Below, piece by piece: positions 1 through 64,000 of a stretch of 64,000 nucleotides of DNA. This stretch comes from Terriglobia bacterium (GTDB lineage Bacteria; Acidobacteriota; Terriglobia; Bryobacterales; Bryobacteraceae): assembly GCA_963796675.1 (NCBI GenBank), contig CAWCMS010000020.1, forward strand, positions 630,540 through 694,539, given 5' to 3'. The translations under genes were made by a program, and so were the position numbers. The first letter of the stretch is position 1, and every line of letters begins with the position of its first letter. The notes beneath the pieces were generated by a model that worked only from the letters and a program-made list of their open reading frames with translations, was not told the DNA's origin and ran no database searches.

Positions 1-1053
1 CAGGTCGAAGCGGAAACCGTCCACGTGCATGTCCTGAATCCAGTAGCGCAGGCTGTCCATGATCAGCTTCAGCACTTGCGGATGCCGCACATTGAGCGTA
101 TTGCCGGTGCCCGTGTAGTCCGTGTAGTAGCGCGGCTGGTCGTCCTTCAGGCGGTAGTAGGTGGCGTTATCGATGCCGCGGAAGCTGAGCGTGGGCCCCA
201 TCTGGTTGCCTTCGGCCGTATGGTTGTACACGACGTCGAGAATCACTTCGATCCCCGCGCGGTGCAGTGCCTTCACCATGGCCTTAAATTCGCCGATCTG
301 CTCCCCGCGGTCGCCCGAAGCGCTGTAACGCGATTCCGGCGAGAAGAAATTGATCGAGTTATATCCCCAGTAATTCCGCAAGCCTCGATCCAGCAGAAAC
401 TTGTCGTCGATGAATTCGTGCACCGGCATCAGCTCGACGGCGGAGATTCCCAGCTTTTTCAAATACTCCACCGCCACCGGATGCGCGAGCCCCGCGTACG
501 TGCCGCGCAGCTCCTGCGGAATTTCCGGGTGCTGTGCCGTGAAGCCCTTCACGTGCATCTCGTAGACGATCGTGTCGTTGAGCGGCGTCATCGGCGGACG
601 GTCGTTCTCCCAATCGAAATGCGACGTGGTAACCACGCTCTTGGGCACCCCCCAGAAGTCTTCATTCGAATCGCAGGAGAGGTCCTCGTCCTTGGAGTCG
701 AGCTGATAGCCGAACACCGGGGCTTTCCAGTTCAGCTCCCCGGCCACCGCCTTGGCGTACGGATCAATCAGCAGCTTCGCCGGATTGAAGCGCTCCCCGT
801 GCTCTGGATCATAGGGCCCATGAACCTTGTAACCGTACAGTTGCCCGAGTTTGATCGCCGGAAGGTAGCAGTGCCACACGTGCCCCGTCGATTCGCGCAC
901 CGCTACCGTCTCGAACTCCTTGGCATCCACGTCGTCGAAGAGGCAGAGCTCCACCCCGTCGGCCCTCTCGGAGTAGAGCGCGAAATTCACGCCCGTTCCG
1001 TCCCAAGTGGCGCCTTGCGGATAGGGCTTACCAGGCAAGATTGTCCGAGCCAT
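1..1053 (-). CDS. glgX: Glycogen debranching enzyme (GH13, GlgX type), N-terminal 351 codons; the 3' end runs off the window
   Basis: Minus-strand ORF open to the window edge, so it is absent from the supplied track. ATG at 1053-1051. My translation reads MARTILPGKPYPQGATWDGTGVNFALYSE...VILDVVYNHTAEG...LIMDSLRYWIQDMHVDGFRFDL, which includes GH13 conserved regions I and II. The 1053 nt are exactly in frame with position 1. Confidence 0.85.
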   Translation of the reverse strand, partial: MARTILPGKPYPQGATWDGTGVNFALYSERADGVELCLFDDVDAKEFETVAVRESTGHVWHCYLPAIKLGQLYGYKVHGPYDPEHGERFNPAKLLIDPYAKAVAGELNWKAPVFGYQLDSKDEDLSCDSNEDFWGVPKSVVTTSHFDWENDRPPMTPLNDTIVYEMHVKGFTAQHPEIPQELRGTYAGLAHPVAVEYLKKLGISAVELMPVHEFIDDKFLLDRGLRNYWGYNSINFFSPESRYSASGDRGEQIGEFKAMVKALHRAGIEVILDVVYNHTAEGNQMGPTLSFRGIDNATYYRLKDDQPRYYTDYTGTGNTLNVRHPQVLKLIMDSLRYWIQDMHVDGFRFDL

Positions 1054-1181
1054 TGCTCCCGATGCTACGGCCTAGCACGCCGAATTCCAAGAGCGAAAGG
1101 TGAGGAAGCTCGCAGTATGCGGAGGAGTGGATGGATGGGAGGTGTGCCCGCTAACGATCGAAGTCCTAAACGCAACTCGCT

Positions 1182-1227
1182 CCCTGAAGGCCGGGCTCTG
1201 TGAAAAACAGAGACGCGGCCGTCAGGG
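1182..1227 (-). terminator. Imperfect GC-rich hairpin downstream of the glutamine synthetase stop
   Basis: Plus strand reads CCCTGA-AGGCCGGGCTCTG-TGAAAAA-CAGAGACGCGGCCG-TCAGGG. The outer and inner arms pair, and the loop on the minus strand is TTTTTCA. There is no clean U-tract after it. Confidence 0.3.
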
Positions 1228-1251
1228 AGCGCGTGCGAAAGCGAGAGAAAC

Positions 1252-2679
1252 CTAGAACTGGTTCCAGAGGTACTGATTGTAAACCGCGTGGTGGAACTGC
1301 ACTTCCGGCGACTTCACGATGGTTCCCAGCAGGCGCGGGCAGCGATCGGCCGCGGCTTGCTTCAGGTCGGCATACCGGCCCTTCACGTCTTCGCCCAGCA
1401 GCTTCGTGATCCATTCCGCCGAGCGGTAGTTCGCCATGGCGTCGTAGATGTTGTCCGGCAGGTAGCGCTCGGCCGCGCGCAGGTTTTTGATCTTGGCGAT
1501 CTCGCCTTCGAGGCCGGTCTTAAACACGGACAGCAGCACCAGGTACGGATTCGCATCCGGCCCCACCGAGCGCACCTCCACCCGCATGCTCCGCTCGTTG
1601 CCGATCGGGATGCGAACCATCGAGCCGCGGTCCACTGCCGAGGCCTTGAGCTGGTTCGGCGCTTCGAAGTGCGGATCGAGCCGGCGGTAGGCATTGACGC
1701 TGGCGTTCAGCAGCAGGCAGAGGTCGTTGCCGTGCGTCAGGATTCGGTCCACGAACTGCCAGCCGAATTTGCTCAGCTTCTCCTCGCCGTTCGGATCCCA
1801 GAACAGGTTCTTGCTGTTCTTGCTGATCGAAACGTTGGTGTGCATCCCGCTGCCGTTGACTCCCACCACGGGCTTCGGCAGGAAGCTCGCGGTCAGCCCC
1901 ATCTTGGTCGCCACCTGGCGGCAGATCAGCTTGTAGAGCTGAATCTGGTCGGCGGCGGTGACCACATCGGCGTAGCTGTAGTTGATTTCGAACTGCGACG
2001 GCGCCACTTCCGGATGGTCCTTCTCGTTCTGGAAGCCCATGGCGCGCTGCACTTCGGCGGTGGTATCGATGAACAGCCGCAGGGGATCGCCGGGAAGCGA
2101 GTGGTAGTAGCCGCCCGTGCTGACGTACTCGAACTTACCAGTCTCGTGATAGCGGTGCTCCGCATCCGGACCGTTGAACAGGAAGCCCTCGATCTCGTTC
2201 GCGGCATTCAGCGTGTAGCCTTTGGCCTCGAACAGTTGCTGGGCGTACCCCTTCAGGACGCCGCGGATATCGGCGGAGTACGGTGTGCCGTCTTTGTCGA
2301 TGACTTCACCGAACACCAGCACCTTGCCCGCGCCGAAGACATCGGCGGGAGCCCAGTAGAACGAGCCCCAATCCATGTGCAGCCGAAGGTCGCTCTCGCG
2401 TTGCGCGGTGAATCCCCGGATCGAGGAGCCGTCGAAGGTCAGGTTGTCGTAGCTCTTGACCAGGAACTTCTTGTCATAGTCGAGCATGTGCAGCCGGCCT
2501 TCCAGGTCGCTGAATAGAACCGTGACAGCTTTAATCCGCTTCTCATCGCTCAGGTACTTCAGCCGCTCTTCCTGAATCTGGCCGAGAGGAACACGGTTTT
2601 TCCGCTCCTCCTTCGCCTGGAGATTCAAGTCCTCCAGCTCTGAATAAGAAAGACGTAAAAAATCTTGCAAGTCGTTCAA
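1252..2679 (-). CDS. glnA: Glutamine synthetase (type I-like, beta-grasp + catalytic domain)
   Basis: Track ORF 1252..2787. Motifs seen: VTVLFSDLEGRLHMLDYD (beta-grasp), HPEVAPSQFEINY, VNGSGMHTNVS, NAYRRL and RIP..ERSMRVEVR. The start is uncertain. I prefer the TTG at 2679, which has AGGAG 8 nt upstream, over the TTG at 2787, which has no SD. Confidence 0.85.
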   Translation of the reverse strand: MNDLQDFLRLSYSELEDLNLQAKEERKNRVPLGQIQEERLKYLSDEKRIKAVTVLFSDLEGRLHMLDYDKKFLVKSYDNLTFDGSSIRGFTAQRESDLRLHMDWGSFYWAPADVFGAGKVLVFGEVIDKDGTPYSADIRGVLKGYAQQLFEAKGYTLNAANEIEGFLFNGPDAEHRYHETGKFEYVSTGGYYHSLPGDPLRLFIDTTAEVQRAMGFQNEKDHPEVAPSQFEINYSYADVVTAADQIQLYKLICRQVATKMGLTASFLPKPVVGVNGSGMHTNVSISKNSKNLFWDPNGEEKLSKFGWQFVDRILTHGNDLCLLLNASVNAYRRLDPHFEAPNQLKASAVDRGSMVRIPIGNERSMRVEVRSVGPDANPYLVLLSVFKTGLEGEIAKIKNLRAAERYLPDNIYDAMANYRSAEWITKLLGEDVKGRYADLKQAAADRCPRLLGTIVKSPEVQFHHAVYNQYLWNQF

Positions 2680-2850
2680 GTTCGCATCTCCTGAAATGTC
2701 TTGGGCGGAAGATACCGGGGAACCCGGCAGACGGCGTTTCCGCGGACGGTCACTACCATTGTCAATGGCGGAATGTATAAGAGGCAACGATTTTGTTTAT
2801 AGATTGTCTTTATGAGGGGACTTTGAGAAATTGATAGGAATTCCGAAATG

Positions 2851-3804
2851 CTACTTCCGGTCCGGGGGAGCGCTGGCTAACTGGATCATCACCGCCAGCA
2901 CCTTCTGCCGCTGCTCCGGAGTCACCGTCAGGTAACGATGCAGGCCCTTGGGCGATTCCGCGAAGTGCGTGATCGCGGCGTCATCCACCGAGATCGTCCC
3001 CGGCGCCGACAACCCGAAGTATCCCGCATCCGGGCGGATGGCATAGAGGGTCGCGGTCGGATCCCAGGTCGGACGGTCGTAGGGCATCTTCATGTAGGCG
3101 CGGTAGGCGTCCACCACCGGATGGTGCGGAACGTAGCTGAAATCGTGCTCGATGCTCGACGCCGGATACTTGATCGAGTCGCCGACCTCCCAGCCGCTGG
3201 CCACGATCGGCGTCGGCCAGCCCGCGAACAGTTCCTTCGCGGACGCAAGGTCCGAGTAAATGTTGAACTCTTTCTTGCCGCTGGGGTACCAGCCCGCCAT
3301 CACCGAGAGCAGTTTCACTTTGCGCGCGATCAGCGCCCGGTCGGTGCGCAGCAGCCGTGCCAGGTTGGTGCTGAAGCCCACCTGCACGATTACCACCGAG
3401 TGGTCTTTCTCTTTGCTGAGAACCTTCCGCAGCAGCGCCACCGCATCCTGCGCGTCGCGCTGATCCTTCAGCTTGTGCGGGTAGTAACCGGATTCCACCG
3501 GCAACTGGATCATCGGGGCGTCCTTGCCCGGCGGATTGCCCGGCGGTAGAACACCGATCGGAATCTGCGGGCGCCCGTAGAACGTGTCGACCGCGTCGAT
3601 ATAGGGCGCGGCGAAGTGGCAGTCCTTCGTGATGGTCACCGCCAGCAACTGAACTTCGCCCAGGCTTTCCAGCCGGTGAATCATGGCCAGCGCCAGTGCG
3701 TCGTCGACGTCGTTGCCGATATCCGTGTCGAAGATCAGCCGTACCGGCCGGGCCGCGAATGCCGTGCCGCAACAGAGAGCCGCGAGTAGCGCCAGTCGCC
3801 GCAT
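2851..3804 (-). CDS. Inosine-uridine-preferring nucleoside hydrolase family protein with an N-terminal signal peptide
   Basis: Begins MRRLALLAALCCGTAFAARP, followed by LIFDTDIGNDVDDALALAM (the DxDxxxDD Ca/ribose-binding motif). I chose the start at 3804 because the longer track ORF (to 3849) would overlap atpC. The start lies 5 nt after the atpC stop. Confidence 0.8.
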   Translation of the reverse strand: MRRLALLAALCCGTAFAARPVRLIFDTDIGNDVDDALALAMIHRLESLGEVQLLAVTITKDCHFAAPYIDAVDTFYGRPQIPIGVLPPGNPPGKDAPMIQLPVESGYYPHKLKDQRDAQDAVALLRKVLSKEKDHSVVIVQVGFSTNLARLLRTDRALIARKVKLLSVMAGWYPSGKKEFNIYSDLASAKELFAGWPTPIVASGWEVGDSIKYPASSIEHDFSYVPHHPVVDAYRAYMKMPYDRPTWDPTATLYAIRPDAGYFGLSAPGTISVDDAAITHFAESPKGLHRYLTVTPEQRQKVLAVMIQLASAPPDRK

Positions 3805-3809
3805 GGTAC

Positions 3810-4214
3810 CTACTTTCGCTCCGCCGCCTGCACGCGAGCCTGTGCCCACGCCAGCGCTTCGAGTGCAATCGCCGGATCGACCCCTACGGAAGGATTCACG
3901 CTCTCTTCGCTCGCCCGCTTCAGCTCGTCGCGAGCGTGCTGCAGGTCGATCTCCTCGGCGCGCTCGGCCGCATTCGCCAATACGCGCACGTGGTCCGGCA
4001 ATACCTCGACGAAGCCGCCCCGCACGGAAAGGAATCGCGTGCGGCCTCCCGCGGAGTAGCTCAGGAACCCCGTGCCGAGCTGTCCCAACAGGGCGGCGTG
4101 GCCGGGAAGAATCCCCATGTAGCCATCCTTACCGGGCAACTGCACGTCATCCACGGACTCACGGACCAGCAGCCGCTCCGGAGTGGCCACCTCGAGTTGC
4201 AGCATCTCGGGCAT
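3810..4214 (-). CDS. atpC: F1 ATP synthase epsilon subunit
   Basis: 134 aa, MPEMLQLEVATPERLL...LPGKDGYMGILPGHAALL. Its position immediately after atpD fits the call. Confidence 0.9.
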   Translation of the reverse strand: MPEMLQLEVATPERLLVRESVDDVQLPGKDGYMGILPGHAALLGQLGTGFLSYSAGGRTRFLSVRGGFVEVLPDHVRVLANAAERAEEIDLQHARDELKRASEESVNPSVGVDPAIALEALAWAQARVQAAERK

Positions 4215-4218
4215 CGGC

Positions 4219-8065
<3,847 letters not shown>

Positions 8066-8081
8066 AATTCCTCGTTACCTG

Positions 8082-8636
8082 TCAGGCCTCTGCGCTCAGG
8101 CGGCGTTCCAGCGATTCGAGCTGGCCGCGCACCGAGCCGTCATAAACCTTGGATCCGATCCGCGCCATTACCCCGCCGATCAACGACTGGTCGACCGCGT
8201 ACCGCGCACGAATCCGCTTGCCGGTTAGCCGTTCGAGAGCCGCAGTCAACGCGGCGCGCTGCGGCTCGGTCAGTTCCCGCGGCGACTGTACCTGGGCGCG
8301 GGCATACCCCATCCGCTCGTCGACGATTTCCTCGAACGTGGCCAGAATTTCCGGCACCAGCGGGATGCGGCGGTGATCCAGAAGCACGAACAGAAAATTG
8401 CGCAGAATCCGCGAAACCTTCAGCAATTCGCCGATACGCCCGATCACTGCCCGTTTCCGGCCGATGGGAACCGCCGGAGTCATCAGCACTTCGCGCAGGT
8501 CCGTAGAGGTTTTCAAAGCGTCTTCGAAAGCACGCAATTCCGCCACGGCCGTCTCGGCGGAGAGTCCCGACCCGGCTTGCGTCACGACGTCCGCAAGGGC
8601 ATTCGCGTACCGTGCAGCTACTGCTGAAAGTGTCAT
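8082..8636 (-). CDS. atpH: F1 ATP synthase delta (OSCP) subunit
   Basis: 184 aa, starting [10 protein letters not shown] and ending ...[25 protein letters not shown]. Confidence 0.9.
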
Positions 8637-8642
8637 GTTGTT

Positions 8643-9260
8643 CTAGTTGCCCGGCGTGGCCGGCGCCGGCATGTCCACTCTGCGGACAAAACTCCCGACC
8701 AGCTTTTCCTGGGCTTCATCGGACATGCGGGCGCGGATCTTCTGCCCCGCCAGATCCACGGCCAAGGCCGCGGCGTGGCGCTTCAATTCGAGGCGGGCCG
8801 CCCTCCCGGCCGCATCGATTTCCTGCTCCGCATCCGCTTGAATCCTGGCCATGTCGGTCTCGATCAGGGCCGACAGCCGTTCGGTCTCCGCCGCGGCTTC
8901 ACGCTGCGATTCGGCGCGCAGCGCGGCGATCTCGTTTTCCAGGTTGGCGAGCCGCTTTTCGATTTCCGCGGTGCGCGCTTCGGCGTCCTTCCGCAGGTCT
9001 TCGGCCTCGATCAGGCCCTTCCGGATGATGCGGGTCCGTCCCTCGTAGAAAGGTCCCGCATTCTTGTAGATGAGGTAGCCCAGACCCGCTGCCAGCAGGA
9101 GGAAGTTCGCCCACATCCAGATCAGAGTGGAACCGTGCTCCTCGGCACCAGGAGATTCCCCGTGGACCTGCGCGGCGGCCGTGCCCTTTTCCTGCGCCCG
9201 AAGCACCGGCGAAGTCGCGGCAAGCCCGCAGCAGAGCGCCGCGATCGCCAGAGCTCTCAT
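8643..9260 (-). CDS. atpF: Fo ATP synthase b subunit with an extra signal-peptide-like N-terminal segment
   Basis: 205 aa. The order is MRALAIAALCCGLAATSPVLRAQ, then a His/Glu-rich spacer, then the TM helix IWMWANFLLLAAGLGYLIY, then a long charged coiled-coil. Confidence 0.85.
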   Translation of the reverse strand: MRALAIAALCCGLAATSPVLRAQEKGTAAAQVHGESPGAEEHGSTLIWMWANFLLLAAGLGYLIYKNAGPFYEGRTRIIRKGLIEAEDLRKDAEARTAEIEKRLANLENEIAALRAESQREAAAETERLSALIETDMARIQADAEQEIDAAGRAARLELKRHAAALAVDLAGQKIRARMSDEAQEKLVGSFVRRVDMPAPATPGN

Positions 9261-9706
9261 GCCGCGCTCTCCCGAAGAATAGAATGTGCGATCGCCTCGG
9301 CCAGCGAGTCGCTCTGGGCCGCCAGTTCGGCTTTGGCCGCCTCGGCGTCCTTTGCAATCAGCTGTTTGGCGTCCTGGACCATGGCGTCTGCGCGCTGGCG
9401 CGCCTCCGTCATTTTCGCGGCGTGTTGCTCTTGCAGCCCTTTATGGAGCCGCTCCTGTGCCTCATAGACCTCGGCACGGGCTGAGCGCATCGCCGCTTCG
9501 TACTCTTCGGTCTTGGCGGCAGCACGCTCCAGGCTGAGCTCGGCTTGCTTACGGGCACCGTCGGTCGCCTCGTAACGCTGGTGCAGAACCTTCTCAAGCG
9601 GCTTAAAAAAGACGCCTTTCAAAAAGAAGTGCAGAAGGACGACCAGAATGAATGTAGGCACCGCTTTCAGCAGTAATTCGCCTAGTTGGTGCAGTATGAC
9701 GTCCAT
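9257..9706 (-). CDS. atpF2: Fo ATP synthase b' subunit
   Basis: 149 aa with one TM helix (AVPTFILVVLLHFFL) followed by an A/E/K/Q-rich coiled-coil. Its stop overlaps the atpF start (ATGA). Confidence 0.8.
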   Translation of the reverse strand: MDVILHQLGELLLKAVPTFILVVLLHFFLKGVFFKPLEKVLHQRYEATDGARKQAELSLERAAAKTEEYEAAMRSARAEVYEAQERLHKGLQEQHAAKMTEARQRADAMVQDAKQLIAKDAEAAKAELAAQSDSLAEAIAHSILRESAA

Positions 9707-9791
9707 GAGATTTCGAACGGAGAGACCAGTGGAAGCCCTTTAAGGAGAATAGAGTAGCATTCCCAGAAATAGGTAGTCAACCGAGGGGGCA

Positions 9792-9818
9792 GGGACCACC
9801 ACCGTCCGGGGTGGTCCC
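9792..9818 (-). terminator. Hairpin that closes the unknown four-gene operon and separates it from the atp operon
   Basis: GGGACCACC-accgtccgg-GGTGGTCCC, a perfect 9-bp stem, about 45 nt after the stop at 9861. No strong U-tract. Confidence 0.45.
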
Positions 9819-9860
9819 GATCGACCGCAGAACTCCTGAAGTGTCTTTCCTTGCCTCCTT

Positions 9861-10796
9861 TCAGGCGGCCTGTCCCTTGGCCATTGCTGGAACAAGATTG
9901 AGCGAGCGCCTCGTCTCCGGCCCGGCTCCGTTCTCGGTGATTCCCGCTGATTGCTGCCATTTCTTGACCAGCGCATCCGTGAATGGGCCGTAAACGCCGT
10001 CCGCCGTGCTTTCCAGGCCCTTGGCGGCGAGGGCGCGTTGCAGTGCCGCCACGTCTTCGCCGCGGAGGTAGGGTGTGGTGAGTCGTAGCGTCCTTGCGGA
10101 ATCGCCGGGCGCCGGCGTGTCACCGCCCGCCAGCGCTTCTTCCGTGATCAGGACACCATGGACGCGAAATGGCAGCGTGAGGTCGAAGTTGCCGGCGTCG
10201 ATCAGTGTCTTGAAGGAGTCCATCCGGTAGACCGTGGCGGGGACGGGAGGCTGGCGGCTGGCCAGCCAATCGCGCCGCATCTGCACATATTGTGCGACCC
10301 AATCCTTTTCGCCCCGGGCTGCGACCTTGCCGATCCGCGCCGCCAGCGTCCCCCACCCGCCCTGAACATGGCTGTCATAAACCACGGTTTGGCCGAGCGC
10401 GGTAGTCACACCGAAGGCTTCCGCGTCGCTGCAGGCAGGCCCGAGGAAGGTCTGATTGAAGTACAGATCCTGTGTCGCCTGCATGACGGGGTCTTCCTTC
10501 GCCGCCTTCACCAGTAGGGCTTTTACGTCGGAATCGGTATCGAGCGTAGTGTCCCGCTCCTCGAAGCGATGCAAGAGAGGCTTCAAGTCCGGAGCGAAGA
10601 GTGCACCCGGCTGGGAACAATACAGGTCCAGCAGTTTGAACAGATTGCCGCTGCCCAGGCTGACCTGGCTGCGTCCATACGAGAGATGGCCGCTGTCGCC
10701 TTTGATTACCGTAACGGCGCCGTAGTCGCCTCGGACCTTGCCGGTCTCAAATACGTTGACCACGGCCCGGCACGCCTGTTTTTGTAACGAGTTCAC
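9861..10796 (-). CDS. GH46 (chitosanase/lysozyme-fold) hydrolase fused to a C-terminal PG_binding_1 domain, with no signal peptide
   Basis: GTG start at 10796 with GAGGA 8 nt upstream; the longer track ORF (to 10910) overlaps the upstream gene. From memory of the Streptomyces N174 chitosanase, three segments align. VVNVFETGKVRGDYGAVTVIKGDSGHLSYGRSQVSLGSGNLFKLLDLY matches VSSAENSS..YIEDIGDGRGYTGGIIGFCSGTGDMLELVQHY, and the catalytic Glu and Asp are conserved. ATQDLYFNQTFLGPA matches AQNDERDRVYFDPA, and AGNFDLTLP matches AGNLDLNPP. The C-terminus LRGEDVAALQRALAAKGL..DGVYGPFTDALVKKWQQSAGI is a classic peptidoglycan-binding repeat. Confidence 0.75.
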   Translation of the reverse strand: MNSLQKQACRAVVNVFETGKVRGDYGAVTVIKGDSGHLSYGRSQVSLGSGNLFKLLDLYCSQPGALFAPDLKPLLHRFEERDTTLDTDSDVKALLVKAAKEDPVMQATQDLYFNQTFLGPACSDAEAFGVTTALGQTVVYDSHVQGGWGTLAARIGKVAARGEKDWVAQYVQMRRDWLASRQPPVPATVYRMDSFKTLIDAGNFDLTLPFRVHGVLITEEALAGGDTPAPGDSARTLRLTTPYLRGEDVAALQRALAAKGLESTADGVYGPFTDALVKKWQQSAGITENGAGPETRRSLNLVPAMAKGQAA

Positions 10797-10813
10797 TTCG
10801 ATATCCTCGCTTT

Positions 10814-12997
10814 CTAGGCCGCCCCATGCGAAATCGTGAAGTTCACTTCTGCGCGCTGGCCATCCGGGTTCACCAACGCGAACGTGTGCGAGCCGCCCGC
10901 GGCGAACCACTTACCCACCTGGTCGCGCTGGGCCGAAACCAGTCGCGATGGATCGATCGTGAACCGCAGCGCCTTTGCAAATGTGGGATTCACTTCGTCG
11001 CGGCTAACCACGTCGGGAGCGTTCGCGCCGTCCTGGTTGAAGAGCAATTGGAACGAAAGATCGGCATTGTCGATCTGTGCCAGCCCATCCGGCGAAAGGT
11101 TGGTACCGCGAAGTTCGATGCGGCGCGTAACTACGGCAGGCCTCTCTTCCGCGTTGAGCGGAGCGGCAGCCGCCGTAGCAATGGCGGCAGTCACCCCTGC
11201 GGTAAGATCCTGCAACGCAACAGCCGCCTGCTGGGCGGCCTGCGCCTCGGCCGGACTGGCTTTGGGAGGCGTCGCGGCGAAGTCATTGGCGACCCGCGCG
11301 GCGGTTCCTTCCGCGGTATCGCGGAACTTGGCGAGATCGGCGACCAACTGGTTGAAGTCGTTCGCGGTATGAGCAGCCGCGGCCTCGTCCACTGCCCCCT
11401 TTAAGGCCGCAACCGCCGGCCCAGCCGCGGCGCCCGCTGACGACAGACCGGCCAGTGCCGCCCGGCCACTGACCACGGCTGACACCACGTCAGGCAATGC
11501 CGGGGGAGGCGCCGACTGTGCACGCAAAGCATCATCGGAATCCGGCGGATCCACCCCGATCGCGGAGATAACCGGGCCTGCCTTGCGCGCGATCTTGCCG
11601 CCCAGGTAGCCGACGGACGAGATCCCCATCATAACCAGCAGCCGGTCCGGAATCGTCGGCAGTTCGGTGATCGTGCCGGGAGCCATCTGCAGCACGGCGT
11701 AAACGAACATGCCGATACCCAGTAAGGTCCACAGCAACATTTGCATGCGGTCGGGTGCGACGACGCCCCCACTCGTGACGAAGTCGGCCAGCGAGGGATG
11801 CTGGTCGCCGGCGCCCTTCGACCCCCGAGTGGCAGTCACGATCTGTGAACCGATCGCCGTCCCCGCCGCAACCAGGATGATACCCGGCAGATTAGCCGGA
11901 ACGTCGGGCCAGGTTGGTAAGTGCTGTACATAAACCCGGCTGATGAACAGGTACGAGTAGGCGAACAATGCCGCCACCGTCCACAAATAGAACTGGAGTT
12001 TCGAAAGGCTGTAGGTGTCGGTTTCCTCGTCCAGGAAGAGCATCCGCAACCGGTAGTCTCCCTCCCCGATGCGATAGCTCTTTTTTACAAACATGATCAG
12101 GAGCAAAGGCAGCAGTCCGAGAATGAGCGCGACCAGTGCGGCAATGCTCGTCACGACACTGCTGCCGATCGGAAACACACGGAGCAGTTGCGACGTTCCC
12201 GGGCTATCTCCAAACCCGGCGGCGAAGACCAGTTGGCCGCTATCCGGAGCAGGCACATAGCAAAGCTCGGCCTCGTCGCTGCCGTTCACTTTTCCGTGGA
12301 TCGCGTGGTCCTTAGGCGCGTTCTTGCTGCCGAGTGTTTCCGGGCCGCAGGCGCCGTCCCACTGAATCTTCTGGCGGGCCTCATTGATCCAGACGGCGAT
12401 ACCCTGGCCTTTTTCCGTTGCGGTCTTCTCGTGCTCGGAATCCGAGAAGAGGAACCCGTTTCCGCGCAGAACCACTCCGATGGTCTCGAAGGCTCGCACC
12501 TTTCCGTCCTTCTTTTCGTAGAAGGGCATAGTGCCGTAAATGTCGGCCGGGTCGAACCGGTTGAGCGTCACGACTCCGCCGCCAACCGGCCCAACGACGA
12601 CGTCATCCACCTTCTGGCCTTCCGCTACCAGGGGCTGGCCGTTCAAAATCGCCTGCACCGCATAGGTGCCGAACGGCAGGTCCTGACCGATCGTAGCCGT
12701 GATCAGGCCCGGACTCTGGCCGGCCGCCGGCTGGTAATCCACATCGTTGGCCACCGTGACCGAGCCTGCGCGGATGAGGCGCACCTCGGCGGTTGTTTTC
12801 TGGGTCGGGCCATCTCTCACTACGATGCGAATAGCATCGCCGGACGAGACGTATGCGGTCTCGACTTTGACGGTGCTGATGACCTTTTCCGTGGAAGACG
12901 CAGCCGCCGGAGCGGCCCACACCGCGATTCCCGGAAGCGCCACGCCGGCAAACAAAACAACGCGACTGAGACGATAAGCAGTTTGTCTCGGAATCAT
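10814..12997 (-). CDS. Unknown 727-aa membrane protein: signal peptide, beta-sandwich ectodomains, 5 TM helices, and a cytoplasmic Ala-rich + beta-sandwich tail
   Basis: ATG at 12997 preceded by GAGGAGGG. Begins MIPRQTAYRLSRVVLFAGVALPGIAVWAAPAAASS. TM candidates are VVTSIAALVALILGLLPLLLIMFV, LQFYLWTVAALFAYSYLFISRVYV, GIILVAAGTAIGSQIVTA, MQMLLWTLLGIGMFVYAVLQMA and LLVMMGISSVGYLGGKIA. K/R residues follow TM1, TM3 and TM5 (positive-inside rule). No family motif recognised. Confidence 0.7.
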   Translation of the reverse strand: MIPRQTAYRLSRVVLFAGVALPGIAVWAAPAAASSTEKVISTVKVETAYVSSGDAIRIVVRDGPTQKTTAEVRLIRAGSVTVANDVDYQPAAGQSPGLITATIGQDLPFGTYAVQAILNGQPLVAEGQKVDDVVVGPVGGGVVTLNRFDPADIYGTMPFYEKKDGKVRAFETIGVVLRGNGFLFSDSEHEKTATEKGQGIAVWINEARQKIQWDGACGPETLGSKNAPKDHAIHGKVNGSDEAELCYVPAPDSGQLVFAAGFGDSPGTSQLLRVFPIGSSVVTSIAALVALILGLLPLLLIMFVKKSYRIGEGDYRLRMLFLDEETDTYSLSKLQFYLWTVAALFAYSYLFISRVYVQHLPTWPDVPANLPGIILVAAGTAIGSQIVTATRGSKGAGDQHPSLADFVTSGGVVAPDRMQMLLWTLLGIGMFVYAVLQMAPGTITELPTIPDRLLVMMGISSVGYLGGKIARKAGPVISAIGVDPPDSDDALRAQSAPPPALPDVVSAVVSGRAALAGLSSAGAAAGPAVAALKGAVDEAAAAHTANDFNQLVADLAKFRDTAEGTAARVANDFAATPPKASPAEAQAAQQAAVALQDLTAGVTAAIATAAAAPLNAEERPAVVTRRIELRGTNLSPDGLAQIDNADLSFQLLFNQDGANAPDVVSRDEVNPTFAKALRFTIDPSRLVSAQRDQVGKWFAAGGSHTFALVNPDGQRAEVNFTISHGAA

Positions 12998-13034
12998 TGG
13001 TCTTCCCTCCTCATAGGAAGAAACTCCGGTCCGT

Positions 13035-14060
13035 TCATTCCCCCGCTTCTGCCGCGGCAGCTTGCGCCTCCACGGTATACAGCGGATCGAAGGCATGCAG
13101 TCCTTCGCGCTTCGCGGTCATCCATCGCATCGCATAGACCACGCGCGGATCGGTCAGCCCTTTCGTGATCCAATTGGGAATGACCTCCAGCAACGCGTGC
13201 GCGGCGACGTCCTTGTAATAGTCGATATCCGGCTCGATCTTGACGCAGGAAATCTGGTTCTGATTCTCATCCGTAAAAGTGGTCGTATCGGTTCCGTGGA
13301 AGGTAAGTTGGACGTTGGCCATATCGAACTGAGTCTGCTTGTAGCTTTCCGTCGCGTCGGTGTGTCCCCACGCCTGGGGGTCCGGCTCGCGCGAGAAGCC
13401 ATGGCCGTTTGCGGCCCGAACATCGGGTAGGATCGCCCGATCCACATAACAAAAGAAGCGGTCCTGCTTGAAGATGGTGTCCAGGTTGCGGAACCAGGCC
13501 GGATCCTTCCAATCTCCCGCCGGCCAGGCGATGTTCCAGTAGTATTCGAGCGCACACTTGCCGGATGGAAGCACGATGTCCGCCAGGGCCGTCACGATAT
13601 TCAGAAAACAGGCCAGAGCTGCCGGCCGGTTCTCCATCACCGCCGAGTACTTGTCCGCGCTCGCCTCAGGGCTTTCGCAACCGCGCCGGATCATTTGAGC
13701 CACTCCCGAGCGGGACTGCTGGAGCTTGCTCCACGTGGCGTTGGCGAAGTGCGGAACCCCGTCTTTCGGCAGAAACATCAGGTCCAGATTCACGGGCGCT
13801 TCGTCGGTAACGGGCACGGGATACCACGCGGAGTTGTCATAGCCGCCGGCTTCGGCGATCACCGTGTACAGGTCTCCGAAGTTATCGAAATACGGCACCG
13901 TGAGGATTGCCGACGCGCCCGTAACATTGAAGTAGAGAGTTTGCTGCCCGTCCGCTTGTGACCTGCCGTCGCGAGTCTGTACGGACCATCTCTTGTCGTT
14001 GGGAAACAACTGCCGCGCCCCATCGTAGGCGTGCAATACGATATTCGCTGTGTCCGGCAT
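13035..14060 (-). CDS. Unknown 341-aa soluble protein
   Basis: ATG at 14060 preceded by GGGGAGG. No signal peptide, no TM segment and no motif I recognise. The spacer to the upstream gene is 24 nt and to the downstream gene 37 nt. Confidence 0.65.
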   Translation of the reverse strand: MPDTANIVLHAYDGARQLFPNDKRWSVQTRDGRSQADGQQTLYFNVTGASAILTVPYFDNFGDLYTVIAEAGGYDNSAWYPVPVTDEAPVNLDLMFLPKDGVPHFANATWSKLQQSRSGVAQMIRRGCESPEASADKYSAVMENRPAALACFLNIVTALADIVLPSGKCALEYYWNIAWPAGDWKDPAWFRNLDTIFKQDRFFCYVDRAILPDVRAANGHGFSREPDPQAWGHTDATESYKQTQFDMANVQLTFHGTDTTTFTDENQNQISCVKIEPDIDYYKDVAAHALLEVIPNWITKGLTDPRVVYAMRWMTAKREGLHAFDPLYTVEAQAAAAEAGE

Positions 14061-14084
14061 CTGAAACCTCCCCGGCCGACCTGG

Positions 14085-16334
14085 CTACAACTGCCCCGCT
14101 GCTGCCTGGACCGCCGCCGCGGGCACCACGGCGAGAGCGGGCGGGTGCCCGCGCTCCACCAGGAAGGTCTTGCACGATGCCTTTCCGTAAGCGGTGTCCG
14201 GCGATCCTCCCGCCCAATACAGGCACACCATTCCCCACGGCTCCGCAAACCGCATCTTACTGGCCTTGACCATCGCGGCCAGGGCCTTTTGCAGGGAGTC
14301 GCGCTTCTTCTTGAATTCGTTGTTCTGCATCAACTGGTTGACGTCGGAATCTCCGACGAACTTGCGCATGTCCAGCACCAGCTTCCCGGCGTCAGCCATG
14401 CCGCCCGCCCAGTCGACGATGTCCATCACATCGCCAATCAGAAACTCCACGCGTGGATCGGCGGTACTCAACCCCACCAGAGGTCCGAGGTTGACATTGG
14501 CGCCGATCTCATACGCCTGCGGCCACTTATCGTCGACGATCCGATAGCGCAGTTGATCGATCGCCTGATGGTCGGGATCGAGAAGTGCGCGCAAAGCCTG
14601 CCGGGCAGTCGTCAGGTAGTGATCCTGATCCCAGAGCGTATCAGCGGTCCTGAGGAACATCGATGCACAGTCGGAATCCGTGAACGAAGTTCGAAGAATG
14701 CACGTGGAAGGTCCGCCGTCGATGAACTGAGCGAGAATGCTTGCCTTATCGGGCTTGCTTAATAGGTTTAAGGCCACAAACCAACTCAGGTAGTCCCCCA
14801 TGGTCTGGTGGTTCGTGCTCTGATTCAGAGCAAAGTGCATCTGCTCGCAGTCCAGCTCGGGGAGAGCCACGGCCTTCCCCGCGCGGTAACTGGTCGTCAT
14901 GAGGACGGAATCGAAGATCGCCTTGCGCAGAGCCTCGTGCCGGTCGAGCGGACTGACAATCGCGTTGATCCGGTTCCCGGTGACCGTCTCCTTGATGGTA
15001 ATGTCTCCACTGACGTCATCCGTTACCACCTCGCTGTTCCGGATCAACTCGGAAACGCTCAGGTAGTTCAGAATCCCGAGGAGGTTCAGCTTGAGCGTCG
15101 ATCCCCGCTTTCGCATCTCCGAAAACGCACTGTTGAGCATCCGGATTCCCGGAGCCAGAATGCCGCCGTCCTGCATGGTGGCCTCCATTTCCGTGAGCCC
15201 GGTGAGATCTCCGTCCAATGCTCTGTGAACCGCGGCGGAGCCCTCGGCGCTCAACTGCCCCGTCTGGACCACATACTGGAACGCCGCCTGGTCGTCGGTC
15301 ACGGCCGACAGGGCCAGATCGAGCGATGCCTGCAAACTGTGGTCTAATCCGCTCTTGATTGCGGTTGCGAGCGTCGTGAGCTCTTGCGGATTCAGATCGG
15401 AAAGAAGCTGCTGGTCTTTCGTCGGGTCGCTGGTGCTGATGGCCCCCAGCAGCGCCGCGATCAGATCGGTATCCCCGATGGACGCCTGGATACCCGCTGA
15501 GGCGGAAAGGTCGACGGTGAGGTTGGTCCCTTTCTCTTTCAGATAACTGAGCTGGATCGTGCCCGGTCCCGTGCGTTGCACCCTCACCTGGTATGAGCCC
15601 GAAATCGTGAACGCGGCCGACAATCCGGCCGTGGCTCCGGCTTTCACCGCAACCGTTCCCAGTCCCAAAGGCAAATCCGCCGACGCCAGGGGATTCGGCG
15701 AGGCGGTCACACTGACGGCACCCGATATCTTCAGGCTCCCGCTGCCCGATACCGTGGCGATGTCGTTAGTTCCCAGTAAGTCGAGGTCCGAAACATCGGC
15801 GGGAATGACAAAGCACGATAACGCCTGGCCCAGCGCACTTCCCACTGTAGGCTCGCCCGCGCCTGACTCGAAAGCTTTCCAGTATTCCAGAGCGATGCTG
15901 CCCGACTTATCGAGACCGAACGTGAGATCACCGGCCGAGCCGCTCACACCGAGGTCGAGCGATCCCTGGAACCCGACCGACAAGTAGCCGGTGCCGGGCG
16001 CAATCGTCGCTGGAACCTGGAATGGATCGCCGTCGAAAAGGTCCGCGTTGGGCGCGGTATTCACTTGGATCGTCGCGTGAGCGCCCGGCGTCACGTCAAT
16101 CTCCGGGTTGGTGCTGCCGAGTTCGAACTCATGCTGGACGTTGGCGTCGAACCGGACCGGTTTCTTGTTTCCCACTTGACTAATTGGAATATCTTTGACC
16201 CCCAGAAAGTCGGGGAGGACGGCAAGGTGGAGAAGTTCCGTCTTGAGATATTTGACCAAAGACGAAGGATGGGCCAGATCTATCTGGATACCGGGCACGG
16301 GAATGCCCTGATCGGTTACTTGTATGTCGGCCAT
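14085..16334 (-). CDS. Unknown 749-aa soluble protein (G/S/T/A-rich beta-type N-terminal half, helical C-terminal half)
   Basis: ATG at 16334 with AGGAG about 10 nt upstream. No signal peptide, no TM segment, no Walker, HExxH or other catalytic motif recognised. First gene of the operon. Confidence 0.7.
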   Translation of the reverse strand: MADIQVTDQGIPVPGIQIDLAHPSSLVKYLKTELLHLAVLPDFLGVKDIPISQVGNKKPVRFDANVQHEFELGSTNPEIDVTPGAHATIQVNTAPNADLFDGDPFQVPATIAPGTGYLSVGFQGSLDLGVSGSAGDLTFGLDKSGSIALEYWKAFESGAGEPTVGSALGQALSCFVIPADVSDLDLLGTNDIATVSGSGSLKISGAVSVTASPNPLASADLPLGLGTVAVKAGATAGLSAAFTISGSYQVRVQRTGPGTIQLSYLKEKGTNLTVDLSASAGIQASIGDTDLIAALLGAISTSDPTKDQQLLSDLNPQELTTLATAIKSGLDHSLQASLDLALSAVTDDQAAFQYVVQTGQLSAEGSAAVHRALDGDLTGLTEMEATMQDGGILAPGIRMLNSAFSEMRKRGSTLKLNLLGILNYLSVSELIRNSEVVTDDVSGDITIKETVTGNRINAIVSPLDRHEALRKAIFDSVLMTTSYRAGKAVALPELDCEQMHFALNQSTNHQTMGDYLSWFVALNLLSKPDKASILAQFIDGGPSTCILRTSFTDSDCASMFLRTADTLWDQDHYLTTARQALRALLDPDHQAIDQLRYRIVDDKWPQAYEIGANVNLGPLVGLSTADPRVEFLIGDVMDIVDWAGGMADAGKLVLDMRKFVGDSDVNQLMQNNEFKKKRDSLQKALAAMVKASKMRFAEPWGMVCLYWAGGSPDTAYGKASCKTFLVERGHPPALAVVPAAAVQAAAGQL

Positions 16335-16424
16335 CGGTTGGCGCTCCTATTCTGGAAATTGCTTCCAGTGATATTAGCGTGAACCGATTGAAAGGGGGCC
16401 ACCTTTTTCGGATATTTCTTAAGT

Positions 16425-16448
16425 GACGCGGGAGATGACTCCCGCGTC
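16425..16448 (-). terminator. Perfect hairpin terminating the upstream NHL gene
   Basis: GACGCGGGAG-atga-CTCCCGCGTC, a 10-bp stem with a 4-nt loop, 17 nt after the stop at 16465. No U-tract. Confidence 0.5.
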
Positions 16449-16464
16449 GTCATTCGACCAGTAC

Positions 16465-19400
16465 TTACTTCTTAATCGAAAGTACCATTCCGCTCGGCGA
16501 CGAGACCCCGCCGATTGCTGCCACGATCGGCCAGTCGCCGTCGGCCAGCGTCGACGGCACCTGGATTGCCACCTGGTACAGTCCCACGAAGCCGGGGGCC
16601 AGCGCCGCCCCGTAGACTGTCGCCGGGACGTTATCGATCGTTACCGTGGGCGGCGTGCTCGTGGAGTAGGTCTGGGTCGAAGGCACCTGCACCCCCGTCG
16701 GCGCCGCGGGACTCGTCGGGCCGAAGCCCGTGCCCCAGAGGATGAGTACGTCTCCGGGCTTCGCCGGCACTGTCGTGGATCCGGCCCAGGTGCCGTTCTT
16801 GGCCGCAAAGCTGTAATCCTGGAGTGTCGCCACTACCTGATTGTTCGGCCACGGGAAGAATGCCGGAGCATACAGGCTCGAGGCCACCGTGAATGTCGAA
16901 CTTGTGCCGGAGGGCGTGGTCACCGTGACCTGCGTGGAGCCCTGCGCCACGTCCGGCGCCAGGATGTTGATCTGTGTCGGACTCACGTAATAGATGTACG
17001 CCGGCTTGTCCCCCACTTTGACCGACACGCCGTCGAGGGACGTGGGCAGCACGCCGTTGACGATCGCGTTCGCCCAGGTATCGGTCACCGGCGAGAGGTT
17101 CGCGCCCAGGATCGTCACCCAGGAGTTTGCCACCAGCCCTGCCTGGAAACTCGCGCCGTTCACGATCCCGTTCGACGAAATGCCCGGCGCGGCCGATCCG
17201 CCGCCGCCCGTCGTCACCTTGCGTACCCGATTGTTGGACGTATCGGCGATATACAGGTTGCCCGCGCTGTCCACCGCCACGTCGCTGGGATTGTTCAGCC
17301 CGGCGTTCACCGCGGGGCTCCCGTCGCCCGAGAAGCCGGCGATCCCGTTGCCTGCCACCGTCGTGATGATTCCGGACGTGTCCACCTTCCGGATCCGGTT
17401 ATTCGCGGCGTCCGCGATGTAGAGGTTGCCGGACGAGTCCGTCGCGAGCCCCGCGTGCGATCCGTACAAGGCGATCGCCGCCGAGGTGCCCGCTCCGCCG
17501 TCACCGGAATAGGCCTTGGAGCCCATGCCCGCCACCGTCGAAATGATGCCCGCCGTATTTACCTTGCGCACCCGGTAATTGCCGATATCCGCAATGTAGA
17601 GGTTCCCCGATGCATCCACCGCGACTCCTCCGGGCAGGAAGAGCCCCGCTCCCACGGCCGGGCCGCCATCGCCCGAATAGATCGGCAGCACCGCCCCGCC
17701 CGCCACCGTGCTGATGACTCCTGCAGTGTCCACCTTGCGGACGCGGGAATTCGCGCTGTCGGCGATGAACAGGTTCCCCGCACTATCCACCGCCAGACCG
17801 GCCGGCGCCCAGAGCGTCGCGCTGGTCGCCGGTCCGCCATCCCCCGAGAATCCGACCTTCCCGTTGCCCGCCACCGTGTTGATGTTTCCCGAGGTATCCA
17901 CCTTGCGCACTCGGTTATTGGTGCTGTCGGCGATGTAGACATTGCCCGCGCGATCGGCGGCCACCGCGCTCGGATTGAACAGCGCCGCTTTCGTCGCCGG
18001 CCCGCCATCGCCCGAGAAGCTGATCGCCCCGTTGCCCGCGAGCGTCGTAATCGTGCCCGCTGTATCGATTTTCAGCACGCGGCTGCTCACCATATCCGCG
18101 ACGTAGAGGTTCCCCGCGCCATCCACCGCGACCGCGTTCGCCCCCAGCGCAGCCTTCGTGGCCGAGCCTCCTTCGCCGGAATACGGAATGAATCCGTTGC
18201 CCGCCGCCGTCGAGATGACGCCCTGACTGGCGGGAGAGTTGACTGTCAACTTCACCGGCACCGTTTGCGGCGTATTACCCGACCCGCTCGGCGTGATCGT
18301 GATGGTGCCGTTATAACTGCCCGCCGCGAGGCCAGCGGGATTCACCGAGACCGTCAGCGTCGTTCCCACCGTGCCGCTCGACGGACTGACCGAAAGCCAG
18401 TTCCCTCCCGAGGTGGTCGAAGGCGTCGCCGTAAACGTCAGGGTCGCTCCCGGACTGATGATGACCACAGTCTGACCCGGCGGCGCCGCGGCCCCCACCG
18501 TATAGGAGTACGAGAGCGACGACGGACTAACCGTCACCGGCGATCCCGAGGCGCCCGACAACACTTTGCGCACGCGGGCTGCCCCACTGTCCGCAATGTA
18601 TACGTTGCCTGCCGCGTCCACCGCCACACTCGTAATGTTGATGAAGTTTGCGCTGGTGGCTGCTCCGCCATCGCCATTGCCCTGCCCGGTATTCAACCCG
18701 CCGCCCGCAAATGTGCTGATGATCCCGGACGTGTTCACTTTGCGAACGCGCGCTCCTCCCGTATCGGCAAGGTAGAGGTTGCCGTCGGCATCCACAGTCA
18801 CCCAGGTAACCGTCATCCCCGCCTTCGTGGCCGGGCCTCCGTCACCGATCGCGATCGGAGTGCCGCTGCCCGCCACCGTCGTGATGATCCCGTTGGTATC
18901 CACTTTGCGGACGTGTGTGGCGTTGTCCGCAAAATAGAGATTACCCTGGCGGTCCACCGCCAGCCCCTGCGGCAGATACAGCTTCGCGCTGGTCGCCGGA
19001 CCGCCATCCCCCGAGTAGCCCTGCTGGCCGCTGCCCGCCACCGTAGTAATGATTCCGCTGGTGTCGATCTTGCGGATACGGTTGTTCAGGCTATCGGCCA
19101 GATATAGATTTCCGGCGCTATCCGCCACGACGTTCGTGCACAGAAACGTGGCACTCGTCGCCGGACCGCCATCGCCCGAAAAGCCCGGCAGTCCGGTTCC
19201 CGCGACGGTGCTGATCACCCCCGCCGTGTTGACCTTGCGGATACTCGCACCTTGCGCGATGTACAGATTGCCGGCGCCATCCACCGTCACACTGCCTGGA
19301 AAAACCTGCGCGTTCGTCGCCAATCCACCGTCGCCGCCGCCGATCGCACTCCCGCCGCCCGCCACGGTGGTAATGATGCCGGACGCATCGACCTTGCGGA

Positions 19401-19614
19401 TCCTGTTGTTGCCTCCGTCCGAGATCAGCAGGTTTCCCGAGTTATCGACCGCGACCGTAAGTGCACCGCCGAGCTTCGCGCTGGTCGCCTGGCCGCCATC
19501 GCCCGAGTAACCGCCGCTGCCGGTCCCCGCTACGGTAGTGATGGTCGCCTGCGCATGGCAGGGCGCCGCGGCAGTAAGTACCGCAAAGAAAGAGAGATAA
19601 GGAGTAAGTTTCAT
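16465..19614 (-). CDS. Secreted double NHL-propeller protein (6+6 blades) with a BACON-like Ig domain and a TIGR03437-like C-terminal domain
   Basis: Start at 19614 (MKLTPYLSFFAVLTAAAPCHAQ), 9 nt after the stop of the upstream paralogue; the track ORF to 19956 is an over-extension. There are twelve copies of the unit GDGGPATSA..P.G.AVD.AGNLYIAD..N.R.RKV...G.I.T.AG. The Ig-type segment reads SLSYSYTVG...GGNWLSVSPSSGT..TLTVSVNPAGL. The tail reads IVNGASFQ...YVSPTQINILAP...GFVGLYQVAIQVP. Confidence 0.85.
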   Translation of the reverse strand: MKLTPYLSFFAVLTAAAPCHAQATITTVAGTGSGGYSGDGGQATSAKLGGALTVAVDNSGNLLISDGGNNRIRKVDASGIITTVAGGGSAIGGGDGGLATNAQVFPGSVTVDGAGNLYIAQGASIRKVNTAGVISTVAGTGLPGFSGDGGPATSATFLCTNVVADSAGNLYLADSLNNRIRKIDTSGIITTVAGSGQQGYSGDGGPATSAKLYLPQGLAVDRQGNLYFADNATHVRKVDTNGIITTVAGSGTPIAIGDGGPATKAGMTVTWVTVDADGNLYLADTGGARVRKVNTSGIISTFAGGGLNTGQGNGDGGAATSANFINITSVAVDAAGNVYIADSGAARVRKVLSGASGSPVTVSPSSLSYSYTVGAAAPPGQTVVIISPGATLTFTATPSTTSGGNWLSVSPSSGTVGTTLTVSVNPAGLAAGSYNGTITITPSGSGNTPQTVPVKLTVNSPASQGVISTAAGNGFIPYSGEGGSATKAALGANAVAVDGAGNLYVADMVSSRVLKIDTAGTITTLAGNGAISFSGDGGPATKAALFNPSAVAADRAGNVYIADSTNNRVRKVDTSGNINTVAGNGKVGFSGDGGPATSATLWAPAGLAVDSAGNLFIADSANSRVRKVDTAGVISTVAGGAVLPIYSGDGGPAVGAGLFLPGGVAVDASGNLYIADIGNYRVRKVNTAGIISTVAGMGSKAYSGDGGAGTSAAIALYGSHAGLATDSSGNLYIADAANNRIRKVDTSGIITTVAGNGIAGFSGDGSPAVNAGLNNPSDVAVDSAGNLYIADTSNNRVRKVTTGGGGSAAPGISSNGIVNGASFQAGLVANSWVTILGANLSPVTDTWANAIVNGVLPTSLDGVSVKVGDKPAYIYYVSPTQINILAPDVAQGSTQVTVTTPSGTSSTFTVASSLYAPAFFPWPNNQVVATLQDYSFAAKNGTWAGSTTVPAKPGDVLILWGTGFGPTSPAAPTGVQVPSTQTYSTSTPPTVTIDNVPATVYGAALAPGFVGLYQVAIQVPSTLADGDWPIVAAIGGVSSPSGMVLSIKK
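17209..19545 (-). repeat. Intragenic tandem NHL-blade repeats (two blocks of six, about 55-58 codons each)
   Basis: The protein-level periodicity is listed under the CDS. Blocks map to roughly 18559-19545 and 17209-18222, separated by the Ig-like domain. The repeats are coding, not intergenic. Confidence 0.7.
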
Positions 19615-19622
19615 GGGTAACC

Positions 19623-22600
19623 TTATTGAACCGGCAGATTCTTTGAATAGGCCTGGACCGCGGAGAAGCCCGCGAAGGCCGCTTTCCCTCCGCCCGTCAA
19701 CGGCGCGGTGAAGGGCTGCGAATTGACTACCTCGACCGCCAGCGTCGTCGAACCGTTCGCGAGCGACGCGGCGTCCAGCGTGCCCGGCAGCAGGCTCGCG
19801 AGCACCGCAGCGGGAATCGTGTAGGAACCCGGCGCCGCCGGGACCTGGCAGGTAAAGCCCGTCGTGTGGAGGATGTTGGAGTTCGACGCATCCTTCCCCA
19901 CCACCGCATAGCTTCCTCCGATAATGTAGACTTGGCCCGATCCGCCGCCGGTCCAATTCAGGGTGAGCGGCTGGCTCCGGTTGATGGAAGATACCGAACT
20001 CCAGTTAGTAATTACGAAGTTATTCGGAAACGTAACCGAGGCGGTGAACGATCCTACGCCCTTACCGCCGCTGCCGGCGATCGTATAATTGCCGCCGGCC
20101 GCAATTGTCCCGCTGTTGAGCACCAGCCCGTAGATCGGACCTGGATTGCTGCTGAGCACCGTCATCGCCGCGCCCGCCGCCAGTCCCGGGCCCGCGACCG
20201 GCAGAGTCGCCCCCGCATCCAGGTAGGCGTTCGGCGCAGCCGGATTGGACGCGTTCGTCCCCGTCCGGTCCGTCACCGTGCAATCGCCGATCCGTGTGCC
20301 CGCGAAGATCGCCGCGTATTCCGCCGCGGTATAGACACTGAAGCCCCCGCTGACGATCTCCTGACTTGCGGTGGTCGTAGTCGGCGTAGTCCCCACGATG
20401 TAAGTCGAGATGGCCTGGGTCTTGGAAACCTCGAGCCCGCCGCCCACCACGGTGCCTCCGTTATCCAGCGACGCGAGCGCGCTCGAATCCAGTTGGGAGT
20501 CGGTACATGCGCTCTGCCCGCCCGCCGCAATCGGGATGGTCACCGTATTGCTCAGCTCTCCGCCCGCACTGACCTGCAACGAGGTGAAGCATCCCGTCGT
20601 GATATCGGAGGGAATCGTAAAGTTCACCTGCCAGAGCCCCGGATACCCCGACGAAGCGCCCGCATAGAGAGGCGTGATCGGCCGACCTCCCACGATCACG
20701 CTGAAATTGCCCGCCTGGGTCTGATCTCCGGATGTGCCGCCCGTATCGTTGGCCGCGTCGGCGCCGCCGCCCGTGCCCCACAGCACCAGCGTGTCGCCGG
20801 GATGAGCAGGCGTGAGCGTCCAATTCAGTCCGCCGAACCCAATGCTGCCGCTGGTGAACCGCGTGAGGCTCACCCCGCCGTTCACATTGCCGATGGTGGC
20901 CTGCGCCGTCCCGGTTCCCGCGCTGTTCGCGGTCGCGATGCCGAAGCTGCGCGCCACGACCGTCACGTTTTGCGGCGCACTGGCCAGGGTGTTGTAAGTC
21001 ACCCGCACCGCATAGGTGCCCGGTGCAATCGAGGATGGCAAGAGCCCCGCCACCTGCCCCGCCGACGTATACACGATCTTTGCATTGATCGCGGTGCCGC
21101 CTCCCTGCGGAGTAAACGTGATCGAAGTTCCGCTCAAACTTTGCGGGTAGTTCGGACCGCTGCCGGTGGCGAGCGCCGCCGGCCCCATGCCGCTGCCGAA
21201 GATCACGAACACCGTATCCGGCGCCAGCTTCGCCTGGTACCCCAGGGCGTTGAGGACGCTGCTCGCGCTGAAGACAGGAGCGCCCGCGCCCGTCACCGTC
21301 AGCGTCACCGAAAAGGTCTGCGGCGATGTTCCGGAAGAGCTTGGCGTCAACGTGACCGCTCCCTGATACACGCCGCCGGGCAGCCCCGCCGGGTTGACCG
21401 ACACCGTCAGCGTAGCCGGAGCCGTTCCGCTCGCGGGGCTGACCGACAGCCAGTTGCCGCCCGAAGTCGTCGAGGCCGCTGCCGTAAAGCCCAGGCCAGA
21501 GCTCGAAGCCGTCACGCTGACGGTTTGACTCGCCGGACTCGCGCCGCCGATCGTGTAAGCGAACGAGAGCGAAGTCGGACTCGTCGACAGGCCCACTGCG
21601 GCCGCGATCTTCCGAACCCGCGCCACGCCCCCCGCGCTCCCCGCCACATAGAGGTTGCCCGACGCATCCAGCACGACGTCTTTCGGGACGCCGAGAAACG
21701 CGCTGGTTGCCGGCCCTCCGTCGCCGATCGGCGTCGATGCGTTACCATCGATTCCCGCGTAGGTTGAGATGATCCCCGCGGCGTCCACCTTGCGGATCCG
21801 GCTGTTGCCGTTGTCGGCGATGTAGAGATTGCCCGAGTGGTCCACCGCCAGCCCGATCGGTCCGGACAGCGTAGCCGCCGTCGCCGGACCTCCGTCGCCC
21901 GTGAACCCGTTGGTCTTGGTGGTCTGCCCCGCGATCGTGTGGATGATGCCGGCCGTATCCACCTTCCGCACGCGCGAATTGCTGGTCTCCGAAATGTAAA
22001 CGTTGCCTGCATCGTCGGTCGCTACGCCCTCCGGCCGGGACACTGCCGACGTATTCGCCGCCACGCCGTCGCCCGAATAGCTGACGTTCCCGTTGCCGGC
22101 GAAGGTGCTGATGATCCCCGCCGCCGTCACCTTGCGTACACGGCTATTCGAGGAGTCCGCGATATAGAGGTTGCCCGCGCTATCGAGCGCGATCCCGGCC
22201 GGGAAGTCGAGTTGCGCGCTGGTGGCCTGGCCGCCGTCGCCTGAAAATCCCGGCGCCCCGGTCCCCGCCACGGTGCTGATGATCCCCGCGGCGTTGACCT
22301 TGCGCACCACGTGGTTCTCACCGTCGCTGATGTACAGGTTCCCGGCCGAATCCACTGCCAGCCCGTATACGCTCCCGTTGGCAAAGATTTGCGCGCTAGT
22401 GGCCGAACCGCCATCCCCCGTGTAGCCCGGCATCCCGTTCCCCGCCACCGTCGTGATCACACCGGACGGGTTCACCTTGCGGACCTTGCTCGATTGCCCG
22501 TCCCAGATGTACAAATTCCCCGACCGGTCGAGTGTGATTCCCCCCGCCGACGGCAGCCATGTGCTGGTCGCCTGCCCGCCGTCCGCCGAATTGCAGCAGG

Positions 22601-22691
22601 TCGAAGACCCCGCCACCGTCACGATCGTCCCCTGCGCATGGCACAAGCCGGCCGCCATCCCAAACACCGCGATCCGTAACCCGTTTTTCAT
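19623..22691 (-). CDS. Secreted NHL-propeller protein (6 blades) with a BACON-like Ig domain, a TIGR03437-like domain and a C-terminal region of about 310 aa that I cannot assign
   Basis: Begins MKNGLRIAVFGMAAGLCHAQ, followed by six NHL units, then SLSFAYTIGG..GGNWLSVSPASGTAPATLTVSVNPAGL, then ...YPGLWQVNFTIP. It is a paralogue of the downstream gene. Confidence 0.85.
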   Translation of the reverse strand: MKNGLRIAVFGMAAGLCHAQGTIVTVAGSSTCCNSADGGQATSTWLPSAGGITLDRSGNLYIWDGQSSKVRKVNPSGVITTVAGNGMPGYTGDGGSATSAQIFANGSVYGLAVDSAGNLYISDGENHVVRKVNAAGIISTVAGTGAPGFSGDGGQATSAQLDFPAGIALDSAGNLYIADSSNSRVRKVTAAGIISTFAGNGNVSYSGDGVAANTSAVSRPEGVATDDAGNVYISETSNSRVRKVDTAGIIHTIAGQTTKTNGFTGDGGPATAATLSGPIGLAVDHSGNLYIADNGNSRIRKVDAAGIISTYAGIDGNASTPIGDGGPATSAFLGVPKDVVLDASGNLYVAGSAGGVARVRKIAAAVGLSTSPTSLSFAYTIGGASPASQTVSVTASSSGLGFTAAASTTSGGNWLSVSPASGTAPATLTVSVNPAGLPGGVYQGAVTLTPSSSGTSPQTFSVTLTVTGAGAPVFSASSVLNALGYQAKLAPDTVFVIFGSGMGPAALATGSGPNYPQSLSGTSITFTPQGGGTAINAKIVYTSAGQVAGLLPSSIAPGTYAVRVTYNTLASAPQNVTVVARSFGIATANSAGTGTAQATIGNVNGGVSLTRFTSGSIGFGGLNWTLTPAHPGDTLVLWGTGGGADAANDTGGTSGDQTQAGNFSVIVGGRPITPLYAGASSGYPGLWQVNFTIPSDITTGCFTSLQVSAGGELSNTVTIPIAAGGQSACTDSQLDSSALASLDNGGTVVGGGLEVSKTQAISTYIVGTTPTTTTASQEIVSGGFSVYTAAEYAAIFAGTRIGDCTVTDRTGTNASNPAAPNAYLDAGATLPVAGPGLAAGAAMTVLSSNPGPIYGLVLNSGTIAAGGNYTIAGSGGKGVGSFTASVTFPNNFVITNWSSVSSINRSQPLTLNWTGGGSGQVYIIGGSYAVVGKDASNSNILHTTGFTCQVPAAPGSYTIPAAVLASLLPGTLDAASLANGSTTLAVEVVNSQPFTAPLTGGGKAAFAGFSAVQAYSKNLPVQ
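21606..22631 (-). repeat. Intragenic tandem NHL-blade repeats (six copies)
   Basis: Same repeat unit as in 17209-19545; coding. Confidence 0.65.
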
Positions 22692-22845
22692 CTCTCTGAA
22701 CTCCCCTCTAAACTGCTGCCTCGTCGCTCGGGTTTCGATAAAATACCCAGAAGAAGCGCGGGCGAATTGCTGAGAGCGATGCTTTCACGGATTGCCGCTG
22801 ACGGGGTCTGAAGAGCTATCAAGAATTCTAAAGAACGATAAGCCT

Positions 22846-25584
22846 ATGCCCTTCAATACAGACCGCTGGTCGGAGTGGGAAGTGACCGGGCGCGTCTGGC
22901 GGTTTGAACAGTTTGACTTCGATGAATCGAGCCGCGAGCTGCGCTCCAATGGTGACGCGGTCGAACTGGAATCGAAGCCCCTCGAAGTCCTCTACCAGCT
23001 CTTGCTGCACGCCGGTGAGGTGGTCACGAAGGAAGAATTGCTCGAGCTCGGCTGGCCCGGCGTGACTGTCGTCGAAGGCTCGCTCGCCACCGCTGTTTCG
23101 AAACTCCGCAAAGCGCTTGGCGATGAAAACCGCATCGTCCTCACAGTGCCCCGAGTCGGCTACCGCCTGGCAGTACCAGTACAATGCAAGACCGTCGCCC
23201 CGCCCCCGGCGCGCGATCTCGGCTTCCAACCCGGCGACGCCGTCCCCGGCCGCGACCAGTGGCGCTTCGTCCGCAAACTCCACGAATCGGCGTCCAGCGA
23301 AGTGTGGCTCGCCGAACATCCCAAGACGCACGAATCCCGCGTCTTCAAATTCGCCGGCGATGGTCTTCGCCTTCGCGGCCTCAAGCGCGAGGTCACCCTC
23401 GCCCGCCTCCTGAAGGACTCCCTCGGTGAACGCCCCGATTTCGTCCGCGTCCTCGAGTGGAACTTCGACACGCCGCCCTACTACCTCGAAAGCGAATTCT
23501 GCGGTCCCAACCTCGCGGAATGGGCCGAATCCCGTGGCGGCCTTCCCGCCATTCCCCTCGTGGACCGCATGCGCATCATCCTCGAACTCGCGCAAGCCGT
23601 CGCCGCCGCCCACGCGATCGGCGTGCTCCATAAGGACCTTAAGCCCGCCAACATCCTGATCGCTCCCAATGGTGATGATTTCCAGCTAAAGGTCGCCGAT
23701 TTCGGTAGCGGCGCGCTCGTCGATCCCGCCCGGCTCAACGCGTTGGGCATCACGAACCTCGGCTTCACCCAAACCATGTCCGGGGCCGAAGGCGAGCTCA
23801 CCGGCACGTTGATGTATCTGCCGCCCGAAGTGCTCGCCGGCCAATCGCCCACCGCTTCCGCCGATGTCTACGCGCTCGGCGTGCTGATCTACCAGTTGGT
23901 GGCCGGCGATTTTCGCAAACCGCTTTCCCCCGGCTGGGAGGCCGACGTTCCCGATCCGCTGATCCGCGAAGACATCGCGCAGGCTGCCTGTGGCGACCCG
24001 GTGCGCCGCCTTCCCAGCGTGGCCCTCCTGGTCGAACGTCTGCAGACGCTCGAAACCAGGCGCACCGAGCGCCGGGAACTCGAACTCACCCGCGAGCGCG
24101 CCGCCCTCGCCGAGCGCCGCCTCTCCGCCTCCCGTGCGCGCCGTCCTTGGGCCATCGCCGCCGCCGTGACCCTGGCCGTTGGACTCGCTGTCAGCCTTTT
24201 CTTCTGGGGACGCGCCGCCCGGGAACGCGACCGCGCCAACCGCCAGACCGCCATCGCCGCCTCCGTCAACCGCTTCCTGGGCGACGACCTTCTCGCCCGC
24301 AGCGACCCCTTCCAAAGCGGCAAGTCCCAGGAGACCCTGCTCGACGCCGTGGAAGGCGCCTCGCCCGAAATCGATCGCCAGTTCCATGGCGAACCCGAGG
24401 TCGCCGCGCGGCTCCACGAAACCATCGCCAAGGCGCTCAACAATCGCAGCGAGTATCCCGACGCCCGCCGCGAATTCGCCCGCGCCGCCGCCCTCTACAT
24501 CCAGGCGCAAGGGCCGCTCTCGCAGGACGCCATCGTCGTCGGCCTCCAGCAGGCATCCATGGAAGCGCGCACCTATCAGCAGGGCTCATTGCAGACCGCC
24601 CGCGCGCTGCTTGCCAAGCAGGAGGCGCTCATCCCGAAACTTACCGGCCCGCGTGAGGACCTCCCCGTCTGGCTCGCCACGGCGCGCGGCATGATCGCGC
24701 TGATCGCGAACGACGCCAAGACCGCCGCGGCCCAATTCCAGGCCGCTTACGACACCGCCTCGAAGCTTCCCGAATTCGACACCGAGGACCGCCTGACCAT
24801 CAAGCAGCGCGCCGCCTTCGCCTACATCCGCCTCGGCGACGGCGTCACCGCCGAGCGTCTTTTCCGCGAGCTGATTTCGGAGTTCTCGCGCACCAGCGGC
24901 CCCGAAAGCGCCAGCGTTCTCCGCGTGCGCCTCAACCTCGCGCAAGCCTACATGGTGGAAGGCAAGAACCGCGAAGCCGTCGATGAAGCCACCGCCATCT
25001 ATCCTCTATACGTCTCGCACCTCGGCGAAAGCCACGAACTGACCATGCAACTGGTCACCACGCGAGCCCAGTGCGAAGGCAGCCTCGGCCTCCTGGACGA
25101 CGCCATCCGCGACGATCTTGCTATTTATAAAGTCGCGCTCCAGAAGCAGGGACCGAAGTCGTTCTTCAGCGTCGCCGCACTTTCCGACGCCGCGCTCGCG
25201 CAATGCCGCGCCGGGCACCTCGATCAGGGGGAGTCCAACGGGCGCAAGTCCTACGAAGCCGCCGTCGCCGGGTTCGGGCCGCACAGCGCCCTAGCCGATG
25301 GCACGGCCTACACGCTCGCCACTTGCCTGATCCGTCTCGATCGCCTGCCCGAAGCCTCCGGCCTCCTCGAGCACATCGATAGCAACGCCGTCGCGCAACT
25401 CACTGGGGACCGCGGCTGGGGCGCCAACGTCACCCTGGCCCAGGCCGAAATCGCCTACCGCCGCAAAGACTACGCCACTGCCCGCCGCTTTCTCCACCAG
25501 GCCTCCGAGATCTTCTCGAAGCCCGATGCCGAGCCCTACCAGCGCCACGCCGTCGAAGTGCTCACCGCCGCTCTCGCGAAGTAA
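22846..25584 (+). CDS. One-component regulator: OmpR/CadC-type winged-helix DNA-binding domain + Hanks Ser/Thr kinase + TM helix + TPR-like sensor region
   Basis: ATG at 22846. The wHTH reads WRFEQFDFDESSRELRSNGDAVELESKPLEVLYQLL...VSKLRKALGD..IVLTVPRVGYRLAV. Kinase motifs are RVFKFA (Lys), HKDLKPANILI, ADFGSG and MYLPPE. The TM helix is PWAIAAAVTLAVGLAVSLFFWG, followed by about 440 aa of helical repeats. Confidence 0.85.
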   Translation: MPFNTDRWSEWEVTGRVWRFEQFDFDESSRELRSNGDAVELESKPLEVLYQLLLHAGEVVTKEELLELGWPGVTVVEGSLATAVSKLRKALGDENRIVLTVPRVGYRLAVPVQCKTVAPPPARDLGFQPGDAVPGRDQWRFVRKLHESASSEVWLAEHPKTHESRVFKFAGDGLRLRGLKREVTLARLLKDSLGERPDFVRVLEWNFDTPPYYLESEFCGPNLAEWAESRGGLPAIPLVDRMRIILELAQAVAAAHAIGVLHKDLKPANILIAPNGDDFQLKVADFGSGALVDPARLNALGITNLGFTQTMSGAEGELTGTLMYLPPEVLAGQSPTASADVYALGVLIYQLVAGDFRKPLSPGWEADVPDPLIREDIAQAACGDPVRRLPSVALLVERLQTLETRRTERRELELTRERAALAERRLSASRARRPWAIAAAVTLAVGLAVSLFFWGRAARERDRANRQTAIAASVNRFLGDDLLARSDPFQSGKSQETLLDAVEGASPEIDRQFHGEPEVAARLHETIAKALNNRSEYPDARREFARAAALYIQAQGPLSQDAIVVGLQQASMEARTYQQGSLQTARALLAKQEALIPKLTGPREDLPVWLATARGMIALIANDAKTAAAQFQAAYDTASKLPEFDTEDRLTIKQRAAFAYIRLGDGVTAERLFRELISEFSRTSGPESASVLRVRLNLAQAYMVEGKNREAVDEATAIYPLYVSHLGESHELTMQLVTTRAQCEGSLGLLDDAIRDDLAIYKVALQKQGPKSFFSVAALSDAALAQCRAGHLDQGESNGRKSYEAAVAGFGPHSALADGTAYTLATCLIRLDRLPEASGLLEHIDSNAVAQLTGDRGWGANVTLAQAEIAYRRKDYATARRFLHQASEIFSKPDAEPYQRHAVEVLTAALAK

Positions 25585-25591
25585 TCACCTC

Positions 25592-25625
25592 AGCCCGTGG
25601 GGCAGGTTTCAACCTGCGACGGGCT
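25592..25625. terminator. Long hairpin between the convergent kinase and serpin genes
   Basis: AGCCCGT-GGG-GCAGGT-ttca-ACCTGC-G-ACGGGCT. The serpin stop codon (TCA on the plus strand, 25609-25611) sits in the loop. Confidence 0.45.
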
Positions 25626-26814
25626 TCAGCCCGTCTCCCGGACTCGTCAGCCGCCCGGCAAACAGAATCAGCCCCGTCTTCGTATCGCGAATCAGGAAGA
25701 CGAACGGCCGATCCGCGCGGAAGACCGTCACCGGCGGCGAGATCTGCGCCGCGATCAGCGCGACACCCACGCCCGTCGCGGCAGCCGCTTCCGTGCCCTC
25801 TTCGGTCACATCCACGTAAGCCTTGTGCGTCACAGTCGAAAGCTGGAGGTCCCGCCGGTCGTCGATCCCCGAGAAATCCGCCCGGTTGCCGAAAGCCGTG
25901 CCCATTCCGAGACGCGTCAGCACTCCCGCCAGCGGAAAACACGATTCCACGCGGAATTTCGGAATCGAAGCCTGCACCTCACGCGGCGCAATTGACCCCA
26001 GCCAGCCCGCCAGCGCCTCCGGCTGCAGGTCGATCGTGCCGGCATCGGCGCCCGGTTTCGGCAGCAGGATGTCGAAGGCAAAGCCGCTCCCCGCGTACCG
26101 CATCTCGAGTACCTGGCCGCCCGCCGTCGCGGCATATCCGAACCGCGCCGTCTGGTGCATGAAGTCGGCCTGTACCGGGCTCCCCGACGCCGGATGGAAA
26201 GGCTCAGGCTTGGTATCGACGCGGCGGAACGCCCGCTCCCAGTTGCCATAGAAGTAGGTAGCGCTGCTCAATACCAGGACCGTCCGGTTGTCGAGAGACC
26301 CCGGAGGGAACAGATCGCTTATCCTGCCGTGCGTCCGCTCCGCCGTCCATTCGTTGATCTGCTCGCGGCCCTGCCCGGCGAAATCCACCATCACCGGCGC
26401 CGCCCCATACGCACTGCCGAGCGTCCGGGCGAATTCCGGCAGAATCCGGAATCCCTTCTGCACCCACAACGCGTTGGCGTCGAGAAACCGGTTCCCGCCC
26501 GAGTTCCCGGCAATGCGGATCGCCTTCGCCAGCGCTGCCACTTCCGCGTGATACTTCGCCTCGGCCGGGGGCTGCCCCAGCACCTTCGCAATCTCTTCCG
26601 CCGTCGCCCCGCGAGCCCCCGCCAGGGTCATCGAAAGGGCGTTCGCAACGCTGTACGGCGAGACCACCAGGCTCCCCGAGCCGCCTTTCGCCAGTTCTTC
26701 GTACATCGAGGCTGAAAACGCGTTCAAACCCCGGGTCACACCTACTTGCGCGTGCAGGCCGGCCGCCAGTCCGCAGGCCAGCACCGCTCCCCATAGCTTC
26801 TTGAATCCAGGCAT
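25609..26814 (-). CDS. Secreted serpin (serine protease inhibitor family)
   Basis: Start at 26814 (MPGFKKLWGAVLACGLAAGLHAQ). Contains SPYSVANALSMTLAGARGATAEEI, the hinge and reactive-centre loop EEGTEAAAATGVGVALIAAQISPP, and then FRADRPFVFLIRD. Confidence 0.85.
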   Translation of the reverse strand: MPGFKKLWGAVLACGLAAGLHAQVGVTRGLNAFSASMYEELAKGGSGSLVVSPYSVANALSMTLAGARGATAEEIAKVLGQPPAEAKYHAEVAALAKAIRIAGNSGGNRFLDANALWVQKGFRILPEFARTLGSAYGAAPVMVDFAGQGREQINEWTAERTHGRISDLFPPGSLDNRTVLVLSSATYFYGNWERAFRRVDTKPEPFHPASGSPVQADFMHQTARFGYAATAGGQVLEMRYAGSGFAFDILLPKPGADAGTIDLQPEALAGWLGSIAPREVQASIPKFRVESCFPLAGVLTRLGMGTAFGNRADFSGIDDRRDLQLSTVTHKAYVDVTEEGTEAAAATGVGVALIAAQISPPVTVFRADRPFVFLIRDTKTGLILFAGRLTSPGDGLKPVAG

Positions 26815-26905
26815 TGTGCAACATTCCCCCACTGCGGAATGCCGCGGGACGTGCAACCCTTTCGCGAGAATTGCACTCCGACGCTTGGCTATACTTGAGC
26901 CAGAT

Positions 26906-28009
26906 ATGGCCGGACACGCCCCGGGTTTTTGGCGGCGCCTCAGCGATGGAGTGGCCATCGACCAGCTCTGGTCGCAGCTCCACGCCGATGCTCGCGCCAG
27001 CTATCGCTTTTACGCCGCCGAGATCGACTTGGCGCCCCGCGAAGGCGAGCACCGGTTCCGGCGTTTCATGCGCATTGCGCGCGCGCTCCTTTGGGCGATT
27101 ATGATGAAGCTCTCGCCGGGGCGGCGAGTCCTTTTCCTCATATCGCTGATTCTCCTCGTGGTGCCCGGTGTGCAAATCCAATCCGGCGATACCCAGGTGC
27201 ATGTCGACAACCTCGCCGTTTTCGGCGGCCTCGGCATGTTCGTGCTGCTGGCGCTCGAACTGGCCGACCGCGTCACCATGAAGCGCGATCTCGAAATCGC
27301 CCGCGAGATCCAAAGCTGGCTGATGCCCGCCGAGCCGCCCACCGTTCCCGGCGTCGAGATCGCCTTCACAACGCGCCCCGCCAACACCGTCGCAGGCGAC
27401 TATTACGACGCCTTCCATCGCACCTCCGAAGGCCGCGACCACGTCCTGCTCGTGGTTGCCGACGTCGCCGGCAAAAGCGTCCCGGCCGCCCTCTTGACCG
27501 CGACTCTGCAAGCCAGCCTGCACACCCTGGCAGCGCTCCCCGGAAATCTCGTGGACCTGACCGCCCGGCTGAATCAATACGCCTGTTCGCAGAACCTCGC
27601 CGGGCGCCGCTTCACCACCGCCTTTCTCGCGGAATTCGAGCCTGATACCGGCCATCTGACGTACGTCAACGCCGGTCATAACTGGCCCGTGCTGCGACGG
27701 ACGTCGGGCGCCTTCGAACGTCTGGAAACAGGCGGCCTGCCGCTGGGAATCCTCGCGAATTCGCCCTATCAATCCGGCAGCACGACCCTCAATCCAGGCG
27801 ATCTGCTCCTGATCTTCACCGACGGTCTCGTGGAAGCCGAAGACGCACATCAGCAGGAGTTCGGCGAAGGGCGCATGCTGTCCGTTCTCGCAAATACAGG
27901 CGGTAGCGCGTCCGAAGTGCTGAAGGGTATCATGGCGTCGGTCGACGCCTTCGTCGGCTACACCCGCCAGCACGACGACATCACCTGCCTGGTCGTTCGC
28001 CGCGGCTAG
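26906..28009 (+). CDS. Membrane-anchored PP2C/SpoIIE-family phosphatase (RsbU-like)
   Basis: ATG at 26906. Two N-terminal hydrophobic segments, then IQSWLMP, AGDYYDAF, LVVADVAGKSVPAAL, YVNAGHNWP, LIFTDGLVEA and QHDDITCLVV. Confidence 0.85.
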   Translation: MAGHAPGFWRRLSDGVAIDQLWSQLHADARASYRFYAAEIDLAPREGEHRFRRFMRIARALLWAIMMKLSPGRRVLFLISLILLVVPGVQIQSGDTQVHVDNLAVFGGLGMFVLLALELADRVTMKRDLEIAREIQSWLMPAEPPTVPGVEIAFTTRPANTVAGDYYDAFHRTSEGRDHVLLVVADVAGKSVPAALLTATLQASLHTLAALPGNLVDLTARLNQYACSQNLAGRRFTTAFLAEFEPDTGHLTYVNAGHNWPVLRRTSGAFERLETGGLPLGILANSPYQSGSTTLNPGDLLLIFTDGLVEAEDAHQQEFGEGRMLSVLANTGGSASEVLKGIMASVDAFVGYTRQHDDITCLVVRRG

Positions 28010-28020
28010 TCTTGGGTGGG

Positions 28021-28055
28021 GCGGCCAATTGTGGCCGCAGCCGCCTTTCAGGCGG
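28021..28055. terminator. Two small hairpins between convergent genes
   Basis: GCGGCCA-attg-TGGCCGC (28021-28038) and CCGCC-tttca-GGCGG (28041-28055). Confidence 0.35.
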
Positions 28056-28082
28056 CGGGACTCGCGCCCCACGCCTCGCGCC

Positions 28083-29108
28083 TTACCTCCCCAGCACCAG
28101 CACGCCCCAGGGCCGCTGCCCGACCTTCACCTTCTTAATGATGGTTCCGGTCGCCAGATCCACGATCGAAACATCGTTCGAAGGCCCGTTCGCCGTGTAG
28201 AGCAGCTTCTCGTCGGGCGAGAGCGCGATGCCCCAGGGCCGGTCGCCCACTTCGAAGGAATTCAGGATCTTCTCCGTCGCCGTATCGAGAACGAGCACTC
28301 TCTTCCCTCGTCCGGTGCTGACATAGAGCCGCGATCCGTCCTTCTTCATCGCCAGACCCATCGGCTTGGTTCCGTCGCCGGTCGGAATCGTGTGCGTCAC
28401 TTCGAGCGTCGCCGTGTCGATGACGCTGATCGCCTGGTCGTTCTCGTTGGTGATGTAGGCCTTCGAGCCATCGGGCAGAAACGCGATCCCCCGCGGACGC
28501 CGCCCCACCTTGATGGTCTTCAATGCCTTGCCTTCAGCGAGGTCTACGACCGTGATCGTCCCGCTCTCTTCCGACGTCGCGTAGACCCGCTTCCCGTCCG
28601 GTGTGATCATGACGCCTTCCGGCTCCTGGCCGGTCGGAATCGTCTTCAGCACCGTGCCCTTCTTCGGATCCACGAAGCTCAGCCCGGCCGCATCTTCGTT
28701 CGATACGTAGAGCGTGCCGTCGTTGCCGACCGCGAACTGCTCCGGATCGGACCCGCCCGGCAGCTTTTCGAGCACTTTGTTTTGCGCGATGTCATAGACG
28801 CCGATGCCGTCCGCGCTTTTATCCGGCGGCGGCAGCGTGCTCTCGTCCACTCCCGGAGGCGCCAGCGGCGATCCGCTCAGTGCCACGAAAATCGTCTTGC
28901 CGTCGGCGCTCGCGTGGATGCCGCGCGCGCGCTTTCCGAGCGGCACTGTCGCCACCGCTTCCATCGTCGCCGGGTCGATTACGGTCATATCGCCCGAAGA
29001 TTCGTTGCTTATGTAAACGCGGTAGGTGGGCCCCGAAGGGGTATGACTGCAGGCAGCCAGCAGCATCGCCACCGGCACGATTGCCGCGACTTTCACAAGA
29101 TTCGTCAT
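28083..29108 (-). CDS. YVTN-family beta-propeller lipoprotein
   Basis: Lipobox AMLLAAC. Repeated units of about 40 aa (G.A.S.DGK..YV....S..ISVID..T), for example RVYISNESSGDMTVIDPATMEAV, KAYITNENDQAISVIDTATLEV and LLYTANGPSNDVSIVDLATG. Confidence 0.8.
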   Translation of the reverse strand: MTNLVKVAAIVPVAMLLAACSHTPSGPTYRVYISNESSGDMTVIDPATMEAVATVPLGKRARGIHASADGKTIFVALSGSPLAPPGVDESTLPPPDKSADGIGVYDIAQNKVLEKLPGGSDPEQFAVGNDGTLYVSNEDAAGLSFVDPKKGTVLKTIPTGQEPEGVMITPDGKRVYATSEESGTITVVDLAEGKALKTIKVGRRPRGIAFLPDGSKAYITNENDQAISVIDTATLEVTHTIPTGDGTKPMGLAMKKDGSRLYVSTGRGKRVLVLDTATEKILNSFEVGDRPWGIALSPDEKLLYTANGPSNDVSIVDLATGTIIKKVKVGQRPWGVLVLGR

Positions 29109-29145
29109 TCGACGTTAGAATCCTTTCGCTGATCGGTCGTCCCCG

Positions 29146-29904
29146 TTAGCGATAGGTGAAGTCTACAGCGGCGGTCCCTGATGGCGCAACATGCACCTGC
29201 TCCGTCTGCTCGCCCAACTTCTCGTGCCACACCCCGACCGTGTAATCGCCCGGCGGCACATTCTTCCATTCGAAGCTGCCATCCGCTCCCGTGACCGCGA
29301 AGTACGGGTTATCGACCACCCCGATATACGCGTGCATCCAGTTATGGACGTTGCACTTGATCGGGACCATCACCTCCGCCCGCACCATCTTGTGCGTAAC
29401 GTCCGGCGCGTTCGGCGATTGCTGCTGGTTCCACTCGTAGCTGTTCTTCGGCATCAGGTGGATGTTGTGCGATACCGAATCGCTGTTCTTCAGGTCCAGC
29501 ATGCTGCCGGCTTCGATCCCCATGACCCGCGGCACGAATTGGCAACCGTGCTGGTCGAGCACCACCGATTGTTTGGAGGGTTCGAACTTCTTCCCCTCCA
29601 GGCCCGACTTGATGTACACGAAGGCGTACTCGAGACCGTCCTGCTTGCCGACCATGATCGGCTGGTCATATGCGGGGTTGCCTTCATGGGCCTTCTGGCA
29701 ACCCGCGTCCGATTCCATGTCGATGATCTTGCGGGTCGGCTTCGGTCCTTTATATAGGATGGAGCCGTGAACGACTCCGGCCGTCGCCGGGTCCACGTGA
29801 AAGTACTCGATGGCGACCCGCTTTTCGGCGACCTTGGGCGGAGTGTTCGAACCTCCGCAACCCGCCGCCGCGAGCGCCGCCGCCGCGAGGATGGCCCGCT
29901 TCAT
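29146..29904 (-). CDS. Lipoprotein with a cupredoxin-like C-x2-H-x2-M motif and a carboxypeptidase-regulatory-like C-terminal beta-sandwich
   Basis: Start at 29904 (MKRAILAAAALAAAGCGG), 2 nt after the upstream stop. Contains DSVSHNIH...KCNVHNWMHAYI, then TGADGSFEWKNVPPGDYTVGVWHEKLG. Confidence 0.65.
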   Translation of the reverse strand: MKRAILAAAALAAAGCGGSNTPPKVAEKRVAIEYFHVDPATAGVVHGSILYKGPKPTRKIIDMESDAGCQKAHEGNPAYDQPIMVGKQDGLEYAFVYIKSGLEGKKFEPSKQSVVLDQHGCQFVPRVMGIEAGSMLDLKNSDSVSHNIHLMPKNSYEWNQQQSPNAPDVTHKMVRAEVMVPIKCNVHNWMHAYIGVVDNPYFAVTGADGSFEWKNVPPGDYTVGVWHEKLGEQTEQVHVAPSGTAAVDFTYR

Positions 29905-29906
29905 GG

Positions 29907-31167
29907 CTACTGCGCCTGGCCCGGTCTGCCGATGGGTGCCTGCGGATTGCCCGGCCCGAAGTGTTTCAGCATCACCAGATCCTCGGCGTCGCTCCGGTTC
30001 GTGATCACCACGCCGTTGCGCGCGGCTTCGGCGGTGATGAAGAGCTCGTCTTTGGTCATTTGACCATAGCGTATCAGAGTCGGAGTCTCCACCTCGTGCG
30101 CGCCGATCTTGCCGTAGCCCTGCACCACGATCGTGCCGTACGCCTCCGCATCCTGGATCGTCACCGTCCGGCCCGGCTTCACCGTCAGTTCCTTCGCCGA
30201 ATAGAAGCGCGTCGAGTAAACCACCCAGTTTTCGACGTACCCTGCCTCTGCCATCGCGGCCGGATCTCCCGCGGGCGATGGATCGAACTGCCGGTGCTTG
30301 CCGAATTCCGGATCCGTGTTGGCGTCCCAATCCAGCATGTCCAGCAGGTAATCGAGGTCGTGATGATGCTCCGGCGGAACGTCCTTCACCAGCAGTTCCC
30401 ACGGCACCATCCGGCCTTCGACCAGCGATTGGTACATCGCGAAAACATCCGAATTCACCTGCGGCTCGTAAGTCACCAGCGATCCCGGCGCGTGCAGGAT
30501 GCCCGGATCGATCTGCCAGCCGCTTCCCGGCTTCAGCTTATACGCCTTCGAGTGGTAGAGAAGTCCGTTGTCGCCCTCGTTCCAGCGCTCCAGGCACTTG
30601 CGGACGTCGTCGCGCGTCGTCCCCGGCTCGAGGCCCATGAAGGTGTACGGGAAAGTGATTCCCCTTGAAGTTGTACTGCGGCGGGAAGTAATACGCTTCG
30701 GGCTTGCCCTTCTGCCCCACTCGCTTCGCGAATTCATCGGTCTGGTGCAGATGGTGGGGAATCGGGCCGAGGTTGTCGAAGAACTTGCAGAGCAGGTTCC
30801 AGCCTCCCTCCCGATGCATGACTTCCGCGCCTAGAAAGAGGTCGCCCACCGTCTCGATGGCCTCTTTCAACAGAACTTTCTTCCCCTGGAACTCGATGTA
30901 GCTCAGACCTTCATCCTGGGCCGTCAGCGGACCATTAGCCGCCTTCGTGGTCGACGAGAACCAGCGCTCGTCGATTCCACCGCGCTCCGCGCCCAATACA
31001 TAAAGGTCCCGCGGATCGAGCTTCAGCCGCCCTCCCGGCATCAGGAACGATCGCGGCACCCAGCACGGCGCCAGCCGGACGATTCCTTCGCCGGCCGCCA
31101 GCGCGTCCCGCAGCAACCCTGCGTGCGTGGCGTGCGAATCCGAATTCTGTTGTAGCTGAGGAGTCAT
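29907..31167 (-). pseudogene. Class-I mannose-6-phosphate-isomerase-like cupin gene split by a +1 frameshift
   Basis: Track ORFs 30538..31167 and 29907..30737 are two halves of one gene. The 5' frame reads ...KGKPEAYYFPPQYNFKG and the +1 frame continues GITFPYTFMGLEPG... across a GGGG run (CCCC at 30661-30664 on the plus strand). Deleting one G joins them. The total span of 1261 nt equals 3n+1. LCKFFDNLGPIPHHLHQTDE..GKPEAYYF resembles the PMI metal site. Confidence 0.6.
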
Positions 31168-31299
31168 AAAAAGGCCTTGGCCATTTGTCTATGGCTGAAG
31201 AAGCATCTGTAGCGTACTGCCATCCCCGATAGTGTGTCAAGAAGAGGCGGCCCTGTGCCGGAACACAGAGCCGCGATCGTTAGCGAGCGGGCCGGTTCC

Positions 31300-34200
31300 C
31301 TAAAATCGGAACCGCGCCGAAAGCACCGTGTGCCTTGCCTGCACCTGCGCTCCTTGCACCGTGCCGAATGCCGCGTTGGTCTGCGCCCCGGTGGTGAAGT
31401 TGTAGGTCAGGCTGCTGTTGGGGTTGTTCGGGTTGAAGTGATTAAACGTGTTGAAGGTTTCCACGCGCAGCTCGAGCGTCTTGCCTTCCGCGAGCTTCGT
31501 GATTTTGGCCAGCGAGAGGTCCATATTGAACAATCCCGGGCCATAGAACAACGTCGGCGGCGTGTTGCCGATGCCCAGCGAGTTCGCCCCGGGCAGGGTG
31601 AAGTTCGCCGCGTTTAAGGGCACCTGCAGCCCCGGATCTTCCGTCTTCGAAGGGTACTGGCCCGAGGGCAGGAAGGTGTTGCTCCCCATCTGGCAGCGGA
31701 ACGGCAGGTAAGAGGTCGGCGTGCCTGTCCAGTACTGCGAGGGGGCGCCCGTCGCACCGCAAGTCACCGTATAAGGGTTGCCCGAGTAGATTGCACCGTC
31801 GCCGTTGATATGCCATCCGTCCAGCACAGCCTTGGTGAAACGGTTCTCCCAGACCTTGCTGCCGTTCGGCAGGTCGTATCCGAAGTTCAGGTTCACCGCC
31901 TGCAGGCGGTTGGTCACATTTTTCGTTAGTTGCGCGTTGACAAACTGATACAGCGCGGTCTGGCTGCCGGTGTTGTAAGTGAGGGTGCGCGAGAACGTGT
32001 AGTTCGCGTTCCACTGGACCCTGCCCACCCGCCGGTTCAACTGCATCTGCAGGGAGTTGTAATTGGTGCTGAAGCTCTGGGTGTAGTCGATGATGTTACC
32101 GAGCCCCGCGTAACCCGTCATGGCACGGATCAGGTTTGTCGAGTAGAAGCCGGGGTTCGTCGGGTTCGTCGTCGGGTCGATGAACTTCGGGTTCGGGCAG
32201 CCGCCCAGGATCGGTGTGGCGCAACCCGACGGACTCCACGTCGTCAGTGGCGCCACCGCGTTGCTGTCGTACATTTCGCCATAACCGTGGCGGAGCGCAT
32301 TGCCCACATACGAAATGTCTGCGATCAGCCCGCGCGCCACTTCCCGCTGGATACCGAAGCTCCAGTTATACGTGGACTCCGGGATCTCGTTCGGGGATCC
32401 GCCGATCACGTTCTGCGGCGTGTAGTACGCCTGCGCGTTCGCAAGATTGTCGAAATTCGTATAGAGAATCGTGGGCGCCAGGAAGGTGGGCGGCGACATC
32501 ATCGGGCCCTGGCCCGCGCTTAATGCACCGATGTAATCCACGGTCCAGTTGCGGCCTACGATGATGCCGAATCCGCCGCGCATCGCCGTCTTGCCGTCGC
32601 CGAACACATCCCACGCGAAGCCGACGCGCGGCCCCACCTGGATCGGCGCGACGTTGAAGAAGTGTGTGTTGTACTGCTGGATGCCGGACCACGGGTAGCC
32701 GTTCGCCGGATAGGAAGAAGTGTCGAACGTCCCCTGCCGCACGTATGGGAAGGTCGCCCCGGTGGCGGGATTGACGGCGATCTTGTCAGCCGTGGGACAG
32801 GTGCCGGAAGTCTGAATCGAGCACGCCGGATAGAGCAACTGTCCGACTTTCGAGGCCTGGTACTGGCTGGCGTTGAACAGCCCCAACGTGGCCCCCTTCG
32901 AGTTCAAGTCTCCTACGCGATAGAAGCGCACGCCATAATCGAACGTCAGGCGCCGGCTCGCCTTCCAGGTGTCCTGTATGAACCACTCGACCTGCGTATA
33001 GCGGGCATGATTGACTAGCTTTTTGTTATCGTCGCCGTACGCGAAAATGCTGCCCGCGAGTGCGTTCGAATACGGATATCCGGTATCGAGGGGGCTTGCC
33101 TTATCGGAACCGAAGTAATAGGTGCCAGCCGCGTTGTATACAGAGTATACGCTCACGTTGCGCGCCATTCGCTCGAAATAAATGCCCGCCTTAATTGTGT
33201 GCGCACCGGCCACCCAGGTGACTTTGTCGTCGATCGTCTCCACCTGGTCCGTGCCCGTGAACGGCCAGCGGCTGTCCTGGCTGAACGTCGGAACATTGGT
33301 AATGCCTTGGCCCGCCGACTGCGCGGTGAATCCGGAGGGCAGCGCAAAGTTCACCGCGGGCAGCAGGTTCAGGATGTTGCTGCCCTGGTTGATGCGCGGC
33401 AGGACGACGGAATTGCCGTTCACGTCCTTCAGTGGTAGCAGGCTCTGCTGATACGTCTTTACGCCGCCAGACGCGGAGTCCGCGCTGGTGTCACTTAACG
33501 GGTCGACTCCCTGCTTGCCTCGATTAACGCCCCAGGTGAACTCGTTGATCAGGGTCGGAGAGAACGTGTACACCGCGGTGGCCAATGCCCCGGCCGCCTG
33601 TACGTGGTAACTCGCCGGGAACTGTCCCCACGTGCCGCCGGGAGGATTCACCGTGCCGCCGTACCCATTGACCGCCTGGTAATCCTGCAGCAGCCGCACG
33701 AACGTTTGCAGCTTCGGCGAGATGTTGTAGTCGAGACGGAACACCTTGTCATCGAGCGGCTTGTTCTGAGGCAGCACAGCACGGAAGTTATACTGCCGCT
33801 GTCCAGTCGGATCGAGGTTGAGACCTAACGGATCGGGCAGCGGGAACAGGTTCAGCATCGCCTGTCCAGCCGGGCTGATCCGGCTCTGGGGAATCACGTT
33901 TCCAGGATAAGGCGCCTGCGTGGTTGGATCGGTGATTGGAATCTGGACGCCCGTGGTGGTAACGGTCTTCGAAAAATCGCCCTGCCGCTCGAGTGCCGTC
34001 GGCATGGTGTAGACGTTGTTGATGGTGGTGGCATTGAACAGCTTGTCGTACGAGAAGAAGAAGAAGAGTTTCTGGCGGCTCTTATTGAAATTTGTGCCGG
34101 GGATGATCAGCGGTCCGCCGATCGTACCGCCCGGATTCTGGTAGCGGTACTTTGGGATCGCCACGCCGGTCTTATTGTTGAAAAACTCATTGGCGTTCAG

Positions 34201-34989
34201 CATCTCGTGGCGCATGTAGTAATACGCCGTCCCATGAAACTGCGACGTTCCGTTCTTCGTCGACAGCGTCAACTGTCCGCCCGTGCGGCCGCCATACTCG
34301 GCCGTGTAATTCGACACCAGCAGTTTGACCTCGCCGATCGCATCCATGCTGGGCGAGATATAACCGGGATTCAGGTTGCCCGAATCCTGGCTGGAAGCGC
34401 CGTCCATATTGAGGACCAATTGCCCGGTCTGGCCGCCATTGACGCCGGGGATAGCGCCGCCCGACCAGCCACGATAATCGTTCGACGACACCGTCTGCAC
34501 GCCCGGCAGCGTCATGATCACCGAAACCGGGTTGCGGCCGCGCGTCGGCGTATCGTCGATCTGCTTCAGGTTGATCGCAATCGAGCGGTCGGAACTGTCG
34601 GTGGCGACGTGTACCGCCGAGGCGGTCACTTCCACGGTGCTCGTTACATCGCCGACCGAGAGCGCCAGTTCATGGAGGTCGACGCGTTCCTGCGCCGCCA
34701 CCCCGATCGACCTCTGTTCGTAGTTCTTGAAACCTCTGGCGACCACCTTAAGGCTATATGCCCCCGGCACCAGGCCGGTGAAAATAAACGATCCCGCCGA
34801 GCTGGTGTTATAGCCGCGTTCCTGCTTGGACAGGTCGTTGCTGAGTGTCACCACTGCGCCGGCTACGGCTGCTCCGCTGGCATCCACCACAGTGCCGGAG
34901 ATCTGGCCTGTAACACTTTGCGCGTTTGCCGCTGGAAGCGAAGCCAGCAGCAGAGAGAGTAACCCCACGAAGATACGACAAGGCTTCAC
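31300..34989 (-). CDS. TonB-dependent outer-membrane receptor with an N-terminal CarboxypepD_reg domain
   Basis: GTG at 34989 with GGGAGG 7 nt upstream. Signal peptide VKPCRIFVGLLSLLLASLPAANAQ, then SGTVVDASGAAVAGAVVTL...GSFIFTGLVPGAYSL, then plug and barrel. The C-terminus ...VLSARFRF ends in the OMP beta-signal Phe. Confidence 0.9.
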   Translation of the reverse strand: MKPCRIFVGLLSLLLASLPAANAQSVTGQISGTVVDASGAAVAGAVVTLSNDLSKQERGYNTSSAGSFIFTGLVPGAYSLKVVARGFKNYEQRSIGVAAQERVDLHELALSVGDVTSTVEVTASAVHVATDSSDRSIAINLKQIDDTPTRGRNPVSVIMTLPGVQTVSSNDYRGWSGGAIPGVNGGQTGQLVLNMDGASSQDSGNLNPGYISPSMDAIGEVKLLVSNYTAEYGGRTGGQLTLSTKNGTSQFHGTAYYYMRHEMLNANEFFNNKTGVAIPKYRYQNPGGTIGGPLIIPGTNFNKSRQKLFFFFSYDKLFNATTINNVYTMPTALERQGDFSKTVTTTGVQIPITDPTTQAPYPGNVIPQSRISPAGQAMLNLFPLPDPLGLNLDPTGQRQYNFRAVLPQNKPLDDKVFRLDYNISPKLQTFVRLLQDYQAVNGYGGTVNPPGGTWGQFPASYHVQAAGALATAVYTFSPTLINEFTWGVNRGKQGVDPLSDTSADSASGGVKTYQQSLLPLKDVNGNSVVLPRINQGSNILNLLPAVNFALPSGFTAQSAGQGITNVPTFSQDSRWPFTGTDQVETIDDKVTWVAGAHTIKAGIYFERMARNVSVYSVYNAAGTYYFGSDKASPLDTGYPYSNALAGSIFAYGDDNKKLVNHARYTQVEWFIQDTWKASRRLTFDYGVRFYRVGDLNSKGATLGLFNASQYQASKVGQLLYPACSIQTSGTCPTADKIAVNPATGATFPYVRQGTFDTSSYPANGYPWSGIQQYNTHFFNVAPIQVGPRVGFAWDVFGDGKTAMRGGFGIIVGRNWTVDYIGALSAGQGPMMSPPTFLAPTILYTNFDNLANAQAYYTPQNVIGGSPNEIPESTYNWSFGIQREVARGLIADISYVGNALRHGYGEMYDSNAVAPLTTWSPSGCATPILGGCPNPKFIDPTTNPTNPGFYSTNLIRAMTGYAGLGNIIDYTQSFSTNYNSLQMQLNRRVGRVQWNANYTFSRTLTYNTGSQTALYQFVNAQLTKNVTNRLQAVNLNFGYDLPNGSKVWENRFTKAVLDGWHINGDGAIYSGNPYTVTCGATGAPSQYWTGTPTSYLPFRCQMGSNTFLPSGQYPSKTEDPGLQVPLNAANFTLPGANSLGIGNTPPTLFYGPGLFNMDLSLAKITKLAEGKTLELRVETFNTFNHFNPNNPNSSLTYNFTTGAQTNAAFGTVQGAQVQARHTVLSARFRF

Positions 34990-35324
34990 AACTAACCTCC
35001 CAGTCACCCGTCTTGATTGTTTGGAGTTGGTCCGGAGGGAAAGTAGAAGGGATAGTGCGAAAGATCCGCCTGCCAAACGGCCGGTGCCGTTTGCCGCGAG
35101 GCAATTTCGTACTGTGCGACACCCGAGTCGCCTGCATTCCCCTCCAGGGCGGTGTTGACCCGTTGAAACGATTCAATCCGCGGTGGAGCTAGAATATAGC
35201 GGGCGCTCCCCCGTGTCAAGAACAAAGCTCGCCCTCGTATCATTTTTCGTTCACTTCCGTCTTGTAGGTTTCAACGCCGGCGAAGTACACTGAGAAGCGC
35301 AAACCGCACGATCAGAGGTCTGGG

Positions 35325-36875
35325 ATGCGTAGAATACCGGTTGTCACAATTGCGGCCCTGTGTTGCCGCATTGCTCTTGGAGCCGATTGGCTCACCGATG
35401 GCGGCGACGTCAAACGGGATGCCTGGGCGAAGGATGAGAAGATTTTTTCGACATCCAACGCGAAAGATATCAAGCTCCTCTGGAAACTTCATCTGGACAA
35501 TGAACCGCGCCAGATGCACAATCTTTTCCCTCCGCTCATCATCGACCGCCTGGAAACCAAGGACGGCATCCGGCAGGTCGCCATCGAGACCGGAGTCTCC
35601 GACAACATCTACGCCATCGATGTCGAAAAGGGAGAGGTGATCTGGAAGAAGCATTTCCAGAGCACATGGACGCCACCGGCTAATGGCGGCCGCGGCGGCG
35701 GCATTCTCTGCCCCGGCGGCATCACCGCGACGCCCGTTGTCGCACCTGCCGGCACGCCGGGTAAATATACGATCTACGCCGCCTCCTGGGATGGCACGCT
35801 GCACCAGTTGGATGCCTCGGACGGCGAAGATGTCAAGCCGCCTGCGAAGTTTATGCCGCCCAACGGCAAGCCCTACGCGCTGAACCTCTATAAGGACGTG
35901 ATCTACACCCACACCGCGCAAGGCTGCGGCGGCAATCCCAACATGGTGTACGCCTACGACCTGAAGACCAGCAAGGTCGGCACCTGGGGACCCGCCGGCG
36001 GCGGCATGTGGGGACGCACCGGGCCCGCGATCAGCTCTTCCGGCGTCATGTATACGGGCACGGGCGACGGCCGCTGGGATCCCGCCAACGGCACCTATGG
36101 CGACGGCATCATCGGCGTGCAGCAGGACCCGGCCACGAAATCGCTCGACCTGGTGGATTACTACGGCCCCAGCAACGCCGAGTGGCTCGTGAAGCGCGAC
36201 CTGGATATGCAGGTCACACCGGTCATCTTCGATTACAAAGGCAAAGAGCTCATGGTCGATGCCGGCAAGGAGTGCCGCCTCTATTTAATGGACACCGCCT
36301 CCATCGGCGGCGACGACCATCGCACCCCGCTCTATCGCAGCCCCCTGCTCTGCAACGAGGACGTGAACTTCGCCTCGGCCGGCATCTGGGGCTCGCTCGC
36401 GTCCTGGGTCGACGCCAAAGGCACACGCTGGGTCCTGACGCCCATCTGGGGCAAGCCGCACTCAAAGTTCAAGACCCCGACCCAGCATGGTGAGGTGGTC
36501 AACGGCGCCATCGTGGCATTCAAAGTCGAAGAGAGCGGCGGCAAGTACACGCTCGAACCCGCGTGGATGTCGCGCGACATGAATCGCGCGGAACCCCCGA
36601 TCATCGCCAACGGGGTGATCTTCGCTTACGGCAACGGCGAGGACACCGACCAAGCCTATGCCGATGTCGGACTGGACGATGTGGCCGACCGGCGCATCCC
36701 CGGCTCCACGCACGCCGTGCTCTACGCGCTCGATGCGCAGACCGGCAAGGAATTGTGGAACAGCGGCGACCAGATTAAGTCGTGGAACCATTGGAGCGGC
36801 ATCTCACTCGCCAATGGCCGCGTCTACATCGGCACCTTCGACGGCAACCTCTACTGCTTCGGCATCAAGAAGTAA
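35325..36875 (+). CDS. Secreted PQQ-enzyme-like beta-propeller repeat protein
   Basis: Signal peptide, then [21 protein letters not shown] (resembles the N-terminus of quinoprotein dehydrogenases). Repeated Y..D..TGK.LW / G.LY.. units to the end ([14 protein letters not shown]...[16 protein letters not shown]). Confidence 0.7.
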
Positions 36876-36878
36876 GTC

Positions 36879-37640
36879 ATGAGATACACAGCGATTGGTG
36901 CGCTGGCGGGCCTGCTCACCCTGGGGACCTTTGGCGTGGCGCAGCCGCCCGATTCTCCGGAACTCAAGGCGCTCGAGAACCGCATCGCGAAAGAGCGGCA
37001 CCTGCTGAACGACTTCGGCGGCCTCATCCGCTACGGCAGCGAGAACACCGAGGTCCGCCCTCCAGCGCCCGGCGAGAACCGCGTGATTTTCCTCGGCGAC
37101 CAGGTCACCGAACGCTGGGGGGCGGGTGCGGCGAAGTTCTTCCCAGGAAAGCCCTACTTCAACCGCGGCATCGAAAATCAGAACACCGAGCAGATGCTGA
37201 TCCGTTTCCGCCAGGATGTGATCTCTCTGCAGCCGAAGGTGGTCGTGATTCAGGGCGGCACTAACGACCTCGCCGCCGTCAACGGCCCGGGCACGGAAGG
37301 CACCATCGCGGAGAACATCATGTCGATGGTGGAGCTTGCCAAGGTGCACCATATCCGAGTCGTGCTGGCGTCGCTCACACCGGTCTGCGACTGCTACATC
37401 AAGCAGACCGGCCTGCGGCCGCAAGGTAAGATCATCGGCCTGAATGGCTGGCTCAAGCGGTACGCCGCGGAAAGCGGCTCGATCTATTTGAACTATTATC
37501 AAGCCCTGGCGAACGGCCGGGACTTCCGGAAAGAGCTCACCGTCGACGGCCTGCTTCCCAACGATGCAGGCTACCAAGTGATGGCGCCGCTCGCGGAACA
37601 GGCCGTTGCGCAGGCGCTTGGAGAGAAAGGAGTTCAGTGA
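36879..37640 (+). CDS. SGNH/GDSL-fold protein lacking the catalytic Ser and His
   Basis: Block I reads VIFLGDQVTE (canonical GDS). Block III is GGTNDL. Block V reads VDGLLPNDAGY (canonical DxxH, usually DGLHP). The start is 4 nt after the upstream stop, and the stop overlaps the next start. Confidence 0.75.
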   Translation: MRYTAIGALAGLLTLGTFGVAQPPDSPELKALENRIAKERHLLNDFGGLIRYGSENTEVRPPAPGENRVIFLGDQVTERWGAGAAKFFPGKPYFNRGIENQNTEQMLIRFRQDVISLQPKVVVIQGGTNDLAAVNGPGTEGTIAENIMSMVELAKVHHIRVVLASLTPVCDCYIKQTGLRPQGKIIGLNGWLKRYAAESGSIYLNYYQALANGRDFRKELTVDGLLPNDAGYQVMAPLAEQAVAQALGEKGVQ

Positions 37641-39133
37641 TGCGAAAAATCGCCGGCATCGCTTTGATTGGCGCGAGCCTCATCTATGCGCAGAGGGGCG
37701 GCGGAGATTGGACCACCAGCGGCAACGACGCGCAGCGTTCCTCCTGGCAGCGCAGCGATCCGAAGATCTCGCTCGCCACCCTGGAGAAGCCGGGCTTCCA
37801 GATGATCTGGAAGGTGAAACTGGGCGGCACCGACCTGAGCGACGCCATGCTGCTCAACTTCTACATCGGATACCGCGGCTTCCGCAGCCTGGCGTTCCTG
37901 GGCGGCGTCTCGAACCAGGTCTACGCTGTCGATACCGACCTCTCGCGAGTCGAATGGACCAAGAGCCTTCCGGGCGGATCGCCCTCGTGCTCCGCCAACG
38001 CCGTGCCGCAACTCACACGCCCGACGGGCCTCGAGATCGCCTCCGCGAGCGGAGCGCGCGGGGCCGGACGCAGCGCCTTTGCCCGCAGCGCCGTCGGTGA
38101 GCCGGACGAGGGCGCGCCCAACCTGAAGGATGTCTCGATGCGCCGGCCTTCGATGCCTCCGCCCGCCCCGCGGCCCGGCCGCAACTCGGGGCGCGGAGCC
38201 GTACCCAACGCCTTCCGACGCGGCCCCAGCTATCTGTACGCCTTGACCCCCGATGGCAAACTGCACCAGTTGCTGGTCTCGAACGGCGACGAGCCCGAGC
38301 CGGCTTTCGCATTCCTGCCGCCGAACGCCGGCGCGCAAGGCCTCATCGTGATCGACAACATCGCCTACGTAGTTACGACGAAAGGCTGCGGCAACGTCCC
38401 CGAAGGCGTCTGGGCATTGAACCTCGAAGACAAGAAGGTCACGAGCTGGAAGGGCTCGATCGCCGGCTCGGCGGGCATCGCGTTCGATGCCGAAGGCAAC
38501 CTCTTCGTCGCCACCGGCGCAGGCGGCGACTATCCGGATTCCGTCGTCGCGCTCGACTATAAGACCCTGAAGCCCAAGGATTGGTATCGCGCCGGAAGCG
38601 CGTTCACCTCCTCGCCAGTGATCTTCGAGTACAAGGACAAGGTCGTAGCCGCCGCGGCTACTGCGGACGGGCAACTGCACCTGGTCGATACCGCGTCGCT
38701 CGGCGGCTCCGACCACAAGACGCCGCTCGCTCGTGCCGATGCCGGTGCGAAGGTCGGCGGCGCGCTCGCCAGTTGGGAAGATGCCGGCCACACGCGGTGG
38801 ATCCTGGCGCCGACAGCGAATGCGATTGCCGCCTGGAAGGTCGCTGACAGCGGCACGCCCACTCTCGAATCGGGGTGGACCTCGCGCGAAATGAGTACAC
38901 CGCTCACACCGATGATCCTGAACGACGTGGTGTTCGCGCTCGATGGCGGTAAGGCATCCACGCACGCGGTGTTATACGCACTCAATCCCGCCACCGGCAA
39001 GGAACTTTGGAACAGCGGGCGGGACTTCGCCGCCGCCGTCCCGACCGGTGGAATGTCGGCGGGCGGAACCCAGTTGTATGTCGGGGCGGCCGATGGGACG
39101 CTGTATACCTTCGGCTTCCCCATGGAGCACTAA
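37640..39133 (+). CDS. Secreted PQQ-enzyme-like beta-propeller repeat protein (second copy)
   Basis: ATG at 37640 (AAAGGAG 7 nt upstream; GTG at 37637 is an alternative). Begins MRKIAGIALIGASLIYAQRGGGDWTTSGNDAQRSSWQ and ends ...[16 protein letters not shown]...LYVGAADGTLYTFG. Confidence 0.7.
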   Translation: MRKIAGIALIGASLIYAQRGGGDWTTSGNDAQRSSWQRSDPKISLATLEKPGFQMIWKVKLGGTDLSDAMLLNFYIGYRGFRSLAFLGGVSNQVYAVDTDLSRVEWTKSLPGGSPSCSANAVPQLTRPTGLEIASASGARGAGRSAFARSAVGEPDEGAPNLKDVSMRRPSMPPPAPRPGRNSGRGAVPNAFRRGPSYLYALTPDGKLHQLLVSNGDEPEPAFAFLPPNAGAQGLIVIDNIAYVVTTKGCGNVPEGVWALNLEDKKVTSWKGSIAGSAGIAFDAEGNLFVATGAGGDYPDSVVALDYKTLKPKDWYRAGSAFTSSPVIFEYKDKVVAAAATADGQLHLVDTASLGGSDHKTPLARADAGAKVGGALASWEDAGHTRWILAPTANAIAAWKVADSGTPTLESGWTSREMSTPLTPMILNDVVFALDGGKASTHAVLYALNPATGKELWNSGRDFAAAVPTGGMSAGGTQLYVGAADGTLYTFGFPMEH

Positions 39134-39137
39134 CCCC

Positions 39138-39599
39138 ATGTCCTTATTTCGATCGATCGTCGCGGCCGCCGCGCTCGCCAGCGCGGGCGCCTGGGCACAG
39201 CAATTGCCCGATGGACCCGGCAAGGCCGAAACCCAGAAGATCTGCACGCAGTGCCACGAACTGGCACGCTCCGTCTCCCTGCGGCAGGACCGCGCCGGAT
39301 GGGAGTCCACCGTCAACAAGATGGTGACGCTGGGCGCGAAGGCGTCCAACGCGGAGATGGAAGCGGTGGTCACTTACCTGGCTGCGCACTATCCGGCCGA
39401 AGACATTCCGCGGCTGCGCGTCAATACGGCCCGGCAGATCGAGTTCGAAAGCATGCTGAACCTGCGAAGGTCGCAGGCCGCCGCCATCATCGCGTATCGC
39501 GAGAAGAACGGACCGTTCCACTCGCTCGACGATCTGCTCAAGGTTCCCGGCGTCGATACCGCGAAGATCGAAGCCGGAAAAGACCGGCTGGTGTTTTGA
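39138..39599 (+). CDS. Secreted mono-haem cytochrome c domain fused to a ComEA-type helix-hairpin-helix domain
   Basis: ATG at 39138. Signal peptide, then the CTQCH haem site with ...RAGWESTVNKMVTLGAKASNAEMEAVVTYLAAHY, then VNTARQIEFESMLNLRRSQAAAIIAYREKNGPFHSLDDLLKVPGVDTAKIEAGKDRLVF. Confidence 0.75.
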   Translation: MSLFRSIVAAAALASAGAWAQQLPDGPGKAETQKICTQCHELARSVSLRQDRAGWESTVNKMVTLGAKASNAEMEAVVTYLAAHYPAEDIPRLRVNTARQIEFESMLNLRRSQAAAIIAYREKNGPFHSLDDLLKVPGVDTAKIEAGKDRLVF

Positions 39600-39619
39600 G
39601 CTAACCTGTACACAGTCCT

Positions 39620-40684
39620 ATGCCGGAAGCCACCTACCGAGGCCGCCGCGCCGCACAGATCGAAAACCAACACCTGCGAGTGACCGTAACCTGCGAAGGC
39701 GGCCACCTCGCCGAGGTCCTCGACAAACAGACCGGAGTGAACCCGTTGTGGACACCGCCGTGGCCGTCGATCGAGCCTTCGACGTTCGACCCGGCCTCGA
39801 CCACGTACGGCAGCAATGCCGAATCGAAGCTGCTAGCCGGGATCATGGGGCACAACCTTTGCCTTGACCTGTTCGGCGGCCCGTCGCCCGAAGAGGCCGC
39901 CGCGGGGATGACGGTGCATGGCGAAGGGTCCGTGGCGCCTTACGCGATCGCGAAAGAGGCCGGGCTCCTTTCTCAGAGCGTGATGCTGCCGATGGCGCAA
40001 CTGGCGTTCCGGCGCACGATCGAACTCGCCGGCCACGGTCTCCGGATTCGTGAAGAGGTGGAGAACCTCTCGGCGTGCGACCGGCCGATCGCCTGGACGC
40101 AGCACGTCACTTTGGGGCCGCCGTTTCTCGAGCGCGGCGTCACCGAGTTCCGCGCTTCGGCGACACGCTCCCAGGTGTACGACCAACCGTTCGGCGACGG
40201 CGACTATCTGAAGCGGGGCGCCGAGTTTGACTGGCCGATGGCTCCGCTCGCGACCAAAGGCTCCGCCGACCTGCGCGTCTACACGGACGCGCCGAGTTCG
40301 AGCGCGTTCACCACGCACCTGATGGACCCGGCGGGGGATGACGCCTTCTTCCTGGCTTTCCACCCCGGCCTCAAGCTGGCTTTCGGCTATGTGTGGAAGC
40401 GCGCTGATTTCCCGTGGCTCGGCATCTGGGAAGAGAACCACTGCCGGACGTCGGCACCGTGGTGCGGCAACACGCTGACGCGCGGCATGGAGTTCGGAGT
40501 GTCGCCGATTCCCGAATCGCGCCGCCAGATGATTACGCGCGGCAGCCTGTTCGGCGTGCCGGCCTATCGCTGGCTGCCGGCGAAAGCCACGATCGCCGCC
40601 GAATATCGCGCAATCGCGATCAGCGCGAACGCGATTCCCGAAACGCTTTCGATAGCGGACGACGTGACGATTCGCGAATCTTGA
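39620..40684 (+). CDS. Galactose-mutarotase-like (aldose 1-epimerase superfamily) protein
   Basis: 354 aa. The N-terminal pattern IENQHLRVTVTCEGGHLAEVLDKQTGVNPLW is typical of the fold. The assignment is tentative. Confidence 0.5.
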   Translation: MPEATYRGRRAAQIENQHLRVTVTCEGGHLAEVLDKQTGVNPLWTPPWPSIEPSTFDPASTTYGSNAESKLLAGIMGHNLCLDLFGGPSPEEAAAGMTVHGEGSVAPYAIAKEAGLLSQSVMLPMAQLAFRRTIELAGHGLRIREEVENLSACDRPIAWTQHVTLGPPFLERGVTEFRASATRSQVYDQPFGDGDYLKRGAEFDWPMAPLATKGSADLRVYTDAPSSSAFTTHLMDPAGDDAFFLAFHPGLKLAFGYVWKRADFPWLGIWEENHCRTSAPWCGNTLTRGMEFGVSPIPESRRQMITRGSLFGVPAYRWLPAKATIAAEYRAIAISANAIPETLSIADDVTIRES

Positions 40685-41663
40685 GCGTTGCGGGCAGCCA
40701 CTCGGCGGTCTTCTCGGAGGCGGTCAGACGGCCTTCGATGCGGTCGAGCAGAATTTCCGACGCGCGGTGGCCGATGTCATAGGCCGGCTGCACCACCGTG
40801 GTAATCGACGGCGTGAAGAGATCATCCACCGTCAGTTCGTCGAAGGTGACGAAGGCGATATCTTCGGGCGTCTTGAGACCGCAGTCACGGAAAGCGCGAA
40901 GGACGCCGAGGCCGGTGGGCCCGTTGGTACAAAAGACGGCGTCGGGGCGCGCCGCGCTCGTGAGCCGCTCGCGGCATAGCGCCGCGACATCCTCCGGCCG
41001 CAGGTTTCCCTGCCAGATCAGCTTCTCTTCGGGCGCGATGCCGGCGGCTTCGAGAGCCTTCCTGTAGCCCACCAGGCGGCGCCGCTCGTTCTTCAAAGAC
41101 AACGGGCCGGTGACGATCGCGATCCGCCGGCTGCCCAATGCCACCAGGTGCTCGACCGCCATCTTCGCGGCGTCGAGATCTTCGAGCGAGACGGAATCGA
41201 CCGGCACGCGATCGGGAATGCGATCGAGACAGACGACGGGAATGCCGGCATCGATCATGCGGGAAATCTGGTTGACCGGCGTGGGCGCCGAGGCAACCAC
41301 CAGGAGAATGCCTTCGACGCACTGCGAGCGGAATAGCGAGAGCAACTCTTTCTGGCGATCGGCATCGTCGTCGGAGTTCGCGGCGATGAGCGAGTAGCCG
41401 CGCGTCTTCGCGGCCATCTCCGCCCCGCGGATCAATTGCGGAAAGAAGGAGATGGTCATATCGGGGACGATGATGCCGAGCGTCCGGGTCTTGCTGGTTT
41501 TCAGGCTGCGGGCGACGTGGTTGGGATGGTAATCGAGCTTTTGAATGGCGGCCTGCACCTTGAGGCGAAGCGGCTCGCTAACCGGAACCGATCCGGTGAT
41601 GACGTGCGAGACAGTACCGACCGAGACTCCGGCCAGTTCCGCCACTCTCTTGATGCTGGGCAT
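40620..41663 (-). CDS. LacI-family transcriptional regulator
   Basis: Begins MPSIKRVAELAGVSVGTVSHVITGSVPVSEPLRLKVQAAIQKLDYHPNHVARSLK, followed by a periplasmic-binding-protein fold. It is the last gene of the sugar operon. Confidence 0.9.
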   Translation of the reverse strand: MPSIKRVAELAGVSVGTVSHVITGSVPVSEPLRLKVQAAIQKLDYHPNHVARSLKTSKTRTLGIIVPDMTISFFPQLIRGAEMAAKTRGYSLIAANSDDDADRQKELLSLFRSQCVEGILLVVASAPTPVNQISRMIDAGIPVVCLDRIPDRVPVDSVSLEDLDAAKMAVEHLVALGSRRIAIVTGPLSLKNERRRLVGYRKALEAAGIAPEEKLIWQGNLRPEDVAALCRERLTSAARPDAVFCTNGPTGLGVLRAFRDCGLKTPEDIAFVTFDELTVDDLFTPSITTVVQPAYDIGHRASEILLDRIEGRLTASEKTAEWLPATLKIRESSRRPLSKAFRESRSR

Positions 41664-41671
41664 CTTTCAGG

Positions 41672-42373
41672 TTACAGCTTCTTGATGCGGACGTTGCGCA
41701 CTTCGATCTCCATCGGAGGGCCCCTGTGCACCTGGATGCCGATCAGGCCGTCCATGCGGCGGCCGGCGGGGTCGTCGTCGATCAACATACTCATCAGGCG
41801 GCCATTGAGAAGCTGGACGAGCGTGTTGCCGCGGGCGATCAGGTGGAGGTCGTTCCAGCCGTCGCCATGGATGAGTTCCTTGAGCTGGCCGCCATCGCCG
41901 AGCGAACCCACAAGGGCGGGCTTGCCGTCCTCGCCGATGTGCGTGAACTGCCCGCGCATGGCCAGGAAGCCGCGGCCGCGCTCCTCGTAGATCTGGCCGG
42001 TGTACTGCTGCTGGCCATCCATATCGGCCTGGTAGCCCTTCATGGCCCACTTGATACCGGGCAGCTCAATGCTGCGGAACTGGATGCCGCTGTTGAACCC
42101 GGTGAGCTTGAATTCGAGCTTGAGCTCGAAATCGGCCGGGCTCGCGCCGCGCCAGATGATGAAGGTGTTCTGCTTCGGCTGCTTCTCGGTAGTGGTCTGA
42201 CCGATGATCTCGCCGTTTTCGATGCGCCAGAATTCGGGATCGCCATCCCAACCCTTGAGCGACTGGCCGTCGAAAATCGACTGATAGCCGCTCTCCTGTT
42301 CGGGCGCTATTCTTGGCCCGCGCTGCGCCCAAGCGGTGCCCGCTACAAGAAGAATCACACAGAGACTACGCAT
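41672..42373 (-). CDS. Secreted DUF1080 / 3-keto-disaccharide hydrolase family protein
   Basis: Signal peptide, then [27 protein letters not shown]...NSGIQFR...IGIQVH. Confidence 0.8.
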
Positions 42374-43544
42374 TGGTATCTTTCCCTCCTCCCGCGTGGG
42401 CCGCTTCGGCCGCGCGGACCTTCACCCAGCTTCGATTGGCTGCGGATTCGAGCACCGCATCGGTAACGAAATCGGTCTTCAGGGCCTCCTGGAAATCGGG
42501 TGAAGCAGACTTGCCTTCGCCGAGCGCCGCGAGGAAGTCGGCCACCTGGTGGATGAAGGTATGCTCGTAGCCGATCTGGAGGCCGGGCACCCACCAGTGC
42601 TTCATATAAGGATGGTCGCCATCCGTGATGTGAATGCTGCGCCAGCCGCGTGTGCGCCCCTCGTCCTTGTGGTCGAAATACTGGAGCCGGTGGAGGTCGT
42701 GGAGGTCCCAGGCGATGGACGCGTGCTCGCCGTTGATCTCGAGGGTGTAGAGCGCCTTGTGGCCGCGGGCGTAGCGGGTGGCTTCGAAGGTCGCGAGCGA
42801 ACCGTTCGCGAAGCGCGCTAGGAATAGGCTGGCGTCATCGATGCCGACCGGCTCGACCTTGCCGCTGAGGTTGTGCTTGCGGCTCTTGATGAAGGTTTCG
42901 GTGACCGCGGATACCTCCTCGATGCCGCCATTGAGCCACATGGCGGTATCGATGCAGTGGGCGAGCAGATCGCCGGTGACGCCGCTGCCGGCCACCTTGA
43001 CGTCGAGCCGCCAGAGACCCTCGCCGCCTTGCGGCAGGTCGCTCGAGATGGTCCAATCCTGAAGGAACTTGGCGCGATAGTGAAAGATCTTGCCGAGGCG
43101 GCCTTCGTCAATCAGTTGCTTCGCGAAAGTGACGGCGGGCACGCGGCGGTAGTTGTACCACACCATGTTGGGAACGCCCGCGGCCGCGACAGCCTTCGCC
43201 ATGGCCTCGCCTTCGGCGCCGTTGCGTCCGAGCGGCTTCTCGCACATCACCATCTTGCCTGCCTTGGCGGCGGCGACGGCGATCTCGGCATGCGTGTCGT
43301 TCGGGCTAGCGATATCGATCAGATCGATATCTTTCGATTCGACGAGCTTGCGCCAATCCGTTTCGACCTGTTCATAGCCCCACTGCGCGGCGAAGGCGCG
43401 GGCTCGCTCGGCGTTGCGGGCGCAAATGGTCTTCAGAACGGGCTCATAGGGCAGAGGAAAAAAATGTCCAGCCTGGCGGAACGCATTGGAGTGCGTCCGG
43501 CCCATGAATCCGTAGCCGACCATCCCGACGTTGAGCTTCTTCAT
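42366..43544 (-). CDS. Gfo/Idh/MocA-family NAD(P)-dependent oxidoreductase
   Basis: [22 protein letters not shown] Rossmann start, followed by EKPL. Confidence 0.85.
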
Positions 43545-43545
43545 A

Positions 43546-44595
<1,050 letters not shown>

Positions 44596-44635
44596 GAAGA
44601 CTCCTTGGTATTCAGAGGACGCGCACGATATGGGG

Positions 44636-44651
44636 CTTGAAACGTCTCAAG
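44636..44651. promoter_or_regulatory. Candidate LacI-family operator
   Basis: CTTGAAACGTCTCAAG lies 41 nt upstream of the operon ATG. It is a TGAAAC|GTTTCA-type palindrome with one mismatch per half and a central CG, similar to Cra/CcpA-type boxes. A second 6-5-6 inverted repeat, CTGATAgcgtaTATCAG, follows at 44654-44670. Confidence 0.5.
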
Positions 44652-44876
44652 CTCTGATAGCGTATATCAGCGGAAAAACCTTGTCAAACCAGTGGGTGTA
44701 CGCGTCGTCCTTGGGGTTTGCGCGTCGGAGGCGGAGGAAGCATTTCACCGCCGAGACGCAGAGACGCGGAGAAGAAACAATATAAGCAAGGATATTGGGA
44801 GATCAGGAGGGCTTCGCGACTTCCCGGGGGTAGGGCGCCGAGGAGTTTCGTAGCCTGTCTCCGCTCGCTATAACCG

Positions 44877-46226
44877 CTAGAATCCTGGGGTGCGTCCGAC
44901 AGCCTGCTCGAGTTCCGCCCAAGCCAGCAAATAGCCCAAACTGGCCTGGAGAAAGTCTGCCTGTGCCTGATAACTGGCGGCGGTCGCCTGTCGCCGCTCC
45001 GACGCCAGCACCACGCCCTGGGCCAACTGATTTTGTGCCAGGCGCTCGCCCTCCTTCCGAAGTTTGACCACCTGGGCTGCTACTTGAACCAGGTTCCTGG
45101 TCCGATCCAGTTTGTTATAACTGCGCGCGATTCCGACGGCTATCTCCTCCTTCACGCGGCTCAAATTCTCTTCCGCTTGCGCCAATTCCGCTTCGCGCAC
45201 ACGCACGGCCGCCCGCCGTTTGCCGAAATCGAACACGTCCCAGTTGAGATTGAAGCCGAACGTGCCGAAGTTTCGTACCAGGAAAGGCACGCCGTCCTGA
45301 TAGCTGTGGCGGGCGTAGGCGATGATGTCGGGGACATAAACTGTTTTCGCGGCAGTCACGGCCGCGCGTGCCTTCTGTACAGCTTCGTCAGCGGCCAGTA
45401 TTTGCGGGTTCTCCGACCATGCGGTCTGGACGTAGGTTTCGCGGGGAAGCGCATCAAACTTCGCGGGAACAGCCGGATCCAGGTCAAGCTGCGTATCCAG
45501 GGGAAGCCCCAACAGGTTGTCCAGTTCCGTTGTCAGGTCATCCATCTGGAGCTCCGCAGTGAGCACCGCCTGCTGACTCTCCAGCAGACCCGCACGTCCC
45601 TGAATCGCCACAACCTGGAGGGCGCTGCCGTTGCGTACCTCTTCCTCACTCTCCCGCAGCTGCTCGCCGGCGGAGGTACTCTGTTGTTCGGCTGCCTGCT
45701 TTTGAAGACGGGCGATCAGTATCCCGAAGTAGAGTTCGTGCACCTGGAGAGCGACCTGGTTCTCCGCGCCTTTCAGATCGTGGCGGGAAATCGCGATGTC
45801 GGCAGAGGCAATACGGTTGGCTGCATGAACCCGGATCAACTGCGTTAAGGGCTGGGTGACCTGTGTGCCGCTCGAGAAGAACGTGAGCTGCCCTTGAGGA
45901 ATAGTGAGGCCCTGCGCGGGAATGAGCGTTCCGTCGACGGCCCCGAACGTCCCAGCCGGAATCACGACATTCTGCAGGTCCGTGATATGCAGGGCATTCG
46001 ACTGGTTCGTAAGCACCGGGAAATAGCCGGAGTGTTCGCCCGCCTTCTTCTGCTCGTTTTCGATTACCTTGAGGCGCGCGATCTTGAGTGCGCGGTTTTG
46101 ACTGACCGCGAGATGGACAGCCTCCGTTAGCGTGAGATGCCGGACATCGGCTGCATATTGAGGGGCCGCCAATAGCATGGCAAGCCCTGTCATGGCCGGA
46201 ACCCTATACAGATACGCGCGATTCAT
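44877..46226 (-). CDS. TolC-family outer-membrane efflux protein
   Basis: Start at 46226 (MNRAYLYRVPAMTGLAMLLAAPQYA), overlapping the MFS stop (ATGA). Two-repeat helical/beta pattern. Last gene of the efflux operon. Confidence 0.85.
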   Translation of the reverse strand: MNRAYLYRVPAMTGLAMLLAAPQYAADVRHLTLTEAVHLAVSQNRALKIARLKVIENEQKKAGEHSGYFPVLTNQSNALHITDLQNVVIPAGTFGAVDGTLIPAQGLTIPQGQLTFFSSGTQVTQPLTQLIRVHAANRIASADIAISRHDLKGAENQVALQVHELYFGILIARLQKQAAEQQSTSAGEQLRESEEEVRNGSALQVVAIQGRAGLLESQQAVLTAELQMDDLTTELDNLLGLPLDTQLDLDPAVPAKFDALPRETYVQTAWSENPQILAADEAVQKARAAVTAAKTVYVPDIIAYARHSYQDGVPFLVRNFGTFGFNLNWDVFDFGKRRAAVRVREAELAQAEENLSRVKEEIAVGIARSYNKLDRTRNLVQVAAQVVKLRKEGERLAQNQLAQGVVLASERRQATAASYQAQADFLQASLGYLLAWAELEQAVGRTPGF

Positions 46227-47839
46227 TGCATGTTCCTCAAGTTTTTGTAGCTCAGCCTGCCGGGCCGCAGAAGCAGCATCAGGAGCAGATAAGCAACCAC
46301 CATCCACCCGATGAGAATGAATCCATCGGCGATCGCCATTGTGTAGGCCTGCGCCCGCACTTGCTGACTGAGAATCTCGAGCGCCCGGTCACGCGATTCT
46401 TCCAGGCCCGAAGAACCTGGAAAGACGCCCCCGGTCAGCATCTGCAAACGATGGTCCGTAAGCCAACTGCCGGCCTCCACGTGCAGTCCGAGCAGGTTGG
46501 AATGAAACTGCTCACGCACGGAAATGAACCGGATCATCAGGGACGCTCCCACTGCGCCGCCGAAAATGCGGGCAAAGTGCATGAATCCCGAGAACGTGGC
46601 TACGTCGGCGGATCTGTTCAAGGCGCCGGCCTCGAGCGCTTCGAGGACGATGGAAGACACCAGGCCGATGTATGAGCATGCCAGTGCGGGGGCAAGGACC
46701 AGTTCCATTAGCTCGAAGGTGCTTCCTGCCCAGGAAGGATCCAGATGCGCGCAGATCCAGCAGGCCAATGCGGTCACGGTGAGGCCTACCGCCAGGATCA
46801 GCCGTGAGTTCGTATAGATGACGAGTAAGGCGACCAGCCATACCACCACGAACTGCGGCACGGCCACCCAGGCAAGGGCTTGGCCCGTCTGGAGGGGTCG
46901 ATAGTGCTGGATATTTCCCAGGAACGCAGGGATGACCAGGTACTCTGCCAGCAGGGTGAACCTGAAGACGAAAATGGAGCCCGCGAGGATGATGATGTTC
47001 CGGGTCTTCAGAAATGATAGGTTCACGACCGGGTTTGGCTGTCTCATCCGCCTGACCCAGGCCGCGCCAACCAGAAACAGTCCGGCCGCGAGCATTCCGA
47101 CGATCACACCAGAGTTCAACCAGTCCAGCCGTTCGCCCTGATCGAGAGCACCGACCAGCAGAGCCAGGCCCCCGCTGAAATAAGCGAACCCACGCCAGCT
47201 CGGCCTCGGAAGCGGAGGCGCGCTGCGGCGGGGAACTCCGAAATAGACGCAGATCATCATGAGCGGCGTGAAGACCGCGGCATTCCAAAAGATCCAGCGC
47301 CACGAGAGATGCTCGACATACCAGCCCTGTAACGCGGATGCCATGTTGCTGGTAAAGACGATGTCTCCGGCATAAGCCGCAATACCGAAGATGATCAGCC
47401 GCTTCGGCAACGCAGTCAGAGCGAACGTCAACGTCAGGGTATAGAAGGTCCCCGACCCGAGCCCGGCAATCACCAACAGGCAAAACATTACCCAGAGGTT
47501 TGGTGAGAAAGGAAGCAACAGGGAGGCAACCGTAAAGAGTGCTGCCGACGGAAGCAGAATGCGGCGGGGGCCCAGGCGGGCGTTCAACGACGCACAGAAG
47601 ACTCCGCTGAACATCATCGCCATATCGAGGACCGTGGGCAACCAGGAGGCCTCGTCGAATCCCAGGCCAAGTGCGCCGCGCAGGTCGGGCAGGCCAATGC
47701 TGAGAAGGCGGGCATTCATAGTCGCGACGGAGGCGCCCAAGAATACGCCGAGAATCCCGATGTAGGGATGTTTCGAACGTTGAGGAGGCGCCGCAGCCGG
47801 CGGTGTGGTTGTCGGAGGGCTGGCAGCCTCGGTCGCCAT
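46223..47839 (-). CDS. emrB: DHA2/EmrB-type MFS efflux transporter (14 TM)
   Basis: 538 aa, containing GILGVFLGASVATMNARLLSIGLPDLRGALGL... and multiple TM segments. Confidence 0.85.
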   Translation of the reverse strand: MATEAASPPTTTPPAAAPPQRSKHPYIGILGVFLGASVATMNARLLSIGLPDLRGALGLGFDEASWLPTVLDMAMMFSGVFCASLNARLGPRRILLPSAALFTVASLLLPFSPNLWVMFCLLVIAGLGSGTFYTLTLTFALTALPKRLIIFGIAAYAGDIVFTSNMASALQGWYVEHLSWRWIFWNAAVFTPLMMICVYFGVPRRSAPPLPRPSWRGFAYFSGGLALLVGALDQGERLDWLNSGVIVGMLAAGLFLVGAAWVRRMRQPNPVVNLSFLKTRNIIILAGSIFVFRFTLLAEYLVIPAFLGNIQHYRPLQTGQALAWVAVPQFVVVWLVALLVIYTNSRLILAVGLTVTALACWICAHLDPSWAGSTFELMELVLAPALACSYIGLVSSIVLEALEAGALNRSADVATFSGFMHFARIFGGAVGASLMIRFISVREQFHSNLLGLHVEAGSWLTDHRLQMLTGGVFPGSSGLEESRDRALEILSQQVRAQAYTMAIADGFILIGWMVVAYLLLMLLLRPGRLSYKNLRNMQ

Positions 47840-47853
47840 TCAGACTTCCTTCG

Positions 47854-49113
47854 TCACTGCGACCCACCGCTATTGGTGCGGACGATAGCGATCACGGACA
47901 GCCCGGGGCGCAATCGCCTGGCCATTGCCTGGCCGCTGTCCAACTTGATTTTCACGGGTATCCGCTGCACGATCCTGGTGAAATTGCCGGTCGCATTGTC
48001 CGGAGGCAATAATGCGAATTGCGAACCGCTGGCAGGAGAGACATTGTCGACCTTGCCGTTGAACACCACCCCGGGAAATGCGTCCACGCGAATTTCGGCG
48101 TGGTCCCCGGAGTGAATATGGCGGACCTGGGTTTCTTTGTAATTGGCCTGCACCCAAACGTCGCTCTGAACGAGCGAGATAACCTGCGTGCCCGGACTGA
48201 CCAGTTGTCCGGGGCGTACCTTGCGTTCGCTGACGATCCCCTTTTCCGGCGCTGTGATTCGCGTATAGCCCAGATTGATTCGTGCCAGCTTGAGGGCAGC
48301 TCTCTTCGCATTCAGATCGGCGCGGAGCAGAAGTTCCTGCGAGTCCAGCACGGCACGCTGGCGCTTCTGCGCTTCGAGTTGGGCTTTGGCACTCCCTAGC
48401 GCAGCGCGCGCTCGGGCCAGATCGGCCTGGCGACTGGTGAACTGTGCGTTGGCCGCATTCAGCTCATCCTCGCGACTGGCTAGCTGTGAGCGAAAGCGCT
48501 CCGCTTCCGCTACCGCCTGCTCTAATTTCTGCCGGGTTGCAGACTCGGTCGCGAAGAGCGCTTCCTGGCGATGCCGCTCTGCCTCTGTTCGCACTACTTC
48601 CGCTTGAGCTCCATTGATTGCGCTGCGCGCATTCGCGATCGCCGATGTCGCAGCCTGAATTCCAGCTTGCGCTGCGGCGATGTCCGCATCTGCGGCTTGG
48701 ATTCCGTGGCCGCCTTGAACGATGCGAGCGTCCTGCAGCTCTTTCTCCCGTTGATTGTTGATGAGAGAGTCTTCGGCTCCAACCACCGCAGCTTCCGCCT
48801 GCTGCACATGCGCCCGGAAATCGTCGTCCTGCAACTGGACGAGTAGATCTCCCGCTTTTACCGGCTGATAGTCGGCAACGCACACCTCGGCCACGAGTCC
48901 GGCTACTTTCGTGCTGAGGGGCGTGAGATCCGCTCGCACGTAAGCATCGTCCGTCTTTTGCACCGGCCGCTCGCTGACCCAGGTATTCCAGTTGCCCGCG
49001 AACAGGAACACAATACCGGCGGCCATGAGCAGAATGATGGACGGTACCAGCCAATGACGGAGATGCGGCGGCCCGGTCGGCCTCTGATTGACGGAACCCG
49101 CGGTGTCAGGCAT
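47854..49113 (-). CDS. emrA: HlyD/EmrA-type membrane fusion protein
   Basis: One N-terminal TM helix, then DDAYVRADLTPLSTKVAGLV, a long coiled-coil, then ...ITAPEKGIVSERKVRPGQLV. Confidence 0.85.
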   Translation of the reverse strand: MPDTAGSVNQRPTGPPHLRHWLVPSIILLMAAGIVFLFAGNWNTWVSERPVQKTDDAYVRADLTPLSTKVAGLVAEVCVADYQPVKAGDLLVQLQDDDFRAHVQQAEAAVVGAEDSLINNQREKELQDARIVQGGHGIQAADADIAAAQAGIQAATSAIANARSAINGAQAEVVRTEAERHRQEALFATESATRQKLEQAVAEAERFRSQLASREDELNAANAQFTSRQADLARARAALGSAKAQLEAQKRQRAVLDSQELLLRADLNAKRAALKLARINLGYTRITAPEKGIVSERKVRPGQLVSPGTQVISLVQSDVWVQANYKETQVRHIHSGDHAEIRVDAFPGVVFNGKVDNVSPASGSQFALLPPDNATGNFTRIVQRIPVKIKLDSGQAMARRLRPGLSVIAIVRTNSGGSQ

Positions 49114-49459
49114 CTCGAGCCCTGCCTGAAACTCTCGATGGACCAGCGCTCCGGGTTCGAGCAGAGCGCTCTGGAGGTGCGAACGTTTGGGCGCGGAGAC
49201 ACAATTCTAAACCCTGCTCGAGGGCGCCGCCAAACACGATGCTCCACACGTCGAATTCAATAAACAAGACTCACCAGCCACGATGAAGCGTCCGCCGCAG
49301 GAGTTGTAGAAACATTTGTCAGGAATTTCCGCTATGGAAGCGTTCGTTTTTCCGCTGTGCCTGCGGAAAAGATGGATCCCTCCTTCACCGGTATTCATCG
49401 GGGACGTACGTCGGATCTGTTGATGGCCACCCTCTCGTTGGTACCAGGGAACTGAGCCG

Positions 49460-49939
49460 ATGCACCTGGTCGGCCAAACCGGTGCAGTGGTCGCTCTGGT
49501 CGCGCTTACACTTTCCATTCAGAGCGCCGGCATGGCTGCGCTCATTCACTGGGTAAGAGCGGACGTTGAAAGAGGCATTCACCGACTCGGCGCCTTCCGC
49601 TCTGGTGTTCTCATGGTGCGGTTCACGAGTGTGATCGTTGGCCTGCATTTGGTGCAGGTCGTACTGTGGGCCGGATTTTATCGCTGGAATTGTCTTCCAT
49701 CCTGGGAAACCGCATTCTACTTCTCGGCCGCCAGTTATTCGACGGTCGGTTATGGAGATCTGCTTCTCCCGCGGATGTGGAGGACGCTGGGCCCAATCGA
49801 GAGCATCACCGGGGTGCTGATGTGCGGACTCTCCGCGGGCTTCCTGTTTTCGATCGTGACCCGGCTGGTTGCGCGTCAGTTCGGTCCGCCGGGAACTACC
49901 GGGGCCAGCTTGAGACCGACTATCCACGCGGACGTGTGA
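49460..49939 (+). CDS. Minimal K+ channel (pore domain only)
   Basis: 159 aa with the selectivity filter SYSTVGYGD between hydrophobic helices. No RCK or other cytoplasmic domain. Confidence 0.8.
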   Translation: MHLVGQTGAVVALVALTLSIQSAGMAALIHWVRADVERGIHRLGAFRSGVLMVRFTSVIVGLHLVQVVLWAGFYRWNCLPSWETAFYFSAASYSTVGYGDLLLPRMWRTLGPIESITGVLMCGLSAGFLFSIVTRLVARQFGPPGTTGASLRPTIHADV

Positions 49940-50012
49940 AAGCGAGCGCTGTGTGAAAGCGAGCCCTGTTGACGGCAACGCTCCCCCTGAGTACAATACC
50001 CCTAACGTCGCT

Positions 50013-50339
50013 ATGCCTAATCATGAAATGCCTTCGGGGGCGTTGATGCTTCTGATCCTTCGCGTCCTGCGAGGCGGACCGCTGCACGGATATGCGATCG
50101 CCCAGCGGATTCACGTGCTTTCGTCCGAGATCCTGCGCGTCGAGGAAGGGGCGCTCTACCCTACGCTGCAGAAGATCCTGCTCCAGGGCTGGGTCACTTC
50201 CGAGTGGGGGATCTCCGATACGAACCGCAAGGTGCGGTATTACCGCCTGACACCGGCCGGGCGCAAGCAGCTGGATGCGCAATTGGCAGCTTACGAACGC
50301 CTGCATCAGGCGATTCAAGCCGTGTTGGCGGACGCCTGA
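50013..50339 (+). CDS. PadR-family transcriptional regulator
   Basis: LILRVLRGGPLHGYAIAQRI....EEGALYPTLQKILLQGWV...RYYRLTPAGRKQL. The start could be at 50013 or 50028. Confidence 0.85.
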   Translation: MPNHEMPSGALMLLILRVLRGGPLHGYAIAQRIHVLSSEILRVEEGALYPTLQKILLQGWVTSEWGISDTNRKVRYYRLTPAGRKQLDAQLAAYERLHQAIQAVLADA

Positions 50340-50349
50340 AGGAATCGCG

Positions 50350-52905
50350 ATGTCTGAAATTTTACGACGCCTCCAGTATCTACTCCATCGCCGCCGGCTC
50401 GATCGCGAGCTTGCCGAAGACATGGCATTCCACCAGGAGATGGCCGCCCGCGAAGGCCGCTCGAATTTCGGCAATGCGCTCCGGCTACGCGAGGAGGCGC
50501 GCGAAGCGTGGGGCTGGATGTGGATCGAGCGTCTCTCCCAGGACGTTCGCTACGCCGCCCGTACGCTACGCAAAGCTCCCGGCTTCACGATCTCCGCGGT
50601 ATTGATGCTGGCGATCGGGATCGGGGTGAATGTCGCGGTGTTCGGGTTCTTCAATTTGATGTTCCTGCGGCCGATCAGCGTCCGCGAGCCGGGCAGCCTG
50701 CTGCGTTTCCACCGCCGGAACCTGACGCAATATGCCTTCGCGCTGCCGTATCCGGAAGCGGCCTTTTTTCGCGAGCATTCCCGGACTCTCTCAGCGGTCA
50801 TCGGTGTGAACACCACGGAGGTTTTTTTCGAAGGCGAGGACAAGCCGGTCGATGGCAAGTTTGTGACCGCCAACTTTTTCCGCGAGCTCGGCGGCGCGTC
50901 GAGCATGGGGAGGATGCTTGACCCAGCGATCGACGAGGCGCCCGATGCCGCGCCCGCCGTCGTTTTGGGCCATTATTTCTGGGAACGCCATTTCGGCTCG
51001 GATGCGTCGGTGGTGGGCAAGACCGTGCGGATCAACGACCGGCCGGCAACCGTGGTGGGTGTGGGCGCTGCCGGTTTCAGCGGTGTGGCATCGGGCTTGA
51101 AAGAGCCGGCCTTCTGGGCGCCGATCACGCAGCAACCCTATTTCAACAACGGCAGCAAACTGCTCACGGACCTCTCGGTAGAGAGCCCCGGGGTCTCGTT
51201 ATGGGGACGCCTGGGGCCGGGCCAGAGTCCAAAGGCCGCCGAGGAGGAATTACGATCGCTCGCGGCCCAACTTCGCCGCCAATATCCTGCCGCCATCTGG
51301 GAAGACGAGCGGCTGGCCAGCGAGTCCGGCAGATACGCGACGGCGATGATCGCGGGCAACCGCCACGGCACGGGATCCGAGGCACGCGATCCCGTCTTTC
51401 CGGTGTTTGCGTTAGGGGGAATCTTGACGCTGCTGATTCTCGCGGTGGCCTGCGGCAATCTGGGCAGCATGCTGCTGGCGCGCGGCGTGGCCCGGCAGCG
51501 GGAGATCGCCATTCGCGTCGCCATCGGCGCCGGAAACGCACGCCTCATTCGGCAGCTATTTACCGAAAGTCTGCTGCTGGCTCTGATCGGCGCTGCGGCG
51601 GGCCTGGCGTTGGGCTTCTTCGTCCTCCGCAGCCTTCTGGCATTTACCGGCGCACCGGCGTGGCTCGACCCCTCGCCGGATTGGCGAGTGGCCGGCTTTG
51701 CATTCGCCACAGGCATTGCCTCCGCGGTTCTGTTCGGACTGACTCCGGCTCTGCAGATTGGCCGCCAGCGCCACCGCGCTCTGATCGCCCGCCAGATTCT
51801 GATCGGAGTTCAGGTGGCCGCGAGTTGCGTATTGCTGATCGTCACGGGGCTGCTGGCGCGGGCCCTGAATTATGCCGCTTCCAGTTCCCCGGGGTTCGAG
51901 TACAAACCGGTCATTTCTATTTCTCCGGGGCTCGCGAAGAACGGTTACTCGCCAGCCCGGTCGCGGGCGTATCTCGACACGTTACAGGAGCGCCTTCGCG
52001 CGCTGCCGGGTGTTCAATCGGTCGCCCTGGCGTTGAGCCCTCCGCTGGGGCGCGTCACGATCAGCGCCGGGAGCGATATCAACGGGCACCACGTGGAATT
52101 TCAAATCAATCATGTGAGCTCCGGTTTTTTCCAGACGATGAGCATCCCGATCCTGCGCGGCCGCTCACTGCGGCCAAACGAGCGGCACGTAGCCGTCATC
52201 AGCGAAGCGATGGCCCGCATTGTCTGGCCCGGAGAAGATCCTTTGGGGAAGAGCTTCGCGTTGGGCGATGAGTTTACGGTGGCAGGAATCGCGGGAAACA
52301 TCCGCGCCGTCAAGTTTGGCGCCACCGATACCGTCCATGCCTATTTCCCGATTGAAGACGGGGACCCTCCCTCGCTCTCCGTGCTGGTGAAGACCCACGG
52401 CGCACCGCAGGAACTCGCCAGAGCCGCCGCCATGGCGGCAAGGCGCCTGGACCCCAACGTTTTTCCCACGGTGGAATTGTTGAACAGCGCGTACGAGAAC
52501 AACCTCGACGGCGCGGAGTACAGCACTTTGGCCGTCAGCGCCCTGGGCTCGATCGCGCAGCTTCTGGCCTGTTTTGGAATTATCGGAGTGGTGTCCTACG
52601 CCGTTTCGCAGCGCACCAAGGAGATCGGCATTCGAGTGGCCCTGGGCGCGAAGCCTGCGCAGGTTTTATTGGTGGTGCTGCGGCATCTCTCAGTCCCGGT
52701 GATTGCCGGCCTGATCGTCGGAGTCGCGGGTGCAGCCGGGGTGTCGCAATTTTTGCGCGGGAGGCTGTACGGCATCAGCAATCTCGATCCGGCGGCGTAT
52801 ATGGCAGCCGTCGCACTTTTCGTGATCACGGTCGCGATCGCCGCGATCCTGCCGGCGCGGAAGGCGCTGCGCATCGACCCATTGCGGGCACTTCGGCATG
52901 AGTAG
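50350..52905 (+). CDS. ADOP-family duplicated MacB/FtsX-type permease (no adjacent ATPase)
   Basis: ATG at 50350. MSEILRRLQYLLHRRRLDRELAEDMAFH...QDVRYAARTLRKAPGFT is the hallmark N-terminus. Two FtsX-like 4-TM halves follow. Paired with PadR, as is usual for this family. Confidence 0.85.
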   Translation: MSEILRRLQYLLHRRRLDRELAEDMAFHQEMAAREGRSNFGNALRLREEAREAWGWMWIERLSQDVRYAARTLRKAPGFTISAVLMLAIGIGVNVAVFGFFNLMFLRPISVREPGSLLRFHRRNLTQYAFALPYPEAAFFREHSRTLSAVIGVNTTEVFFEGEDKPVDGKFVTANFFRELGGASSMGRMLDPAIDEAPDAAPAVVLGHYFWERHFGSDASVVGKTVRINDRPATVVGVGAAGFSGVASGLKEPAFWAPITQQPYFNNGSKLLTDLSVESPGVSLWGRLGPGQSPKAAEEELRSLAAQLRRQYPAAIWEDERLASESGRYATAMIAGNRHGTGSEARDPVFPVFALGGILTLLILAVACGNLGSMLLARGVARQREIAIRVAIGAGNARLIRQLFTESLLLALIGAAAGLALGFFVLRSLLAFTGAPAWLDPSPDWRVAGFAFATGIASAVLFGLTPALQIGRQRHRALIARQILIGVQVAASCVLLIVTGLLARALNYAASSSPGFEYKPVISISPGLAKNGYSPARSRAYLDTLQERLRALPGVQSVALALSPPLGRVTISAGSDINGHHVEFQINHVSSGFFQTMSIPILRGRSLRPNERHVAVISEAMARIVWPGEDPLGKSFALGDEFTVAGIAGNIRAVKFGATDTVHAYFPIEDGDPPSLSVLVKTHGAPQELARAAAMAARRLDPNVFPTVELLNSAYENNLDGAEYSTLAVSALGSIAQLLACFGIIGVVSYAVSQRTKEIGIRVALGAKPAQVLLVVLRHLSVPVIAGLIVGVAGAAGVSQFLRGRLYGISNLDPAAYMAAVALFVITVAIAAILPARKALRIDPLRALRHE

Positions 52906-52907
52906 AG

Positions 52908-52927
52908 GCCGGACGCAAAGGTCCGGC
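52908..52927. terminator. Hairpin between the convergent ADOP permease and ppk1 genes
   Basis: GCCGGAC-gcaaag-GTCCGGC, a 7-bp stem. Confidence 0.35.
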
Positions 52928-52933
52928 GCGAAC

Positions 52934-55078
52934 TTACCACATCAGGCGGGGGAGGCGGCGGGGAGCGTGAGAAAGGAGCGTGTCCTGGCTATTATGGGGA
53001 CGCTCGCCGGCGCGGCGGGTGGCGCGTTTGTAAGTGCCATCGGGCATCATGCGGCGGGCTTTCACGTTATCCACCAGGTAAGTCGCCAGGATTTCGTCGC
53101 GGATGCGGAGGCGAATCTCCGGGTCTTCGATGGGGAAGAGTAGCTCGACGCGGCGGTTCAGGTTTCGAGGCATGATATCGGCGCTGCCGATGTAGATCTC
53201 CTCATTGCCGCCATTGCGGAAATAGAAGATGCGGCTATGCTCGAGGAAGCGGCCCACGATGCTGGTGACCTTGATGTTTTCGCTGATGCCGCGGACACCC
53301 GGCCGCAGGCAGCAGGCGCCGCGCACCAGCAGGTCGATCTTCACACCGGCGCGTGATGCGCGGTAGAGCACGCGGATCATCTCGGGATCGACCAGGGCAT
53401 TCATTTTGAATACCAGGTGGCCTTTGCCCTCGGCTTCGTGCTTCTTGATTTCGCGCTTGACGAGGGCCTCGAAACGCTCGCGCAGGTTGACGGGCGCCAC
53501 CAGGAGCTTGCCGTAATCCTTCTTGGCGGAGTAGCCGGTGAGGAAGTTAAAAAGGTCGATGGTGTCGGCGGCCAGTCCGGAATTGGCGGTAAAGAGACCG
53601 AGATCGGTGTAGAGGTGCGACGTCACGGAGTTGTAATTGCCCGTGGCGAGGTGCAGATAGGGGCGGATGGCGTTGCCTTCGCGCCGCAGCACCATGGCGG
53701 CCTTGCAGTGGATCTTGAGGCCGAGCAGACCATAAACCACGTGCACGCCGGCGCGTTCCAGCGCCTTGGCCCATTCGATATTGCTCTCTTCGTCGAAGCG
53801 AGCCTTCAGCTCCATGAGGACGGCAACCTGTTTGCCTTCTTCGATGGCTTCGAGGAGGGCTTCGACTACAGGCGAGTTCCGTCCGACCCGATAGAGCACC
53901 ATCTTGATGGCGAGGACATCAGGATCGCGCGCGGCCTGCCGCAGGAAATCGACCACGGGCTGAAACGATTGGAAGGGATGGTGCAAAAGCACGTCGCGGG
54001 AGCGGATGATGCTGAAGAGGTCTTCGTCTTCGGAAGTAGGCTGGAGCTCGGGCGGGGTGGCGGAAACGAAGGGCGGATACTTGAGGTCGGGCCGGTCAAG
54101 CTGCGCGGCGGCCGCGAGGCGGCTCATGCCGAGGAGGCCCTTTTCGCGGTAAACGTCGCCGGGCTCGAGCTCCAGGTTGGTCATCAGGATCTGGAGGATG
54201 TGCTGCGGCATCTGCTGGTTGACCTGCAGGCGCACGACGCTGCCGAACTTGCGCTGGCGCACGCCCTCTTCGATCGTTTCGAGCAGATCTTCGGCTTCCA
54301 GCTCCTTGATGGCGATATCGGCGTCGCGGGTGATGTGGAAGGGATGCGATTCGACCACCTGCATGCCGGGGAAGAGCGCATCGAGATTGGCGGCGATGAC
54401 CTGCTCGATCCAGACGTAGGATTCGCTACGGTGCGAGTTGCGGTTGCGCGAAGATTTGCGCGGCCGGGTCAGCGGCACGAGCGCGGGCAGCGAATCGGGC
54501 ACCTTGACGCGGGCAAAGCGCTCGGCACCGTTGGCGTCGCGGATGGAAACGGCGAGGTTCAGGCTGAGATTGGAGATGTGGGGGAAGGGGCGGCCGGGGT
54601 CAAAGGCGAGCGGCGTGAGGACCGGGAAGATGATCTCGGAGAAGTAGCGTTTGCAGACGGCGAGCTGCTTGGCGGTGAGCTCGGAATGTTCGATGATGCG
54701 GATGCCCTCGGCGGCAAGGGCGGGCTTGAGCTCCACTTCGAGGCACTGTTGGGCGGCGTCACGCAGTCGTTTGACTTCACGGCGGATGGCGACGAGCTGG
54801 GCGGAAGGGCTCATGCGGTCGGGACCGAATTCGGGGATGCCGGCGTCGAGCTGGGCCTTGAGGCTGGCGACGCGGACCATGAAGAACTCATCGAGGTTGG
54901 AGCCGACGATGGAGAGGAAGCGGACACGTTCGAGCAGGGGGTTGCTGGGGTCGCGCGCCTCTTCGAGCACGCGCAATTGAAAGTTGAGGAGCGCCAACTC
55001 GCGATTTACGTAAAGGTGCGGATCCTCGAGATCGACGCGGGAATCCGCCGGGAGGGTAGCGCCTGCCGGTTCAGCCAT
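52934..55078 (-). CDS. ppk1: Polyphosphate kinase 1
   Basis: 714 aa, containing YVNRELALLNFQLRVLEEA..PLLERVRFLSIVGSNLDEFFMVRV and HLATGNYN. Confidence 0.95.
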   Translation of the reverse strand: MAEPAGATLPADSRVDLEDPHLYVNRELALLNFQLRVLEEARDPSNPLLERVRFLSIVGSNLDEFFMVRVASLKAQLDAGIPEFGPDRMSPSAQLVAIRREVKRLRDAAQQCLEVELKPALAAEGIRIIEHSELTAKQLAVCKRYFSEIIFPVLTPLAFDPGRPFPHISNLSLNLAVSIRDANGAERFARVKVPDSLPALVPLTRPRKSSRNRNSHRSESYVWIEQVIAANLDALFPGMQVVESHPFHITRDADIAIKELEAEDLLETIEEGVRQRKFGSVVRLQVNQQMPQHILQILMTNLELEPGDVYREKGLLGMSRLAAAAQLDRPDLKYPPFVSATPPELQPTSEDEDLFSIIRSRDVLLHHPFQSFQPVVDFLRQAARDPDVLAIKMVLYRVGRNSPVVEALLEAIEEGKQVAVLMELKARFDEESNIEWAKALERAGVHVVYGLLGLKIHCKAAMVLRREGNAIRPYLHLATGNYNSVTSHLYTDLGLFTANSGLAADTIDLFNFLTGYSAKKDYGKLLVAPVNLRERFEALVKREIKKHEAEGKGHLVFKMNALVDPEMIRVLYRASRAGVKIDLLVRGACCLRPGVRGISENIKVTSIVGRFLEHSRIFYFRNGGNEEIYIGSADIMPRNLNRRVELLFPIEDPEIRLRIRDEILATYLVDNVKARRMMPDGTYKRATRRAGERPHNSQDTLLSHAPRRLPRLMW

Positions 55079-55157
55079 CCTCTACCAGACTAAACCAGAA
55101 ATGGGATGAATTCCCGGAAGGTTGGTTCGACTTTTCGGCGGGTGATGGCGTCTTACA

Positions 55158-55937
55158 ATGAAGGAAATGTTACGAACGACCTTGGCAGCGCTCGTGTGCA
55201 CGGCGGCGCTGGCGCAAAACGCGAGCGAGATCTTCAACAAGCCGCCGGAGAAAGTGGACCAGGCGCTGCGGGCGCGGATTACCGAGTTTTACCAGGACCA
55301 CGTTGCCGGCAAGTTCCGCGAAGCGGAGAGCATGGTGGCGGAGGACACCAAGGACTTCTTCTATAACACCAACAAGCCGCGCTACCTGGGCTTCTCCATT
55401 GAGAAAATCGAGTACTCGGACAACTTCACCAAAGCGAAAGCCACGCTGCTGTGCGAGCAAAGGGTGATGTTCCCCGGGTTTGCCGATAAACCGTTCAAGA
55501 TTCCCACGCCGAGCACTTGGAAGCTGGTCAATGGGCAGTGGTTTTGGTATGTGGATCCGGAATCGATACGGCAGAGCCCGTTCGGGAAGATGACGCCGGG
55601 CACTGCTCCGTCAGCGGGGCCGCTGCCTGCGCCCGGGGCGATTCCGGATAGCTCGACGTTCATCATGCACCAGGTGAAGCCGGAAACCCAGGCGGTGCAA
55701 CTGGCACCGGGGGAGTCGAAAGAAATCGCGATTGCGAACACGGCGCCGGGTCCGATGACCGTGCTCATTTCCAGTAGGCCGCCAGGGGTGGAGGCGAGCC
55801 TTTCACAGGCGGATGTGAGTGCCCAGGGTAAGACGACATTGACGCTGAAGGCCGGGGAACATGCGAAGTCCGGTACCCTCAGCGTCACGGTGATGCAGAC
55901 GCGGGAAGTGATCCCGATTCGGGTCACGATCCAGTAG
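55158..55937 (+). CDS. Secreted hypothetical protein (NTF2-like N-terminal half, Ig-like C-terminal half)
   Basis: Signal peptide MKEMLRTTLAALVCTAALAQ. The domain guesses come from sequence pattern only. Confidence 0.55.
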   Translation: MKEMLRTTLAALVCTAALAQNASEIFNKPPEKVDQALRARITEFYQDHVAGKFREAESMVAEDTKDFFYNTNKPRYLGFSIEKIEYSDNFTKAKATLLCEQRVMFPGFADKPFKIPTPSTWKLVNGQWFWYVDPESIRQSPFGKMTPGTAPSAGPLPAPGAIPDSSTFIMHQVKPETQAVQLAPGESKEIAIANTAPGPMTVLISSRPPGVEASLSQADVSAQGKTTLTLKAGEHAKSGTLSVTVMQTREVIPIRVTIQ

Positions 55938-55961
55938 GGGAAACCCGCTCTGTGCGGGGGG

Positions 55962-56414
55962 TCAGGCGACTTTCGCGTAGTAGTAGGCCACGCCGAACGG
56001 CGTCGGGCTGGCCTGTTTCTGCCAGCGGATTCCGGTGGAATCCACGGTAATGAAGCCCACGGGAAGGTTGTCGCCTGCGGGAACGTTGCGGATATTGTCG
56101 GGTTCGGGCAGCACCGGGGGGACGTACGGCGGAGGCACGGTGGGGATGGCCGGCATGTCACAAACGGGCGAAGTGCCCATCTGCGGGTAGGCGAAGCCAT
56201 CGGAGCCGATCGCAACGACGTAGCCGATGGGCGGCTTCGGCGGGTCGCCGGCAGGGCGGCCGGCCAACAGAGTGATGGTCCAATCGTTGAACGCCGAAAG
56301 GTAGTTGCTCTTGAGGTTGGAGTTGAGCAGCGCGACCTGGGCGGTGGTGCTCTCCAGGACGTTGGCTTCCGCCGTAGCCAGGCTGGTGGATGTGAAGTCG
56401 ATTAGGGTACTCAT
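55962..56414 (-). CDS. Hypothetical 150-aa protein with a Pro-rich centre
   Basis: ATG at 56414 preceded by GGTGAGGAG. No signal peptide and no recognisable motif. Confidence 0.45.
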   Translation of the reverse strand: MSTLIDFTSTSLATAEANVLESTTAQVALLNSNLKSNYLSAFNDWTITLLAGRPAGDPPKPPIGYVVAIGSDGFAYPQMGTSPVCDMPAIPTVPPPYVPPVLPEPDNIRNVPAGDNLPVGFITVDSTGIRWQKQASPTPFGVAYYYAKVA

Positions 56415-56521
56415 GATCTCCTCACCTACAGAGTAGGAGCGCGGAGCGCGCCGACCGCCGGGGCGGCGCGGCAATCGACTGATACCAAAGCGGAAATTTT
56501 GTGGAAAGTAGTGTGACTGAG

Positions 56522-56560
56522 ATGGCGCAGGCAGATGAAGCCTGCGCCATTTTGCTTTTT
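56522..56560 (+). terminator. Canonical intrinsic terminator, best formed on the plus strand
   Basis: ATGGCGCAGGC-agatgaa-GCCTGCGCCAT followed by TTTGCTTTTT. It lies 5 nt beyond the pruA stop on the other strand, where it is preceded by an A-tract, so it may act bidirectionally. Confidence 0.6.
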
Positions 56561-56564
56561 CGGA

Positions 56565-58127
56565 TTACGGCAGGCGGGTGGCGACCGACTTGGCTTGCAG
56601 GAACAGCAGGAGGTAGTCGGGGCCGCCGGCTTTCGAATCGGTGCCGGACATGTTGAAGCCGCCGAAGGGGTGCGCGCCGACCATGGCGCCGGTGCACTTG
56701 CGGTTGAAGTACAGGTTGCCGACGTGGAAACGCTCGCGCGCTTCGCGTAGATGCTCGGGGCTGTTCGAGAAAACGGCGCCGGTCAGACCGTATTCGGAAT
56801 CGTTGGCGAGTTCCAGGGCGTGTTCGAAATCGCGCGCACGGGTGACGGCCAGGACGGGTCCGAAAATCTCTTCCTGGAAGATGCGGGCTTTTGAATCGAC
56901 ATCCGCGATGATCGTGGGCGGGACGAAGTAGCCGCTGTTTTCGGGCGCATCGCCCCCGGCCACCAGGCGGCCTTCCTGCTTGCCGGTCTCGATGTAGTTG
57001 AGGATGGTTTTACGTGCGCCGGCGCTGATGACGGGTCCCATGTAGTTGTCCAGACTCTCGGACGGACCCATCTTGATGCCGCGCGCCTTCGCCGCCAGCT
57101 TTTCCAGAAATTCGTCGTAGATGCGCGTGTCGACGATCGCGCGGGAGCAGGCCGAACACTTCTGGCCCTGATAGCCGAAAGCGGAGGCGAGAACGCCATC
57201 CACGGCTTTATCGACATCGGCATCGCCATCCACAATGATGGCGTCCTTGCCGCCCATTTCGGCCACCACTCGCTTGATCCAGACCTGGCCGGGACGATGC
57301 CTGGCGGCAAGCTCATTGATGCGCAGGCCGACATCGCGCGAACCGGTGAAGGAGACAAAACGGGTCTTGGGATGCCCGACGAGAATATCGCCTACGGCGG
57401 CGCCGCTGCCGACCAGAAGGGTGAAACTCGATTCCGGGAAGCCCGCTTCGAGCAGCACTTCCGCAAACTTGGCGCCGATCGTGGGGGTTTCGCTCGAGGG
57501 CTTCACGACCACGGTGTTGCCGGTGACGAGCGCGGCCACGGTCATGCCGACCAGAATGGCCAGCGGGAAGTTCCATGGCGGAATCACAACGCCCACGCCG
57601 AGCGGGACGTAGATCATTTCATCCGATTCGCCGGGAAGCTGCACGACCGGTTGCGGGCCGGAGAGGCGCTGCATCTCGCGGGCGTAATACTCGCAGAAAT
57701 CGATGGCTTCGGAGACATCAGCCTCGGCCTCGGGCCACGTCTTGCCGGCTTCGAGCACGAGCCAGGCATCGAACTCCAGCTTGCGGACGCGGAGAATGCG
57801 GGCGGCTTCCAGCAGCAGGGCGACGCGGTCGGCGGCCGGAGTACGGCTCCAGTCGCGGAATGCGGCGAAGGCGTTTTCCACCGCGCGCGACGCGAGCTCG
57901 GCGCTCGCCTTGTGGTGCACACCCACGATTTCCGAAGGGTTCGAGGGGTTGACGGAAACCAGCTTGTCTCCAGTGGCGATCCACTCGCCATTGAGGCGGA
58001 GCTGGTATTCCCTGCCCAGCTCGGAACGCACTTTGGCGAGAGCGGCTTCCATGGCGCGACGGTTATCGGGCCGGGTGAAATCGGTGTAGGGTTCGTTGCG
58101 GAATTCGGTAATGGTTGCGGTAGCCAT
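56565..58127 (-). CDS. pruA: L-glutamate gamma-semialdehyde (1-pyrroline-5-carboxylate) dehydrogenase
   Basis: 520 aa of the aldehyde dehydrogenase fold. Contains FRNEPYTDFT at the N-terminus, VIPPWNFPLAI, EMGGKDAIIV and GYQGQKCSACSR (catalytic Cys). Confidence 0.9.
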   Translation of the reverse strand: MATATITEFRNEPYTDFTRPDNRRAMEAALAKVRSELGREYQLRLNGEWIATGDKLVSVNPSNPSEIVGVHHKASAELASRAVENAFAAFRDWSRTPAADRVALLLEAARILRVRKLEFDAWLVLEAGKTWPEAEADVSEAIDFCEYYAREMQRLSGPQPVVQLPGESDEMIYVPLGVGVVIPPWNFPLAILVGMTVAALVTGNTVVVKPSSETPTIGAKFAEVLLEAGFPESSFTLLVGSGAAVGDILVGHPKTRFVSFTGSRDVGLRINELAARHRPGQVWIKRVVAEMGGKDAIIVDGDADVDKAVDGVLASAFGYQGQKCSACSRAIVDTRIYDEFLEKLAAKARGIKMGPSESLDNYMGPVISAGARKTILNYIETGKQEGRLVAGGDAPENSGYFVPPTIIADVDSKARIFQEEIFGPVLAVTRARDFEHALELANDSEYGLTGAVFSNSPEHLREARERFHVGNLYFNRKCTGAMVGAHPFGGFNMSGTDSKAGGPDYLLLFLQAKSVATRLP

Positions 58128-58134
58128 CTAACCT

Positions 58135-58986
58135 TTATTCTCCCACGGGGACGGCGGTGAACTGTGTCCTGGGGTCGGGACGGACGCGGGCGAAGGCGCA
58201 CTGCGGATCGTGGCCGAAGCCGCAGAGCCAATCTTCGCGGGCGGCGGTGGCGAGCCAGGCGGTCTTGTTGTCGATGACTTCGAGCGGAAAGAGGTCGAAG
58301 CCGGCCACCCAGGTGGGCTGTACATGGGCAGCGGTAGGGATGAGGTCAGAGAAGAAGCAGAAAGTGCGGCCGCCGGATGTGACGGTGACCACGCACATAT
58401 CGCGGTTGTGGCCGGGAACGGGGCGCATGCGGACGCCGGGGACGACCTCGCGGCCTTCGTCGACCAATTCCATGCGGCCGGATTCGACCAGGGGGTCGTA
58501 GTTCTCGTCGCGATAGCTGACAGAGTCGCGGGGATGCCGGCGGTGGGCGTGCTCCCATTCACCGCGAGAGGCGTAATAGCGGGCGCGCGGAAAGGCCGCG
58601 GAGGGGCCCGAGGGCCCGAGAATGGTATTGCCGCCGCAGTGATCGAAGTGGAGATGGCTATTGACGACGATGTCGATGTCTTCGGGGTCGAAGCCCTGGC
58701 GGGCGAGGATTTCGGGGAGAGGGTCGTGAGCGGGCGGTAAATCCATGCGCTCCCGCGAGCGGGGGTCGAGTTTGTCGCCGGCGCCGGTTTCGATGAGGAC
58801 CTGATGATCGCCGGTACGGATCAGATAGCAGTTGAACGAGACGGGAATGCGATTGAGCGGGTCCGATTCCACCTTACGGCTCCACATGGTCTTGGGAACC
58901 ACGCCGAAAAAGGCACCGCCGTCCCAGCGGTAATGGCCGGCGGAAACAAAGTGGATTTCGAAATCGCCCAGGACAACGCCCGGCAA
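58135..58986 (-). CDS. MBL-fold metallo-hydrolase
   Basis: HLHFDHCGGN (the HxHxDH motif) plus downstream His/Asp ligands. Confidence 0.8.
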   Translation of the reverse strand: MPGVVLGDFEIHFVSAGHYRWDGGAFFGVVPKTMWSRKVESDPLNRIPVSFNCYLIRTGDHQVLIETGAGDKLDPRSRERMDLPPAHDPLPEILARQGFDPEDIDIVVNSHLHFDHCGGNTILGPSGPSAAFPRARYYASRGEWEHAHRRHPRDSVSYRDENYDPLVESGRMELVDEGREVVPGVRMRPVPGHNRDMCVVTVTSGGRTFCFFSDLIPTAAHVQPTWVAGFDLFPLEVIDNKTAWLATAAREDWLCGFGHDPQCAFARVRPDPRTQFTAVPVGE

Positions 58987-58989
58987 GGC

Positions 58990-59274
58990 TCAGCCCTTGA
59001 CCAGTTTGCGCCCTCGTTCGAAGAGCGCGGCGGCGTCTTCCACCAGCTTCCGTCCGCGTTCGAACATTTCGCGGCTGGCGTCTACGATATCCTGGCTGGT
59101 TTCGTTGATGGCTTCGCGGCCCTGCTGCGTTTTATCGGTGAGGAACTGGCGCGTGTCCTTACCACTGCGGGGCGCGTATAGGACGGCCACCGTAGCGCCG
59201 ATGATGGCGCCAGTCAAAAACCAGGCAACGCGCCCGGAACTCTCTTCCATCGCATCCTGGACGTTATCGGACAT
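58990..59274 (-). CDS. YtxH-domain protein
   Basis: Start at 59274. WFLTGAIIGATVAVLYAPRSGKDTRQFL followed by a helical tail with a duplicated FERGRKLV. Confidence 0.7.
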   Translation of the reverse strand: MSDNVQDAMEESSGRVAWFLTGAIIGATVAVLYAPRSGKDTRQFLTDKTQQGREAINETSQDIVDASREMFERGRKLVEDAAALFERGRKLVKG

Positions 59275-59313
59275 TTGGGGTGCTCCCTCCACATTCTGCG
59301 ATATCCTTGAGTC

Positions 59314-59628
59314 ATGGCGCAAGATCCCGAAGAAGATCGCTCCGGTGCGGATGACCCGGTAGACACGTCGCACGACCTGGACATGGTCACGATCTACAGC
59401 TCCACCACGGTCGATTCGGAGATGGAAGCCGATATGATCGAGGGGATACTGGATGCCAACGGAATACCGGCAGTGGTATGGCGTGCCACAGGGATTCCGC
59501 CGCTCGGGGTGGAAGTGCAGGTGCCGCGTAACCGGCTGGAAGACGCGCGGCGCGTGATCGCGGAGCAGGAGGCCGCCGGTCCGGAAGCCGCGGCCGAAGG
59601 CGAGGCCGCATCGGAAGAAGAGCGCTAG
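59314..59628 (+). CDS. DUF2007-like small protein
   Basis: MVTIYSSTTVDSEMEADMIEGILDANGIPAVV...VEVQVPRNRLEDARRVI. The start could be at 59314 or 59383. Confidence 0.55.
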   Translation: MAQDPEEDRSGADDPVDTSHDLDMVTIYSSTTVDSEMEADMIEGILDANGIPAVVWRATGIPPLGVEVQVPRNRLEDARRVIAEQEAAGPEAAAEGEAASEEER

Positions 59629-59915
59629 AGCGGATCGGACGAAAAAGGGTCGGCCGCAGGTTCAGGCTCAGGTTCCGGGGCGGATGGAGACGGTGAGGTC
59701 TCGGGCTCGGCGTGAGAGCCGGACGCGGACTCGTGCTTCGGAAACATGGAACGCGCGGTGACCGCTGGAGTCTGCTCGGAGAGCGCGACCTCGCACTCGC
59801 AGCAATCGCTGCAGCGTTGGCACTTTTCACAGAGGTGATTGGCGCACGCGTCCTTGGTGCAGCGAACGCAGATCCGCGAGGATTCCTCACCACAAATACT
59901 GCATAAGAATGGCAT
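59625..59915 (-). CDS. Small Cys-rich (zinc-ribbon-like) protein with an acidic Pro-rich tail
   Basis: Eleven Cys in the first 41 residues (C5xxC8, C16xxC19, C24, C29xxC32xxC35, C38C39xC41), followed by EPETSPSPSAPEPEPEPAADP. Confidence 0.45.
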   Translation of the reverse strand: MPFLCSICGEESSRICVRCTKDACANHLCEKCQRCSDCCECEVALSEQTPAVTARSMFPKHESASGSHAEPETSPSPSAPEPEPEPAADPFSSDPL

Positions 59916-59924
59916 GCTAGACCG

Positions 59925-60494
59925 CTATTTCTTCCTTCCCGGCGTGGGCGTAGTCTGAATCATCATGCCGCGGCAGCGCTGCGCTTCGCGGTCCATGACG
60001 GCGAGATCCTGCTCGCGCTCGGCGGCGAGATTGACGATATAACGCTGGAACCGGTCGCGGTTGGCACCGTTTTCGGCCTGCAGGCTGGCCAGAGATTCGG
60101 CGGCCGCCGGATTCTGGTATTTGCGGATACCCTGCTCGAGCGAGTTCAGCATGGAGTCGAGGCCCTGAATGCGAAAGTACACTTCGAGGGCAGCCGAAAG
60201 ACGCTCGGGGTTGGCGGCGAGTGCCTTAGCGCCGCTGGCGAGAGCTCGCGCCTGGGCCTTGCTGGATTCGAGTTGCGCGGCGTAAGTATCGGAAGCGCCC
60301 CTGGCGACCCATGCCTGAGTATCGATCTTATCCAGCTCTGGCAGCAGGCGCCCGGCATGGGCACTGATTTCCGTAAGCACGGGGCGGATATCCCAATCGG
60401 TTTCGAGTCCCGCAGGCGGGTTCGCCGCGGGGGCCTGTGCGAAGAGTGCCGCGGTAGAAACGAGGAAGAGAAAAACTCGCAGGGCCCAGTTCAT
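59925..60494 (-). CDS. Secreted helical hypothetical protein
   Basis: Signal peptide MNWALRVFLFLVSTAALFAQA. No motif recognised. Confidence 0.5.
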   Translation of the reverse strand: MNWALRVFLFLVSTAALFAQAPAANPPAGLETDWDIRPVLTEISAHAGRLLPELDKIDTQAWVARGASDTYAAQLESSKAQARALASGAKALAANPERLSAALEVYFRIQGLDSMLNSLEQGIRKYQNPAAAESLASLQAENGANRDRFQRYIVNLAAEREQDLAVMDREAQRCRGMMIQTTPTPGRKK

Positions 60495-60553
60495 ATCGCT
60501 TCTCCCAATCTAACATGCGCAGAAGAGAAGGAAGCGCGGACAGGGTACGACGT

Positions 60554-62591
60554 TTACCGGATTCCCTCGCTGCCGATGAAGTCGCGGAGCTGGTTATAGG
60601 CGCGGTGCGGGTTGTTCAGGCTCTTCGCCGAGCGGATCCAGCTCTCGTGGTACCAGCGGTCGAAGGGCGCGTATTCCCCGCGAGCGAACTCCGTTTCCAA
60701 TTGTTCGAGCAGCGTTTGCGCCTCCAATACCGCTTGCCACATGCGGGCGGGGTCAGGTGCGCGCAACGCTTGCTCCAGCTTGAGCGCCGCGTGAGTCTGC
60801 CGGTGCGCGATGCGCAGGCCCAGGCCCGCGTCGATGGAGAGGAACCGCCGCTGCGCCAGGGGCATTTCGTTTTCGGCCTGCTCTTCGGCGGCCAGGGCGT
60901 CATCCAGGAGTTTCGCGCGCGACTGCAATTGCGCCGCCGCCTCCGTGCTGAATGCGGCGGGCATGTTGCCTGCCACCTTGTCATAGAGCCGGTCGATCAG
61001 GTTCTGAATGGCATCCATGGCCGACCATAGCGTATCCGGCTTATCGAGTAGAGCGAAGTACTTCTGGTACACGGCCTCGGCGGCAGCAGGCCGGGAGAAA
61101 TACTCACGCGACCACCAGGCGGTGTAGCGGGCGGCCGCGTCCGGCGTGTCGAAGATCGCCGGTGCGTTCCAGCAGATATCGGCGATCATCCGGGCGCCCA
61201 TGACATAGTCGCGCAGTTCCGACACATTCACCAGCATGTACTCGGTGGCGCCCGCTTTGACGATCTTCTGAAACTCACCGGCCACCACCGAGGGAGTCTC
61301 GGTGTGCGTCGTCTGCTTGCTCAGAGTTCCGCCCAAATATGCCAGGTGATAGTAGACGCCGTGCTTCCACTTGCCCAAAGAAGCCGGCAGGCCTCGCATG
61401 TGGCCGTCATTGTCGTCGGGCCAGATGATCATGACGTCTTCCGGGAGGTCGAAGGCGGCGGGATTGCTCTGGTACTCGGGCAGCATCTCGGAGTACATCG
61501 TGAAAGTCAGGAGCGGGTTTCTCGACCACGCTGCGAACCATCCTGACCTGCTCTCCGATGACATCGCGGAAAGTGGCGGCCTTCTGTGCGCTTGTGGTTC
61601 CGGCCGGGAATGCGAAGGCGCGGTCAGAGGTGCCCCGCATACCAACCGGCCAGATGGCGTCGATGCCTTGGTTCTCGGTCAAGCCGCCACGCCAGAACCC
61701 CAGCATGCCCTCGCGGTTGGTGAACCAGTTATAGTCGGGCTTGACGCCGCGCTCGGCGGCCAGATGGAAAGTGGTGAGGCCGAAAGGATTCGAAAGCAGG
61801 ATGTCGTAGTGGTGGGAGGTGTAGTAGAGGCCCCAATCGCTCGCCAGCTTCTGCACCTCGAAGCGGCGGTGCACTCGCGTGTACGGCGCGACCATGTTCA
61901 TCCGCAGCCGGAGCGCCGTTTCGAAGAACCGCTTGTACCATTCGAGCGGCACGTCGCCCGTCTGAAGCGGGTAGCCGTTGGCGTCGAAGGGCCGCGGCAG
62001 CAGGTCCTCGTCATCGTGAAAGAAGCCGCGGTAGCGGAAGGTGGGCGGGGCCTGCGAGAAATCGGTCCGCTTGAGGACCAGCGGGTCGTGATGCGCGGGC
62101 CGGTAGCCCGACCAGATGTAGATCGGATCGATGCCCAGCCGTTCCGACAACGTGTACGCGGCGAAGGCCGTTCCGCGCGAGTTGGAGCCTACCAGCCAGA
62201 CGTCGTGACTGTCGGTGACCACGCGATAGCTTTCCCACCGGCCCTGCAGGGAGGCCGCGCGGATCGCAGCCGGGAGCGTTCCGCGGCCCACGGTAACGAG
62301 CCGGATGTGGACCTTGCCCGCGCCCGCGGTATTCACCATGGCCGGCTGATAGCCGCTGATCTTCGCGATATCCCCGGCGAGAAATGCGGCCGCCTGGTGG
62401 ACGGCGGAGTTCTCCTCAGGGGCTACGACGATCTCGGCAACGCCATCTTTGGAAGCGAGGGTGACATCCCCGGCCGCCGCAGTTCCGTTCCGCACCCATG
62501 AGCCGCGGACGGTGCTGGTCCAAGGGGCACTCTGCGCGAGACCGGACACTGCCCAGAGGCAGAGAAGCGTACAAACGCGGCAAACTCTCAT
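60554..62591 (-). pseudogene. GH115-family (alpha-glucuronidase-like) gene split by a +1 frameshift
   Basis: Track ORFs 61407..62609 and 60554..61645 are two halves of one gene. The first frame reads ...EQVRMVRSVVE and the +1 frame continues NPLLTFTMYSEMLPEYQ across the AAACCC run (GGGTTT at 61515-61520 on the plus strand). Removing one A joins them. The span of 2038 nt equals 3n+1. There is a signal peptide MRVCRVCTLLCLWAVSGLAQS, and the motif YRGFFHDDEDLL fits the family. Confidence 0.6.
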
Positions 62592-62704
62592 CGGTGTCCT
62601 CCGGCCCAATAGTTCGAATTCACAACAAAGCAGATTCTAGCTCGAAAGCCAAGGAAATTTAATAACCCCTCCCGGGTGAGTACGAGATCAGTCATCAGAG
62701 GAAT

Positions 62705-63313
62705 ATGGGCAGATCTACGGCTATTGGTTGCGGCGCGGTGCTACTGATCGCTCTGATCGTAGCCGCCACCACCGCCGGAACCTACAACCGCCTGGTTCAA
62801 CTCGATCAGGCCACGCAGGCGCAATGGGCGCAGGTGCAGAATACGTACCAGCGGCGCGCGGACCTGGTGCCGAACCTGGTGGCGACTGTGAAGGGCGCCG
62901 CGAATTTCGAGAAGAGCACGATGGTCGAGGTGACCGAGGCGCGCGCCCGCGTAAACCAGGTGACGCCCGCCGCAATGGCGGAGGTCCTGAAAGACCCCGC
63001 GGCCTTCCAGCGTTACCAGCAGGCCCAGCAGGGGTTGGGCGCGGCTCTCTCGCACCTGTTCGCCGTCGCAGAGAACTATCCGAACCTGAAGGCGACCTCC
63101 AACTTCCGCGACCTGCAATCCCAACTCGAAGGCACGGAGAACCGCATCGCGGTGGAGCGGCAGAGGTACAACGAAGCGGCCCAGGCGTTCAACACCGCCC
63201 GCAACCGGTTTCCGACGGTGGTGATCGCAGGCTTCTTCGGCGGCCGGTTCGCACCCAAGCCTTATTTCGCAGCGGAACCCGCCAGCCAGAAAGCGCCACA
63301 GGTGACGTTCTAA
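62705..63313 (+). CDS. lemA: LemA-family protein
   Basis: One N-terminal TM helix, then YNRLVQLDQATQAQWAQVQNTYQRRADLVPNLV...ENRIAVERQRYNEAAQAFN. Confidence 0.9.
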   Translation: MGRSTAIGCGAVLLIALIVAATTAGTYNRLVQLDQATQAQWAQVQNTYQRRADLVPNLVATVKGAANFEKSTMVEVTEARARVNQVTPAAMAEVLKDPAAFQRYQQAQQGLGAALSHLFAVAENYPNLKATSNFRDLQSQLEGTENRIAVERQRYNEAAQAFNTARNRFPTVVIAGFFGGRFAPKPYFAAEPASQKAPQVTF

Positions 63314-64000
63314 TTGGGTTTGCGCCGGATCCGGATCTTCGCGGCCATTCTGGCTTGGGCGGCAATCCTGCACGCGGCGGAAACGCCGATTCCACAGTCT
63401 CCCACCGAGTGGGTCACGGACACCGCGAACTTCCTTTCGCCGGAAACAGTCCGCACCTTGAATGCCCGCCTTGCGGCTTACGAACAAAGGACCGGCCATC
63501 AGTTGATCGTGTACGTCGCACCCACGACGGGCGATACGCCGCTCGAAGACTGGACGGTGCGGGCGTTCGCGAAATGGAAAGTCGGTCGTAAGGGGCTGGA
63601 TGACGGGCTGGCGATCTTTCTCTTTCCCCAGGATCGGAAGGTTCGGATCGAGGTCGGCTATGGGCTGGAGCCGATCGTAACGGATGCGATCGCATCGCGC
63701 GTGATCAACGAAGTGATGGTTCCCCAGATCCGCGCGGGGCAGCCGGATGCAGCAGTCACCACGGCAGTCGACACGCTGACCAAAGTGATCGACAGGCAGC
63801 CGGGTGAGTTCCCGCCTCCCCAACCCCACGGAGAGGTCACGCCATCGAGCCCGGTCGCCTCGATGTTCTGGGGTATCGTCGGGATACTCATCCTGGGTTT
63901 CTTCATCACGCACCCGAGACTGGCGCTCTACCTTCTGGTGAGCATTATGTCCGGAGGCGGCGGCACCTTCCGCGGCGGCGGGGGCGGAGGCGGGTTCGGA
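63314..64000 (+). CDS. TPM-domain (YgcG-like) protein, 3' end off the window
   Basis: Not in the supplied track because it has no in-window stop. TTG at 63314, directly after the lemA stop. My translation reads ...WVTDTANFLSPETVRTLNARLAAYEQRTGHQLIVYV...LDDGLAIFLFPQDRKVRIEVGYGLE..., then a TM segment and a Gly-rich tail. The 687 nt are in frame to the window end. Confidence 0.8.
   Translation, partial: MGLRRIRIFAAILAWAAILHAAETPIPQSPTEWVTDTANFLSPETVRTLNARLAAYEQRTGHQLIVYVAPTTGDTPLEDWTVRAFAKWKVGRKGLDDGLAIFLFPQDRKVRIEVGYGLEPIVTDAIASRVINEVMVPQIRAGQPDAAVTTAVDTLTKVIDRQPGEFPPPQPHGEVTPSSPVASMFWGIVGILILGFFITHPRLALYLLVSIMSGGGGTFRGGGGGGGFG

What the first reader, a model, noticed from the sequence alone, without database searches (positions are those of the whole stretch)
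9792..16448. Hairpin-bracketed four-gene operon of unplaceable proteins ending in a leaderless wall hydrolase: best candidate for an undescribed envelope-acting system
Seen in the sequence: four minus-strand genes (14085-16334, 13035-14060, 10814-12997, 9861-10796) are separated by only 17-37 nt. Each has its own purine-rich SD (AGGAG, GGGGAGG, GAGGAGGG, GAGGA). The block is bracketed by a perfect 10-bp hairpin (16425-16448), which ends the upstream NHL gene, and a 9-bp hairpin (9792-9818) ahead of the atp operon. It is therefore an autonomous unit wedged between housekeeping ATP synthase genes and the NHL genes. Its content is as follows. The 749-aa and 341-aa proteins have no signal peptide, TM segment, nucleotide-binding motif or catalytic motif I can recognise. 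The 727-aa protein has a signal peptide, beta-sandwich ectodomains, 5 TM helices and a cytoplasmic tail. The last product is a GH46/lysozyme-fold hydrolase with a peptidoglycan-binding domain but no export signal. Inference: cytoplasmic cargo plus a dedicated membrane protein plus a leaderless wall-cutting enzyme matches the logic of holin/endolysin-type (type-10-like) release, of secretion-machine-associated wall hydrolases, and of abortive-infection lysis modules. No known part of those systems (small holin, spanin, ATPase, sheath/tube, secretin) is present, so if the analogy holds this would be a new variant. Composition gives only a weak hint. Hand counts of single 60-nt lines give 30-34 G+C at 14281, 16201 and 12001 versus 46 at 7201 (atpA), but other lines in the block are as GC-rich as the flanks.
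Basis: partly seen in the sequence, partly recalled or inferred. Interest (0 to 1): 0.85.

Follow-up and report, generated by a model that had tools for sequence, protein, structure and literature searches.

The report
Non-phage wall-lysis cassette with unknown partners
Four adjacent genes in a soil acidobacterium combine two conserved gene pairs: a large unannotated membrane protein that almost always sits next to an export-signal-less cell-wall-cutting enzyme, and two unknown cytoplasmic proteins, which together look like a previously undescribed way to breach the cell's own envelope for protein release or suicide.

Summary
There are four minus-strand genes (A 749 aa, B 341, C 727, D 311) separated by 24, 37 and 17 nt. 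Each has a Shine-Dalgarno site, and a hairpin lies at each end. D is GH46 + PG_binding_1 with no export signal. A, B and C match nothing in Pfam, NCBIfam, PADLOC, PHROGs or PDB.

The block is not one conserved unit. It joins two independently conserved pairs.
- C-D: D follows C in 49 of 50 close C loci, often with overlapping stop and start codons, across several phyla.
- A-B: A lies next to B in about 13 of 50 B loci, in varying order. The nearest relatives of each pair are not joined to the other pair.

- Distant C homologues sit beside other export-signal-less wall hydrolases (GH108, GH73, GH19 or SLT, each with a PG-binding domain). This swapping resembles the holin/endolysin pattern.
- A is homologous to family 'c5', the recurrent gene directly upstream of C-D.
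- Distant A relatives carry C-terminal caspase-like or clostripain peptidase domains.
- Neighbours of C-D are effector-like (patatin, lipase, peptidases, TIR).
- C is absent from the phage and plasmid collections searched.

Best reading: C gives D access to the wall, and A/B are cargo or effectors. Whether the purpose is protein release or cell suicide is unresolved. I rate it a new variant of a known kind, interest about 0.7.

The parts
16425..16448 (-). Perfect 10-bp hairpin, 17 nt after the stop of the upstream NHL-repeat gene. Candidate terminator and upstream boundary of the block.
   Evidence: Sequence read. RNA fold -24 kcal/mol, z = -3.7. No T-tract follows, and the minus-strand terminator scan did not call it.
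14085..16334 (-). Gene A, 749 aa, with no signal peptide or TM segment. Beta-rich N-terminal domain (about residues 60-300) followed by a largely helical region. Member of a superfamily that includes 'c5', the recurrent upstream partner of C-D.
   Evidence: ORF and SD. No family hits. 348 homologues, and 595 representatives at 50% clustering. hhalign against c5: probability 96.7%, E 4e-10. The c5 HMM hits A-family members down to 1e-14. AF2 model pLDDT 76, with no Foldseek match in PDB or BFVD. Distant members are fused to Peptidase_C11 or C14.
13035..14060 (-). Gene B, 341 aa, cytoplasmic. N-terminal transthyretin/Ig-like sandwich plus a C-terminal alpha/beta domain without a detectable structural relative. 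Strongly conserved H/E/D-rich motifs (H..ATESYKQTQFD; VKIEPDIDYYKD..H). Recurrent partner of A.
   Evidence: 1446 homologues. Alignment A1 gives the invariant residues. AF2 model pLDDT 89.5. Foldseek against PDB matches only the N-terminal sandwich. A is adjacent in about 13 of 50 genome loci.
10814..12997 (-). Gene C, 727 aa. Signal-like N-terminus, variable extracytoplasmic region, an extremely conserved 4-5-TM core (LFLDPETDTYSLSKLQFYLWT ... KGSKGAG ... TSGGV.APDR.QM ... GYLGGK.ARK.GPV), an Ala-rich linker and a C-terminal Ig-like domain predicted to be cytoplasmic. Candidate gate or exporter for D.
   Evidence: 201 homologues in several phyla. Alignment A2. Hydropathy. No family, PDB, phage or plasmid match. 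Muralytic enzymes of five kinds are adjacent.
9861..10796 (-). Gene D, 311 aa. Leaderless GH46 (lysozyme-superfamily) catalytic domain plus a C-terminal PG_binding_1 domain. Candidate wall hydrolase of the module.
   Evidence: Pfam. PDB chitosanases 7c6c/7c6d, with the catalytic Glu conserved (FETG against FENG). PHROG endolysin hits cover the PG-binding part only. The family is uniformly leaderless, with the start pinned by ATGA overlap with C in about 20 loci.
9792..9818 (-). 9-bp inverted repeat, 43 nt after the stop of D and ahead of the atp operon. Possible downstream boundary.
   Evidence: Sequence. The stem forms in the MFE fold, but the region is not better than shuffles (z = -1.3).

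Best explanation
The block joins two conserved two-gene modules that probably work together.

Module C-D is a non-phage counterpart of a holin/endolysin pair. C is a large multi-pass inner-membrane protein, and its most conserved residues face the cytoplasm. It lets the leaderless, peptidoglycan-binding GH46 enzyme D reach the wall, where D cuts glycan strands.

Module A-B encodes two cytoplasmic proteins without export signals. A belongs to a polymorphic superfamily (A/c5). Its other members sit directly upstream of C-D or carry C-terminal protease or hydrolase domains. A, with its partner B, is therefore most likely the cargo or effector whose release or action depends on the local or complete wall breach made by C-D.

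What is shown: the gene pairings, the replacement of D by other wall hydrolases, the A-c5 homology, the absence of export signals, and the absence of any known family. What is inferred: that C exports or gates D, that A/B depend on C-D, and what the purpose is.
For: 1. D lies immediately downstream of C in 49 of 50 close C loci with sequence available, with gaps of -4 to about +70 nt and an ATGA overlap in about 20 loci. These include Geomonas sp. RF6 and a MAG labelled Steroidobacteraceae.
2. In 12 of about 26 distant C-family loci the neighbour is a muralytic enzyme: GH46+PG_binding_1 (4), SLT+PG_binding_1 (3), PG_binding_1+GH19 (3), GH108+PG_binding_3 (1) and GH73+PG_binding_1 (1). The two whose N-termini were read (GH108, GH73) lack a leader.
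3. The D family has no signal peptide, keeps the GH46 catalytic Glu, and has a GD(S/T)GHL(S/T)YG motif where chitosanases have their catalytic Asp and Thr.
4. Family c5 (about 1050-1160 aa) overlaps or abuts the start of C in L064/65/68, L072, L077, L095/106, L105, L121 and L127, and follows C in L133/134. A and c5 are homologous.
5. Other links exist between the A-B and C-D neighbourhoods: a B-like gene after C-D in L116; family c8 next to B (L013, L023, L028) and near C-D (L067, L078, L086, L090, L108); and a NAL1-like protease in L052 and L089.
6. Partners and fusions look like effectors: Peptidase_C1, patatin-like, Lipase_3, TIR_2, SLOG, eCIS_core+M35, and Peptidase_C11/C14 fused to A-like proteins.
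7. In the window the four genes share one strand with 17-37-nt gaps.
Against: - The exact A-B-C-D arrangement was found nowhere else. None of 50 B loci has C-D, and no other C locus has A proper.
- The nearest C homologue (58% identity) is a bare C-D pair. The nearest A-B pairs (68-76%) sit behind a GMC oxidoreductase with no C-D.
- A and B are often solitary, so they do not need C-D.
- C resembles no holin in sequence (about 700 aa against roughly 100 aa). I could not model it, and no similarity to a transporter or pore was found.
- No spanin or other outer-membrane component is present, although the organism is diderm.
- GH46 enzymes are known as chitosanases, not muramidases.
- No transcript or phenotype data exist.
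Confidence: 0.5

Rival explanations
1. Chance juxtaposition. A-B and C-D are functionally unrelated modules that happen to be neighbours in this genome. A-B would work with the large cholesterol-oxidase-like GMC oxidoreductase and other lipid-acting enzymes in some cytoplasmic or membrane process. C-D would be a self-contained wall-remodelling pair.
For: The closest relatives of each pair are unlinked. None of 50 B loci carries C-D. A-B recur with GMC oxidoreductases (L149/150, L014, L030, L036, L038, L045, L061), with a PF04185 phosphoesterase and with a lipase-like gene. Many C-D pairs stand alone (L147, L066).
Against: A is homologous to c5, which is translationally coupled to C in at least 8 distinct loci. 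That is far more than chance allows for two rare families. A B-like gene follows C-D in L116. Families c8 and the NAL1-like protease bridge both neighbourhoods. The window has 37 nt between B and C and no hairpin there.
Confidence: 0.25
2. Suicide or abortive-infection executioner. C-D is a lysis effector triggered by infection or stress, possibly gated by an associated protease. A/c5-family proteins would be sensors or co-effectors, not exported cargo.
For: C-D neighbours include TIR_2, SLOG (LD_cluster2), patatin-like, Peptidase_C1, a NAL1-like protease and a TPR-CHAT protein. An A homologue lies in an island with SLATT, patatin and MAP3K_TRAF_bd/TPR-S genes (L002). A-like proteins are fused to caspase-like C14 and clostripain C11 domains. 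The distribution is patchy and crosses phyla.
Against: None of the four proteins hits PADLOC. The window block sits between ATP synthase and NHL-repeat genes, not in a defence island. A and B are well conserved (60-76% identity across Bryobacterales), unlike typical fast-evolving defence genes. No nucleotide-signal-generating enzyme is nearby.
Confidence: 0.15
3. Uptake and catabolism. C imports chitosan or peptidoglycan fragments, and cytoplasmic D degrades them.
For: D is leaderless and of the chitosanase family. The conserved face of C is cytoplasmic.
Against: D and its replacements carry PG-binding domains and endolysin-type catalytic domains (SLT, GH108, GH19, GH73). These act on polymeric wall material, which does not occur in the cytoplasm. 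No sugar-catabolic or transporter genes recur nearby.
Confidence: 0.05
4. Remnant of a prophage lysis cassette with an unusual large holin.
For: The architecture of D (catalytic domain plus PG_binding_1, leaderless) is that of an endolysin. PHROG endolysin families match its PG-binding part.
Against: C has no relative in 2.9 million IMG/VR contigs (pattern scan) or in 50,697 phage genomes (tblastn). The GH46 part of D has no phage match. No phage structural, integrase or terminase genes were seen in the loci annotated.
Confidence: 0.05

Closest known systems
Phage-type holin/endolysin lysis cassettes and the type 10 secretion systems derived from them (Serratia ChiW/ChiX, Yersinia entomophaga lysis cassette releasing Tc toxin, C. 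difficile TcdE/TcdL; PMC10847048, PMC10109510, PMC10516005)
   Same: A leaderless muralytic enzyme with a wall-binding domain is encoded next to a membrane protein. The catalytic type of the hydrolase is swapped freely between related loci. Large proteins without signal peptides are encoded alongside.
   Different: C is about 700 aa with 4-5 TM, an extracytoplasmic region and a roughly 250-aa cytoplasmic tail. It matches no holin family and is absent from the phage collections searched. No spanin is present. A GH46 catalytic domain did not turn up in any phage genome searched. No experimental evidence exists.
GH46 chitosanases (e.g. PDB 7c6c, 6lwu, 1chk), members of the lysozyme superfamily (PMC2976769)
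   Same: The N-terminal 210 residues of D match the family above Pfam's threshold and keep the catalytic Glu.
   Different: D has no secretion signal. It carries a C-terminal PG_binding_1 domain and is obligately paired with a membrane protein. The substrate is likely peptidoglycan (perhaps N-deacetylated, compare the lysozyme DslA, PMC7511926) rather than chitosan. This was not tested.
Polymorphic toxin / effector families (conserved N-terminal module with variable C-terminal enzymatic domain; eCIS_core/DUF4157-marked toxins)
   Same: The A/c5 superfamily keeps a common N-terminal beta-rich domain and helical region. Its members differ in length and C-terminal content (Peptidase_C11, Peptidase_C14, an alpha/beta-hydrolase-like domain). 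An eCIS_core+M35 protein neighbours a C-like gene.
   Different: There is no known trafficking domain and no identifiable small immunity gene. The window's A has no recognisable toxin domain. B is larger and far more conserved than immunity proteins usually are.
Bacterial cell-suicide effectors of defence systems (gasdermin plus protease, CBASS/Thoeris membrane effectors)
   Same: The C-D and A loci are associated with proteases, TIR, SLOG and patatin genes. The output would be envelope destruction.
   Different: PADLOC gave no hit. The A model shows no gasdermin-like fold by Foldseek. The effector here would be a membrane protein plus a wall hydrolase, a combination the PADLOC scan did not recognise as any catalogued defence system.
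Specialised lytic transglycosylases of envelope-spanning machines (type III, IV and VI secretion; named from my own background knowledge, not checked here)
   Same: A wall hydrolase is encoded with envelope-acting genes.
   Different: Those enzymes are Sec-exported (background knowledge) and lie within recognisable machine operons. No machine components are present here.

Membership tests
Holin/endolysin cassette (type 10 secretion-like) | Peptidoglycan hydrolase lacking a signal peptide, usually with a wall-binding domain | tested here: met
   D is GH46 + PG_binding_1 and leaderless across the family. Related loci carry GH108, GH73, GH19 or SLT enzymes with PG-binding domains. Peptidoglycan activity itself was not tested.
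Holin/endolysin cassette (type 10 secretion-like) | Small membrane protein belonging to a recognised holin family | tested here: not met
   C is 727 aa. It has no holin or other hit in Pfam, NCBIfam or PHROGs and no PDB relative.
Holin/endolysin cassette (type 10 secretion-like) | Spanin or other outer-membrane disruptor in diderm hosts | tested here: not met
   Only 154 nt separate D from the atp operon, and no small lipoprotein or TM ORF lies within the block.
Holin/endolysin cassette (type 10 secretion-like) | Phage ancestry: homologues in phage genomes | tested here: not met
   C is absent from IMG/VR and from INPHARED phages. Only the PG-binding domain of D matches phage endolysins.
Holin/endolysin cassette (type 10 secretion-like) | Release of signal-less cargo depends on the cassette | not testable with these tools
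   Needs genetics and proteomics.
GH46 chitosanase | Sequence match above the family threshold, with the catalytic Glu and Asp | tested here: met
   48.9 bits against a cut-off of 27. FETG aligns with FENG of 7c6c, and the deposited variant 7c6d has Ala at that Glu. The GD(S/T)GHL(S/T)YG motif sits where chitosanases have their catalytic Asp and Thr. This last point is by eye and from background knowledge of Streptomyces N174 E22/D40/T45.
GH46 chitosanase | Secreted enzyme acting on chitosan | tested here: not met
   No signal peptide in any of about 48 family members examined. The substrate cannot be tested here.
Polymorphic toxin system | Conserved N-terminal module with variable C-terminal toxin domains | tested here: inconclusive
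   True of the superfamily (P0403, P0404 and P0442 with C11 or C14; P0429 and others with a hydrolase-like domain). The window's A has no recognisable toxin domain.
Polymorphic toxin system | Known secretion-targeting domain and adjacent immunity gene | tested here: not met
   A has no Pfam hit. B (341 aa, 36-76% identity across orders) does not look like an immunity protein.
Catalogued anti-phage defence systems | Match to a PADLOC model | tested here: not met
   No hit for any of the four proteins at E up to 1.
Bacterial gasdermin-type pore former (considered for A) | Gasdermin fold | tested here: not met
   The best Foldseek hit for the A model in PDB has E = 0.45, and no gasdermin entry is among the 50 best matches listed. 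The model confidence is only moderate (pLDDT 76).

The most novel reading that the evidence does not exclude
The C family would be a new class of large, non-phage inner-membrane gate that lets leaderless wall hydrolases of interchangeable catalytic type reach the peptidoglycan. Together with A/c5-superfamily proteins it would form a three-part envelope-breaching system: C acts at the inner membrane, D at the wall, and the beta-rich A/c5 protein is either the cargo or the outer-membrane-acting component. The system is spread through Acidobacteriota and transferred to other phyla. It may be triggered by the proteases that so often accompany it.
Probability: 0.35. Interest if true: 0.85.

Novelty: new variant of a known kind. 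Interest (0 to 1): 0.7.

Why it matters
If C does gate leaderless wall hydrolases, it would define a holin-like function carried by a protein family unrelated to phage holins. It would also give soil Acidobacteriota, whose secretion and conflict biology is almost unstudied, a candidate route for releasing large signal-less enzymes or for programmed lysis.

Four unannotated families would gain a testable context: A/c5 (about 600 clusters at 50% identity), B (more than 1400 clusters at 90% identity), C (about 200 clusters at 90% identity) and c8.

The interchange of five muralytic domain types next to one membrane-protein family is the kind of genomic signature that earlier led to lysis cassettes and type 10 secretion. 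The prediction is therefore concrete: co-expressing C and D should damage the wall from within.

Tried and rejected
- Family scans: Pfam, NCBIfam, PADLOC and PHROGs gave nothing for A, B or C.
- PDB searches with single sequences and profiles gave nothing useful for B, C, A or c5.
- AlphaFold2 plus Foldseek: the B model is confident, but only its N-terminal sandwich matches PDB. The A model is moderate, with no match in PDB or BFVD. A gasdermin or other known pore-former fold for A is therefore not supported.
- I first expected the 723-aa neighbour of an A homologue in L001 to be C-like. BLAST showed it is unrelated.
- hhalign of A against family c8 showed no relation.
- A search for A-B fusion proteins among A-family representatives found none.
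- A prophage origin is rejected for lack of any phage match. Plasmid carriage found no match.
- Horizontal-transfer evidence from composition is too weak to use.
- Literature searches for a described GH46+PG-binding/holin system or for this family found nothing directly relevant.
- My first crude ORF caller produced antisense artefacts in this GC-rich DNA. I replaced it with a GC3-aware caller.

Full report
**1. What is in the window**

- A: 14085-16334, 749 aa.
- B: 13035-14060, 341 aa.
- C: 10814-12997, 727 aa.
- D: 9861-10796, 311 aa, GTG start.

The gaps between them are 24, 37 and 17 nt. The purine-rich motifs AGGAG, GGGGAGG, GAGGAGGG and GAGGA precede the four starts. Public gene calls on one 771,702-bp contig give exactly these four products.

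The 10-bp hairpin at 16425-16448 is perfect and folds far better than shuffled sequence (z = -3.7). The 9-bp repeat at 9792-9818 exists but is not remarkable for its GC-rich surroundings (z = -1.3). Neither is followed by a T-run, and neither was scored as a terminator on the minus strand. They mark the ends of the block but are unproven as terminators.

Downstream lie F-type ATP synthase genes and upstream lie NHL-repeat proteins. The best homologues come from Bryobacteraceae and Solibacteraceae genomes, so the organism is an acidobacterium of the order Bryobacterales.

GC3 of the four genes is 0.72-0.75. The window mean is 0.78 (sd 0.05) and most atp genes are at 0.80-0.86. This is only a weak hint of foreign origin.

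**2. The four proteins taken alone**

D matches Glyco_hydro_46 (E 8.5e-13, above Pfam's threshold) from its 13th residue, and PG_binding_1 at its C-terminus.
- Against solved structures it aligns with Bacillus chitosanases. Its FETG lines up with FENG of 7c6c, and the deposited variant 7c6d has Ala at that Glu.
- GH46 belongs to the lysozyme superfamily (PMC2976769).
- PHROG endolysin families match only the PG-binding part.

A, B and C have no significant match in Pfam, NCBIfam, PADLOC or PHROGs. Profile searches against PDB sequences also found nothing.

A confident AlphaFold2 model of B (pLDDT 89.5) has an N-terminal transthyretin/Ig-like sandwich. The rest of the protein (residues about 110-341) found no structural relative. 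That part holds the invariant motifs H..ATESYKQTQFD and VKIEPDIDYYKD..H..E. These look catalytic or metal-binding, but that is inference.

A moderate model of A (pLDDT 76) shows a beta-rich N-terminal third with long hairpins and a helical remainder. Foldseek found nothing in PDB (best E = 0.45) or in BFVD.

A and D have no hydrophobic segment, and the single hydrophobic stretch in B is a buried helix in the model. C has a signal-like N-terminus and 4-5 TM segments. The positive residues after TM1, TM3 and TM5 place the Ala-rich linker and the C-terminal Ig-like domain in the cytoplasm. This placement is by the positive-inside rule and is inference. The most conserved residues of the C family lie in the cytoplasmic loops and TM core.

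**3. Do the four genes travel together? No: they form two pairs**

*The A-B side.*
- Homologues of A at 58-70% identity are often solitary, in varied contexts (L001-L009).
- A scan of one genome per species with a B profile returned 50 loci, nearly all Acidobacteriota.
- A lies next to B in about 13 of these loci. That includes loci where B is only 36-40% and A only 28-31% identical to the window proteins.
- The gene order varies: A then B, B then A, or convergent. This indicates a real functional pair.
- C and D never occur within 10 kb of B in those loci.

*The C-D side.*
- C homologues (201 clusters) occur in Acidobacteriota, in Geomonas sp. RF6, and in MAGs labelled Steroidobacteraceae and Vicinamibacterales.
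- I examined 83 C loci in total: four from exact look-ups and 79 from a metagenome scan.
- D follows C in 49 of the 50 close-homologue loci that have at least 300 nt of downstream sequence. In about 20 loci the stop of C overlaps the start of D (ATGA).
- That overlap pins the start of D. It shows the whole D family begins directly with the GH46 domain, without a leader.
- A proper never accompanies C-D elsewhere. A B-like gene does so once (L116, HMM E 3e-23).

*The nearest relatives.* The closest C homologue (58%) is a bare C-D pair. The closest A-B pairs (68-76%) follow a 1131-aa GMC oxidoreductase and have no C-D. The window's arrangement is thus unique among roughly 130 related loci.

**4. 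Evidence that C works with a wall hydrolase**

Thirty of the C loci carry more distant C-family proteins. These keep the TM core and C-terminal domain (HMM E 1e-85 to 1e-134) but mostly lack D. Many of them have a different muralytic gene abutting C.

| Neighbour of C | Loci | Position |
|---|---|---|
| GH108 + PG_binding_3 | L140 | overlaps the stop of C |
| Glucosaminidase (GH73) + PG_binding_1 | L122 | 6 nt upstream |
| SLT + PG_binding_1 | L119, L120, L141 | downstream |
| PG_binding_1 + GH19 | L124, L125, L130 | downstream |
| GH46 + PG_binding_1 | L113, L121, L128, L131 | downstream |

Together that is 12 of about 26 loci with room to judge. The N-termini I read (GH108 and GH73) lack a leader.

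This is replacement of one enzyme type by others next to a constant membrane partner. It is the pattern seen in phage lysis cassettes and type 10 secretion systems (PMC10847048, PMC10109510). These enzymes act on polymeric glycan strands, which exist only outside the membrane. A leaderless hydrolase therefore needs a way out, and C is the obvious candidate. This step is inference.

**5. Evidence linking A to C-D**

- The gene most often found directly upstream of C, overlapping its start by 4 or 20 nt, belongs to family 'c5'. This family is 1050-1160 aa, has no Pfam or NCBIfam hit and has no TM segment. It occurs in L064/65/68, L072, L077, L095/106, L105, L121 and L127, and just downstream of C in L133/134.
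- Profile-profile comparison shows that A residues 70-298 are homologous to c5 positions 117-361 (probability 96.7%, E 4e-10).
- The c5 HMM hits many A-family representatives directly (E down to 1e-14). The matches extend into the helical region that follows.
- A 742-aa protein next to B in a Chloroflexota genome (L057) matches a merged N-domain profile at E 1.4e-17.
- A is therefore a shorter member of the superfamily whose other branch is coupled to C-D. Both families are rare. The A family has 595 representatives among 1.84 billion proteins. Roughly ten independent adjacencies cannot be chance; this is my rough estimate, not a formal test.

Further bridges between the two neighbourhoods:
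- Family c8 (about 1130-1235 aa, many TM segments) lies next to B in L013, L023 and L028, and near C-D in L067, L078, L086, L090 and L108.
- A NAL1-like serine protease lies near B in L052 and overlaps the start of C in L089.

**6. What the partners look like**

- Genes beside C-D or C-like genes include Peptidase_C1, a patatin-like protein, TIR_2, SLOG (LD_cluster2), Lipase_3, an alpha/beta hydrolase, and an eCIS_core (DUF4157)+M35-like peptidase.
- Distant A homologues are fused at the C-terminus to Peptidase_C11 (P0403, P0442), to caspase-like Peptidase_C14 (P0404), and to an unannotated alpha/beta-hydrolase-like domain with a GHSAG motif.
- A-B pairs recur with large cholesterol-oxidase-like GMC oxidoreductases, a PF04185 phosphoesterase and a lipase-like protein. 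The N-termini I inspected have no signal peptide.
- One A homologue sits among SLATT, patatin and MAP3K_TRAF_bd/TPR-S genes.

These are the kinds of enzymes used as toxins or as suicide effectors. That fits either a release system or a programmed-death system.

**7. Origin**

C has no relative in IMG/VR, in 50,697 phage genomes or in PLSDB plasmids. The GH46 domain of D has no phage match. The loci whose annotation I saw contain no phage structural genes. The module is therefore not a recognisable prophage remnant.

**8. Verdict**

- 'Membrane protein plus leaderless wall hydrolase' is a real, conserved, cross-phylum module with no annotation.
- The A superfamily is genuinely associated with it.
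- The four genes are not a conserved autonomous system. A and B mostly live without C-D.

Most likely mechanism (confidence about 0.5): C gates or exports D, D opens the wall, and A (with B) is released or acts as a result.

Rivals:
- Chance juxtaposition of two unrelated pairs (0.25).
- A suicide or abortive-infection executioner (0.15).
- Fragment uptake and catabolism (0.05).
- A prophage remnant (0.05).

It is best filed as a new variant of the holin/endolysin (type 10-like) logic. It is not a member of that family, because the holin, spanin and phage-ancestry criteria were tested and not met.

Noticed in passing
L149:434-3829, L061:12999-16376 (-), L030, L036, L038, L045, L014: A 1100-1300-aa leaderless GMC oxidoreductase recurs next to A-B pairs. 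Its best NCBIfam match is cholesterol oxidase ChoxAB, far below the cut-off. It has a roughly 550-aa unannotated C-terminal extension. It is often accompanied by a FAD_binding_4 oxidase and a GFO/IDH/MocA oxidoreductase.
   Followed up: partly
L067:14091-18562; also L078, L079, L081, L083, L084, L088: A conserved set of four genes (143 aa, about 432 aa, a roughly 500-aa distant Dyp-type-peroxidase-like protein, about 408 aa) accompanies C-D in several loci, either directly upstream of C or just beyond D. None has a firm family assignment.
   Followed up: partly
L013:19595-21005 (-): A degraded A-family gene split over three reading frames lies about 9 kb from an intact B gene. This looks like decay of one partner of the pair.
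   Followed up: no
L002:598-4458: A solitary A homologue sits beside SLATT_1/SLATT_3, patatin and MAP3K_TRAF_bd/TPR-S genes, a neighbourhood typical of biological-conflict islands.
   Followed up: no
L047:8349-10957; L059:10001-12493: Two B-family genes in tandem, 34-37% identical to the window's B, indicating local duplication of B.
   Followed up: no
window 16465-22691 (-): Two very large NHL-repeat proteins lie in tandem upstream of the block. The listed 1163-aa ORF of the first starts well upstream of an obvious signal peptide (MKLTPYLSFFAVLTAAAPCHAQ), so its true start is probably about 110 codons later. Their high GC2 defeated my GC3-based gene caller.
   Followed up: no
window 16388-16411: A second, weaker stem-loop (TTGAAAGGGGGCCACCTTTTTCGG) lies between the 10-bp hairpin and the start of A. 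The scan scored it as terminator-like on the plus strand.
   Followed up: no
L072:2627-6118: One c5-family member has a lipoprotein-like N-terminus (LALAGC) and a weak Toastrack/DUF4097 match. This hints that some members of the A/c5 superfamily may be exported conventionally.
   Followed up: no
L147:552-3419: A TPR-CHAT protease-like protein and a sigma-70-family gene lie about 6.5 kb upstream of the closest C-D homologue.
   Followed up: no

Follow-up and report, generated by a model that had tools for sequence, protein, structure and literature searches.

How an enzyme made without an export signal could reach the bacterial cell wall, and which glycan it would cut there, are the questions raised by a gene on the minus strand of the 64,000-nucleotide stretch of Terriglobia DNA analysed here (the window). 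The product, GH46-PGB, combines a GH46 catalytic domain with a C-terminal peptidoglycan-binding module, and its gene displays the following features.

9861..10796, minus strand: GH46-PGB gene, 311 amino acids, GTG start at 10796, leaderless (open reading frame and translation)
10804..10808, minus strand: Shine–Dalgarno sequence GAGGA, 7 nt 5' of the GH46-PGB GTG (read from the sequence)
10167..10760, minus strand: GH46 catalytic domain, residues 13–210 (Pfam, family profile against the PDB, invariant residues and fold)
10746..10748, minus strand: codon of the catalytic Glu, E17
10695..10697, minus strand: codon of D34
9903..10064, minus strand: PG_binding_1 domain, residues 245–298 (Pfam)

Both sequence and fold place the catalytic domain in GH46. 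The Glyco_hydro_46 profile (PF01374) matches residues 13–210 over profile positions 3–210 of 210, and hence the full domain, well above threshold (E 8.5e-13, 48.9 bits, cut-off 27), and in PDB sequence searches the chitosanase of B. subtilis (7c6c) is matched by the single protein sequence with an E of 1.6e-8 and by the family profile with an E of 8.8e-18. The AlphaFold model, of moderate confidence (pLDDT 74.5), shows the two-lobed, mainly helical fold of the lysozyme superfamily, and its Foldseek matches at ranks 1–9 are all GH46 chitosanases (E<=0.001, TMt 0.67–0.72); identity to solved chitosanases in structural alignments amounts to 21–25%. The PG_binding_1 domain is recovered by Pfam with an E of 7.2e-10 (39.4 bits, cut-off 23), and over the same residues there are matches to endolysin families in PHROG and to the peptidoglycan-binding parts of 5nm7, 7rum and 6tci; NCBIfam returned sub-threshold matches only, confined to this part of the protein. 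PG_binding_1 is a module of Gram-negative phage endolysins. The GH46 domain itself found no match in any PHROG family or GenBank phage; a GH46-like gene, 34% identical, is present on a viral contig (L092), with ORFs for a 2-TM protein and a lipoprotein downstream.

No hydrophobic segment was found in the 311-residue protein or in its longest possible form of 349 residues, and there are no in-frame alternative starts between 10796 and 10910. The relatives of GH46-PGB are built in the same way, most of those at 86 loci starting MxxLQ with 0–1 extra residue, directly at the catalytic domain. GH46-PGB is a member of the acidobacterial type and shares 41–60% identity with its GTDB relatives. A promoter and terminator scan gave signal no better than that of shuffled sequence, and among public sequencing runs one soil DNA run contained 9% of the sampled words, while no RNA run matched.

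The catalytic machinery of GH46 is retained. E17, within the motif VFETG, is invariant in 16 homologs and aligns directly with the catalytic Glu, and D34, within KGDSGH, is invariant in the same set. HMMER sets D34 one column off the catalytic Asp, and the two residues coincide when the sequences are aligned without gaps from the G-R that comes next; in the model this region is of low confidence (pLDDT <50 for residues 26–47). S39, at the water-positioning Thr/Ser position, is Ser or Thr in all homologs, and the invariant D141, R174 and R191 align with D148, R193 and R208 of OU01, which constitute the Arg-Asp-Arg network. Together, E17, D34, S39 and D141/R174/R191 match the published GH46 residue table (PMC4663542).

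The residues responsible for recognition of glucosamine (GlcN) have a different fate. The Asp of subsite −2, which contacts the GlcN amino group and gives GH46 enzymes their GlcN preference (PMC4663542), is Asp57 in CsnN174 and Asp60 in OU01; it is replaced by Asn51 in GH46-PGB, and the position holds N, H, T, V, R, G or A across the 16 homologs. The position of Arg42, beside the catalytic Asp, is, in the ungapped register, an invariant Gly (G36), and those of Glu197 and His200, in subsite −1, are invariant prolines (P183 and P186). The −2 Asp, Arg42, Glu197/His200 and the signal peptide, all traits of the chitosanases of clusters A–D, are thus missing from GH46-PGB. Since the residues behind GlcN specificity have been lost or vary, a likelier substrate than a GlcN-rich polymer is ordinary peptidoglycan, and, as judged from these residues, the enzyme would most likely act on the glycan strand of ordinary peptidoglycan. 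Vibrio cholerae VgrG3, which joins a lysozyme/chitosanase-like domain to a peptidoglycan-binding domain, degrades peptidoglycan (PMC12663445, PMC6099711), and is counted here as a precedent for the action of a chitosanase-like fold on murein. The overall pI of the GH46 domain ranges from 6.3 to 9.3, values that stand without matched ones for characterised chitosanases and were not counted as evidence.

A preliminary description of this DNA had already recognised an enzyme of the GH46 fold whose catalytic pair is intact, a C-terminal PG_binding_1 module, an SD-supported GTG start and the lack of an export signal. These points agree with the results above, the motifs that it had aligned (VFETG for E17, KGDSGH for D34, GSGNLF/GTGDML and AGNFDL with the C-terminal motif GN(F/T)DL) were all correct, and the Pfam check that it proposed for Glyco_hydro_46 and PG_binding_1 recovered both domains above their cut-offs. 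Its suggestion of N-deacetylated murein or of a polymer rich in GlcN as the substrate, on the other hand, finds no support, with Asn51 at the −2 position and Gly, Pro and Pro at those of Arg42, Glu197 and His200; indeed, the Asp-to-Asn change is visible even in the pair GSGNLF/GTGDML that it had aligned.

The more unusual part of the locus, a point that the preliminary description had overlooked, is the membrane protein encoded upstream, here called the scaffold, which belongs to a previously unannotated family.

10814..12997, minus strand: scaffold gene, 727 amino acids, ATG at 12997, Shine–Dalgarno sequence GAGGAGGG 7 nt 5' of the ATG; frame open as far as 13096
12899..12997, minus strand: Sec-type signal peptide of the scaffold
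12173..12871, minus strand: periplasmic β-sandwich (Ig/IPT-like) region, residues 43–275 (model)
11588..12163, minus strand: five-helix membrane core with two predicted cytoplasmic β-hairpin loops (model, invariant columns)
11144..11536, minus strand: Ala-rich helical module of the predicted cytoplasmic tail, residues ~488–618
10829..11125, minus strand: C-terminal β-sandwich, residues 625–723 (model)

The scaffold was modelled by AlphaFold with a pLDDT of 87, and its family comprises 415 clusters at E<=1e-30 among 1.84 billion representatives, and roughly 650 at E<=1e-10. Conservation is concentrated in the membrane core, which contains the motifs DTYSLSKLQFYLWT and GSKGAG..PS.ADF..GGV.APDR.Q..LWT, and in its presumably cytoplasmic loops, not in the periplasmic domain; the periplasmic region differs between subfamilies with different lysins. 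The mean numbers of Lys plus Arg per loop in 59 homologs (3.98 / 0.05 / 1.24 / 0.37 / 1.92) point to an N-out, C-in topology with the tail in the cytoplasm, a placement that depends on the positive-inside rule and on a fifth helix of low hydrophobicity (mean KD 0.63). The tail also carries an IPT-like β-sandwich, a fold commoner outside the cell, which counts against the cytoplasmic placement. Searches of Pfam, NCBIfam, PHROG and PADLOC with the scaffold found no match, and some members of the family have weak matches to TIG and CFSR. Foldseek with the model returned generic tandem Ig-like matches only, and the membrane core matched nothing. Relatives of the scaffold were not found among 50,697 phage records, PLSDB plasmids and IMG/VR. 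To judge from size and homology the scaffold is not a holin, the protein being far larger and far more conserved than any known one.

The preliminary description had pointed to the upstream membrane protein as a partner of the enzyme, and this pairing proved to be real and conserved. Fourteen GTDB genomes, belonging to Acidobacteriota, Steroidobacteraceae, Verrucomicrobiota and Desulfuromonadales, have the scaffold directly upstream of GH46, the pair is also present in the cultured Geomonas sp. RF6 (CP087999), with the GH46-PGB gene 0.7 kb downstream of the scaffold LPW11_21560, and GH46 is directly downstream in 50 of the 80 metagenomic loci with the scaffold membrane core. The two genes overlap by 4 nt in 33 of 68 loci and nearly all of the others are spaced within 48 nt. 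More distant scaffolds are followed by leaderless proteins of other types, namely SLT with PG_binding_1, PG_binding_1 with GH19 or GH108 with PG_binding_3, and at several scaffold loci the downstream ORF has no recognisable hydrolase domain. Approximately 60 of 80 GTDB homologs of GH46-PGB, mostly from Proteobacteria, have neither an adjoining scaffold nor a 1124-aa partner and stand among unrelated housekeeping genes; the enzyme can therefore do its work with this partner encoded elsewhere or absent. ORF clustering around 86 GH46 loci detected no universally conserved neighbour and no conserved downstream gene, with antisense ORFs in GC-rich DNA adding noise to the comparison.

The link between the scaffold and its enzyme is most specific in the tail. 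When the scaffold is associated with GH46 the tail measures 254–258 amino acids or more (n=53), whereas without GH46 it measures 106–146 amino acids in 13 of 14 cases, the exception being L168 with 240. The difference corresponds to the helical module, which is restricted to GH46-linked scaffolds; scaffolds without it keep the C-terminal β-sandwich. The same module is found at the C-terminus of the signal-less soluble 1124-aa partners and at the N-terminus of the GH46 fusions P0077 and P0081, proteins that have no periplasmic part. An apparent scaffold–GH46 fusion of 1106 amino acids at L011 looks like a frameshifted C-terminal domain and was not taken as genuine.

Two further genes belong to the same gene string.

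13035..14060, minus strand: p341, 341 amino acids, same gene string, gaps of 24 and 37 nt, possible accessory
14085..16334, minus strand: p749, 749 amino acids, frequent, non-obligate neighbour

Neither p341 nor p749 matched a known family. Relatives of p341 were found in L027 and L140 only, and p341 is a possible accessory that is not conserved with the scaffold–GH46 pair. p749 adjoins GH46 in L008, L012, L013 and L027; an obligate role for it was rejected because three of its relatives stand alone in other genomes, and a likeness to the N-terminal portion of the 1124-aa proteins, suspected by eye, was dropped as non-significant (phmmer E 0.8–8). The window contains no phage genes, and linkage to VgrG, PAAR or Hcp was found neither in the window nor in the examined loci; the neighbours that the pair adjoins in the window are ATP synthase genes. 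PADLOC gave no match for GH46-PGB, the scaffold, p341 or p749, and, for the partner and neighbour proteins of L001, L003 and L005, a single weak match to a ThsB TIR.

We hold with rather more belief than doubt that the locus is a cellular, non-phage cassette, in which a leaderless, murein-cutting GH46 enzyme is joined to a membrane protein that controls its access to the wall. The enzyme would be a lysozyme-like glycosidase of GH46 cluster E, keeping the inverting Glu/Asp machinery without the glucosamine-specific subsites, and would be targeted to murein by its C-terminal PG_binding_1 domain. Made in the cytoplasm without an export signal, and probably from the same message as the scaffold, it may be docked on the inner side of the membrane by the helical module of the scaffold tail, the scaffold setting when and where it reaches the wall. 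The pair could thus be a cellular counterpart of a holin–endolysin or type 10 secretion cassette, serving controlled wall opening or programmed autolysis. Against this reading count the low model confidence around D34, the many GH46-PGB homologs with no partner gene beside them, the size and conservation of the scaffold relative to holins, the IPT-like fold in the tail and the scaffold loci whose downstream ORF is not recognisably a hydrolase. A broader proposal, for which our doubts outweigh our confidence, is that the scaffold founds an undescribed and widespread family that exports or gates leaderless, exchangeable murein hydrolases (GH46, GH19, GH108 and SLT) without a holin, by means of lysin-specific docking modules.

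Several of these observations could also be accommodated by an interbacterial effector–immunity pair, with GH46-PGB as a delivered bacteriolytic toxin and the Ig-like periplasmic domain of the scaffold protecting the producer. VgrG3 is a precedent for a chitosanase-like and a peptidoglycan-binding domain combined in a delivered toxin, the periplasmic region of the scaffold varies with the lysin type, as expected of a cognate inhibitor, and polymorphic toxin loci typically swap one kind of effector for another. We nevertheless consider it unlikely, given that neither the window nor the examined loci contain T6SS, T7SS or other delivery genes, that the membrane core and cytoplasmic loops are conserved instead of the periplasmic domain, and that the GH46-specific module is predicted to lie in the cytoplasm, where a wall hydrolase requires no inhibitor; moreover, nothing periplasmic is present in the fusions or in the soluble proteins of 1124 aa. 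The tight one-to-one pairing, the translational coupling and the large periplasmic Ig-like region would equally suit a dedicated wall-remodelling enzyme that makes a local gap in murein for an envelope-spanning structure of the scaffold, comparable to FlgJ, VirB1 and TagX, machine-specific lytic enzymes of several catalytic types being in existence. However, the loci share no further machine components beside the pair, the enzyme would still need to exit the cytoplasm, and the GH46-specific docking module appears to be on the cytoplasmic side, which makes this role highly unlikely.

An infection signal might instead cause the scaffold to free the lysin, with lysis occurring before phage progeny mature. 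Such anti-phage abortive infection would be in keeping with the varied chromosomal contexts of the pair, with the TIR_2, LD_cluster2 (SLOG-like), PNP_UDP_1 and Peptidase_C1 genes that it follows in one lineage (L005/L006, L015), where the weak ThsB TIR match was found, and with the toxin–antitoxin, SLATT and patatin genes near relatives of p749; yet conflict-type neighbours are limited to that lineage, many loci, the window with its ATP synthase genes included, have housekeeping flanks, and PADLOC recognised none of scaffold, enzyme, p341 and p749, and we regard this explanation as quite unlikely. Finally, GH46 family membership, the catalytic pair, the label 'chitosanase' given to homologs by JGI and the degradation of chitin or chitosan by some hosts (Roseateles chitinivorans, Mitsuaria) could speak for a genuine chitosanase, with which the bacterium would feed on GlcN-containing polymers, fungal or not, or attack them, and which would be released by lysis or by an unknown route. 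That would be very improbable indeed for a family that has no signal peptide, while characterised GH46 enzymes are secreted, that has lost the GlcN-binding Asp57, Arg42, Glu197 and His200, and that carries a murein-binding module in place of the CBM32 chitosan-binding modules; its membrane partners, in addition, pair with murein hydrolases of the SLT, GH19 and GH108 types.

If the broader proposal, of a scaffold family that exports or gates leaderless lysins, is correct, it would represent a new route by which a folded cytoplasmic lysin reaches the wall of its own cell, possibly in programmed autolysis, content release or defence. Access of leaderless hydrolases to the wall outside phage lysis bears on programmed autolysis, on vesicle and DNA release and on type 10 secretion. 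For GH46 cluster E, a testable hypothesis is provided, with murein as a likelier substrate than chitosan, a specific partner and a cultured host, Geomonas sp. RF6. The analysis also reveals a large and highly conserved membrane protein family without database annotation, the usual partner of which is a murein hydrolase of varying type, and murein-acting GH46 domains may be of interest as lytic enzymes.

Among known systems, the modular endolysins of Gram-negative phages (KZ144/3bkh, AP3gp15/5nm7 and LysT84/7rum) are likewise leaderless and muralytic and carry PG_binding_1; like the locus described here, endolysins also have an adjoining membrane protein, the holin, and the catalytic types exchanged here include GH19, GH108 and SLT. 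In contrast to phage endolysins, the catalytic domain is here a GH46 and the peptidoglycan-binding module is C-terminal, and the partner, unlike a phage holin, is a strongly conserved five-helix protein of 727 amino acids with large soluble domains. Neither a spanin nor a prophage context accompanies the pair, which therefore resembles a phage lysis cassette in its enzyme part only. In type 10 secretion, cells have co-opted a phage-derived holin and endolysin, with or without a spanin, for the release of a linked cargo protein, as in Salmonella ChiA/TtsA and in Yersinia entomophaga (PMC10109510, PMC10847048). Such cassettes and the present pair alike are chromosomal, lie outside prophages and join a membrane protein to a murein hydrolase that lacks a leader; by contrast, the present pair is not homologous to the holins or spanins of phages and, in the examined loci, has no conserved cargo gene beside it.

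The chitosanase-like lysozyme fold and the peptidoglycan-binding domain of GH46-PGB are shared with the C-terminal domain of VgrG3 (4nso), considered together with TsiV3/TsaB; to that domain the model shows only weak structural similarity (TMt 0.62, probability 0.30) and the sequence no detectable match; the T6SS spike fusion and the periplasmic immunity protein belong to VgrG3, and neither was found here. With the secreted GH46 chitosanases (CsnN174, 1chk; OU01, 4olt; Csn, 7c6c), GH46-PGB has in common the fold, the Glu/Asp pair, the Thr/Ser and the Arg-Asp-Arg triad, and differs from them in the absent signal peptide, the replacement of Arg42, Asp57, Glu197 and His200 and the added murein-binding module. 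The closest description is that of GH46 'cluster E' by Viens, Lacombe-Harvey & Brzezinski (2015), defined by the catalytic residues, a peptidoglycan-binding module and a non-conserved −2 Asp, the members of which are carried in databases as 'peptidoglycan-binding protein' or 'chitosanase', with no reported activity (PMC4663542). GH46-PGB displays all of these defining traits and is assigned to the cluster by them. A GH46 domain that lacks the −2 Asp and is joined to a peptidoglycan-binding module has therefore been on record since 2015 (PMC4663542); that review does not include the leaderless state as a family trait, a conserved membrane partner or a helical docking module, and the new result is the upstream scaffold and its pairing with lysins.

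The GH46 gene and its upstream neighbour lie on the minus strand of the window:
9861..10796, minus strand: GH46 gene, an ORF of 311 codons with a GTG start and GAGGA 7 nt upstream of it
10814..12997, minus strand: membrane protein of 727 aa, here called the scaffold, with an ATG start at 12997 and GAGGAGGG 7 nt upstream of it

The preliminary description of the GH46 gene product as a GH46 enzyme with a peptidoglycan-binding domain is borne out far beyond chance. The protein matches Pfam Glyco_hydro_46 over the whole profile (E 8.5e-13; 48.9 bits, cut-off 27 bits) and PG_binding_1 at residues 245-298 (E 7.2e-10; 39.4 bits, cut-off 23 bits). Its best PDB sequence matches are solved GH46 chitosanases, with 7c6c found at E 1.6e-8 by the single sequence and at E 8.8e-18 by a profile of 16 homologs, and such chitosanases also rank top when the AlphaFold model is compared with solved structures (TMt 0.67-0.72). 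The asserted lack of a signal peptide likewise holds. Reading of the sequence shows the frame to be open as far as GTG 10910, with no start codon between; a start there would yield a 349-aa form whose extension overlaps the upstream gene. A hydrophobic stretch is absent from both the 311-aa and the 349-aa forms, so that none of the possible starts provides a Sec, Tat or signal-anchor sequence.

Relatives in the protein database number 307, nearly all of about 300 aa and with both domains (GH46-PGB), and a scan of one genome per species yielded 80 loci, in Acidobacteriota, Alpha-, Beta- and Gammaproteobacteria, Desulfobacterota, Nitrospirota, Verrucomicrobiota and Bacteroidota. Since most of these ORFs begin with MxxLQ, right at the catalytic helix, and none of the N-terminal extensions present in some homologs is a signal peptide, the leaderless state is a family trait and not an accident of annotation. 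In some homologs a small domain of 60-110 aa, again not a signal peptide, stands at the N-terminus and is followed by an Ala-rich linker, both in Burkholderiales (L034, L046, L052, L053, L063, L068, L073, L076 and L083) and in Roseateles and relatives (L074, L081, L082, L084 and L086). These small domains are of two types, one Cys-rich (C..C ... PG.C) and the other beginning MAHxERITDVP, and may be alternative adaptors.

Residue roles were mapped through the residue table of Viens et al. (PMC4663542):
E17: general acid, invariant
D34: general base, invariant; maps here once the HMMER alignment is moved by one residue
S39: water-positioning Thr/Ser, among the invariant residues
D141, R174 and R191: Arg-Asp-Arg network, invariant
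CsnN174 Asp57 (subsite -2, contacts the GlcN amine): here N51, and N/H/T/V/R/G/A across homologs
CsnN174 Arg42: here an invariant Gly
CsnN174 Glu197: here an invariant Pro (P183)
CsnN174 His200: here an invariant Pro (P186)

The residues with which CsnN174 binds its glucosamine substrate are therefore not retained in GH46-PGB. This is the pattern given for GH46 cluster E in the 2015 review, a multimodular group with peptidoglycan-binding modules, a non-conserved -2 Asp and no reported activity (PMC4663542). The enzyme class has thus already been described, and the window protein is a new member of cluster E. A true chitosanase fits poorly with this loss. The proposal that the substrate is deacetylated murein or a GlcN-rich polymer is not supported either, as it relies on exactly the specificity that is lost, and ordinary murein is the simpler reading. 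From these sequence features we conclude that the predicted activity is that of a murein-directed, lysozyme-like enzyme.

Two precedents suggest that a chitosanase-like fold can act on murein. VgrG3 of V. cholerae, which combines a peptidoglycan-binding domain with residues common to chitosanase catalytic sites, degrades peptidoglycan, and its structure (4nso) shows weak fold similarity to the GH46 model. The other, by gene arrangement only, is the viral contig L092 (IMGVR_UViG_3300020577_008362, 7896..9832), where an SSB gene precedes a GH46-like gene (34% identity, without a binding module), with two further ORFs behind it: one of 157 aa has two hydrophobic segments, and the other, of 223 aa, has a lipoprotein-type signal. 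All three ORFs lack a PHROG match, and together they make a candidate lysis cassette of a phage in which the GH46-like protein would be the endolysin. L092 apart, the GH46 catalytic domain found no match in the PHROG families and GenBank phages searched; the GH46 fold is common to two viral predicted structures.

The scaffold ends 17 nt before the GH46 start. Searches of Pfam, NCBIfam, PHROGs and PADLOC left it unmatched, and the sole hits among 59 scanned homologs were weak ones to TIG/CFSR. AlphaFold models it with confidence (pLDDT 87), and the model shows, after a signal peptide:
residues 43-275: beta-sandwich domains
residues 279-302, 331-357, 370-391, 415-436 and 451-470: five long helices
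residues 488-618: helical bundle
residues 625-723: C-terminal beta-sandwich

The most conserved motifs sit in two beta-hairpin loops of the five-helix region. Mean Lys+Arg counts in the segments that follow helices 1 to 5 are 3.98, 0.05, 1.24, 0.37 and 1.92 (59 homologs), a bias that under the positive-inside rule predicts periplasmic N-terminal domains and a cytoplasmic tail. Foldseek returned only generic Ig-like matches for the scaffold and none for the membrane core. The core family comprises 415 clusters at E<=1e-30 and 658 at E<=1e-10 among 1.84 billion representative proteins, with no relatives in 50,697 phage records, PLSDB plasmids or IMG/VR.

In 14 GTDB loci, and likewise in the metagenomic loci inspected first, the gene immediately upstream of GH46 encodes a scaffold homolog; cultured Geomonas sp. 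RF6 also has the pair. A scaffold-seeded metagenome scan gave 80 loci, 50 of them with GH46 immediately downstream; among the 49 closest relatives GH46 is missing in two, one on a contig that ends too soon and one a real exception. The genes overlap by 4 nt in 33 of 68 loci with both, and nearly all others are separated by at most 48 nt. Such a partner is missing from the vicinity of about 60 of the 80 GTDB GH46-PGB homologs, mainly those of Proteobacteria, so the enzyme can operate in other settings. An apparent 1106-aa scaffold-GH46 fusion (L011, 7571..10891) was rejected: the last domain of its scaffold seems to be frameshifted, which would make it a pseudogene or an assembly error.

The tail after the fifth helix measures at least 254 aa (median 258) in 53 scaffolds preceding GH46. 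Of the 14 scaffolds not followed by GH46, 13 have a tail of 106-146 aa and one, L168, a tail of 240 aa. The extra segment is Ala-rich and helical, and recurs in two other settings. It forms the C-terminus of 1124-aa proteins that in several Vicinamibacterales (L001, 6630..10004; L007, L009 and L075) take the scaffold's place immediately before GH46, overlapping it by 4 nt; these proteins lack a signal peptide, membrane segment or Pfam domain and match scaffolds by jackhmmer at E 1e-37 to 1e-20. Ahead of them comes a conserved gene for 207-276 aa (L001, 5805..6608), with a relative in L003. The module is also fused to the GH46 N-terminus in the 452-aa proteins P0077 and P0081 (L091, 5321..6679), with no scaffold nearby. 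Since the module is always found with GH46, in three architectures and always on the cytoplasmic side, its likeliest role is to dock or control the enzyme.

In the remaining 30 metagenomic loci the scaffolds are more distant (membrane core about 50-60% identical) and keep the core and C-terminal beta-sandwich without the helical bundle. Downstream of them stand:
L146, L147: leaderless ORF of 556 aa, SLT and two PG_binding_1, 23-nt overlap
L151, L152, L158: leaderless PG_binding_1 and GH19, endolysin phrog_181 (E 3e-30); L151 scanned, L152 and L158 assigned by matching size and position
L145, L153: leaderless ORF, PG_binding_1 and a domain without assignment
L168: leaderless GH108 and PG_binding_3, endolysin phrog_315 (E 4e-45)
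L171, 3481..5604: leaderless 708-aa protein, weak patatin-like hit
L142, L144, L160, L162, L164, L170: leaderless ORF with nothing recognisable

One conserved membrane core thus occurs with murein hydrolases from at least four catalytic families. The family may have partners other than lysins as well. Besides the 708-aa protein, the ORFs not recognisable as murein hydrolases include products of 1050 aa (L164, 5675..8824), 445 aa (L162, 6030..7364) and 200 aa (L170, 5046..5645).

The minus-strand gene order in the window is p749 (14085..16334), p341 (13035..14060), scaffold, GH46 gene, atpF', atpF, atpH, atpA and atpG. The 749-aa and 341-aa proteins p749 and p341 match no family library. Relatives of p749 (about 740 aa, 58-71% identical among those listed) are common in Bryobacteraceae-type Acidobacteriota and mostly occur singly, in some cases close to PIN/MazE, SLATT or patatin genes. 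The atp genes (5680..9706, minus strand) begin 154 nt downstream of the GH46 gene, with atpD beyond; atpB and atpE are absent upstream of atpF', so the membrane-sector genes must be elsewhere in the genome. On the other side, a stretch with gene content typical of Acidobacteriota (16465..22691, minus; 22792..25584, plus; 25609..26958, minus; 31300..35076, minus) encodes two very large NHL/teneurin-type beta-propeller proteins with BACON_2 and TIG domains, a Ser/Thr kinase with TPR repeats and an N-terminal Trans_reg_C DNA-binding domain, a bacterial serpin and a 1258-aa outer-membrane protein (CarboxypepD_reg and OMP_b-brl_4).

The arrangement is best explained by an enzyme that would be held in the cytoplasm, coupled to the scaffold, which would govern its access to the wall. 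Less probably, the pair is an effector with its immunity protein, serves machine-specific wall remodelling, or forms the killing arm of an abortive-infection system, for which TIR, SLOG-like and PNP neighbours are suggestive, but these occur in one lineage only. In that Steroidobacteraceae-like lineage (L005/L006, 959..7845, and L015) the pair lies downstream of same-strand genes for PNP_UDP_1, an 856-aa protein without assignment, TIR_2, LD_cluster2 (SLOG-like) and Peptidase_C1, with a Lipase_3 gene just downstream on the opposite strand, a set reminiscent of a conflict system.

The literature searched contained no account of the conserved unannotated membrane partner, of its pairing with exchangeable lysins or of the GH46-specific cytoplasmic module. 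The scaffold is unlike any known pore former and unrelated to holins; if it governs the access of a cytoplasmic enzyme to the wall, the scaffold-GH46 pair would be a functional analogue of the holin-endolysin or type-10-secretion cassette (PMC10109510, PMC10847048).
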